DNA from: Paecilomyces variotii | Taxonomy: Eukaryota | Direction: 5' to 3' (one strand) | Assembly (NCBI GenBank): GCA_004022145.1 | Contig: RCNU01000029.1 | Length of the DNA stretch: 61,954 bases | In this document: positions 1 through 61,954 of the stretch, in pieces | Numbering within the stretch: the stretch's first letter is position 1 | Layout of the letters: each line of letters starts with the position of its first letter | The notes under the pieces: model-generated | Told to the model about the DNA's origin: nothing | Database searches by the model: none | The model's input: only the letters and a program-made list of their open reading frames with translations | Translations under genes and position numbers: made by a program

Positions 1-1990
1 AATAAAAAGCTATTATTAAAAGTTAAATAATAAGATATATTTAATTTATTAATCTAATAGCTTAAAAGATTAAAAATCTTATTAAACCTATAGAAATACT
101 TACTTAATTTATCTTAAAAAATTAAACTATTTAGTTTAAAGAACTTATTTAATCTATTCTACTGTTTAATTAATCTATTAAAATTATTTAATTTACTAAA
201 AGAATAATTTAGCCTATTAAAAAGGCTATTTAGCCTATTAAAGAAATAGCCCTGCTTATTAAATAAGATTAACTAAATTCCTTTATTATACTTAATAAAC
301 TAAAATACTTATTTAGTATTAAAGACTTACTAGATATAGCTTATTTATTTAATAACCTAATATAATTTATTTTATAAGCCTTAGATTATAAAGCTAATTA
401 TTATCTTAAGATTATACTAGTTAACTATTAGTAAAGAGGAAAATATTTATATTATAGAGACTGCTTATATATTCTTAATTATAATAAGCTAAGAGTTTAT
501 TTATTATAAAAATATTATAATAAATATATATTTAAATACTTTAGAAAATATAAGTTTTATAACTTAATTTTATAAAAATACTATTAGCTAAATATATACT
601 AATATATAAATTACTAAACCTAAAATTACTATATTTATTACTATATTATATCTTTAAATAAAGGCTATTAAAGAGTCTTATACTAGCTTCTTATTCTTAA
701 ATACTCTTAATAAGATATTTTAATAGATTTTATTATTAAACTTATATCTTATTAAAATTATAATATTATACTAGTTATTATAGACTAATTTATAAAAATA
801 AAATATTTTATTCCTTATTAAGCTATTTATAATATTAAAGAAGTAATATAATTATATATTTATTATATATAGAAGCTTTATAAGCTACTAAAGACTATAG
901 TATTTAATTAAAGCCCTTAATTTATTATTACTTTTTAGAAATACTTAACTTAATATTTAAATATTATAAACCTATTATTTACTATTTATTATCTTAAGAT
1001 TAATAATTAGATTAAGAGAATAAATATTATCTTAAAATAATATTTATACGTCTATATTAGCTATTTATAAGATAATTAGATTAATTAATTATCTTTAGCT
1101 AAGTTTATATTAAATTCCTATTATTTTAAGATTATTAAAGTATTATTTTTTTTTATTAATTATAAGTTTTATTTATATATAGAATTTAAGCTTATTTAGC
1201 TTATAAATTAGCCTATTATTAAAAATATTAAAGCCTTTATTAAAAAAAATATAAGATATTATAAATTATATCTATATTTAGATTTATATTACTTAAGCCT
1301 ATTATAAAGAGTAGACTAATTATTATTAAATCTTAGCTTATTGCTATTATATAGAATAATCTATTTAATTAAATATCTAGAATATTTATACTTAGTATTT
1401 TTAGAAAAAACTTAATTAGAAGAACCTTAGTCTATTTTATATTATTAAGATTATTAGCCTATATATTTATTAGCTAAATTTACCTGTCTTAATATATATT
1501 TATCTTATATTTAATATTAGCTTATTTTACCTTATTACTAAAGACCCTATATTTAAATAGAGATAATCTTTATTACTGCTTATTAAAATTAATAGCCTTA
1601 AAAAATAAGTTATTAAAAATATCTTAAATTCCTAATAGAAATATTAAAGTTATAAAGGCCTTTAACTATAATATATTATTAAATAATTAGATTATAATAA
1701 CTTAATTAAAGAGCCTATATATTATCTATAGTATATTTAGAAGATTATTATTAACTTCTATTACTACTATTTAAATAAGCTAAAGCTAAAAGATAATCTT
1801 AATAAAACTTAATCTTAAGAAGGAGAATATTATTATAATGCTAGCTTAAGAAGCTAATATAATTTTATTTAATAAAAACCCTCTCTTATATAGATCTATT
1901 AGCTAATACTTATATAAGTTAAAAGAATAAGACCTAACTCTTTTAAATTATATAAAGAATTATATAATCTTATAAAGAATATTTTTAGTA
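1..1990 (+). mobile_element. Ty3/Gypsy chromovirus-type LTR retrotransposon G1, 3' part (integrase, chromodomain, PPT, start of 3' LTR), RIPed; right end approximate
   Basis: 981-1080 de-RIPs to TAYHPETDGQTERMN..LEQYLR.Y....QDDW (integrase). ~1605-1710 de-RIPs to E..ILDS...Y..KW.GYD (chromodomain). Purine tract 1817-1827 is followed by tattata (TGT.. LTR start) at 1831. Confidence 0.8.
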
Positions 1991-3653
1991 TATAGCCTAA
2001 TCTAGATTTAAGCTCTTTAAATTATATTTTATTTATTAAGCTTACCTGCAATAGCTTATTTTAATTTAAATTAGCTAAATAAAGATCTTATAGCTAGTCT
2101 TAATATTAACTACTTATTCTATTTTATTTTAATCTACTCTCTAAGCCTATACCTTAATAAAAAAGAGTAAGTTATTAAAAGTAAAGGCTAAAATTAATTT
2201 AAGGTTAATATTAAGTATATATTAAATATATCTGAAAATCTTACTAAGAGTTATAAATTATATATAAATAGTAATATAAATAGTAAAGTAAATAATATAT
2301 AAATCCTATTTATATATTAATATATACTTAACTTATTTTATAGTAAAACTAGCTACTATAGTTATTTTTAAAGTTAATATTAATATAAGTAATTTCTTTA
2401 TATAAAGTAATAATACTCTTAATTAATAAGCTTCCTGTGCTAAAAGAAATATTAGCTTAATATAAGCTTTATATATACTTAAGACTTACTAAGGTTTATA
2501 AATAAAATTAATATTATATTAGTAACTAAATAGAATATATTTAATAAATGTACTATATATTATTAGTATAGCTTTAATATATATAAAATAAATCCTTAAC
2601 TTACTTTAAGTTAAGTATTTTTTTATTTATAATAATATTGCTTATTTTTATTCTATAGTTAAAGGCTATTATAAATTAATATATATTTAATATATATTAA
2701 AAATAAAATATATTAGCTTTAAGATATATAGTATATATATATTAATATAACTTTAATTATTAGCATATTATATATATATAAAATTTATATTAAACTTATA
2801 GTAAGCTAAGAGTTAATTACTTATATATTATAAGGCTATTTAATTAAACTTATATTTAATAGCTATTAAAGCTTAATATATATTTAATTTATTTTAAAGA
2901 TAAGACTTATATATTGCTATTTATACTTAAAATAGATAATTTAAAGGTTAATATATATATATATTCTTTTCTATAATTATTGCGGGCACTATTTATATTT
3001 AATATAATTTTAGTATATATATAATATTTACTTATTTAATGTTTTATTATTTGCTTTAGCAATAGTATATAAAGGTAATATTTATATTAAGTTTAGGTTA
3101 AGTATAAAGCCTATTTATATTTAATATATGTTTAATATTAAGCAGAGATATATTTATTATAATAAAACCTATAGCTAGTTAAGTTTATTATAGACTAAAC
3201 TACTTTATAAATTAATAATTCTTTAAAATATAGTAGTATTATAATAGTAATACTACTATATTATAGGAATATATACTATAATATAGTAGAGATAAGGAAT
3301 AAAGCGTTATTAAAGAAGATAAATATAAATAATATAAACTTTAATATAATAGGATTTTAATATTATTTTAATATATATTTAATAACTGCCTTTATATATA
3401 CTGCCTTAATAAATTATATAAAATAACTTTAATTCTAAGTCCTTATATATATTTTAGTATTACTCTAACTTATACTTAGTATATACCTTAAATATTATTT
3501 AATATATACTATATATAATTCCTAATAAATATAATTTACTATAATATAATATAAAAACTTTATTATAAGTTATATAAGTTATATATATATTAAGCCTACT
3601 TAAATACTATACTAAAATAAACTTAGTATTTAAGCTAAACTTAGATTTTTCTT

Positions 3654-3696
3654 AAGTAAGCTAAGCTTATTCTTAATTAGACTAAGCTATATCTTA
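3654..3696. repeat. Heavily RIPed terminal inverted repeat of the CGGG...CCCG TIR family (right end of a larger relic element)
   Basis: Its reverse complement taagatatagcttagtctaattaagaataagcttagcttactt aligns without gaps to the TIR cgggatgtagctcggcccagctggggacgagctcagcccaccc (consensus of 55717ff and reverse complement of 33417-33459). All differences are C>T or G>A. Confidence 0.65.
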
Positions 3697-3703
3697 GCTT
3701 AAT

Positions 3704-6240
3704 AATTATAAGAAATAATTATATAGAGATTAAAATATATTACTAGTAATAAGAAAGTAACTTAAAATAAGAGAATTTATATATTATAATAGAATAAATA
3801 ATAATAATATTATTATTAACTATTTCTATTTAAATAAAAGATTTAAAGAGGCTTTTACTTAATTATATAATTAAGCTATATAATTTATTATAAAGATATA
3901 TTAGTCTTAATTATTATATTATAATATTTCTTTTTAATTTAAACTTATTAAATTAATAAGTCTTAATTATTTAAGAAATATTATAAAATCTATTTTAAAA
4001 AGTAGCTTAATAAAATTATTTATTATTATATTTTAAGTATTAATAAACTTTACTTTAATTTTATTTTTATAATATAAGTCTCTTATATAGTAATATATAA
4101 TATTAATATATTTTAACCTTTTATAAGTATATATATCTTTTATTAAGAATAAGAATATTTAATTATTCTTAAAAAGTTTTACTAGAAATTTAATAGTAAA
4201 AGCTTATTTTTTTTACTATTAATTTATATTAGTTAAAATTAATATAATTTCTATAATCTATATTCTTTAAGAGTAAAATTAGCTATTAGAACTATTTTAT
4301 AACTTAATATATAATTATATACTTAGTTTTTATTATTAAAGTTATAATAGATTTTTATTTCTTACTTAATTAATTAATAGAGTAATTAGCTAGAATAAAA
4401 ATATTCTTAAAGATTAATATCTAGTTAGTTTTATCTATTATATAGTCTAAATTTAAGTACTTAATAAATTATTAATTTTTATTTATATTAAATTAAAGAC
4501 TAAAGTATATAATTAAATAAAGATATTTTATTAAGGATTTTAAAAGTTTAAAATACTTCTTAAATAAATTTAATAGATATTAATTAAGTCTACTTATTAT
4601 AAATACAATATTTAGTTTTATTAAGATTATTAAATAAATAAGACTATTAATAATCTTTTAATACTCTTTTTAATTTATTTTTTTATTCTAGTAACTAAAA
4701 GATTTAAAGATAATTATATTTATTTAGTAGAATATTAACTAAATATATCTTTTCCTTACTTATTCTATATTTTAATAAGAATTCCTAAGTATAATAAGAT
4801 TAATCTATTATTAATATTCTGTTTTTCCTATTATAAATAATATAAATATTAAGAATTTTCTTTATTTCTCCTAGATTCTTAATCTTATAAACTATTCTAA
4901 ATTATTATTTAAATTAGTTAATATTCTCTATTTACTTAATACTAACTAAAATATTATTAATATATATTAAGATTAAAATCCCCTTTTCTAAATATTATAA
5001 GAGATATAAATTTATATTAATTTATATCAAACTTATCTTTTAAAATATTTTAATATAGGTTTAGTTCTAGTCTTATATTACTTATTTTAAACTATATAAA
5101 GATTTAAGAACTTTAAATATTATTCCTAGTAAAACTTCTATTTTAAAAAGAATTATTATATATATTTTTTCCTTTAATATTAATTTAATAAAGATATTAT
5201 TAATATTTATAATATAATATTTATAATCTTTTATAGCTATAATAATTATAAAAACCCTTAATATATTATAATAAAGGGTAAGAGTAAAGGTATACTTAAA
5301 ATTAATATTATATTTTTAAGTAAATCTATAGGTAATAAAATATACTTTAAACTTTTAAAAAAAGCTATTTAAGTTATATTTAATAATAAATACTTACTAG
5401 CTTATTATAATATTAACTTTAAATAATAAAGTAATTACTTTAAAAATACTATTTACTTAAAGTATATTAATTTTAAATTTAAAAGCACTTTTATATAATT
5501 TACCTTATATAAAGTTATTAACTGCAGTATAATATAAGGTTAAAATTAAAATTTACTTTTTAGTTATATATATAACTATTATAGTATTAAATATTAATTT
5601 TATATACTTCTTTTAATTATTAGAGGTTTTAAGGAAAGTTTTTATAGAATTCTTCTCTTTTCCTATATTAATTCTTAAGAATAATAGGTTTAATATAAAT
5701 ATAATTTTATAAATTTTATACTTTACTTTTCTTCTAGTAGTTTATATTTTTCCTTTTTTTACTTTATTATTAGAGGTATCTTTATATAAAATAGTTCTTA
5801 TTAATTTAGTTTAAATAGAGGTTTTATTAAAACCTTATATATATTCTAAGAATTAATAATTTTAAGAAAGGCTTTTTTAAAGTTATTAATCTTCTCTTAA
5901 TTATTAATATTATTCTTCTTTTTTAAAAGGCTTATTAGACCTTATTATTAGTTTAAATAAAATATTTAGTTAATAAGTTAGTTATACTTTTAAATTTCTT
6001 ATTAGTACTATATTTAGTACTAATCTTTAAAAAATCTTAAGATTTAAGTTTTCTCTTAATTATTCTTTAAAGAATTTAATTTAATAAGTCTTAATAATTT
6101 TTCTTATATTTAGTATTTAAACTCTTTATTACTTATTTATTTCTTTAATATACTTAATAAAAATATAGATTTTACTTTAATTTATTAATTTATTCCTTTT
6201 TATATCTTATAATAATAACTTTAAGTTTATATATAATAGT
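3704..6240 (-). mobile_element. Ty1/Copia family B, copy B1: 3' LTR (~3704-3927), RNase H, RT; 5'-truncated
   Basis: Collinear with the other B copies (10385ff, 43736ff). Minus strand de-RIPs to ILIYVDDILV (~4950-4980), LIYLMILTRPDI (~4610-4650) and MVADGFTKPL (~4000-4030). Confidence 0.85.
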
Positions 6241-6253
6241 ATTAGCATTAAGT

Positions 6254-6420
6254 TAGGTTATAGCTTAGCTTAGCTTAGCTTAACTTACTAAGACTCTTAG
6301 ATTTTATTAAAAAGTTTAGCTTAATCTATTAAGCTAAGTTAAAAAGTTTAGTTTAACTTATTAGGCTAAGCTAAAAAGTTTAACTTAATTTAACTTAAAA
6401 GTTTATAAGTTTAGCTTAAA
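6254..6420. repeat. RIPed DNA-transposon-like end with (agctt)n and ~31-bp subterminal tandem repeats
   Basis: taggttatagcttagcttagc at 6254 matches cgggatgtagctcggcccagc under RIP with one transversion. Three to four units start aaaagttta at ~6311, 6343, 6374 and 6397, the first two with an internal inverted repeat (agcttaa-tcta-ttaagct). Confidence 0.5.
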
Positions 6421-8189
6421 CCTTATATATATTATTATTATATAATTATTATATATAATAAAATATATATAAAAATAAACTTAAAATTTAATTATAGCAT
6501 TTTAATTATATAAATATAAACTAAAGAATAAATTTAAAAATCTAATTATATATTAATAATATACTATTACTATATTTTAATTATATAAGCTTATTCTTAG
6601 ATTTTATTTTTTTTTTATTTTCTCTATTATAAGTCTGTTATTTAGCTAAATTTAATTCTTAGTCTTCTCTTTTTCTTAAAATATTTCCTAAACCTAATTT
6701 AAGAGTATTAACTAGCTTATAGATTAAATTATTACTTTATTTAATTTAATTAAGAAATATTTTAATATTATTATAGTGCTTTAGCTTAATATAAAATAGT
6801 AACTTATTTAAATTAATTGCTTATTTCCTAAGGTTTAATAGCTTTATTTTTTTATTAAAGTATATTTAAACTATATTAGTATTTAATTCTGTAATAAAAC
6901 TTAATACTAGTTTATTTAAGTTTAGTATTAACTAGTAAAAGTTAAAGAAGTTCTTTAAAAAATAATTATAAACCTTTATAATCTTCTTTTAGTTAAACTA
7001 ATAAATATAGCCTATAGCCTATTATATATAGTAGTTTAAGGTAAAAATATTTTATAAATAAATATTATAATAAAGGCTTTATAAGTTTAAACCTATAAAG
7101 TTAATATAAAAAAAGTATATTAAAATATAATAAGTATTATATTAAGTATTAAATTTTTATATTAAGATCTCGCGCTTAAAATAATTTAGCTCTATATAAA
7201 AAATATAAGTATTACTATATTAAGCTAATAATAGCTTTTAAAAAGTTTTACTTTATATTATATTAATTATAGTTCTCTATGCGCTTAATGTTTATTATAA
7301 TTATTAATATAAATTTTAGGAGTAGTTCTTAGAGCATATTAGAATTAATTTATAAACCTCTGTTTTTTATTATAGCTAGTTTTATATAGCGCTATTATAA
7401 ATAATCTAAGCCTAGAATTTATTAATTCTTTTTTCCCCGGATAATAAAGCCTAAGTAATAACTAATAAGGTTTATCTAGAGATTTATTAATATTTTTCTA
7501 TTATATAGCCTAACCTACCTATAGCTTTAATTATAACTTTAACCTTAAACTTATTACTACTATTAGGAACTATATTATTAAATTTAATAGAATTAAACTT
7601 TACTAAAGTTAAAAATAGTAATTCTAAGTAATTTTTAAGACCTATTATTAATAGGGGGGTTAATATAATATTATTAAGATTATACCGCCTAAATTATATT
7701 TATAGAATTAAAGATAGTATTCTTAAGATATACCTACTAATTACTATATATAATAAATACTTTACTTATATTACTAACTTTAGGAGAAGATAAAGTATAT
7801 TAATACTACTAGTCGGCTATATAGGTTAAAGATTAATAAAAAATTAATTTTATTTAGAGGAAAGAAAGAGGATACTTATTATAAGAACTAGTATTTTCTT
7901 AACTGTATTTTTTAATATAACCCTTAATTATAGGGTCTAGTTATAACTATATAAGTAGTTTATATTAGTTTAATATCTTTAATTACTATATAGGCCGCTA
8001 ATATAACTATTTCTATTTAATAGTTAACTTAATAAAGGCTAAGTAAAAGAATCTATAATATTAAGGATTAAGATAATATCTTTAACAGCAGTTTAGTCTA
8101 TTCTATTTCTATATAAGTTTTAGAATAATAAGCTATATTAGTAGAATATTATAATACTTATTTAAATCCCTATAGAGGATAAATAGAAT

Positions 8190-8870
8190 ATCTTTTATTA
8201 ATTATAAAAACCTTTAATATATTATAATAAAGAGTAAGAATAAAAGTATACTTAAAATTAATATTATATTTCTGGGTAAATCTATAGGTAATAAAGTATA
8301 TTTTTAAGTTTTAAAAAAATTATCTAGGTTATATTTAGTAATAAATACCTATTAACTTATAATAATATTAGCTTTAAATAGTAGAATAATTATTTTAAAA
8401 ATACTATTAGCCTAAAGTATATTAATTTTAAACTTATAGATATTCTTCTATAATTTACCCTATATAGAGTTATTAATTATAGTATAGTATAGAATTAAAA
8501 TTAGGATTTACTCCTTAGTTATATATATAGCTATTAAAATATTAAGTATTTATTCTATATATTTCTCCTTACCTATATTAATTCCTAAGTTTAGGAAATT
8601 TAGTATAAGTATAACTTTATAGAATTTCGTATTTTACTCTTTTTCTAATAATTTATATTCTTCCTGTTTTCTACTTTATTATCGGGGGTATTTCTATATA
8701 AAATAGTTCTTATTTACTTAGTTTAAATAGGGGTCCTATTAAAGCCTTATATATATTCTAGTTATTAAGAGCCTTAGGGAAGGCTTTACTAATTTTCTCC
8801 TAACTATTAATATTATTTTCCTTTTCTTTTAAAGAGTCGCCGGGTCTTCTAATTAATTTAAATAAAATAT
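8190..8870 (-). mobile_element. Copia family B internal fragment (RT N-terminal region)
   Basis: Collinear with 5230-5965 and 23920-24660. Confidence 0.8.
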
Positions 8871-11509
8871 TAGTATTATAGAATTTATTATTAAGCATTA
8901 GTAAAATATTTAAATAGATTAGTAATTTTTATCCTTACTTTTTTTCTCTCTCTCTAATTAATTCTTTAAAATTTCCTCTTTTAAAAGCAATATTACATGT
9001 ATTACTACTACTATTTTCTGCTATTTCTATTATTTACTACTTTCTATTTTAGTAAATTAAAATAATTTCTCCTAACCTCCTATATAGCTTCGTGTTTAAA
9101 TTATAATTTTTACCCCCTTTAATAAGTACTTTTTATAATTCTTCCTGCCTATTTATTATATTATATATATTAAAAATTTACTCCTAATATAGTATAGATT
9201 TGCTACTATTTAAATTTACTTCTTACTAGGGTTTAAAACTAGATTACTATATAGGTATATTATAATCTTAAGAGAACTATAATGGCAGTTATTTTAAATA
9301 TTAATTCTATATTATCTTTAATCTTTTACTATTATAGTATATATAACTCTAATTCTTATAATATAATTAATACCCGCTAGTACTAGTTAGCTATTTAATA
9401 TAATAATTAAGCTGCTTATTAAGCTAGCGAGAATTTAACTTCTACTTCCTTATTATATTAGCCTTTAAGGGGTTATAGTTATAAATAAGTATATTTTTAT
9501 ATATATAATCTACTATATGAAGTTTAATTTTATATAGAGTTATATACTCTCTAGCTACTTAGTTATATAAGCTTAATCTCTTTATTATAGCATAGGCTGC
9601 TATAGCGCTATTAGTAAACTATTAAAACCTATAATTTTTATAATAGTAAGTATTGTTTATAGCTTCGGACTTAAGCTAATACTAAACTTATATCTTTAAA
9701 TTAAGGCTATTTAAAAGATTAGAACTAATTTTAATATATAAGATTCTTAAGAAATTATTTTAACATATTAATCTCTATAAGGAAGGCTATAAGCTATTAG
9801 GTTATATAACTATATTTAATATATAAGGTTAAGTAATAAATAGAAGGAAGCTTATTATATATATAAACTTATTCCTCGATAAAAACTAATTAAAAATAGA
9901 TAATTCTCTTTAATAGAGGATAATATAATATTCTTTAAGATATTATTTATAGTTAAAGCTATTAAAGTAATATAACTTCTTAAAATTCTCTATACTATAT
10001 AAAAATCTATTTAGTCTCTTATTTAACTACTCTCTATTAGAAATTAAAAGTATTAATCTTTTAATTATAATAGAGAAGTAATAAGTTATATAAAAATATA
10101 TAAAAATATATAACTATTAGGAGACTCGGCCAGTTAATCTAAAAGTATAACCCTTAAATTAAGTAACTACTTACTACTTTTAATAAAAGTATATAAAGTA
10201 ATTTACTTAAATAGAGAACTATATAATCTTTTATAAATAAAATTATATATATAATTTCCTAGAATATATTAATATTACCTTAGATTTCTCTATATTAGTA
10301 GTATTATAATTATAATAGAGGTATATTTAATAAATAAACTAAGAATAAATATACTTATTAGTAATAATATTATTATACCCTTAGAGTTAAAAAGAGGAAG
10401 TGCTAGTATACGGGATTTAAATATACTACTAGTACTAGGAAGATAACTAAGATTAAAAGAATCCTAGGTTATAGTAAAATAAACAATGTTATTATAATTA
10501 TCTTAAGCTAAATAGCTTAAGATAAGGTCTTTATCTATTTAGTTATATAACTTTATTATATAACCTATTATAGAGATATACTAGTTCTAATTATTATATT
10601 ATAATACTTTTTCTTAGTTTAGACTTACTAGATTAGTAAGTCTTAATTGCCTAAGGAATCTTATAAAATTTACTCTAGGAAGCAGCTTAGTAAAACTATT
10701 TACTATTATATTTTAAGTACTAATAAATTTTATTTTAATCTAATTTCTCTAATATAGGTCTCTTATATACTAATATATAATATTAATATATTTTAACCTC
10801 TTATAGGTATATTATCTTTTATTAAAGATAAGAATACTTAGTTATTTTAAAAGAGTTTTACTAGAGACTTAATAATAAAGGTTTATTTTTTTTACTATTA
10901 GTTTATATTAGTTTAGACTAATATAATTTATATAATTTATATCTTTAAGGAGTAGGGTTAGCTACTAAAACTATTTTATAACTTAATATATAGCTATATA
11001 CTTAGTTTCTATTATTAAAGTTATAATAGATTTCTACTTTTTATTTAACTAACTAATAAAATAGCCGGTTAGAATAAAAATATTCTTAAGAATTAATATC
11101 TAGTTAGTCTTATCTATTATATAATTTAAATTTAAGTACCTAATAAGTTACTAGTCCTTATTTACATTAAATTAAAGACTAAAATATATAGTTAAATAAA
11201 GGTATTTTATTAAGGATTTCAGAAATCTAAAATACTTCTTAAATAAATTTAATAGATATTAACTAAATCTACCTATTATAAATATAATATCTGGTTTTAT
11301 TAAGATTACTAGATAGATAAGGCTATTAATAATTCTTTAGTATTCTTTCCAGTTTATTCTTTTATCCTAGGGACTAAAGGGTTTTAGATAATTATATCTA
11401 TTTAGTAGGATATTAATTGGATATATCTTTTCCTTATTTATCCTATGTCTTAATAAGAGTTCCTAGGTATAATAAGATTAGTCTATTATTAGTATTCTAT
11501 TCTTCCTAT

Positions 11510-14500
11510 TATTATAGGATAAGGTATCGAGACTTAGTAATAAGTCTTAGAGTATAAAAATATAGAGGAAGAGAAGGAGAGGGTTTTAAAAAAAAAAACC
11601 CTAATTTGTATAAGCGTGCAGTAGTTCTAATTTAGCAATATTTAATATAAAAAAAGGGGGTATAAAATAATTAGTCTCGAGTTTTTAAGTAGTGTTTATA
11701 GGTAAAGAAGTAAGGTTTTTAATATAAAGTAAGGTTTCTTTATTATTGTTTTATATTCTTTATTTAATATCTTCTGTTTTTAGTAATTAGAAGAGTTTAG
11801 CCTTATTTTTCTAATATATTATATATACTCTTCTACTTTACTTATTTTTAAGCCTTTTCCCCTTCTAAAAATTTAGACGCTCTTATTTTTAGTTTATCCT
11901 CTCTTCTTCCCTTAGAGCTAAATCTTTATCTAATATTAGACTTACTTCATTGCCAGCCTTCTACTTCCCTTCCTTTTAAGCTAATATTTTTAAAAGGAGG
12001 GTACTGTAACTATAACCGCCTATATTAATTTAAATAATATTTAGTCTATATTATCTTTATCTTTACTTATTTGCTAATTCTCTTACTCAGGTTTTATATT
12101 ATTATTTATTACTAGCATACCCCTTTAGTTATCTTATAAATAATAGCCTTTTAAGTAATTTTTATAAATTAGGTCCCTAAAAGCTATATTATTTAACTTT
12201 TTAAGCTTATAAGAACCTTTTTAAAGGACTTCTTTAATTTAATATAGCTTAAGCTAGTAATATGCTAGTTTAATAAAATAAAATATTTTAAGCTTTATAT
12301 TATAGAGTAAAATAAGTTATCTTTTAATTAGTTATCTTTTATAAAGTTGCTTTTTATTATTAAAGACTTCCTTGCTAGCTTCTTTTATATATTAAATATA
12401 AAGCCGGGCCTCTTTTATATCTTAATCTCTAAGCTCTATTTACCTTATATAAAGGAGTAGAAGGTCTTTTATAGTCCTAACTTTATCCTATATTAATATC
12501 TTTTAAATAGGTATTTCTAGTTTAATTAGTAGTACTATATTATATCCTATAATTATTTTAAATAGTATTAAACTTATAAAGGTCTTAATTATATTTTTAT
12601 CTGCCTAAATTATTACTAGTAGGTAGTCTATTTAATTTATCCCTATTTTTTTTATAAGTTTTCTAATACTATATATAAAGGACTTATATATAACTTTAAC
12701 TGCTTTATTTGCTTATAGGTTATATAATATAATCTTAATATAATTAATCTTATATTTTTATACTAATATATTAATTGCGGCTTTATTTTCTAGCTTTTTA
12801 TTATTAATAAGAGTCTCTATTACTTTTTAGCAATAAATTTAATCTTTTTATAAAAACTTAGTAATAGCTTTTAAAATAAGGCTATTAAGCGCTTTATATT
12901 TAATCTAATTAAAGTTATCTTAAAATATAATAATATAAGTTTTTCTTTTACTAGGCAGTATAATCTTATAAATATCTAAATATAGCTTTAATTACCCTAG
13001 TAAAATAAATATTAACTATAAAGCTTCTTTTATATATTCTTTATCTGCTTTATAATATTTATTATATATCTTTATCTATCTAGCAATATACTTATATAAG
13101 CCTTTTTATTAATATTAATTAGCTACTTTTCTATATATTACTTTATATTTTTAATATTTATATTCTTTATAAAGGGCAGTAAGAATCTTTTTTTATTTTT
13201 TATTATTATTAATAATTATATAATAAGGCTAGTTTTGCTATACTTTCTAAAAAAGAATACTATCCTATACTATATACTTTATAGCCTCTTTCTTAAACTT
13301 AATATATTATCCCCTATTTATATTATCTAATTTTATTATAGTTTATAGTTATTCTATAATTAGTAAAGATTTTTCTAACTAATATAATATAAGTATTAGC
13401 TAAGAGATATTATTTAATTCTACTTCTTATATATTAATATAATAGACTGTATAAAATTACAGGTCTAGGAATTTCTTTAAATTATTATTTTTAACTTTTC
13501 CCCAGTCTTACTTTATTATTAGCTTTTAAAATAATTTATCTATAACTAAATTCTTTCTTCCCGCCATATAGATAATATTAAAGTTAAATAGCTAAATCTA
13601 AATAATTTACTAAGTAATTATTAATTTAAAAAGATCTATAACTATCTTATTTAATTATATAATTAAAATCTTTATATCTACTTTTAGCTAAAAGTATATA
13701 TTATATAGATATACTTTAAATTTGTAAAGAGCCTTTAGTATTACCCTATATTCTAACTTTCCTTTATTATATTGCCTCCCCGCTTATATCTATACTTTAC
13801 TTTTATATTTAGCCGGATATTTCTTATTAGATTCTTTTTTTTTTTAAATAAGTTATACCCCCTATTTATTACTGCTAACGTCTGTATTAATAATAATTAT
13901 TCTTTTTTTTTATAGTTAATTAACTTAAATGCTAAAGCTATTATTAAGGCTACTTTTAAAGTATTTATTAAATCTTATTATTCTAGTCCCTAAAGGAAGT
14001 CTTATCCTTTTCTTAATATTAAGTATATTAGCTCAGCTTTAATAATATATCCTTTAATCTATATCTAATAATAGGCTATAACCCTTAGAAACTCTCTTAT
14101 TTCCTGCAAGTTTTAATAAGGTAGCTATTTTAAGATCTTAACTACTTTTATAGATTCTAGGTATTTCCCTTTTATATTATATATATATCCTACTATTTTA
14201 ATTCCTAAAACTATAAATTATAACTTTTTTTTAGTAATAATTAGACTAATAAGTTTAAAACTATACAATACCTTATTAATATTTTAAATATATTTAAATA
14301 TAAATCTCTTAATCTTAGGCAGTACTTCCTCTTCTTTATAATTAATTTTAGGTCCTTATATTAGAGTATTATCTAAAAATATATTAATAAATACTAAGGA
14401 TATTATCTATAAGTACCTTTATAACCCCGCGCATAAATTTTAATACTATATTAATCTATCTTTACAATAGTCTAGCTTAGCAAACTAAACTAATCCTAGG

Positions 14501-17500
14501 CATATAAAAACCCATTAAGTTGCATAATTCTTCCGCTAATTTTAATTAATTAACCCAGAGAATAAATCTATTAATATAGATACCAATATCCCGCTAAACT
14601 TCTCTAAGAATTTATTAGCTAAGGGGGGCAAATTAGTATCTTATATTATTACCTAGTTAACTTCTATTACTGCATTAATTAATTAATATTTACTATTTTT
14701 TTATATAAGAAACTATAGGTTCTTATAGGGCCCCTAACTTTATTTAAGAATTCTAGCCTTTATTCTTTTTTTTACTATTACTTATACTATACTATAAAAT
14801 ACCTTTAATATTAAAAAGCTTTTTACCTACTATAATTTATACTATATAATTTAGATAATAACTAGAGGTGCAACTTCTAAGCGTATTTATCTAATCTTTT
14901 TAAAAATCTATATAAGAGCGGCTTTTTTTAGCAAAAAGCACTTTTATTAATAATTTTTTCTTTTTTAGCTATAAGTCTTCCCCTATAATAAGATTTTTTA
15001 AGTATTCTAGGGTTAGCCTTATTTCTCTCTTTATATCTAATATTTTTGGCTAAATATAATTGGCAAATTCTCCCTATATCTCTTTTATACTCCCTTAAAA
15101 ATTTATATAATAATGCTCCTAGATAATCTCTTTTTACCCTAATAATCCTCCTAACACTATTATAAGTCTATTTGCTATATTTACTAAATAAACTTTCTTA
15201 TACTTTTTTTATACTAGGTATTAATAGCATACTTTATTCTTATAATAAAAAGATCGCATCTTTTAGATAGCCTATATTTTTATAAATTTCCCTTTTCTTC
15301 TTATAATTTAGTAGGTTTAAATACCCCTATACCTTTACTTTTAATTCTCCTGCTTAATTTAAGATTAATATTATTTATTAAATATACTTTCTATAAGTCT
15401 TCTCCCTTTTTAATCTAATATCTATTATTCCTTCCTAACTTTAATTTAATAACTCTTGCGCTTTTAATAAAAGGTCTTATAATACTTCTTCTCTTAACTT
15501 ATTTCTTAGATTATTTATTAAGAATACCTAAATAATAGCTTAATTCTTTCGGTTTATAAAATAAATTATATTCTTTACTATTTTATCTAATAGAGTAATA
15601 TATTATAAATATACTTAATATTTAAAAGGCTGTCCTAGAATATAATTATAATTAATCTTATTATTTATTATAAAAAAGAGAACTTTATAATAAAAAGATC
15701 TTACCTATATAAGTACCTTTTTATAAAGTTTTATAAAAGAGGTCTAGCTACTATTTGCTAATATTATATTATCTCTAAATTTCTGGCTTATAATAAGTTT
15801 GTAATAATTCGCTATATCTCTATATATTATATTAATTTCGGCTCTACTATTTACTATAATATTTTATACCTCCTTATAATTATTAATTCTAATTAATAAC
15901 TTTAAAGTTATAGCTATATATAGCACCTTATTTTTATTAAAAGGCTTAAGTTATAAAAATATATAAATGCACTAATCCGCACTATTTACTATATACTCTA
16001 TATTTAATACTAAAGCATTAAACTATACTCCTTTAGTGTTATAAAATACTACCTTAGTTATTACCTGCTAAGGTTGCGAGGTAAATAAGGCTTTATATAG
16101 ATTAAGAGATAGACTAATAAGGTCCTAGATTGATATCTGGACTCTAGTATTTAATATCTAAGTTATAACCGATATTATATTAGTAGTCCCCTTTAGCTTA
16201 TTTATAACTTTAAACTTCTTTAACTTCGGTCTCTCTTTTATTTTAATAACCTTTTTATTTTTACTCTACTTAGGTGTATTCTTTATTTCTTTTTTAATTA
16301 CTCTTACTTTCTTAGGCGTATTTAGAGGCTAATAATTGCTAAATTAGTTTATTTTAATTAAGGGAAATTTTTACTCCTATTTAATTACTTTTTATAATTT
16401 TTTTTATATAATCTTTTAATCCTATTTTACCTTTTTTTTACTCCTTAAGGCTTATCTAATCTTACTATATTAATAGAATAATAATTTTCTATAATATCTC
16501 TAGCTTCTTTTTTAGAGCTTAAATTATCTCTAGGCTGTCCTAATATAATTAACTAGATATTATATCTGATTAAGCTAATATTTTTTTACTCTTCCTTTAG
16601 TCTTTACTTAACAATCTCCTTTTATAATATATTTCCCTATATAAGATAAATAACTTCTCTATTCTATCCTTTTAGCCTAAAATAAAATTTATAATTTTCT
16701 TTCTAATAAATAAGCTTCTAATTTAAGAGGCTTTTTAAATCTAGGTAATAAAATTAAATATAATCTAGAGCTTAGCAGAAATTATATAAGTTTAAAAGTA
16801 TTTTAAATCCTTTAGCCGGGTTAAATCCTAAAGGCGCCTTAGCTTATATATTTATGCCAGCATTAAGTATGCTACTATTAAGCCTCCTTATATATTGTAT
16901 ACTATATAGTTTTAATTTTTTAAACTCTTTTTTTATTAATTAATTAATCTATAACTGCTTTATTAATTTTATTTCTATATTTTATTATTTAGTTCTATTT
17001 TTACTCTTATTAAAGTAAGTTCTATTAAGTTTAATAAGAAGTTATATATTATCTTTTTTAGTTACTTTCTCCTTTATTAAGGCCGCTATATCTTAATCTT
17101 TCTCTAGTTTATTACTATTAAGGTAGTAAAAGGTTTAATAGTTTTTACCTTATCTACTATCTCCTTGCAGAAACTAATATATTTAATAATAAATAAAATA
17201 TAATAATTTATATTTAACTCCTAAACTACCTGCTGCTTAAGCTCCTTTAAAAATTCTTAAAAATACTAAACTCCTTATAAATATTAACTTAACTTACTTA
17301 AAGTTACTAGCGCTTTTAATATAGCTTAATATTCTTAATTATACTCCTTTAGGTCCTTAGAGCTATTATATTTTATATTTTTAAACTTTTTTAGCTATTA
17401 GACATTATATTTCTTTTAATACTTATTATAATAAGTATATTTTTATTTAGTCGCTTTTGCTAGTTTTAGATAGTTCTTCTCCTTATATTTAGGTTAAATA

Positions 17501-18536
17501 TTTATTTATAATAATATAAATAGGTTATAATAATCTATAAATTATTTAGTTTTTTCCTCTTTTAAAAGTTAATTCGCCTTATATAGCCTCTTAAAAAGCC
17601 CTAGGTAATAAATAATATTATTCTCTTTAAAGTATAATATCTTTAGATTTTTAGGCATTAGTATTTATAGAGCTAATATAACTTAAATTAGTTGCGCTAT
17701 TAATAGTCCTGTATTCTTAAATACCTAAACTATTTATACCTCTAGACCTAGCAATATTAAAAAGCTAAAAGTCCTTTTATTTTAGCTAATGCTAAAAAGA
17801 TTAGTACTTTTTTCTATATTTTTTTAAAGAAATAGTAATAAAGATAATAATAAGAAATTCTTTTACTTTTTAATAAATAGTTTTTGCTTAATAATTTCTT
17901 ATTCTTTCTAAACTTTTACTTTCCTTTTATACTTATTAAGCTTTTCCTTATATTTAGCAGTTCTTCCTTTCTTTTATTATTAGTATATGTTTTTACCCTA
18001 TATTATATTTTCTGTCTTTACTAATCTAAGAGGTATATTTATCTTTTTTTATTTATAGTAGTAATCTCCCTTAGCTATTTTACTTATCTTTTTACTATTT
18101 TTTACCCCTTTCTTTAGCTTTAGCCTCAATCTTAGCTTTTAGTTCTCCTTTTCCCTTATTTCCGCTTAATATTTTAATATCCCCTGCATTTAGCTTTAAT
18201 TTATTATAAGATAAAATATTAAGACTTAGCAGTAAGTCTTAGAGCATAAAAATATAAAAGAAAAGAAGGAGAGCTTAGTTCTTTGGGGTTTAAAATAGAG
18301 CTAGAAGAGAAGCTCTAACAGTAAAATAATATAATAAGTAGGAACTACCTTAATACTAAACTAGTACTGAATAATAACTAAGGGGGGAATTTTTTATTTT
18401 ATTCTATATTAACCGATTCTCTCCTCCCCTTAGCCTTGCTAGAAGTATTTAAGCTACCTCTTCTAATAATAGCATATAACTTGCTGATTTAATTATATCT
18501 TCGGATCCTCCCTAACTACTGTTTCCCCCCACTATA
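11510..18536 (-). mobile_element. Ty3/Gypsy LTR retrotransposon G2, RIPed; 5' LTR 18202-18536, 3' LTR reduced to 11510-11581
   Basis: Direct repeat tattata(g/a)gataa...gaaggagag at 11510 and 18202. ctat duplicated at 11506-11509 and 18537-18540. Minus strand de-RIPs to RT VFLDD (~14370), RNase H DAS and HPA.YES (~13800-13890) and integrase AYNPQANG.VE (~12700), in gag-PR-RT-RH-IN order. Confidence 0.85.
18202..18536 (-). repeat. 5' LTR of Gypsy G2 (335 bp)
   Basis: First ~72 bp match 11510-11581. Ends ta...ta, consistent with RIPed TG...CA. Confidence 0.8.
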
Positions 18537-18868
18537 CTATTATAGATAATATAAATACTAAGAATTTTCTTTATTTCTCCTAGGTTTTTAATCTTATAAA
18601 CTGTTCTAAACTATTATTTAAACTAATTAATATTACTTATTTAGTGCTAACTAGAATATTATCGATATATATTAGGATTAAAATCCCCTTTTCTAGATAT
18701 TATAGGAGGCATAAATCTATATTAGTTTATATAAAACCTATTTTTTAAAGTATTTTAATATAGGTCTAATTCTAGTCCCGCGCTATTTACTTTAGACTAT
18801 ATAAAGATTTAAGGACTTTAAACACTATTTCTAGTAGAATTTCTATTTTAGGGGGAGTTACTATATAA

Positions 18869-19006
18869 TTTTGGTGCCCCTAGGGGCTCTAGCAGTAGTC
18901 GCCTGCGCCAGCAGCCAGCTTAGTCAGCAGAGTAGTGGCCAGATAGATCAGTTTAGCTTAGCCTCTAGATAAATTTCTTAATTAAGCATCTTTATCAGCT
19001 TTAAGA
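18869..19006 (+). repeat. 5' LTR of Copia A1
   Basis: Direct repeat of 23712-23849, 36700-36836 and 41552-41688. Confidence 0.9.
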
Positions 19007-19018
19007 GGTTATAAGCCC
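19007..19018 (+). promoter_or_regulatory. Primer-binding site GGTTAT(G>A)AGCCC, half-tRNAiMet type
   Basis: ggttataagccc directly follows the LTR and matches the Ty5-type PBS complementary to the initiator tRNA-Met anticodon arm. RIPed versions follow the A2 and B-family 5' LTRs. Confidence 0.75.
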
Positions 19019-19158
19019 AGCTTAGCCTTATTACTATTTTAAATAGATAAGCCAGATATCTTAAAGCTTTAATTTAATTAAAAGCTTTAATTAAACGATA
19101 TTTAAAACAAGAAGTTAAACTAATAGATCTTTACCTCTAATTAGAATAACCCTTTAAG

Positions 19159-22100
19159 ATGGCAATATTATTAACTAAGTTAACCCCTTAACTAGCCCTA
19201 ATAATCGCGATCTATCAGGGATTAAAGCTATTAAAGACCCTATAGGATAAGATACCTATAATAGCTAAATCACTAATTAATAACAGTAACTATAATAACT
19301 AGCTTTAATTAATAAAAGAAGTTCTTAGAACTATAGACTATAAGAACCTAATTAATATATTAATTAGGAGATTTATATTTTATAACAGAGCTAAGATCTA
19401 TAAGAGATAGAGGAAGCTTAGCTTAATAATAAAGAGTTAAATTAGTAATTAGATTAACTATAAGCTAATTAAAACTATCAGAATTATACTTAATAAGCTA
19501 ATTTATATAGATAAATATATTAAAGTAATTAAGGTTATTAACTATAGCTTAGCTTAAGGCAAACTATTTATATTCTAATAAGCTGTTACTATAACTAGAT
19601 CTTAATATAGAATAATTAAATAATATATATAGAATTTAGAGATTATATAATAAAATTAAATAATATAGGCTTAATTCTCTCGCCCTTTAGTGCAGCAATA
19701 CTAATGCTTTAAATAGCTTAAATCCGAATTATTAGTATAGACTAACTCTTACTATATCTAGTAGTCTAAGTAAATTAAGCCCCTAATAAATATAATAATA
19801 GAGGAATTCTAGCAACTTAGCTTTAAAGCTATTAATTAAGCTAGATCTTATAAGAGTATTTAAGCAGTTTTAGCTATATTTATAAATAAGGCTCTAGCTT
19901 AGGAGACTTAGCAATTTAATAGACTATTAAAGGGCCCGCTATTAAGCAAAGATCTTCTAAATTTTGCTTATAAGATATATAAAAAGAAATTATATTTTAA
20001 AGGCAAATGCGGATATTATTATATATTTAAATATAATTCTATAGATTGCTATTGCCTTAAGGAAGAAGTCTTTAACTAATAGCGCCTACTAAAAGGCGTC
20101 TAGACTTTATTAAATTAAAAGAAAATTAACTCTAGTCTATAAAAATAAGATAAAAAGAAGAAGGATTTTAATAGCTTTATAGGTATAGCAGTCTTAGTAA
20201 TATTTATTCTATTTATTAGTTAAATAGCAGATTTAGAAGTATATAAGAATATATATAATAATAAGTCCCAGTTTATTAAGTATAGAGACTTTACTAATAA
20301 TAAAAAGTAATAATATAAATATAATTATATAAATAATATTCTAAATAAAAATAAAGGTAAAAGTATTATTAGACTAAACCTAGAGCTTAATAATAGTTAT
20401 ATAAATAATATCTTTATTTATACTCTATATATATTAAAATAGAAATATTATCTATTTTTTATAATCTAAAATAAAATGCTATATAAAATATAGTATAATT
20501 CCTAAAATAATAGACTAATAAATATAAATATTAATTAGATTATTAGATATATATATAAAAATAAAGATATTCTATAGCTTAAGCTTTATAGGCGAATTAC
20601 TGTATTAATAATATTATTAAAACTCTTATATAAGAAAATAGGATATATTAGTATTATAAAGCTTAAAGCTATTATTAAATTAAACCCTATAGTTATTTAA
20701 TTTATTAAGGATATTAACTTTTATTATAAAGTATATTATATAATAAAGGTAAAGTAATTAGTATTTAAAGATTTTTAGTTCTGCGCATTATAATTAGCAG
20801 AATGCTTTTATATAAATACTTAGCCTATAAAGCTATTAAGAGTTTAAAAATATATTAATTATCTTATTATTATAGATAGTATTATAAGAACTTAATTTAT
20901 CTATATATTAAAATTAAAAGATAAAGCTTTAAAATATATAATCTCTTTTACTAAAGAGATTAAGAATATCTTATTAATAGGATACTATTCTTAATATTAG
21001 AGAATTAATAGTGGGAGAGAATTTCTAAACTTTAAATCTTAGGCTAAAGCTAAAAGCTTAAAAGTTAAATTAATACCTCTATAAATCTTAGAGAATAATA
21101 GCATTTTAAAATATTATAAAAGATATCTTAATTTATTAGCCTATATAATAATAATAGCTTTAAGACTCTTAAAAAACTTCTAGTTATTTATAATTAAAAT
21201 TACTATTTATATTATAAATAAACTATTATAAAAAGATAAGATTAAATCTCTTATTATAAAATAAAGGAGATATTTTAATATATTAAATAAAAATCTCTTA
21301 CTAAAATACCTATAAGTCTAGGGCTATTAAGTATATCTCTATATATTTAAAGAAGATAGGAAGCAGGTATTTAAAATAATATTTTATGCCTAAATTAGTT
21401 ACTTAATTAAATATAAAGGAGATAATAGTTATATTTATAAAGTCTAGATCCTAGAAATAGATAAGATTAAATACTCTAAAGATATTATATTCTTTAAGAA
21501 TCTTAATAATTTATTAACCCCTATAACTATAAAAAATCCTATATTAAAGAGTCTAGTACTAAATATTAAAGGAGTAGAAATACTTATTTTTAAATAATAT
21601 ATTAAAAATTAACTATAAATAATTAACTTAATCTATTAAATAGTTAAAGATATTATTTAGTAATATATTAGAACTCTATTATTTATACCCTAAATTAAAC
21701 AGTAAATATTACAGTAATTATTAGAAATATAATAAAATATAGATATTATTTAATTTGTTATAAATAACCTAAATGCTTAAATAAATAAGCTAGTTAACTA
21801 AACATTACCTAAAGATATCTTAATATCTCCAGATCTACTGCAAGAAGAATTTTATAATATTAGCCTTATAGAGTATAAAAATATTAATAATATTAATCTA
21901 ATTAGCCTATAACTTGCAGAAGAATTAATAAAAGAGATAATATACTTAATATAAGATAGGAAGCTAGTTTCTTAGTTAAGAGATAAGCAAGCTTATAATA
22001 TTTAAATAGCTTAAATAAAGAAAGCTATAAAGGCCTAAAAGAATAAATAATATAATATTTTAGCTCTAATACTATAATCTATATAAGCTTATTAAATTAA

Positions 22101-23660
22101 AATCCCTTATACTTATAAATAAGCAGTTAAATCTATATAGGCTAAGAATTAGTAATAAATTATAGAGATTTAAATATAGAAGCTTAAAATTAAGCAGATC
22201 TAGTTATTAATTCCTTATCTTAATAATAAGGATATTAAAATTCTTTTAGGTAAATAAATATATAATATTAAGACTAATACTAATAGCTTCCTAAAGGAAT
22301 ATAGAGCTAGATAAATAATTTATAATAATTTTTAATAGATTATTAGATATAAATAATACTATAGCCTAGTAATAAGCAAAACAGTTATTAAACTATTTCT
22401 AACCTTTATTACTATATAGGTTATATTAGATTTAATATAATATTATTATAGTTTATTTAAATATTTTATTAAATAATAAGTAAATCTATATATAATAGCT
22501 AATAGGATTTACTATAGAGGGATATTAAATCTGTCTACTTTACTATACCCTATATAGACTAAGAGAATTTACTAACCTATAGAATATAACACTTATAGAT
22601 AAACTTTATAAGATTTATACTATTAAAAGAAGACCCCTATATCCTTATATTAAATAGGAAATAGTATATTATTATTTATATTAATAATATACTTATAGTA
22701 ATACTTATAAAGGAAGATATTAATATCTTTATTATAACTTTAAGCAATTGCTTTAATATAAAGATCCTTAATAAACTCTCTAACTTTTTAGGTTATAAGC
22801 TAGATAAAGATTAAATTTAGGGAATAATTATTATAAGCTAAGTAAACTATATATTAGCTATTTTAGCTAACTTTAGCTTTTATAATAATAAACTAATAAG
22901 AATTTAAGTCCTTATAATATTTACATATAGATTAAAGACTTTAGAAGAACTAGCTAATAAGAATATTAAAATTAAATATTAAATCCTTATTAAAAAGTTA
23001 AGCTAGTTAGTAATTAAAATATAGCTAGACTTAGCCTAAGCTATAAATTATTTATAATAAAAGGTAAATAATTTAGATAATAAAGATATTAAAGCAGTAA
23101 AATATCTATTATAATATATTTATTAAGCTCCTAATTATAGTATTAAACTAGAAGCAGATCCTAATAAAGATATTAAAGTTTATATAGATATTAGTTATTA
23201 AAATAACCCTAATAGGACTTTAACTAAAGCATTTATAATCTTATATAAAAGTATATTTATTAACTAGTCTAATAAAAAATAATAAATAGTAGTTTTATTA
23301 ATAATAATTGCCGAATTTTGTGTATTAGATTCCGCGGTAAAAAAAGCTATATTTATAAGAAAACTAGCCTATACCCTAGGTTTTAAACAGGATCTAGAGA
23401 TCTCTATATCTGTCTAGACTAATGTAGCAAATACCGCGATCTTAATTAAAAATAGGGGTTATAAACCTATTACTAAATAGCTAAATAATTATTATTTTTT
23501 TATTTAAACTATAGCAGCTAATAATATAATTAAACTGCAGAAGATTAATAGCAAAATAAATCTAGCAGATAGCCTAATAAAGCTGCTAGACTAGGTTAAA
23601 TTTAATAAGTTTTAGAAGCTTATAAAATTAAAGAAACTAGATGCTAAAGTAATTAAATAA
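19159..23660 (+). pseudogene. gag-pol polyprotein pseudogene of Copia A1 (boundaries approximate)
   Basis: ATG at 19159. CX2CX4HX4C-like knuckle near 20008-20050. IN, RT and RNase H motifs present. Many RIP stop codons. Confidence 0.75.
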
Positions 23661-23711
23661 ATTACCCAATTAGGTAACTGAACCTATCTGCCGGTATAGT
23701 TAAAGGGGGTG

Positions 23712-23849
23712 TTTTAGTGCCCCTAGGGGCTCTAGCAGTGGTCGCCCGCGCCAGCAGCTAGCTTAGTTAGTAAAGTAGTGGCCAGATAGATCAGTTCAGC
23801 TCAGCCCCTAGATAGATTCCTTAATCAAGCATCTTCGTCAGCTCTAAGA
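23712..23849 (+). repeat. 3' LTR of Copia A1
   Basis: Direct repeat of 18869-19006, preceded by the PPT plus tg. Confidence 0.9.
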
Positions 23850-26800
23850 CTATATATCTCCTCCTTTAATATTAATTTAATAAAGACATTATTAATATTT
23901 ATAGTATAATACTTATAGTCCTTTATAGCTATAATAACTATAAAAACCCTTAATATATTATAATAAAGAATAGGGGCGAAGGTATACTTAAAATTAATAC
24001 TATATTTTTAGGAAAATCTATAAATAATAAGATATATTTTAAGCTTTTAAACGGAGCTATCTAAGTTATATTTAGTAATAAATACCTATTAGCTTATTAT
24101 AATATTAGTTCTAGATAGTAGAGTAATTATTTTAAAAATATTATTTGCCCAGAGTATATTAGTTTTAGATTTAAAAGTATTCTTCTATAATTTACCCTAT
24201 ATAGGGTTATTAATTATAGTGTAATATAAGGCTAAAATTAGGATTTACTCCCTAGTTATATACGCGGCTATTATAATATTAAATATTAATTCTATATACT
24301 TCTCCTAATTATTAGAGGTCCTGGGGAAGACTTTTATAAGATTCTCTCTCCTCTCTTCCTATATTAATTCTTAAGGATAATAGGTCTAGTGTAAATATAG
24401 TTTTATAAAATTTTATATTCTACTTTTTTTAATAGTTTATATTTTTCCCTCTTTTGTTTTATTATTAAGAGTATCTCTATATAAAATAGTTCTTATTTAT
24501 TTAGTTTAGATAGGGGTTCTATTAAAACCTTATATATATCCTAGGGATTAATAGTTTTAGGGAAAGTTTCCTTAAAGTTACTAGTCTCCTTCTAATTATT
24601 AATATTATCCTCTGTTTCTTTTAAATATTTATTAGACCTTATTATTAGTTTAAATAGAATATTTAGTTAAGAAGTTAATTCTCCTTTTAAATTTCTTATT
24701 GGTGCCGCATTTAGCGCTAATTTCTAGAGAATCTTAAGGTTTAGGTTTTCTCCTAGTTGTTCCTTAAAGAATTTGGCTTAATAAGTCTTAATAGTCTTTT
24801 TTATATTTAATACCTAAATTCTCTATTACTTATTTATCCCTTCTATATATTTAATAAAATATAGATTCTATCCTAGTTTATTAGCTTATTTCTCCTTATA
24901 TCTTATAGTAGTAACTTTAGGTCTATATATAATACTACTTAATATCTCTATATTTTAAAATAGTTAATTAATAGCTTAACTCTAGTAATAGCTTTTTCTA
25001 GAATTATTTAAATTCTATTAATTATTAGTTTGTTCAATATTTTATTTCTAATATATATATTAGTCTTTACTATTTTTACCTATAGTTTAACCTAAATATT
25101 TAAATCTTTAAGTAGGGCTTTTATTCCTTTTTTAATAGTCTAATATACTTACTTAATAACTTTATTTTAAATTAATATATATATAATTATTAGTTTATAA
25201 TAAATACCAAATTCTTTTTTTTAGGCCTTAAAAATATTCTTAAGCTCTGATGTATTATCTAATTATATACTAAGTATTTTAAGGCCTATAATTATCGTTA
25301 CTTCCCTTTTCTATTAGTTTAAAATAGGGGTAGTATTAGATTTAGCTCTTATTAGAAATACCTATGTTTTTCTTAAATAGTTGTCTATTATTGTTAAAAA
25401 ATAGATATATCTATTTTTAAACTAGTATTTAATTATATATATTAATATAAATAAGTTCTAAAATACCTTTCTTTTACTTATTATATTCTATTTATTTCTA
25501 ATATTAATTATAATATATATTATATACTAGTAGTTAGTAATTATCTTAATAGGTTTCTTTAATATAGTTAGTTTATATAAATCCCTAATCTTTTTAAGTC
25601 TAAGATAACTAATCCTTTTATATTATAGTTAATACTTTTTCTAAATTTTATAACTTTAGGAATTTTTATAAAAGGCTTTTATAGGTTCTTCTATCTTCTC
25701 TTAAGAAATAATTATAGTATTAATAATATAGTTATTAGTTAGTAATACTATTATTATATATAGTAATTTTAGTATTAAATCTGGGTAGACCTTTTTAATA
25801 ATATAAATTTTATACTTAATAACTCTTTAAATTATTATATTATTTAACTTATCTAATATAGATATTAATTTAGTATTAAGATATTTATATAAGTTTATTT
25901 ACTAGTAAAGTACTTTAGTTAATAAGAGATTTGCCCTAAGGTTTAGTATAAGTAATATATTCTCTAAGTATATAACCTCCCTATTCTTATTCTGTAAAGT
26001 AGCCGTGCCTATATATTCTAAATATAGAATTTCTTCTCCTATTTAAATATATTCCTTTTAAATTTTAATTAATAATCCTCTAAAATAATATATTTTATTA
26101 GTTATATAAGAATTAGTACTACTATTTATATATTATTATTATAAATTCTTACTAGTAATATTATTTAAAAGATAAGTAATCTTATATAAGATTTAGTTAT
26201 TAAAGGTAACTAGAGTTATTAATCTTAATTAAGATTAAATAGTTTTAGTATTTAAGATTTCCTTTATTTAGTAAGCCTTGTGCTTCCTATTTTATAATTT
26301 CTTACTTTTTATTAATTAAATCTCTTTATAGAGTTTAGAGATTATATTTATTATTTTCTTATATAGATAAGCTATTAGTAGTCCTTTTAAAAGACTTCTT
26401 TTATTATTTTTTAATATCTCTTATAGCCTTTTAAATAATAAGTAAATATAGATAATTCTTAATATAATATTCCTTCTTATAGTTATAATATTTAATAATA
26501 TTATATCTATTTATTCTTTAAAAAGAATATAATAATTGGTTTAGCCTAGAGTTAGGCTTCTCTTTCCTCCAAGATAGTTAGAATATTGTCTATTTCTAGG
26601 TTTTTTTAAGTATTAATAATGGCCTTAATTGTAATATACTTTTTGGGTAATATTAAGAATAATTATTATATTTTAGCCTTTAGTTTAGTTAAAAAAGATA
26701 TTATTTTATTAGATATAGTAATTCTCTTTCCTATTTATTATAATTGCCTCTAAGTATTTATAATTATTTATTCTAGAGTTATCTAGAAGTATATAGAGGC

Positions 26801-29653
26801 CTAGATAAGTTAGTATTTTTAAATAGAAAGGGTTTTTTAGTATTATTTCTCTAATATCTTCTATAATATTATTGTACTAGCGGTATTATAAATTGGTTTT
26901 AATTATTTTTAGATAAATATCTTTATATTAATCTTAGTAAATGCTGTCTTATATTTATTCTTAGATAACTTAATAACTTTCTAGTAGTCCTTGTTAATTA
27001 ACTATCTTTTTATATAGATAAACTACTTTTTATAGTTCTTTCTTAAAAGGGTAAGAATAGGCCTCCCTTTTAAATTATTAAAATTCTTTATAGAGAATAT
27101 AATAATAGTAGATTAATATTTTAATCTTTAACAGGATTTAATCCCTATTAAGTTTAATATTTAGTTTTTTAAATATTAGAGCAGTCTTATTATAAATTCT
27201 TTTATATAAGGGTGGTTTATTACTGCTATTTTAAATTTAATTAATTTAGGGATAAAGAGTTTTTTACTATTAGGTTTTTAATTCTAAGTTATTATAAACC
27301 TAGGCTTATAACTAGTTGCGCGGGAGATTATATAGGAATTAGAATATACTATTAATAATATGAAAGTAACTTAGAATAAGGGAGTCTATATATTATAGCG
27401 GAATAAATAATATTATTATTATTAACTATCTCTATTTAGGTAAAAGACTTAAAGAGGCTTCTACCTAGTTATATAATTAAAGGTAGACCTTATTATAGGT
27501 ATAAAAATAATATATAAGTATTATTAATTATAATAGTGTTATATTTATTACCGCAATATTAATTACCTTTCTTATATTAATTTAGTATATAAAGTTCTAT
27601 TTATTCTAATAATTATAGAGTAGTCCTATTATTATAAATAACTTTATTCTATATATTAATTTATATAGGGTATATTTTATTATAGATATACTAACCGCTA
27701 AGTTTATTACTTCCTATAAAAAAGATAGTATTAATAATTAGTCCTTAAGATCTTATAAGCTAATAAGAAAGTATTTAAATATAATCTCTATCTGTTAGTT
27801 AGTCCTTTTTAATTAATTATCTATCTGGGGATAATATACTATAGAGAATAATAATTTTATTCTTAATTTAATAAAAAGCATCTTCTAAAGTTCTAAGAGG
27901 AATTTCCTATTCTTATCTAAAATTATTATATACAGAATACCCTAATTATTAATATATAGTCTATTAAGGAGGGCTAAGCCCTATTATATTACTATTTATA
28001 TTAAAAAACCTTAAATAAAGATAACTTACTTAATAAACTTATAGGTTACTAATATATAATAATTATATCCCTTTTATAGTCTATATATAACTGGTAATAT
28101 TAAGATAAAGTTAATTATAATAATGTGAAATAAAATAGGTAGTACTAAGATAAGTTATATTAAATTATATAGGTAGTATCTTTATATGTAGTTAATATAA
28201 TATTTAGGATAATACTTAATATAAGTATATAATAGTTTAGTATACTTATAAATGGCTAAGCTATTTATATAGTTTATTATCCTATTAAAGCTATAATATC
28301 CAGTTTTATTATAGGTAAGTTAAACGATTTCTATAACTATAAATCTAAGGATATATAAAGTATATACAGCCATTATACAGGTTATATAAATATAAGAATT
28401 TATCTAATATTTTGAGGGAAGTATAGTCTTAGTATCTAATTAATATAGGCCTACTTATAATTACTAGTATATCTGTCTATAAGTTTCTTTTTAAAAATTA
28501 TTACTAACTTTAATTAGTAAAGCTATAAATTTAATCTTATCTCCTTCTTTATTAAGACTAGAGCTTCCGGTATTTTACTATATATAGGTAATATTATTAT
28601 TTAAACTATCCCGATATTATTATTAGATATTAATACTAAGCTACTACTAGGTTATATAGTATTTTAATTTATTATCTTAATATCTTAGCCTATTATTATA
28701 GTATTCCTAGTATTTATACCTATTCTCCTACTTATTATCTTAATATTATAGTATATTATAGTTGTATTAAAGATTTTACTATAGAAAATACTAGGGTCTT
28801 TAATATCTTCTAATAGGGGTATATATAGTTCTTTAATTATAGATAATAAATACAAGTATATCTGGTACTATATTTATCTTTCTAGGCCTATAGTATATCT
28901 AGATTAAAGTATTAGATATACTAGCTAGCCAGGATAAGTTATAAATTTATATACTTTATAGAACTAAACTTTAAAAATATCTATTTTATAATAGTAAGTA
29001 TTATACTATAATTTATAAATATTATAATAGCTCCTTTAGATACCTCTACTAAGTACCTAATTTTTTAAGAATTTAAATAAGGTAAATAACTTCTAGTTTT
29101 ATAAACTAGTACCTTGTTTTTATTAAGTTAAGTTAATATAATAAAAATAGAATAGGTTATACTTATAGTCTATTAAGTATAGCCTTAATTAGGGGGCTTA
29201 TTAAAAATAAGTATTATCTATTAGCCTAACTATTATCGCGAATATAATATACTATAACTTCTATTCTATAATATAATATATTAGTTCTTAATCTACCTAT
29301 TATATTTAAATTAATATATAATTTTCTATCTGGTAAAAAATATACTAAAAATAAGATTATAAAAGTATTATTTAAATTTACTAAATAACTTTAGCTTATT
29401 TTTTATAGGTAGATTAACTTATATTACTAAAATAAACTTTTAATATACTTCTTTTTTAACTAGGCCTAGTTTAAGGAATAATATCTTTTAATCTTATAAT
29501 GGCGTAATAATAATAATATATCCTAAGATATACTAATAGAACTATTCTATTAGAATAAGGAAATATTTTAAATCCTTAAGTATAGTGAGAAAAGGTAGAT
29601 TAATAATTACCTTTATTTTTAAAAGTAGCTATACTAAATATATTAATATATTA

Positions 29654-31479
29654 ACGTATTTCCCGTTTAACCCGATTACCCGATCGTTTTAATTACCCCG
29701 ATTACCCCGATTAATTATATAAAATACTATTTGATTTTGCACCTAAATAGCAATGTAATTTCACGATATTTAATTGCTAATTAAATGAGAATATTTAACC
29801 CTTGTATAACCCCTAGTATTACAATTTAAAGATATCGGAGGCGCCTATCGGCGCGGCTATTTAGTTAAATTACTTAATTCTTCTACTCTATTAGTAGAAG
29901 CTTTAATTGCTTTATTATCTCTTTATATTAAAGCTTAATATTCTTTAATAGATAATCTCGGTAAAGCACCTATTTAATATTTAAATTACTTCTTCTTCTC
30001 TTAAAGTTCTTTATTAGTTAAGTATAAATTCTAAATCTTCTATACTATAAAGGTCTTTTTATTAATAATAGTTTTATATTGTTAAATAAATTAATCCAGG
30101 CCTATTAAATCTAAGTTCCAAAATATAAGCCTATATTTTTCTAATTCCCTTTAATTCTATAGTGTTTTAGATAGGGTAATAATAAAAGAAGTTAACTGGA
30201 TTATTAGCAGTATAGGTGTTTTAAGTTAAATAATAAACTATGAAAGCACCTTTTTTAAATTAAATAGGATAAGGTTAATAGCTCTAAATCTACTTTTAAT
30301 AATATTTAAATAAAAGATCTATGCATAAACTAAAGGGTAAATACTTAGAAAATTAATCTTATTAATATAATTAAATCCTTCCTATTACTTATCCTAAACT
30401 AGGCGACTCTATACTCCTTTTAAAGATTTAAAACAACTAATATCTAGAGGTTAATAGAAAGTTAATAAGTATAATAGTATATAGATAGGAATAATATTAT
30501 TCTCACTATATATTTTATTAAATTCCGGGGTTAAATAACTGCCGTGCCTATTTAGAATAAAAAGATAATATTATTCAGTTATATAATAAACTATTTGAGG
30601 TATAAAAACCTTTTAAAGCCAGTAAAGTTTAATCTAATCTATAGTTTAACTATTATTACTAATTTTAATCCTTTAATTCTTTAGTATATTAGGATCCTTA
30701 TACCGAACTTATATATAGATTTTTACTTTAAAAATAATATATAGCGGTATTATATATTTAATTAATATAACTTATTTATAATTCCCTGGTTAAATATTTT
30801 TATATTTCCTATAATATTTAGTTTATATTATTACCTTAGCAGTAGCTATAAGGCCTATAATATATCTAATTTTATTGAAATTATAGATATCTTTATCTAT
30901 AATCCTATATTTTATTTAGTAAAGTTAAATATTATTAAAGTAGGGTTTAATAATCTTTAAATTTTCACATTAAACTTATTTATAACTATATTATCTATTA
31001 TAAGCAGTTTCTAGCTTAGGATAATAATTAATAAAAATAGAAGCCTAGTTTTTGCCCAACTAAACTTAGCAATCTTAATTTAAAAAAACTGCCTATCTCT
31101 AGGACTTAGGAAGATTAAGGACTTATACCGCGTAAATCTATAGATAATATCTATTTTATAAGCGATTTCTCTTATAATTCTATTAATTTTAATTTATTAT
31201 TAGGTCAATAATAGCAATATTATTGTCTATAAATTTTTTTTAGAGGGTTATATAGGGAATATTATAGACCGACGCTATTTTTTGTATAAATGGAATTTAA
31301 TTCTTTTTTAAAGCTTAAATGGCTAATAGGATTCTGCCCTCTTGCTTATCGCTTTTTTTAATAATTTAAGCCTTTTTAGTAGTATAGTAGATAGTTAAAT
31401 AATATTAATTTTAACGGGGTAGAGAAAGCTCGTAAAGTAATTAGAATAATCGGGTAATCGGGTTAAACGGGAAATATAT
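29654..31479 (-). mobile_element. Tc1/mariner Fot1/pogo-type DNA transposon (1826 bp) with RIPed transposase at ~29770-31385
   Basis: TIRs acgtatttcccgtttaacccgattacccgat / atcgggtaatcgggttaaacgggaaatatat, TA on both sides. Minus strand de-RIPs to DIYNFDET (~30870-30890), LILDGHGSHLTP (~30525-30560) and LQPLDI (~30440-30457). Confidence 0.93.
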
Positions 31480-32940
31480 TATCCTCAGAGAATTACTAAT
31501 AGAAATCCTATAAATAATTTCTTAAGATTTAGTGCGATATTTAGTTTTCATAGGATTGTAAAGACTTTATAAAGATATTAAATATATTGTTCAGAGTTTT
31601 TAAAGCAATAACTAGGTTATTAATATAAATATATATAAATTCCTTTAATTTCTTTAGGTATTAGTCTATTAATATTAAATATATATAGGTATATTATAAA
31701 ACCCTATAATAATATTAAATACCTCTTATCTTTAGTATATAATAATAATTAGTCTTATTTAATATAGGGGAAAGACCCTTTATTAATAAAAAAGAGATAT
31801 TATATTAAAATACTAATATATATATATATCCTTATATTATACCCAGAATATCTTCCTATAATAGAATTAGATAAATATTTAGAATAGTTTTATAGTTTAG
31901 CGGTTAAATATTAACTATAATATATTCCTTATATATTTAAATACTATATTTCTTAACTATTTTCTAAATAATACAGATAAAATATTTATTAGGGGTATAT
32001 CTATCTACCTATAATATTTAACCCTTAAAGAGTATTAAATATTTAATCTATAACCTTTTTATTCTTAGGATTTAGTAGGTAAACTTTATTATATTAAGGT
32101 AAATATATTAGAGGGTTTCTGCAAGTTCAGATTACTAGGTTTTAGATTTTAGGTTTCTTAATTAGAACTCTTAGCGAATCTAACTAGCAAGCGGTCTATT
32201 CGTGATATTTATTATATAACTAGTAACCGGGAAGTATTAGGTAGTTCTAGGGAGTTCTTTCAGCTTCTGGATTAAGAAGATTATATAAGTCCCGGTTAGG
32301 GTTTTAATAGAGGCTATATTTCGACAAGAGATAGTATTAATCTTTAGAGAATTAATAGGGAAACTACCGGAGGTTATTGTACTGGAGTAGAAATAGGACC
32401 GCATTAATAAGGATTTAAAGGCCTTAAATAAAAGGTCCTCTAAGCAGGAATTAGCTATAAAAAGACTTAATAAGAACTAGTCTAGGCTTCTTACTTACCT
32501 TAGTAAACTACTCCCCTTCCCTGAAGCTAATAAATCTAGTTAAGACTAGTAGTAAATAGTTTATTTAATATTAGTAAATTAAGGTCTTCCTTAAGTAATA
32601 GTATTTTTTCTTTATATAATAATAATAAGGCATTTCCTTTTAGTAGCGGCAGACTTAAATCTCTATTTAATAATAGTATTGCTTCGGAATCGGCTAATAA
32701 AATATTTAAATACTTATTTAATATTAGTGGCTCGATCCTATAGTAAATGCTAATAAATATTCTTATAGAGATAGGTTATTATATTAGTAAAGAATATTAA
32801 AATAGTATAGTAAGTAATAATTGCCTGTATAATCGGCTATAGGTTAATATCTAGAGTATTTATATACCAATAAGTTTAAATTGTGCTAAAGACTATCTCT
32901 ATAAATATATAATCTAATAAAAGTTTTAGGTTAAATTATT

Positions 32941-33459
32941 CGGGCCTATACCTCGGCCCAGCCGGGGGCGAGCTCAGCCCACCCTAGAAGCTTAGCCCAC
33001 CCGAGTATTTTTACCATTTTTTAAGTGGGCCGAGCTTTTAAACTAAAAACTTCAAGAATTTATTAAAAGTCGAAACCTAAAGATATTTCACTCGGAATTG
33101 AATATTTATATAGGTTATAACCTATATCTTATATATAAAAAAAAGAAAAATTAAATATCTAAAAATCGATTTTTAAGAATTAAAAAACCAAGAAAGATTT
33201 GTAATTTTCGAATTTCTATGTGTAATTTACTAACTCTTGCCCTAGCGTACCCAATTAAAATCCTAAAATCCTAATTTTAATATATAATGTAGACTAAAAT
33301 ATAAATTATTTTATAATATTTTTTATATATTTCTACTATGCCTAAATAGGCTAGGAAAAATCAAAGTTTCCTGGGGTGCGCCGAGATCCCAAATACTTAG
33401 GTGGTATGAGCTTTTAGGGTGGGCTGAGCTCGTCCCCGGCTGGGCTGAGCTATATCCCG
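32941..33459 (+). mobile_element. ~520-bp non-autonomous TIR element (MITE-like), termini CGGG...CCCG, copy 1
   Basis: About 52-bp imperfect TIRs and repeated gtgggc(c/t)gagct motifs. AT-rich interior with no evident ORF. Near-identical inverted copy at 55717-56236. No TSD visible. Confidence 0.85.
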
Positions 33460-33631
33460 GGTCTTAACTAATAAACTAAATAATAATAACTAAGTTAGAA
33501 GTAAGGCCTAATTAAATTATAATTCTTTTAGTATTATTCTTACTAACCCGTAATAGATAATAAATAATTAAAGTATATTAAATATAAAGAACTAAATATA
33601 TCTATAGAGCATTAATAAGCATTTTTATATA

Positions 33632-35504
33632 ATGTAATTCCCGACCGACCTAATTACCCGCCCGACCTAATTACCCTATAAGCTTCCTTTACGATTATTA
33701 AATTAGTTTTATTTAACTATCTACTATGCTACTAAAAAAGCCTATTTTATCGAAAAATTATACTAAGCAGGAGGGGAGGATTTTATTAGCAATTAAAGCT
33801 TTAAAAAAAGATCAAATTCCTTTTATATAAAAGGCAGCGTTAACTTTTAATATTCTATATATAACCCTTTAGATAAGACTTTAAAGATATTAATTTTACT
33901 ATAATATACCTAATAATATATTTAAATTAAATAAAGTATAACAGAAATTGCTTATATAATAGATACTATCTATAGATTTATAGGGATTAAGTCCTCGGCC
34001 TGTGCAAATCCAAGAGATAAGTAATCTTCTTATAGGTTAAGATAGCGGGGTTTAGCTAAGGAAGAATTAAATATCTATATTTATTAAATATCGCCCTAAA
34101 TTAAAAAGTATTTATTCTAGATAATATGCCTATCAGCAAGCTAAATATAAAGACTTAAAAATTATAAAACCCTATTTTAATAATATTTAAATAACTAGAA
34201 TAAAATATAAGATTATAAATAAAGATATCTATAACTTTAATAAAACTAGATATATAATAAGCCTTACTACTACTGCTAAGGTAATAATATAAGCTAAATA
34301 TTATAAAAAATATTAAGTTACCTAACTAGAGAATTGCTAATAAGTTATATTAATTAAATATATTAACTCTATAGGTTAGGCAATACTGCTATATATTATC
34401 TTTAAAGGCAAAACCTATATCTAAGGCTAATATAAGGATCCTAATCTACTAAAGGACTAAAGAATTAAAGTTAGCAATAATAGTTAGACTATAGACCAGA
34501 TTAGATTATACTAGCTTAAAAAGGTTTTTATACCTTAGGTAGCTCGCTAAAAAATTAGATAATATTTGCTTCTTATTCTAAACAGGTATAATAATTATTT
34601 AACCCTAGAGTTTAATAAGATATATAGTAAATATAATATTATTTTAGTTTATATATTAGCGCATTTATTAGCTTTCTATTAACCTCTAGATATTAACTGC
34701 TTTAGACCTTTAAAAGGAGTATATAGTTGCTTAGTTTAAGATAAGCACCGGTAGGGGTTTAATTATATCAATAAGCTTAACTTCCTAAATATTTACCCTA
34801 GAGCTTGCGCCTAAACATTTATTTTAAATATAATTAAAAGCAGATTTAAAGCAACTAGTTTAATCCCTTTTAACCTAGACAAAGTGTTTAAATAGTTTAT
34901 TATTTAATTAAATACTCCTATATTATTAAGAAGCCGGTTAATTGCTTTTATAGTCTCCCTATCCAAAATATTATAGAATTGTAAAGATTTAGAGAAGTAT
35001 AGAACTATGCTTTAAGGCTTACTTAAAAGATAAACCTAAAGTCCTCTATTTTCTAATTAGCTAGTTCTAGATTATTTTATTTAATAATATAAATGTCTAG
35101 TAAGTAAGAAAACTCTTATAGCACATAAGAATTAGAATCTATACTTAGCTAATAAAAAACTCTAGTAAAAAAAGTAATAATCTAATTATTAAATAGGTGC
35201 TATATAGGGTTTAAGTATTAAAAAAGGTTAAGCTCTTATATAAAGGAATAATAAAGCCAGTAAAGCTCTTACTAGCACTATAAAATAAATAGGCAATTTA
35301 ACTATATAGCTGCGCCAGCAGGCGCTGCTAATATATTTAAATTATAATACTAGGGGCTATACTAGAGTTAAATATCCTAATTAATATAGCAATAAGATAT
35401 TGTTAAATTATGCTGCTATTTTAGTAGTAAAATTAGACAGTATCTTATCTATATATTTAAGGTAATTAGGTCGGGCAGGTAATTAGGTCGGTCGGGAAAT
35501 ACGT
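33632..35504 (+). mobile_element. Tc1/mariner Fot1/pogo-type DNA transposon (1873 bp)
   Basis: TIRs atgtaattcccgaccgacctaattacccgcccgacctaattacc / ggtaattaggtcgggcaggtaattaggtcggtcgggaaatacgt. TA at 33630-33631 and 35505-35506. Confidence 0.95.
33726..35390 (+). pseudogene. Fot1-like DDE transposase pseudogene (end approximate)
   Basis: ATG at 33726. De-RIPed DEDIYNFDETG (~34218), NGWT (~34480), LILDGH.SHLTPEF (~34572), QPLDI (~34680) and a C-terminal CX2CX4HX4C knuckle (~35333-35378). Confidence 0.88.
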
Positions 35505-36699
35505 TATTTAATCCTTTCTATATACTATATATACTAATCTTTATCTTAGTTCTTAAGGTATATTATATATTTTGTATATTATCTTACTAATTAATATATT
35601 TAATATATACTCTATATAATTATTCTTATTATATGTTTTATTATTTCCTATAACTGTTTCTAGGATTATTATATTACGTATATATTGTTTTAGCTTACTC
35701 TTATATTTCTCATAAAGTTATCTTTTATTAGTCTATAATAAATATAATAGAAGCTAAATTTCTTCTATATTTATTTAAATATATTTCTTTTATAAAAAAT
35801 AGATTAGTTAGTTTTTTATTATCTTTATAAATATTTATAAGAATTTAATTTTAATCTATAATAAAGTCTACTGCTAGTATCTTTAAGTTAAGTATTTTTA
35901 ATTTATAATTAAATTATTCTTATATAACTAGGGTAATTCTAAGATTATATTCTAGTTCTTCTTAATTATATTTTCTTCCTATATTAAAATAATTTAGAAA
36001 TTAATCTTATACTGTTTTAGCTTTTTCTTTAAGTTCTTAACTTTAATAATAATAGGAAAGTAACTATAAATAAGTATTATTTAATCTCCTATTTATAAAG
36101 CTTATTTAACTAATTTTTAGAGAAAGTCTTTATAATTATAATATACTAAAAAATTATAGTTAATAAAATTATTATATGCTTACGAGTTAAAGAATATATT
36201 TATTTTTATAGTATAACCTTTAATTAATATATTTATTAAGATTATAAACTTTAGCTCTATACTATTAATATGTTAAAATATTTTATACTTAATTTCTTTC
36301 TCTTTAAGAGTTTTAGAATTTTTCTCTAGATATTATTTATTATTATTAATATATTTGAATTTCTTATAATTAAAGTATTATTCTTCTTTTTTAAATTATT
36401 CTTTCTCTTATATTTCTAAGAACGTTAACTTCTTTATTTTATATTCTATATTGGTCCTTGTAAAGGTAAACTAAGATAATTCCCCCTTTTATTTATCCCT
36501 TATATAAGGATAAAACTATTCTTTCTTCTTAAAGTCTTTAGACCGGAAAAATAAGGATAAGAATAATTTAATTAAGTTTTTAAGATTTTACTTAATAACT
36601 ATAGCTTCTAAAGCTAGCTATATTAAATTTATTAAAATTACTTAATAATTAAATAGCTAATTCTATATTTCTTCCTATAATATATAAAAAAATATCTAG

Positions 36700-39600
36700 T
36701 TTTAGTGCCCCTAGGGGCTCTAGTAGTAGTCGCCCGCGCTAGCAGTTAGCTTAATTAGTAGAGTAGTAGCTAGATAGATCAGTTCAGCTTAGCTTCTAAA
36801 TAGTTCCTTAATTAAGCATCTTTATTAGCTTTAAGAGATTATAAGCTTAGCTCAGCCCTATTACTATTTTAAATAGATAAGCTAAATATCTTAAAGCTTT
36901 AATTTAATAAAAAGCTTTAATTAAATAATATTTAAGACAAGGAGTTAAATTAACAGATCTTTACCCCTAATTAGAATAACCCTTTAATATATTAATACTA
37001 CTATTAACTAAGTTAACCCCCTAACTAGTAATTATAATTTATTAAGGATTAAAGCTATTAAAGACCCTATAGGATAAAATACCTATAATAGCTAAGCGAC
37101 TGATTAATAATAGCAATTATAATAACTAGCTTTAGCTAATAAAAGAAGTCCTTAAAACTATAGATTATAAGGACCTAATTAATATATTAATTAGAAAACT
37201 TATACTTTATAATAGAGCTAAGACTTATAAGAAATAAAGAAAGCTTAGCTTAATAATAAAGAGCTAGATTAGTAATTAGATTAATTATAAGCTAATTAAA
37301 ACTATTAGAATTATACCTAATAAGCTAATCTGTATAGATAAATATATTAAAGTAATTAAGAAAGTTATTAACTACAGCTTAGCTTAAGGCAGATTATTTA
37401 TATTCTAGTAAGCTATTACTATAACTAGATCTTAATATAAAATAATTAAATAATATATTACTAAATTTAGAGATTATATAATAAAATTAAATAATATAGG
37501 CTTAACTCTTTTACCCTTTAATATAGTAATATTAATATTTAAGCAGCTTAAATTTAAATTATTAGCCTAGATTAACTCCTATTATATTTAATAGTCTTAG
37601 TAAATTAAGCCCCTAATAAATATAATAATAGAGGAATTCTAGCAACTTAGCTTTAAAGCTATTAATTAAGCTAGATCTTATAAGAGTATTTAAATAGTCT
37701 TAGCTATATTTGCGAATAGGGCTTTAATTTAAAAGACCTAATAATCTAATAGACTATTAAAGGGCCTGTTATTAAATAAAGACTCTTAAGATTTTACTTA
37801 TAAAATATATAATAAGAAACTATATTTTAAAGGCAAATATAGATATTATTATATGCTTAAATATAACTCTGCAGATTATTATTACCTTAAAGAAGAAGTT
37901 CTTAATTAATAGCGCCTATTAAGAGATATTTAAACTCTTTTAGATTAGAAGAAAATTAACTCTAGTTTATAGAAATAAGATAAGAAGAAGAAGGATTTTA
38001 ATAGCTTTATAGATATAATAGTCTTAATAATACTTATCTTATTTATTAGCTAGATAGCAGACTTAGGAATATATAGAAATATATATAATAACAAGTCTTA
38101 ATTTATTAAGTATAGAGACTTTATTAATAATAAAAAGTAATAATATAAATATAACTATATAAATAATATCCTAGGTAAAAGTAAAGGCAAAGGTATTATT
38201 AAACTAGACCTAGAGCTTAATAGTAATCGCATAAATAGTATCCTTATCTATACCCTATATATATTAAAGCAGAAATATTACCTATTCTTTATAATTTAAA
38301 ATAAAATATTATATAAAATATAATATAACTTCTAAGATAATAAACTAATAGATATAGATATTAATTAAATTATTAGATATATATATAAGAATAAAGATAT
38401 CTTATAGCTTAAGCTTTATAAGCAGATTACTATACTAGCAATATTACTAAAGCTCTTATATAAGAGAATAAGATATATTAATATTATAAAGCTTAAAGCT
38501 ATTATTAAATTAAACCCTATAGCTATTAAACTTATTAAGAATATTAACTTCTATTATAAAGTATATTATATAGTAAAGATAAAATAATTAATATTTAGAG
38601 ACCCCTAGCTCTATATATTATAACTAATAGAATTCTTCTATATAGATATCTAGCCTATAAAGCTGCTGAGAGTTTAAGAATATATTAATTATCTTATTAT
38701 TATAGATAGTATTATAAAAACTTAATTTATCTATATATTAAAATTAAAAGATAAAGCTTTAAAATATATAATCTCCTTTATTAAAGGGATTAAGAATATC
38801 TTGCTAATAGGATATTATTTCTAATATTAAAGAATTAATAATAGAAGAGAGTTTCTAAACTTTAAATCTTAGGCTAAAGCTAAAGGCCTTAAGGTTAAAC
38901 TAATACCTCTATAAATTTTAAAAAATAATAGCACTTTAAAATACTATGAAAGATATTTTAATTTATTAGCTTATATAATAATAATAGCTTTAGAACTCCT
39001 AGAGAATCTTTAGCTATTTATAATTAAGATTATTATTTATATTATAAATAGAGTATTATAGAAAGATAAGACTAAACCTCTTATTATAAAATAGAGGAGA
39101 TATTTTAATATATTAAATAAAAACCTCTTGCTAAAATATTTATAAGTTTAAGATTATTAAATATATCTCTATATATTTAAAGAAGATAGGAAGCAAGTAT
39201 TTAAAATAATATCTTATGCTTAAATTAATTACCTAATTAGATATAAGAGAGATAATAGTTATATTTATAAAGTCTAAATCCTAGAAATAGGTAAGATTAA
39301 ATACTTTAAAGATATTATATTCTTTAAAGATCTTAATAATCTATTAATTCTTATAATTATAAAAAGTCTTATATTAAAGGGTTTAGCGCTAAATATAAGG
39401 GGAGTAAAAATGCCTATTTTTAAACAATATATTAAGAATTAACTATTAATAGTTAATTTAATCTATTAAATAGTTAAAGATACTATTTAATAATATATTA
39501 GAACCTTATTATTTATACCCTAAATTAAATAATAGATATTATAATAACTATTAAAAATATAATAAAATATAGATATTATTTAATTTATTATAGGTAATTT

Positions 39601-41688
39601 AAATGCCCAGATAAATAAGCTAATTAACTAAGTATTACCTAAAGATATCTTAATATCTCTAGATTTACTATAAGAAGAATTTTATAATATTAGCCCTATA
39701 AAGCATAAAGATATTAATAATATTAATTTAATTAGCCTATAATTTATAAAGGAACTAATAAAAGAAATATAATACTCTATATAAGATAAGAAGCTAGTAT
39801 CCTAGCTAAGAGATAAATAAGCTTATAATACTTAAATAGCTTAAATAAAGAAAGCTATAAAGGCTAAAAAGAATAAATAATATAGTATCTTAGCTCTAGT
39901 ACTATAACTTATATAAGCTTATAAAGTTAAAATCTCCTATATTTATAAATAAGTAGTTAAATCTGCGCAGGCTAATAATTAGCAATAAGCTATAGAGATT
40001 TAAATATAGAAGCTTAAAGCTAAGTAGACTTAGTTACTAGTTCTCTATTTTAATAATAAGGATATTAAAGTCTTCTTAAGTAAATAAATATATAATATTA
40101 AGATTAATACTAATAGCTTTTTAAAAAAATATAGAGCTAAATAAGTAGTCTATAATAACTTTTAGTAAACTATTAGATATAAATAATATTATAGCCTAGT
40201 AATAAGCAAGATAGCTATTAAACTATTTTTAACCCTTATTACTATATGCGAGTTATATTAAATTTAATATAATATTATTATAGCTTATTTAAACGCCCTA
40301 TTAAATAATAAGTAAATATATATATATATAATAGCTAATAGAATTTACTATAGGGAAATATTAAGTCTATTTATTTTATTATACCCTATATAGACTGCGG
40401 GAATTTATTAACTTATAAAATATAATATTTATAAATAAACTTCGCAAGATAAGATTTATACTATTAGAAGAAGATCTTTATATCCTTATATTAAATAAGG
40501 AATAATATATTATTATCTATATTAATAATATACTTACAGCAGCATCTATAAAGAAAGATATTAATATCTTTATTATAACTTTAAGCAGTTACTTTAATAT
40601 AAAGATCTTTAATAAACTCTTTAATTTTTTAGGTCGTAAGCTAGATAAAGATTAAATATAGGGAATAATTATTATAAGCTAAGCTAGCTATATATTAGTT
40701 ATTTTAGCTAACTCTAGCTTCTATAATAATAAACTAATAAAAATTTAAGTCCCTATAATATCTATATATAGACTAAAGACTTTAGAAGAACTAGCTAATA
40801 AAGATATTAAAATTAAATATTAAATCTTTATTAGAAAGTTAAGCTGGTTAGCAATTAAAATATAGCTAAACTTAGCTTAAGCTATAAACTGTTTATAATA
40901 AAAGATAAGTAATCTAGATAATAAAGATATTAAAGTAGTAAAATATTTATTATAATATATCTGCTAAGCTTCTAACTATAGTATTAAACTAGGAGTAGAT
41001 CTTAATAGAGGTATTAAAGTTTATATAAATATTAATTATTAAAATAACCCTAATAGAACTTTAATTAAAGCATTTATAATCCTATATAAAGGCGTATTTA
41101 TTAGCTAATCTAATAAGAAATAATAAATAATAGCTCTATTAATAATAATTACCGAATTCTGCGCATTAAATTCTATAGTAAAAGAAGCTATATTTATAAG
41201 AAAGCTAGCTTATACTCTAGGTCTTAAATAGGATCTAGAGATTCTTATACCTATCTAGACTAATATAGTAAATGCCGCGATCTTAGTTAAAAATAGGGAT
41301 TATAAACCTATTACTAAATAGCTAGATAATTATTATTTCTTTATTTAAATTGCAGCAGCTAATAATATAATTAAACTGCAGAAAATTAATAGTAAAATAA
41401 ATCTAATAAACGGCCTAATAAAACTGCTAAATTAGGTTAAATTTAAAGAGTTTTAAGAGCTTATAAAGTTAAAGAAATTAGACGCTAAAGCAATTAAATA
41501 AATTACCTAATTAGATAATTAGACTATCTGCCGGCGTAGTTAAAGGGGATATTTTAGTGCCCCTAGGGGCTTTAGTAGTAGTCGCCCGCGCTAGTAGCTA
41601 GCTTAGTCAGTAAAGTAGTAGCTAGATAGATTAGTTTAGCTCAGCTCCTAGATAGTTCCTTAATTAAGCATCTTTATCAGCTTTAAGA
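36700..41688 (+). mobile_element. Ty1/Copia family A, copy A2, full length, RIPed
   Basis: 137-bp LTRs at 36700-36836 and 41552-41688. Exact 5-bp TSD tctag at 36695-36699 and 41689-41693. Collinear with A1 throughout. Confidence 0.93.
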
Positions 41689-42094
41689 TCTAGGTTTAAA
41701 ATAAATAATCGAGCTAGAATAAAGTATTTAGGTCTATTTTAGCTTAGTAAAGTTTAAATTTATTAAGGAAGCTCTAAGCTATTTATTTTAATTATTACTT
41801 TAACTTATAAAATTATATAGTTATTATCTATAACTAATATTTTAAATTCTTAATATAATTTAATAACTATTATTAAAAATCCTGTTATAAAATTATAGTT
41901 ATAGTAAGAGGTTTATACTTCTAGGCTATTCTATATTTATCTTTAAGTAATATAGCAGTATAGTTTATTATTTTAGTTTAAAATAAGTAAGTATTATAAA
42001 TAAAATATTAATTTATATAATAGCACTAATAATAATAAGTATTTAAATTTATAGCTTAGTATTAATAAGGTTTAAGAAGCTTAGCTATAGTTAT

Positions 42095-42174
42095 TTAACT
42101 AATTATAATTCTTAAATTAGCTACTATTTTTAAATTAACTATAGTTTTTAAATTAGCTACAGTTTCTAGATTAA
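42095..42174. repeat. 18-bp minisatellite, 3-4 degenerate units (taaattagctacagtttt)
   Basis: Units at 42113, 42131 and 42149. The unit length is a multiple of 3, and the minus strand could read ETVADS-like repeats after de-RIP. Confidence 0.6.
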
Positions 42175-43735
42175 GAATTATTTTATTTATTAACTTAATA
42201 AAGGCGGCTAAGTTACTATTTAATATTCCTTTAATTATATTTCTTATAGCTTTAGCTATTATAAAAGCAGCTTACTATAGTAAAGAAGTTATAAAAGTAA
42301 AGGGTTTAAAGTTAATAGTATTTAATTTCTATTAAGCATTAAGTTTTAAGCTAAGTTAAAATTTAAGCTATAGCGCGGGACTTAGGCTATATTTAAATTA
42401 TTCTTTATATTAATCGTTAGCACTACTTCCTGTTATAAATAAGGCTATAGCGAATTACTAAGGCTATAATTTAAGGTTATTAGCAGAATTACCTAGCCGC
42501 GGAAAAAAGATAATAAAATAATTAAATATATATATAATAATTAGATTAGCTAGTTATATAATATAACTATTAAAACTAGGTTATTTAATAACTTAGTAAA
42601 TTAAATAGATAAATAAATAACCCCCTTAGAGAATAAAAGTTAAATAGATTAATAATTTATTTTATTAATTATTAAACTTAACCTTTAAACCTACTACACG
42701 TAAATTACTACTTACTTATATTTTAACCTCTTATCTTATATCTTATTTAGCTAGTTTTAACTAGTTACTTCTTTTAAAGAGCTTTTTAACTTTATCTTTT
42801 TATAGTTATTATAAGGCGTAGGCCTTACTGCCTCTAAAATAATTTTTAAGAACTTTAATTATTAAGCTATATAATTTAATACTAGCTTAATTACGCTTAA
42901 GTATAATTATTATAGTCTTTTTAGCCGAGTAATTAATAGATTTAATTTATATAAAGCTAGCTAAGTCTATAATTATTTCTTAAGTTAAAATATATAAAGC
43001 TATTTTAGTAAATCGATTTATAATAACTAAGATTAAGTTATATTTAATTCTTTATTAAAATAATAGTAATAAGCTAATAATAAAGTTTATTAATATATTT
43101 TACTAAGGTCTCTTTACTATAAGCAGTAAATTTAACTATTTATAGAATTTATATTTAAGAATTTAATTCCTTTTATAGATATTATAGGACTTTATATATT
43201 TTTATATAATTTATCTTATACTTAGCTAATAAAATTTCTACTTAAATAGTTTTTTAGTAATTTTAACTTCTTAATAGCTAGTATATAAATTATTATAATA
43301 AATTTATAGTAATTCTTATTTTAGTAAATATTTATCTAGAATATAAATCTTATCTTATTTTTATAGTAAACTCTTATTATCTATAGTATTATAATATAGC
43401 AGTTAAGACTAGCGTATTAAGGGATATAATTAGCTTAGCAGTTACGTACTATTGTTAAAAGAGTAGTTTAAATATTTCTAATAATATAGCGCGAGAATAA
43501 ACCTCTTAAAAAGAATAATAATAATATTATCTATTATTCTGCTATAATAGTTAAGTCCCTTTAATTTTAAATTATCTCCTACTTCTAGTAATTAGTAATA
43601 GATCTTACTATAGTTAGATTTATTCTTTTTAACTAATTATAAGCCTAGGTTTATAAAACTTAGATTAAAAACTTAGCGGTAAAAAATCTTTATCTTTTAA
43701 ATTAATAAGATTTAAAATAGCAGTAATAAGCTATT

Positions 43736-46700
43736 AGTTAAAAAGAGACGATCTAATTACAGTAAGATTTATCCCTATTAAATCTAGGGGGTAACTTAGG
43801 AGAATAAGTATAAGGGGTAGAACTATAATTAATATTATTTTTTTTATTTTCTTACTATAAACTATCTTAAGATATTTATCTCCTTATTATATAATAAGTT
43901 ATATAATTCCTTATAATACCTATTAGTCCTAACTGCTATTTTATAATACTTTTTCTTAATTTAAACTTACTAGGTTAGTAAGTCTTAATTATTTTAAGAA
44001 CCTTAAGAAGTTTACTTTAAAAAGCGGCTTTATAAAGCTATCTATTATTATATCCCTAGTTCTAATAAATTTTATATTAATCTTATTTCTTTAGTATAGA
44101 TCCCGCATATAATAATATATAATATTAATATATTTTAATCTTTTATAGGTATAAGTATTTCTAATTAATAAGAGTAATACTTAATTATCCTTAAATACTT
44201 TTATTAGAGATCTAATAATAAAGGCTTATTTTTCTTTTATTAAAGGTCTATATTAATTTAAGCTAATATAGTTTTTATAATCTATATCTTTTAAAAATAG
44301 GGCTAATTATTAGAATTATTTTGCAGCTTAATATATAGCTATATATTTAGCTTTTATTATTAAAGTTATAATAAACTTTTATTTTTTATTTAATTAGCTT
44401 ATTAAATAGCTAGCTAGAATAAAAATATTCTTTAAGATTAATATCTAATTAGTCTTATCTATTATATAGTCTAAATCTAAATATTTAATAAGTTACTAGT
44501 CTTAATTTATATTAAACTTAAGACTAAGGTATATAGTTAATTAAAGGTATCTTATTAAGGATTTAAAGGCCTTAAAATATCTTTTAAATAAATTTAATAA
44601 ATATTAACTTAATCTACTAATAATAAATATAATATTAGGCCTTATTAAGATTATTAAATAGATAAGGCTATTAATAATTTATTAATATTCTCTTTAATCT
44701 ATTTTTTTATTTTATAGATTAAATAGCTTTAAATAATTATATTTATTTAATAGAATGCTAACTAAATATACCTTTTCTTTATTTATTTTATATCTTAATA
44801 GGAGTTTTTTAGTATAGTAAGATTAATCTATTATTAGTGTTTTATTCTTCTTATTATAAATAATTTAAATATTAAAAATTTTTTTTATCTTTTTTAAGTT
44901 CTTAATTTTATAAACTGTTCTAAATTATTACTTAAACCAGTTAATATTCTTTATTTATTTTACATTAATTAGAATATTATTAATATATACTAAGATTAAA
45001 ATCTTTTTCTCTAAGTATTATAGTAAGCATAGATTAGTATTAGTTTATATAAAACTTATTTTTTAAAGTATTTTAATATAGGTTTAATTTTAATCCTTTA
45101 TAGCTTACTTTAAGCTATATAAAAATCTAAGGACCTTAAATATTATGCCTAATAAAATATTTATTCTAGATAAAGCTATTATATATATCTTCTCCTTTAA
45201 TATTAATTCTATAAAGGCATTATTAATATTTATAATATAATACTTATAATCTTTTATTATAATAATAGCTAAAAAGACTTATAAGATATTATAATAAAGG
45301 ATAAGAGTAAAAATATATTTAAAATTAATACTATATTTCTAGGTAAATTCTTAAATAATAAGATATATTTTAAGCTTTTAAAAAAGCTATTTAGATTATG
45401 CTCTATAATAAGCATTTATTAGCTAATAATAATATTAGCTCTAGGTAATAGAATAACTACTTTAAAAGAATTATTTACTTAAAGTATATCTATTTTAGCT
45501 TTAAATATACTTTACTATAATTTACTTTAAATAGAATTATTAATTATAATATAATATAAGTTTAAAATTAAAACTTATTTTTTAGCTATATAAGCAGCTA
45601 TTATAATATATAATATTTATTTTATATTCTCCTCCTAGTCTATATTAATACCTAGGCTTAAAAGATTTAATATAAGTATTACCTTATAAAACTTTATTTC
45701 TTATTTATTTTCTATTAGCTTATATTTCTCTCTTTTTTACTTTATTATATAGGGGATTTTTATATAAGATATTACTTATCTGTTTAATTAAGATAGGGAG
45801 TCTATAAATAAATTCTTATAAATATTAGGATTATTATTAGTCTTAGGGAGGGATTTTTTAAAATCTTTCTCCTATTAATTAGTTACTTTAGAGAAGGTTT
45901 TTATAAGATTCCTCTTCTATAATTAGCTAGGCAATTTTATAGATTATAACCTATAAAATCTTAATAAATTAAAATCCTTTTCTTTTAAGAGGCTATATAT
46001 ATTTAATCTAGTTAAAATAGATAATATATTTAATTAAATTATAGATTAATCTCTTAAATTTTTTATTAATATTAAGTTTAATGCTAATTTTTAGGGGATT
46101 TTAAGATTTAATTCTTCTCCTAATTTATCTTTAAAGAATTTAGCTTAATAAGTCTTAATAATCTTTTTTATATCTAGTATCTAGACTCTCTATTATTTAT
46201 TTATTCTCTTAATATATTTTATAAAAATATAGATTTTATCTTAGTTTATTAGCATATTTCTCTTTATTTCTTATAATAAAAAGTCTAGATTTATATATAA
46301 AACTATCTAATATCTCTATATTCTAAGATAATTAATTAATAATTTAACTTTAATAAAGGCTTTTTTTAAAATAATTTAAACCCCTTTAACTATAGGTCTA
46401 TTTAATACTTTATTTTTAATATATATATTAGTTTAGGCTGCCTTTATCTATAATTTAATAAATAGGTTTAAATTTTTAAATATAGCCTTTATTTCTTTTT
46501 TAATAATTTAATATATCTATTTTATAGCCCTATTTTAGGTTAATATATAAGGGATTATTAGTTTATAATAAATGCTAAACTTTTTCCTCTAAATTTTAAA
46601 TATATTTTTAAGTTCTAATATATTATTAGATTTTATACTAAGAATTTTAAGGCCTATTATTATTTTTATCTTTTTTTTATTTATTTAAAATAGGAGTAAT

Positions 46701-48929
46701 ATTAGATTTAGCTCTTATTAAAAATACTTATATTTTTTTTAAGTAATTATTTACAATTATTAAAAAATAGATATATTTATCTCTAGACTTTAGCATTTAG
46801 CTATATATTTTTATATAGATAAGTTTTAGAATATTATCTTTTTATTTACTTATTATATCTTTCTTATTATATCTTTCTTATTTCTAATATTAGCTATAGT
46901 ATAAGTTATATATTAATAATTAATTATTACCTTAATTAATTTTCTTAATATAATTAACTTATATAGATTTCTAACCTTTTTAAATTTAAAATAACTAATT
47001 CTTCTATACTATAATTAGTATTTTTTTTAAGCCTTTAAGCTTAAGCTCTTAAGATCTTTAGAGAAAGCTTTCTTAATATCTTTTTCTTAAGTAATAATTA
47101 TAATATTAAAGGTATCTTTAATTAATAATAGTATTATAAGTATATATAGTAATTTAGATATTTAATCTAAAAAGACCTTTTTAATAATATAAACTCTATA
47201 TTTAATAGTACCTTAAATTATTATATTGTCTAACTTATTTAATATAGATATTATTCTCTTATTAAAATATTTATATAGGTTTAATTACTGGCAAAATATC
47301 TTAATTAATAAGAGGTTTATCTTAAGGTTTAATATAAGCAATATATTCTCTAGGTCTAAAACCTTTTTATCCTAATTTTATAAAATAGCTATCTCTATAT
47401 ATTTTAAATATAGAATCTCTTCGCCTATATAAATATATCTTTATTAAATCTAAATTAATAATTCTCTAAAGTAATAATTTTTATTAGTTATATATAAACT
47501 AGTATTACTATCTATATATTGTTAAAATAAATTCTTACTAGTTATATCTTTAGAAAAATAGGTAATTTTATAAGAAACTTAGTTATTAAAATTAACTAAA
47601 GTTAAAGTCTTTAACTAAGACTAATTTATTCTAGTATTTAAGATTTCTTTTATTTTATATGCTTTTTATTTTCCATCCTTTAATTATTTATTTTTTAAAA
47701 ATTAAATCTCCTTATAGAGTTCTAAGATTATTTTTATTATCTTTTTATTATTAATAAATAAACTATTAAATATTCTCTTTAGAGATTTTTATTTTATTTT
47801 TTATTATCTCTTAAAGCCTTTTAACAATAGATAAAAATAAGTATTTCTTAATATAGTAATCCTTCTTATAAAAATAGTATTTAATAATTATCTGCTTATT
47901 TTATATAAAAAATATATTAGTTAGTTTAGCTTAGAGCTAGGCCTTTATTTCCTTTAAAATAGCTAGAATATCTTCTACCTTTAAAGTTCTTCTATATATT
48001 AATTATTATCTAATAGTAGTATATTCTTTAAGTAATACTAAAAGTAAGTTATTATATCTTAGCTTTAAGTTTAGCTAAAAAAATATTATACTTACTTAAA
48101 TACTATAATTCTCTTTCTTATTTATTATATAATTATCTTTAAGTATTTAAAATTATTTATTTAGAAGTTATTTAAAAATATATATATAATTAAATAAGCT
48201 AGTATCTTTAAGTAAGAAGAGTTTTTTAGTATTTTATTTATAAGGCCTTTTATAATACTTCTATATTAGGGAAATTAATAAATTTATCTTAATTATCTTT
48301 AAATAGGTATTTAGTAATTTAATATTATATAGTTATATTAGTTTTATTATATATAGCTTTATATAGACTTTTATTTAATTTAATAGCTTTCTAGTAATTC
48401 TTATTAATAAGCTATTTCTTTATATAAAAAACTATTTCTTATAGTTTTCTCTTAAAAGGATAAAAATAAGTCTTTTTTTTAAATTATTAATATCTTTTAC
48501 TAATAATATTTTTATAATAAATTAATTTTTTAATTTTTAATAAGTTTTAATCTCTATTAAATTTAATACTTAATTTTAGAATATTAAAGCAGTCTTATTA
48601 TAAATTCTTTTATATAAGAATAACTTATTATTATTACTTTAAATCTTATAGCTTTAAATAAAGAATTTTATATTACTTAATTTCTCCTAAGTTATTATAA
48701 ACCTAGGCTTATAATTAATTAAAAAAAGATAATTTAATTATAGTAAGATTTATCTCTATTAAATCTAGAGAATAACTTAAGAAGATAAGTATAAGGGGTA
48801 GAACTATAATTAATATTATTTTTTTTATTTTCTTACTATAAACTATCTTAAAATATTTATCTTCTTATTATATAATAAGTTACGTAATTCCCTATAATAC
48901 TTACTAGTCCTAACTGCTATTTTATAATA
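43736..48929 (-). mobile_element. Ty1/Copia family B, copy B3, full length (5194 bp), RIPed
   Basis: 213-bp LTRs at 43736-43948 and 48717-48929. Exact TSD ctatt at 43731-43735 and 48930-48934. PBS at 48705-48716 and PPT at 43949-43955. Copia RT and RNase H motifs on the minus strand. Confidence 0.92.
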
Positions 48930-49289
48930 CTATTTTTATATAAGAGAACTTATAGTAAAACTGCTCTAATATTTAAATTATTAAATATTAAACTTAATAG
49001 AGATTAAATCCTATTAAAAGTTAGAGTATTAACTTATTACTATTACTATATTCTTAAAGAATTTAAATAATTTAAAAAGGAGACCTATTCTTACCCTTTT
49101 AAGAGAGAATTATAAGAAGTAATTTATTTATATAAAGAAATAGCTGCTTAGCAAGGACTATTAAAATATTATTAAATTATTTAGAAATTAATATAAGCTA
49201 GTGTTTACTAAGACTAATATAACTATATAATATTAAATTATAAAATATTTATTTAAAGATAATTAAGATTAATTTATAGATACTACTAG

Positions 49290-52200
49290 TATTACGCTCG
49301 AGCAGATTAAATTAGATTTATTAATGCTTTTAATCTAGTAAGGTAGTATAATAAAGAACTTTAAGCTAGAGAAAGAAAAGGAAAAGAATTTAAGAAAGGA
49401 ATCTTAAGTCTTTTATTTATAAGATTCTTTATCTCCTAACTGCTTTTAAATTATATAGGTAATTAGGGGTTTTGCTAATAAATCTCTCGCTCTATTTCCT
49501 TATTAAATTAGCGCTAAGATAGCGCTATAATATTACTCTCTTATTTAGGCTAATTTATCCTTAAATTAATAAGATAATTATTATCTTATTATTTCTTTAG
49601 ATTAATCTCTTTATTAATGCAGTTAATCTAGTAGTTTAAATTAGCTAGCGGCCTAGGTTTATTAAAAAATCTATTATAAAACTTTTAGAGCTTTAATAAT
49701 AAATTCTTAAAATTTTTAATAAGATACTATATTAAATCTTTATTATATCTCTTTTAAGTAGCCTAATATTATAAATATTTATATTTAGTTTAAATAGCTA
49801 AAATCCTATTAATTTCTTATTTTAATTTACCCTAAATTTAAATTAGCAGGGGCTTTTTATAGACTTAATATAAAATAGAATTATTTAGCGCTTATTAGAG
49901 GTAATTTAAAGGAAATATAAGGTAGACTTTTATAATATTAAGGAGCTTTAGCTTTTAAACATTTCTTATCTTTTTAAGGATCTTAAAGAGACCTTTTATT
50001 TAATTACTAAGCTTTTATAAGGGTTAATTAAATATTTAGTTTATAAGTTTAATAAAAACCTTATTATTAATATTAAAGTTAACCTTTTAATAATATTTAT
50101 CTGCCTATTTCTTTTACTATTTCTAGGCTTTCTTAATAAAGGCTTCTATTATCTTCTAGATTTATTAGAGTCTATATCTATTATTAAGCTTTAGCCCAAT
50201 TAGCTTTCTTAGATATTAGGGTTAATTATAGTACTAGTCGCCAGTTAAATAAGATATAGAGCTTATATCTATATTTAACTATAAATAAAAATATCCCTAT
50301 TAATTCTTAGGTTAATACTGCTGCTATAAAATTAATTATTAGAAAATAATCTAATTAATTATTCTAATAATAACTAATATAGAGTTATAGTCTCTAGGCT
50401 ATATATTAGTTTAAAACTTCTATTTATCTATTTATTTAAGAATATATAGCTAAAAAGAGCTTTAATTTTATTTTTAGCAGTAAATAGAATTTATCTTAAA
50501 AGTCTAAAATAAATTATAGTCTTTAATTAAAAATTATTATATTAAGGGCGCTCTTATAATAATATATATACTTAAGAAAGATTTTAGCTATAGTCCTTAC
50601 TATTACTATATTATAATAAGGAATTAAAATAGAGTATTTGCTAAAATAGTTAATTATAATAAATATTATATTATACTTATACTTATTCTTTAGAAAAGAT
50701 TAAAAATCTATTAAGAGATATTATTATAATTATTTAAGGATAAATAGTAATTAAAATAACTTTAATAAAAAGTTTTAGAGATTCTTAGTTTAGCAATAAG
50801 TTAAATAATTATTAATATATTAATTAATAAAACTAATTATTTAGGGCTAGTAATAGTAAGACTTTATTAATTATTATATCTTCTAGTATTTAAAATAGGC
50901 AGTAAAGACTTAATAATAGACTTTATTTAAGAGATATATTTATAAATTCCCTTAATTAAGAATAACTAATTATTTACTATATAATAGAAATCCTTCCTTT
51001 AATTAATATATAAAGCCTTTTTAGCCTATATCTTTATAAAATAGTATTAGTTTAATATTCTTATAATTCTCCCCAAGGATTTTATTTACTAAGGTAAATT
51101 CTCTAGCTAATATTAAAGCTAAGAGAGTCCCCTACTCTATTAACTCCTTTTAAATTTATTTATTTAAGACTTTAGGCTTTAGCAGGTATTAAGTCTAGTA
51201 TTAGTTTATCTATTCTTTTTATTAGGAAATATCTTCTTCTTATTATAATAAGATATTAGCTAAAGTATTTAGCTTCTTAGAGTAATATTAAATTAAAAAA
51301 TAATAATAAGATAAGAACTCTATTTATTAGGCTTATCTTAAATTTAATATTTTAGTAATTATAAAGTATTTAAGAATATAATAATCTGTTAAAATATTAA
51401 ACGGCTTATTTATCTATAAACCTATAAGCTCTGCGCGCTATTCCTTAAGGGCTTATATAATTGCTAAGAGCTCTGCATTATAAATTAAATAATTATACTT
51501 AGCTAGTGCTATTATTTTTAAATAATAAATAACTAAGTATTAAAAATCTTATTTATTTACTTATTAAGCAAGTATAGCAGCTATAATACTATTTAAAGCA
51601 TTTATCTTAATATATATATTCTTATTAAGATTATAATTATATAGAATTAATACTAATTAAAGATATTTCTTTAATATTTTAAAAGCTTTATAATACTTCT
51701 AATTAAAATTAAATAAATAATTCTCCTTAGTTAAGTTTATTATTAGTCTTATAATATAATTATAGTCTTTAATAAACCTCCTATAGAAGTTATAAAAACT
51801 TAAAAATAAATAGACCTTATAGATTATTTTAGGCTGCTCTTAATCTTAAATAATAATAACCTTCTTAAGATTAATTTTAATACCTTTTATACTAATAATA
51901 AAACTAAAATATTTTATCTATTTTATATAAAACTTATATTTCTTAATATTAGCTTATAGACTAGCCTTTTATAGATAAAATAGTATCTTTTTTATTTAAA
52001 GTTAGTGCTTTTACTTATTATTAAAATAAATTAAGATATTATTTAAATAAATATTTATATAGTTATTTAGCAGGTTAAAAAAGAGGTTATTTATATATTA
52101 TTAGAATATAGCCGGTCTATTAATAAGCTTAAAGGGAAATATATAATACTTATAAGTTCTATATTTTATATAAAAGGTTATTAAAGCTTTTAAACTAAAG

Positions 52201-55117
52201 TCTATTTAAATCTTATAAAATACTTATTAAATATTTAATTTTATAAAGATCTTAGCTTAGCTAATCTTAGCTAGAGTTTTATTAATTAATAATAAGAAAT
52301 ATTAATCTTTCTTTATAATAGTATTTAAACAGCAATAATTAATATAAAATTATAATCTTTTATTAGCCTTCTTTATAAAAAGAATAAATAAAGTAAAAGA
52401 CTTCTAGCTAGGTATAATAAAATCTTTTTTTAAATTATTAATTAGATATATTTTAAATATTTATAATTTCTCTAGCAATTATTTATAGAAGGGTTAATAT
52501 TTTAAAAAAATCTCTCTTTTAAGTTCTATCTTATAATTATAAGGTTAATAAGGAGATAATTTATTTAATACTTACTTAAAGAAGATATTAAAAAAGTTTT
52601 TATAAACTATAGGAAGATATTTATAGATTAACTTTAAAAGTTTTTATTCTTCTTATACTATAAGAGACCTCTATTTAATAATCTTATTAATCTTATATAG
52701 GCTAATAATAAAGATTTTTATATCCTTTATATATAATACTTACTAGAATCCTTTAGCTCCTATATATATAATATTTAATATTATCTTAATATCTGTTTTT
52801 AAAGGGCATAATTATATAATTATAGGAGATAAAGAATTAGTTTAATCTTTTAATTCGCATTATATTTTCATTAGAGCTAATTAGATATTAACTTATTTAA
52901 TTTATAGTAGCTAATAGTAAGACTGATTTTTTTATTTTAAGATTTAGATCTATTTTTTTATTTATAGGTCTTTTCTATTAATATCTTATTAATATTTAAG
53001 GTTTAAGAATAACCTTATTAAATTCTCCTTTATAGCAATTAGTTTTTATTAAAATTAATAAATTTATAAATTATTATATAGCTAAATTAGCTATTAGTTT
53101 TAAATATTTAAAAAGATAAATTCTTCGGCTATTTACTTTTATTTAAAGATTAAGTTATAATAACCTAGGTTAGTAATTAGTATAAGAAGGTTTAAATAAA
53201 TCTTCTTATTAATCTTTAAATTAATAACTAGAATATAATCTATTTATTCTCTAGTTTAGTTATTATAGCTATTAATAAATATAGGTTAATATAAAGGTTT
53301 TAAGGAAGTATTTAAGAACTAAATAATTAATAGGATTAATAAACTATTAAAGAAATAAAGCCTATTTATTCTAAAATTTAATAGGGTAAAGAGCTTAATA
53401 AAGTAATTACCCCTTAAAAAGCAACTAAGATTAATCTCTGCTAATTTCTTATTAATCTCTAGGTTAAAGTTTTAGCTTAAAGGTTAGCTTTTTCTAAGTC
53501 TTATTTACTTTTTTTTATCTTAATCTTTAAGTTTTTAATATTTACTATTATTTTTTAATAGGTAATTAATAATAAAATACTCTTTTATTTTATAAAAAAA
53601 ATACTTCTCTTTTTTTATAAGAGTCTCGCAGTTAATAATAAAGAATCTAATATTAGTCTTAGGGATAAATAAACTACTGCTAAATTAGTTAAATAAAATT
53701 TAAAAAAAAGGTTTTAATATTTAAATTTTTATTTTAATTAGCCTTATAATTATTTTTATTATTTTTTTAAAGAGTATAAGCAGCTTAATAGTAAGTATTT
53801 TTAAAATTATTAAAATTCTTAATTTAATAGTATTAGCTAATAATAAGACTTTTAAAAAAGGGGAAATCTTATTATATATCTTAGTTTAATAGTTATTAGA
53901 GTAAATACTTACTTTACTTATTAGTCTTATAAATTCTATAAAAAAGTTATTATACTTCTAATATATCTTTATATATAAGTTAATAAACTAGTATTTTATG
54001 TTTTATTAATAATTTAAATTATAAAATATAGCTTAAAAATAATTAAATATCTCTTTAGCTATTTAAAAGAAGAGGCTTAAGTTTTTATAAAATCTTAGAG
54101 ATATATAAGCTATAGCCTTTCTATCTAGGCGGCTCTAAATATATATAATATAAAGATAGTTACTTCTATAGTAATTACTATTTATTCTTAGCTTATTCTT
54201 AATCTATAATAGCTAATTATTAAACTTAAAATTCTTTTTATTAGTAAATAGGGGCAGGTTAAGTAATTTAATAGAGTATTAAGGCTAGTCGCCTTTAAAT
54301 CCTAAACTATTCTTATATTTAAGGCAGAGAGCTATATTAATAATAGTCTTTTTATAATCTTCTTATTTATAGATAAGTTCTATAACTTATTATTTTATTT
54401 TTATAACCTATTATTTTACTTTTATTATATAGTATTTCTTTTAATAGATTTATTAGGCAAGATTATAGTTATATTTAATCTCGCATTTATTTAAGTATTT
54501 AATATATTTTAAATTATTAATTTTCTTTAAGAGGGTAATAGTAATATAATACTATATATTCTAGATCTTAACAGAATCTTCTTTAAGAATCTTTTAAAAC
54601 TTATCTTAAGAAAGTTCTATTAGCTTATTATTCTAGTAGAATAAAATATATTAATTATTAGTTTTTTTCTTTAGTTCTTATTTAAGCTTCTTATTATAAT
54701 TTTTAAGGTTATTTTAAAGATAATTAGATTTATTAATAAATTTTATTATAGTAAAGCCTTAATTAAGTTAAGTATTAATTAATTAGTAGATAAGTTTTAT
54801 AAGTAGTAAAGTATACTTAAATAAGAAATTTTAAAAGTAGAATAAAATAAAATAGGTAAAATTAGCTTAAAGTAATATTACGCTTAAGCAGACTAAATTA
54901 GATTTATTAATATTTTTAATCTAGTAAAGCAGTATAATAGAGAACTTTAAGCTAAAAAAAAAAAAGAAAAAAATTTAAGAAAGGAATCTTAAGTCTTTTA
55001 TTTATAAGATTTTTTATTTCTTAACTGCTTTTAAATTATATAGGCGGTTAAAGGTTTTACTAGCAGATCTCTTACTCTATCTCTTTATTAAATTAGCGCT
55101 AAGATAGCGCTATAATA
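49290..55117 (-). mobile_element. Ty3/Gypsy chromovirus-type LTR retrotransposon G3, full length (5828 bp), RIPed
   Basis: LTRs at 49290-49532 and 54876-55117. Exact TSD actag at 49285-49289 and 55118-55122. Minus strand de-RIPs to PFGLTNGPA (~52110-52137), YLDDI (~52040), ELLAIVQALEEWR (~51435-51475), SDRGPQF...HPQTDGQTE (~50420-50535) and a chromodomain (~49740-49820). Confidence 0.93.
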
Positions 55118-55716
55118 ACTAGTATATTAGTATTATAAGAAATATTAAAAAAATAATATAAGAAAACTCTTCTTACTTAAAGACGCTAACTTATTTAAGC
55201 TTATATATATTTTTAAATAATTTTAGAATAAATAATTATAAATACTTAAGGGCAATTATAATAAATAAAAAAGAGAATTACTATATTTAATAAAATAATA
55301 TTTTTTTAGCTAAGCTAAAGATTAAGATATAATAACTGCTTTTAATATTATCTAAAAAGTATATTACTATTAAGGCTATTATTAATGCTTAATAATAATT
55401 AGAAGTAGATAATATCTTAGCTATTTTAGAGAAAAAAAAAGCTTAATTTTAGGTTAAACTAGCTATTGCGTTCTTTTTAAAAAATAAGTAGATATTTATT
55501 AAATGCTATATTTATAAGAAGAAGCATTATATTAAGAACTACTTATATTTATTTACTATATAAAAGGCTATAAAAGATATTAAAAGATAATAAAAGAGTT
55601 TTCTTAAAAAAGCTACTAATAGCTTATCTATATAAAATAAAAAAATAATAAATATAATTTTTAAACTCTATAAAGAGATTTAACTAATAAAAAATAAGAG
55701 ATTATAAAATAAAAAG

Positions 55717-56236
55717 CGGGATGTAGCTCGGCCCAGCTGGGGACGAGCTTAGCCTACCCTAAAAGCTTATACCACTTAAGTATTTAGGATCTCGGCGCAC
55801 CCCAAGAAACTTTGATTTTTCCTAGCCTATTTAGGCATAGTAGAAATATATAAAAAATATTATAAAATAATTTATATTTTAGTCTACATTATATATTAAA
55901 ATTAGGATTTTAGGATTTTAATTGGGTACGCTAGGGCAAGAGTTAGTAAATTACACATAGAAATTCGAAAATTACAAATCTTTCTTGGTTTTTTAATTCT
56001 TAAAAATCGATTTTTAGATATTTAATTTTTCTTTTTTTATATATATAAGATATAGGTTATAACCTATATAAATATTCAATTCCGAGTGAAATATCTTTAG
56101 GTTTCGACTTTTAATAAATTTTTGAAGTTTTTGGTTTAAAAGCTCGGCCTACTTAAAAAATGGTAAAAATACTTGGGTGGGCCGAGCTTCTAGGGTGGGC
56201 TAAGCTCGCCCCCAGCTAGGCCGAGGTATAGGCCCA
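55717..56236 (-). mobile_element. ~520-bp non-autonomous TIR element, copy 2 (inverted relative to copy 1)
   Basis: Reverse complement of 32941-33459 with few differences, mostly transitions. Left flank is truncated Copia B4, right flank is unrelated sequence. Confidence 0.85.
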
Positions 56237-59087
56237 TTAATATTTAATCTAGGCTATATATAAACTAAGTATATGTTAAATATAAACTTAGTATTTAATA
56301 GCCCCTAATAAAGATAAGTTTCTCCCTATATTATAATTATCTTAAAAGTAATTACTTTTAGATAATCTAGTATACTTTTAAGTATAACTCTACTATTTAA
56401 AAAAGATTTTTAATATTTCTTATAATAATATAGTAAGAATTTATAATTTAGTTTTATTTTAAAGCTATCTTTTAATATCTAGATATTTCTTACCCTGTTA
56501 ATATATAGTTTAAAAGATTTCTTAATATAAATTTAAATCCTATAAATATTTTAGTTAATAAATAAGAAAATAAAATCTTTTAAACTTCTTATAAAAATTA
56601 TATTTAATATATATTTAGTAGAAGATAAGTATATATTTAAGATATTCTTGCTAGTTAAAGGAAGAATAAATAGAATATAAATAGTTATTAAAGCTTAAAT
56701 ATATTTAATATATATTCTATATTTATTAAGATAATATTAACTTAATATTTATTTCTTGCATATATTTATAGTAATAGTCTATATTCTTTCTTTATTTAAA
56801 ATATATACTTATTAAATATATTAATATATAGCTTATAATAATATTTAAAATAGTAATTTAAATATTTAAAAATATATATAATAAGTTTATAAAGAGATAA
56901 AAGCATAATAATAGGTATTAATCCTTAAAATAAGGTTAGCATATGCTAAACATATAATAAAAATAAATTAAACATATATTTAGTTTTAGAATTCTAGCTT
57001 AAGATTAAAAAGATATTTAAATTTTTAAATACTATCTTATAAGCTAAATTTATTTTAAGGTATTTAATTTTTATAAATGCTTTTACTTAAGTATTTATAT
57101 AATAAATAATAATATATTCTTTAATTTTACTAATATTAACTATATAAATTTATTATTTATTATTTTTTCTGTATTAGTTAAACTTATACTCTTATATAAT
57201 CCTTATATAATATTAATATATGTAAAACTTATAATAAAAATAGATTCTAATTAGTAATATTTAAACTAAATAAGTATTATAGAAGTTTTTATTTTTAAAT
57301 TAAATAAATAACTTTATTCTTAATATTTAAAAAAGCTCTAATTAAATTTAGAGCTTAACCTTAATACTTTTACTTAAATATATATACTTCTAAAAATATT
57401 AAGAATTTATCTATAAATATCTAGTTAATATATATAAGGTATAGGCTTAAGGTATATATAATATATGTACAGTTATAGTAAGAATATCCCTTTAATTAAT
57501 TAAATCTATAAGTTCTTAAGTAAAATCTTAACTTAACTTAGTTAGTAATAAAAGAAAATATATATAATCTTCTTAATAAACAAGAAGAATAAAAAGAAAA
57601 TAATTCTAATTATAAGAAATAAAAATATTAATTAAAGCATTATATTTTTTATATAAAACTTTAAATATATCTTAAAGGTAATTAAATCCTAGACCTATAA
57701 TTAATATATGCTTAATATATATAGAGTAAATACTTACTATAAGTTATATGCTTTAAAATAATATAATTAATATAAGTAGATTAAATAAAAGTATTAATAT
57801 TATATATTTTATAAGCTATTAAGGTATATAAATAAAGCATATAAATTTAAGCTATATATATAGAGATAGCTTATATAATATACTATAATTTAAAATTATT
57901 TACTAATAAGCAACTAATAAAAGTAACTAATAGCTAAGAATATATTTAATATATACTAAGATTAAATAAAGAGTTAAACTTATTTTATACTATTTAAAGA
58001 TTACTAGAATTTAATTTAAGTATACTTATATTTTACTTTTTAAATAGAAATAATACCTTATTAATTATTAATTTTAAAAATAAAAAAATTTATTATATTA
58101 ATTTTTAGTTTTTTTTTTTTTAAGAAATTTACTAGTAGAAGTAATATTAAATATATAGTCTGCTTTTTTATAAAGCGTTTTAAAAATACTTAGTTTAATA
58201 TAATTATATTTATAATATTATTTAAGTATATACTCTAGCATATATTTATAATATTTAATATTATTGCATTTATATACTTAATAATATATTTTACTTTAAA
58301 TTTTATCTTTTTTATTTTTTTAAAAAAATAAAAGAGATAAAATCTTATAATTACCTTAAGCATAGAGCTTAAACTAGATTTAAGCTATATTTAGCATATA
58401 CTTATAATACCTTAAATATCTGCTTAAAATAAGGTATAAATATATCTTTAATAAAAGTTATTAAAATATTTAATAAATATTTATATTAAAATAATTATAA
58501 AGTAAAGGATTCTTTTAATAGATAAAATATAAGATATTATTAAAATAAGTTATTAAATATTTAAGAATAGATAATTTATCTTAAATATTATTAACTATAA
58601 TTTTAAAGATATTATTATAGCTAATAATAATATTTATAAGAAAAATAGCCTTTTAAATATATTTAGCATATATTTTGCTAAAATTTATATAAAAAGAATA
58701 TATTTAATTAAGTTTTATATAAAGAGAGAATTTAAGATATATTTTAAATTTTTTATCTTTACTTTATATATAAGAATTAATATTATTTTAATTGCTTATT
58801 ATATTCTTAAACTAGTTTAAGTATACTTTATAAAAATTATAGTTTTATATAAGTTTACTTTATAAGGAGTTAATATTTAGTTTAAATATAACTAATATTA
58901 AGTATATATTTAATATTTGCTTAGCCTTAATAAAAGTTATATTAAATATATTTAAATAGGAATATTATATAGCTATTAATTAAAAATACTATTAACTTAG
59001 CTATTAATTATAGTTATTTAATTCTTAGCTATTTTTAAGTATTTAAAGATAAAATAATAATACTTTTTAGCTTTATATTAGCTATTA

Positions 59088-60375
59088 TATTATAAAATAG
59101 CAGTTAGAACTAGTAGATATTATAGAGAATTACGTAACTTTATTATATAATAAGGAGATAAATATCTTAAAATAATTTATAGTAAGAAAATAATAATAAT
59201 AATAATAATTATAGTTCTACTCTTTATACTTATTCTCTTAAGTTACTCTCTTAAATTTAAAAGGAATAGATCTTACTATAATTAAATTATTTCTTTTTAA
59301 TTAATTATAAGCCCGGGTTTATAATAACTTAAGAGAAATTAAGTAGTATAAAACTCTTTATTTAAAGCTATAAGGTTTAAAATAATAAGCTATTCTTATA
59401 TAAGAGAATCTATAATAAGATTACTCTAATATTCTAAAATTAAATATTAAACTTAATAAGGATTAAAACCTATTAAAGGTTAAAAAATTAATTTATTATA
59501 AAAATATTATTAGTAAAAGATATTAATAATTAAAAGAAAAGACTTATTTTTATTCTTTTAAGAGAGAATTATAAGAAGTAGTTTTTTTATATAAGGAAAT
59601 AGCTTATTAATAAAGACTACTAGAAAGTTATTAAATTAAATAAAAGTCTATATAAAGCTATATATAATAAAACTAATATAACTATATAATATTAAATTAC
59701 TAAATATCTATTTAAAGATAATTAAAATAAATTTATTAACTTCTTTAATATAGAAGTATTATAAAAGGCCCTATAAATAAAATATTAAAAAGCCTTTACC
59801 TAAAGATATTAGCTTATTTAATTATATATATACTTTTAAATAATTCTTAAATAAATAATCTTAGATATTTAAAGGCAATTATAATAAATAAGAAAGAAAA
59901 TTATAGTATTTAATAATATAATATCTTCTTTAGCTAAATTTAAAGCTAAGATATAATAATTATTTTTAGTATTACTTAAAGAGTATACTATTACTAAGAT
60001 AATAATTAATATATAAAAAAATCTAGAAATAGAAAATATTCTAGCTATTTTAAAAGAGATAAAGGCCTAGCTCTAGGCTAAACTAATTAATATATTCTTT
60101 ATATAAAATAAGTAAATAACTATTAAATACTATCTTTATAAAAAGGATTATTATATTAAGAAATATTTATTTTTATCTATTACTTAAAAGGCTTTAAAAG
60201 ATAATAAAAGATAATAATAAGAATCTCTAAAAAGAATATTTAATAGTTTATTTATTAATAATAAAAAGATAATAAAAATAATCTTAAAACTTTATAAGAA
60301 GATTTAATCTTTAAAGAATAAATAATTAAAAGATAAAAAATAGAGAGTATATAAAGTAAAAGAAATTTTAAATAC
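59088..60375 (+). mobile_element. Copia family B, copy B5: 5' LTR (59088-59302), PBS and gag; 3'-truncated
   Basis: Reverse complement of B3 ~47630-48929. Homology stops at aaatac (60375). Confidence 0.88.
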
Positions 60376-60988
60376 GAGTCCAGGAGTGCCCTGTGTTGAA
60401 ATGCCAGACGAGGAATATAGGTTTTCTATATATCCGCAAGCTTTGGTTCGGGAGATGTTAGTAGCATTTGGCTGGTTACGATAGAGTAGTAGTGGAGGAG
60501 TCGGAGCTTAAGAAGGTATTTACCGCCTGGGTCTGGGTCTGATATATTAAAACCACTGTTAGAATTACCGCAGTCATAGTTCTTAGTTTTGCTAGCCTTT
60601 AAAGAATTATTTCTATTGTAACCAGCATGTGATAGCGGAGGGATTATAATTAGCTTAAAAACATCTTTGTAGACACAGGCTATATTATAGCGGTTATAAC
60701 TGCCGCAGACTAGATAGATCTTATTGTATTACTTTTTATCAGAAATTAAATATGCCTGACCTTTATAAGTATCTGGAGATTATTACAGAGAGTAAGAGAG
60801 GTTAAGAAAAAGGACTGGTAGAAGTGGGAAAGAGGGAAGTACCCGGTACTCTCCGCGTTGGTAGGATTCTAAGCATTAATAACCCCGGGGGGTTTAAACA
60901 AGAGCAACTGAGAAGATATGATCAATCACAAAATGTGAAAAGAGATAACTAACTTTGACTCGACGGGCACGATACTGCTGGCATCCCG
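60376..60988 (-). pseudogene. Truncated Zn(II)2Cys6 fungal transcription factor gene fragment (Upc2/Ecm22-like architecture): exon 60954-60988, intron 60729-60953, exon 60376-60728
   Basis: Minus strand reads GCQQ(C>Y)RARRVK, then a GTTAGT donor, a CTGAT branch site, then (C>Y)(D>N)(E>K)I(H>Y)(P>L)VCGS(C>Y)NR(H>Y)NIACVY, giving C-x2-C-x6-C-x6-C-x2-C-x6-C. Downstream L(E>K)LRLLH(H>Y)Y...DI(W>stop at 60426-60428)KTYIPRLAFQHRALLD. The tract is GC-balanced and only lightly RIPed. Confidence 0.88.
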
Positions 60989-61954
60989 ATAAAATAGCAG
61001 TTAAGACTAGTAAGTATTATAGGGAATTATATAACTGCATTATATAATAAGGAAATAGATATTTTAAGATAGTTTATAGTAAGAAAATAAAAAAAAATAA
61101 TATTAATTATAGTTCTACCTCTTATACTTATTTTTTTAAATTATTTTTTTAAATCTAGTAGTAATAAATCTTACTATAATTAGATTTATTCTTTTTAACT
61201 AATTATAAGCCTAAGTTTATAATAACTTAGGAGAAATTAAGTAATATAAAACTCTTTATTTAAAGTTATAAAGTTTAAAATAGTAATAATAAATTATTTT
61301 TATATAAGAGAATTTATAATAAGATTACTCTAGTATTTTAAAATTAAGTATTAAATTTAATAGAGATTAAATCTTATTAAAGGTTAAAGAATTAACTTAT
61401 TATAAAAATATTATTAGTAAAAAATATTAATAACTAAAAAAAGAGACTTATTTTTACTCTTTTAAGAGAGAATTATAAGAAATAGTTTTTCTATATAAGA
61501 AAATAGCTTATTAGTAAAGACTACTAGAAAGCTATTAAATTAAATAAAAGTCTATATAAAGCTATATATAATAAAATTAATATAATTATATAATATTAAA
61601 TTACTAAATACCTATTTAAAAATAATTAAAATAAATTTATTAACTTTTTTAATATAGAAGTATTATAAAAGACCCTATAAATAAAATATTAAAAAACCCT
61701 TCTTATTTAAAGATACTAGCTTATTTAATTATATATATACTTTTAAATAGCTTCTAAATAAATAATCTTAAATATTTAAAGGTAATTATAATAAATAAAA
61801 AAAAGAATTATAGTATTTAATAATATAATATTTTCTTTAGCTAAACCTAAAGCTAAGATATAATAACTATTCTTAGTATTATTTAAAAAATAGATTATTA
61901 TTAAGATAGTAATTAATATATAAAAGAATTTAAAGATAAAAAATATTTTAATTA
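60989..61954 (+). mobile_element. Copia family B, copy B6: 5' LTR (60989-61200, first ~4 nt missing), PBS and gag; runs off the window
   Basis: Direct repeat of B5 59092-60050. Confidence 0.88.

Follow-up and report, generated by a model that had tools for sequence, protein, structure and literature searches.

A RIP-damaged fragment of a Zn2Cys6 transcription factor gene between two truncated Copia copies in Paecilomyces variotii, best read as an inert gene relic

At the right-hand end of a 61,954-nt stretch of Paecilomyces variotii DNA (contig RCNU01000029.1; the whole stretch is called the window here), a short piece of gene sequence lies antisense between two truncated Copia elements, which we call B5 and B6. 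How did it come to be there? A sequence-only reading had proposed two origins: host DNA captured by a non-autonomous LTR-gag-cargo-LTR unit, or the last remnant of a gene. We examined the elements, the two junctions and the gene sequence itself, and we favour the second of these origins.

The reference for the repeats was a full-length Copia element of 5197 bp on the minus strand (element A, 43733..48929). Its two LTRs (48929-48714 and 43948-43733) are 216 bp long and 90.7% identical, and they differ by 20 transitions, with 0 transversions and 0 gaps. The purine tract (PPT) AAGAAAAAG directly precedes the 3' LTR, and the 5-bp repeat AATAG is found on both sides of the element if the LTR is taken to end in ...TTAACT. 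This full-length copy thus carries the two LTRs, the PPT and the 5-bp target-site duplication expected of a Ty1/Copia element. At the protein level, RVT_2 (PF07727) gave two co-linear matches in better-preserved fragments homologous to positions 3293-4078 of A (profile 1-97, E=8.5e-6, 26.0 bits; profile 97-204, E=3.6e-6, 27.2 bits), both below the 31.6-bit cut-off. The Pfam search of element A in three frames returned 0 families, no gag domain was detected by Pfam in two other copies, C and D, and neither an rve nor a gag family appeared in the frames scanned. A weak Pol_BBD match (E=0.0067), below the cut-off, was found in copy C just downstream of the point where B5 is truncated. Repeats of the Copia family of A were numerous in the window.

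B5 (59088-60375, plus strand) starts with a RIP-degraded Ty1/Copia 5' LTR (59088..59305) that aligned with both LTRs of A. This LTR begins with TATTAT, which was probably TGTTAT before RIP, and its 5' flank (59083-59087) reads TATTA. The internal part (59306..60375, plus strand) comprises a PBS-like stretch and the gag-side region and is truncated at element position ~1299; in total, B5 corresponds to positions 1-1299 of A at 89.4% identity, and A and copy C both extend past 1299. The PBS-like stretch AATTATAAGCCCGGG, once its G>A changes are reversed, probably resembles the complement of the initiator tRNA-Met anticodon arm; no tRNA genes were found in the window. B6 (60989 to the window end, plus strand) consists of an LTR (60989..61203), delimited by the alignment of four LTR copies and inspection of the junction, and of an internal part with a PBS-like stretch and the gag-side region (61204..61954) that runs to the end of the window. 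It corresponds to positions 5-966 of A at 89.3% identity. B5 and B6 form a direct repeat (59092-60043 and 60989-61950) with 85-92% identity per block and 88.2% across 962 columns. The B6 LTR lacks its first 4 nt: at this point it shows CCCG, against TATT in the three remaining LTR copies. On these alignments, B5 and B6 are two copies, in direct orientation, of the 5' portion of a Ty1/Copia element of 5.2 kb. The order LTR-PBS-gag, gene fragment, LTR-PBS-gag, which the sequence-only reading had described, is therefore real, although its "gag" holds by position and not by domain, as no gag domain was detected.

The sequence between the two copies, hereafter the island (60376-60988, minus strand), is 613 bp long. 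Its GC content was 40.5%, compared with 15.1% in B5, 13.7% in B6 and 19.4% in the full window, so its description as GC-balanced is fair relative to the flanks, but the island too bears RIP signatures. When it was searched against the whole 62-kb window, the self match alone was recovered at E<=1e-5, and no second copy of the island or of its junctions was found there. The left junction lies inside the element at ~1299 and shows 1-nt microhomology, the C at 60375 fitting either partner. The right junction falls at LTR position 5, and the bases upstream of it (...CTGCTGGCATCCCG) contain no purine tract. Neither junction is an integrase product. That the island runs antisense to two Copia 5' parts and stops at both ends precisely on the Copia boundaries, and that the second LTR lacks its first ~4 nt and a PPT, was thus confirmed by the LTR alignment and by the upstream bases.

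Which gene does the island come from? The phmmer search against 1.84 billion representative sequences returned 2 proteins. The top match (P0001), a repeat protein from bacteria that bears CHU_C and SprB domains, was discarded as a compositional false match; the other (P0002) is a Fungal_trans_2 protein. The search seeded with P0002 led to P0003, a 406-aa protein named as a P. variotii transcription factor ("Fungal Specific TF"), which carries Zn_clus (PF00172; residues 32-64, E=4.1e-10) and Fungal_trans_2 (PF11951; residues 118-206) and whose 90% cluster comprises 15 sequences. Relatives stood at 74% (P0002) and 70% (P0004) identity, values that refer to the P0002 query of this search. At least one P. 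variotii genome has an intact copy of this transcription factor gene, and related species retain it.

Three parts of the island, all on the minus strand, could be placed on P0003. The exon piece at 60954..60988 covers codons 31 (last 2 nt) to 42, with 10/12 residues identical to P0003 residues 31-42; it encodes the first half of the Zn cluster as (S)GCQQYRARRVK, in which Cys36 is now Tyr, and the first base of codon 31, at 60989, is already LTR sequence. The exon piece at 60376..60728 covers codons 43-160 (87/116 residues identical to P0003 residues 44-159, E=2e-55), and every mismatch in it is of RIP type. In this piece the second half of the Zn cluster is followed by the linker and the beginning of Fungal_trans_2, and where Trp143 once stood there is a TAG stop (60426-60428). 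Between them, a 225-bp interval (60729..60953) that starts with gttagt and ends with taa separates Lys42 from Cys43 in phase 0. It is absent from the homologous protein, and P0003, P0008 and P0015 are uninterrupted at this point, with the exon pieces aligning on either side. Nothing else in the window matched the interval, and we read it as a retained intron. An apparent extension of the match to residue 169 (coordinate 60348) was rejected as an ungapped run-on into Copia sequence rather than homology.

From these alignments, the island is assigned to codons 31-160, together with the 225-bp intron, of a 406-aa Zn2Cys6/Fungal_trans_2 gene, which we take to be the same gene as that of the P. variotii "Fungal Specific TF". 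The earlier call of an intron-containing Zn2Cys6 gene fragment was right, given the 87/116 identity to a protein that has Zn_clus. Zn_clus is attributed here through homology to the domain-bearing protein, of which the island spans residues 31-160. Fungal_trans_2 (profile length 384) cannot be attributed in the same way, the island holding the first 43 residues of the P0003 match at 118-206. The HMMER check that had been proposed gave no Zn_clus or Fungal_trans_2 match with the island sequence as it stands (not de-RIPed): the Pfam scan of the raw island ORFs found no true domain, with two chance lipoprotein-signal matches on a 40-aa ORF, and the scan of the X-read exon returned 0 families. The tblastn searches of P0003, P0002 and P0008 against the window recovered no further gene pieces (other matches, E>=6), and none was present in the 59 kb to the left of the island. 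On the right, the available sequence ends ~1 kb into B6.

We found that 32 of the 129 codons aligned with P0003 differ, and that C>T/G>A changes alone account for 31 of these 32, the last being the junction codon. In the shuffled-pairing control, the corresponding share averaged 10.7% and reached 19.7% at most. Among the inferred base changes, 25/32 lie in CpA/TpG context, and the type of transition, the CpA/TpG bias and the TpA/ApT index together give the footprint of RIP. With these changes reversed, the island protein equals the P. variotii protein at 128/128 comparable codons. This agreement links the window to P. variotii or a very close relative, an assignment based on one protein name and on composition. 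As it stands, the island keeps three of the six Cys codons (C33, C50 and C60), the others being Tyr (C36, C43 and C53); the spacing CX2CX6CX6CX2CX6C is preserved but the six cysteines are not. The "complete six-cysteine cluster" of the sequence-only reading therefore exists after reversal of the RIP-type changes and not in the raw sequence, and the island is a fragment derived from a Zn2Cys6 gene, not a working member of that class.

The RIP indices of the island were moderate (TpA/ApT, 1.27; substrate index, 0.89). In the flanks, (CpA+TpG)/(ApC+GpT) was 0.04 and 0.06, that is, exhausted, and the B5 LTR was RIP-saturated (0.04). The sequence-only reading had also suggested that an LTR promoter would transcribe the island antisense and might supply small RNAs against a parental transcription factor; this idea finds no support. 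RIP-type amino-acid changes affected 14/39 of the codons nearest the intron, 11/40 in the middle and 5/38 beside B5; the changes are not densest beside the repeats, so a simple edge-inward gradient of leakage does not describe them. Passages of PMC6300479 describe AT-rich regions of ~20% GC in P. variotii and RIP that is active by experiment, with a CpA bias. In Neurospora, according to parts of bioRxiv 10.1101/115501, RIP also mutates the single-copy linker between close direct repeats, and passages of PMC3105345 indicate that single-copy genes within degenerated transposable elements can be hit by RIP overrun.

Several histories could join these pieces, and the relationship of B5 to B6 bears on most of them. 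In one of them, a single Copia element was partially duplicated in tandem (positions 5-1299) and the gene fragment entered where the duplicates met, which would make B5 and B6 sister copies of one insertion. The shared orientation and the breakpoints 1299|5 are those expected of a head-to-tail duplication, and alignment columns 460 and 513 unite B5 and B6 against the other copies. However, A, B5 and B6 lie at similar distances from one another (10-13 transversions across ~960 bp): B5 and B6 (12 transversions, 10 gap columns) are no closer to each other than either is to A (10/18 and 13/10). Between their LTRs we counted 27 transitions, 8 transversions and 1 gap, as against the 0 transversions between the true sister LTRs of A (Fisher p=0.04), and B5 has private deletions of 6 nt and 3 nt. 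The non-RIP variants common to B5 and B6 showed no sister relationship either, as most of these sites are also shared by copies C and D and hence reflect changes private to A. We thus assign B5 and B6, on their substitution patterns, to separate lineages, and a duplication of this kind is improbable. Still less probable is the LTR-gag-cargo-LTR unit, a non-autonomous retroelement (LTR-PBS-gag-cargo-LTR) that would have captured host DNA and been mobilised or be mobilisable. It would account for the order LTR, PBS-like stretch, gag-side region, foreign DNA and LTR, an antisense cargo would escape splicing and keep its intron through an RNA step, and gene capture by fungal DNA transposons is documented in passages of PMC3538342. 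Nevertheless, the second LTR has neither a PPT before it nor its first 4 nt, and at least 750 bp of PBS-like and gag-side sequence follow it, which makes it a 5' LTR. Moreover, the supposed LTR pair, with its 8 transversions and one indel, does not resemble the pair of A that stems from a single integration, and the island is single-copy in 62 kb. We give similarly little credence to an assembly artefact, in which the tandem would result from a mis-join in repeats near the contig end. The window does end inside B6 and is rich in repeats of this family, but at each island junction unique sequence meets repeated sequence, with no join inside a common repeat, and B5 and B6 differ at ~12% of positions, which allows reads to separate the two.

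A more serious competitor, though one that we hold to be doubtful, was absent from the two origins considered before and stays open: the 613 bp may have been copied from an intact transcription factor gene elsewhere and patched into the B5-B6 junction during repair. Other DNA would at first have separated the two Copia copies. A break, or a deletion from position 1300 of B5 to LTR position 4 of B6, would have been healed by end-joining or by replicative template switching; the parental gene would persist, and the patch would later have been hit by RIP from the flanks. A single event would explain both junctions, which are blunt or show 1-nt microhomology and owe nothing to integrase. The fragment is short, internal to the gene and without either gene end, its pre-RIP protein is identical to a P. 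variotii protein, and the gene survives intact in P. variotii and in related species. On the other side, plain deletions are far commoner than repair junctions that have taken up several hundred bp of unique genomic DNA, and a 613-bp duplicate would endanger the parent too in a RIP-competent genome. The relic, for its part, requires two deletions, as against one rejoining event for the patch, and the distribution of RIP-type changes described above also speaks against it. Nothing places the gene here natively, as no other piece of it was found in the 59 kb to the left, and, with the gene intact in at least one P. variotii genome, its loss in this strain is not what one would assume by default. 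Should an intact gene be present in the source genome as well, the copied-in origin becomes more likely.

The reading that we prefer, with a probability of roughly one half, is that the island is the dead remnant of a Zn2Cys6 gene that once stood here and was then end-joined to two separate Copia insertions. This last-remnant origin, already among those of the sequence-only reading, fits the RIP-type damage, the non-integrase junctions and the separate lineages of B5 and B6. What follows is our inference, both for the succession of events and for a gene that was already at the site instead of arriving as a copied piece. The site would have held the gene's native copy, or else a complete one of different origin, and two separate Ty1/Copia elements would have inserted in or near it. 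Later deletions and end-joining repair would have removed the 3' part of B5 with codons 161-406, and likewise codons 1-30 with the first 4 nt of the B6 LTR, so that the remaining 613 bp (codons 31-160 and the intron) would form a single-copy spacer flanked by direct repeats. RIP would have saturated the Copia copies and spread into the spacer from these flanking repeats at a lower level, so that three of the six zinc-binding cysteines became tyrosines and a stop replaced one tryptophan codon. The island lacks a start codon and its own promoter, and two thirds of the coding sequence are gone; it is most likely functionally inert, and neither a mobile nor a regulatory unit.

Gene capture and transduplication by transposable elements are known from plant Pack-MULEs and from the maize LTR element Bs1. 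Among fungi, passages of PMC3538342 describe a hAT element of Pyrenophora tritici-repentis with a histone H3-like cargo, and the island resembles such cases in that a host gene fragment, here of a DNA-binding transcription factor, adjoins transposable element sequence. Unlike them, it has no functional termini around it and no PPT, one LTR is truncated, the two LTRs are not a pair, and no extra copies were found in the window. Filler DNA and templated insertions at end-joining junctions are known from yeast and plants, and the island resembles these as a short internal piece of a unique gene between two blunt or 1-nt-microhomology junctions; it differs in that two deletions of the usual kind account for its junctions as well. 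Given an intact parent in the same genome, the island would exemplify the capture of a gene fragment through repair, in a Eurotiales fungus with active RIP. Were capture true, the unlinked partial duplicate could expose the parental regulator to RIP, and with transcription from the LTR side, antisense RNA could act on that regulator.

The closest parallels to the relic lie in RIP-affected genomes. As in the AT-blocks of Leptosphaeria maculans and the AT-rich regions of P. variotii, in the parts of PMC3105345 and PMC6300479 that describe them, single-copy gene sequence stands among RIP-degenerated retrotransposons, and the C>T/G>A changes of the island, with their CpA bias and a density below that of the repeats, are like the RIP leakage reported in the same passages. 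Unlike the genes of AT-blocks, the island is a 613-bp internal fragment with a stop codon and without ends, and no living gene kept by selection. We consider that it is best read as a piece of a pseudogene within a repeat block degraded by RIP, debris of a kind already known from fungi whose genomes have AT-rich compartments. The arrangement is also like the repeat-linker-repeat constructs of Neurospora described in parts of bioRxiv 10.1101/115501, with direct repeats of at least 960 bp and a ~600-bp linker that is mutated less. In contrast to those constructs, the locus is natural and the genome Eurotiales-like, and the repeats are now only 88% alike. As a natural repeat-linker-repeat case outside Neurospora, with a single-copy spacer, a known pre-mutation protein and partial RIP, the island could serve for measuring the spreading of RIP in Eurotiales.

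The 613-bp island at 60376-60988 (minus strand) is an ordinary RIP-damaged gene fragment lying between two retrotransposon copies. Its GC content was 40.5%, against 15.1% and 13.7% in the flanks, and self-BLAST found no second match to it within the window. We identified two exon pieces, both on the minus strand. The first reads (S)GCQQYRARRVK and matches residues 31-42 of P0003, a 406-aa protein named 'transcriptional regulator family: Fungal Specific TF [Paecilomyces variotii]', while the second is a 117-codon frame with one TAG stop at 60426-60428 and matches residues 44-159 of the same protein (87 out of 116 identical, E=2e-55). P0003 contains the Zn_clus (32-64) and Fungal_trans_2 (118-206) domains, and the Zn2Cys6 gene fragment identified in the sequence-only reading was thus correctly recognised. 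No Pfam family was assigned to the raw translation of the island. The phmmer search of its 100-aa ORF against 1.84 billion representatives gave two matches: a bacterial repeat protein, rejected as a false match, and P0002, a 337-aa Fungal_trans_2 protein, which as a new seed recovered 84 proteins, with P0003 as the closest named one. Between the exon pieces lies a 225-base interval starting with gttagt; since P0003 and two more distant relatives have no break at Lys42/Cys43, this is probably an intron, as had been claimed, or less likely an insertion.

Out of the 129 codons aligned with P0003, 32 differed, and in 31 of those a codon for the amino acid in P0003 yields the island codon through C>T or G>A alone; the sole exception was the codon at the junction, which takes its first base from the LTR. 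Under shuffled pairings, used as control, the explained share averaged 10.7% and peaked at 19.7%. The minimal set comprised 32 base changes, namely 16 C>T (12 with A next) and 16 G>A (13 with T before); 25 of the 32 lie in CpA/TpG, the context characteristic of RIP. Thus, the pre-RIP protein would equal the P. variotii protein at 128 out of 128 comparable codons. Cys36, Cys43 and Cys53 have become Tyr, and a stop replaces Trp143; the six-cysteine cluster, previously described as complete, is so once the RIP changes are reversed, but not as the sequence stands. The RIP substrate index, (CpA+TpG)/(ApC+GpT), was 0.89 in the island against 0.04 and 0.06 in the flanks, and the damage of the island is far below theirs. 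Along the second exon piece (60376-60728, minus strand), the codons with an amino-acid-changing RIP site fell from 14 of the 39 closest to the intron, through 11 of the central 40, to 5 of the 38 beside the left-hand copy, B5, a thinning that misfits simple inward leakage from both repeat edges. The whole window of 61,954 bases had 19.4% GC, with all 1-kb bins within 12%-30%, and an index of 0.25. According to PMC6300479, AT-rich regions of P. variotii have roughly 20% GC, and CpA-biased RIP is active by experiment. Taken with the RIP-only relation of the island to P0003, this points to an AT-rich region of P. variotii, or of a very close relative, as the probable origin of the window, judged from one protein name and from base composition.

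Extension of a strong self-match recovered a full-length Copia-like element of 5197 bp (element A; 48929-43733, minus strand), with LTRs of 216 bp each that are 90.7% identical. The purine tract (PPT) AAGAAAAAG lies immediately 5' of its 3' LTR, and a 5-bp repeat, AATAG, flanks it on both sides, provided that the LTR end is set at ...TTAACT. The A LTR pair showed 20 transitions, no transversions and no gaps in 212 columns, and offers a clean internal standard for divergence by RIP alone in this genome. A partial Copia copy in inverted orientation (48930-49292, plus strand; A positions 308-667, 78%) adjoins the 5' LTR of A head-to-head, with zero spacer. No Pfam family was found in A (three frames, X at stops), because the element is too degraded. 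The family is likely Copia, as two better-preserved fragments matched adjoining halves of the Ty1/Copia reverse transcriptase family RVT_2 (profile 1-97, E=8.5e-6; profile 97-204, E=3.6e-6; both under the curated cut-off), and copy C of the same family gave a weak Pol_BBD match at about position 1400-1600 (E=0.0067). Gag or integrase families were not found by Pfam in the frames scanned of A and of copies C and D; of the proposed LTR-PBS-gag order, gag is therefore placed by position only. The stretch directly 3' of each 5' LTR (59303-59317 in B5, where it is AATTATAAGCCCGGG; 61201-61215 in the right-hand copy, B6; 48716-48702, minus strand, in A) would resemble, with G>A reversed, the complement of the initiator tRNA-Met anticodon arm, and we take it to be a candidate primer site. 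Half-tRNA primer sites are known in copia and Ty5. ARAGORN found no tRNA genes in the window.

RVT_2 was detectable in the window only at 18538-18867 and 23851-24307 (minus strand). These two pieces are consecutive in A (3745-4078; 3293-3748), yet ~5 kb apart; the ends of the gap (18868-19006, 23159-23849) match a second repeat family, also present at 41000-41688 and 36700-36836, and the gap has the look of another element type nested inside the first. Several short regions reach 33-38% GC, against a 12-25% background: 18381-19060, 23601-23890, 32151-33550, 36661-36860, 41451-41710 and 55661-56330. Some overlap the second repeat family, and the island exceeds all of them in GC and length; tblastn with the transcription-factor proteins found no piece of that gene in these regions.

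B5 (59088-60375) and B6 (60989 to the window end) are both on the plus strand. Repeat search and self-BLAST showed 59092-60043 and 60989-61950 to be direct repeats (85-92% identity per block, 88.2% over 962 columns). B5 corresponds to A positions 1-1299 and ends there, while the A/C homology runs on to position 2912; B6 corresponds to A positions 5-966, where the window ends. The four-way LTR alignment has CCCG in B6 against TATT in the three other copies, therefore the first 4 nt of the B6 LTR are absent, and there is no PPT-like tract upstream of it, both as had been noticed earlier. At the left junction, Copia homology stops with ...AAATAC at 60375 (A and C go on with TAG.../TAA...) and the gene runs from 60376, the C at 60375 being assignable to either. 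At the right junction, the gene stops at 60988 within the Ala31 codon, directly adjoining LTR position 5. Neither junction is an integrase product, and both look like end-joining.

LTRs from one integration event are identical when inserted. Between the LTRs of B5 and B6 there were 27 transitions, 8 transversions and 1 gap (Fisher p=0.04 against the A pair); with transversions and a gap, against none of either in A, they are not the LTR pair of one unit. A, B5 and B6 are about equidistant (10-13 transversions over about 960 bp), so B5 and B6 belong to separate lineages. Given this equidistance and private B5 deletions of 6 nt and 3 nt, they are also not fresh sisters from a single duplication; at the majority of sites at which B5 and B6 share a state unlike that of A, copies C and D have it too. 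The mobile LTR-gag-cargo-LTR unit proposed earlier is thus unlikely, given the unpaired LTRs, the missing PPT, the truncated B6 LTR running on into PBS/gag and an island that is single-copy in the window. We give a probability of about one half to an in-situ relic, what is left of a gene copy that once stood here and was trimmed by two deletions, which we favour because plain deletions occur far more often than the capture of several hundred bases. An intact gene elsewhere might instead have been the source of a 613-bp patch copied in at a single end-joining junction, a doubtful alternative on the same grounds; tblastn with P0003, P0002 and P0008, another relative, found no other gene pieces in the window, therefore the 59-kb left side gives no positive sign of a native locus. 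At least one genome of P. variotii carries the gene in intact form, and it has relatives.

The antisense transcript also suggested, driven by an LTR and feeding small RNAs, is unlikely, since the B5 LTR is RIP-saturated (15% GC) and DNA of such kind is heterochromatic in Neurospora. Mildly interesting is the possible intact parent gene in the same genome. A L. maculans study invokes RIP overrun into single-copy genes within degenerated transposable elements (PMC3105345). In Neurospora, as described in bioRxiv 10.1101/115501, RIP mutates a ~600-bp single-copy linker between two 802-bp direct repeats; in 24 spores, the linker had 524 mutations and each repeat copy about 3150. The island locus resembles this construct in having the same repeat-linker-repeat geometry, so its RIP damage would be explicable without a second gene copy.
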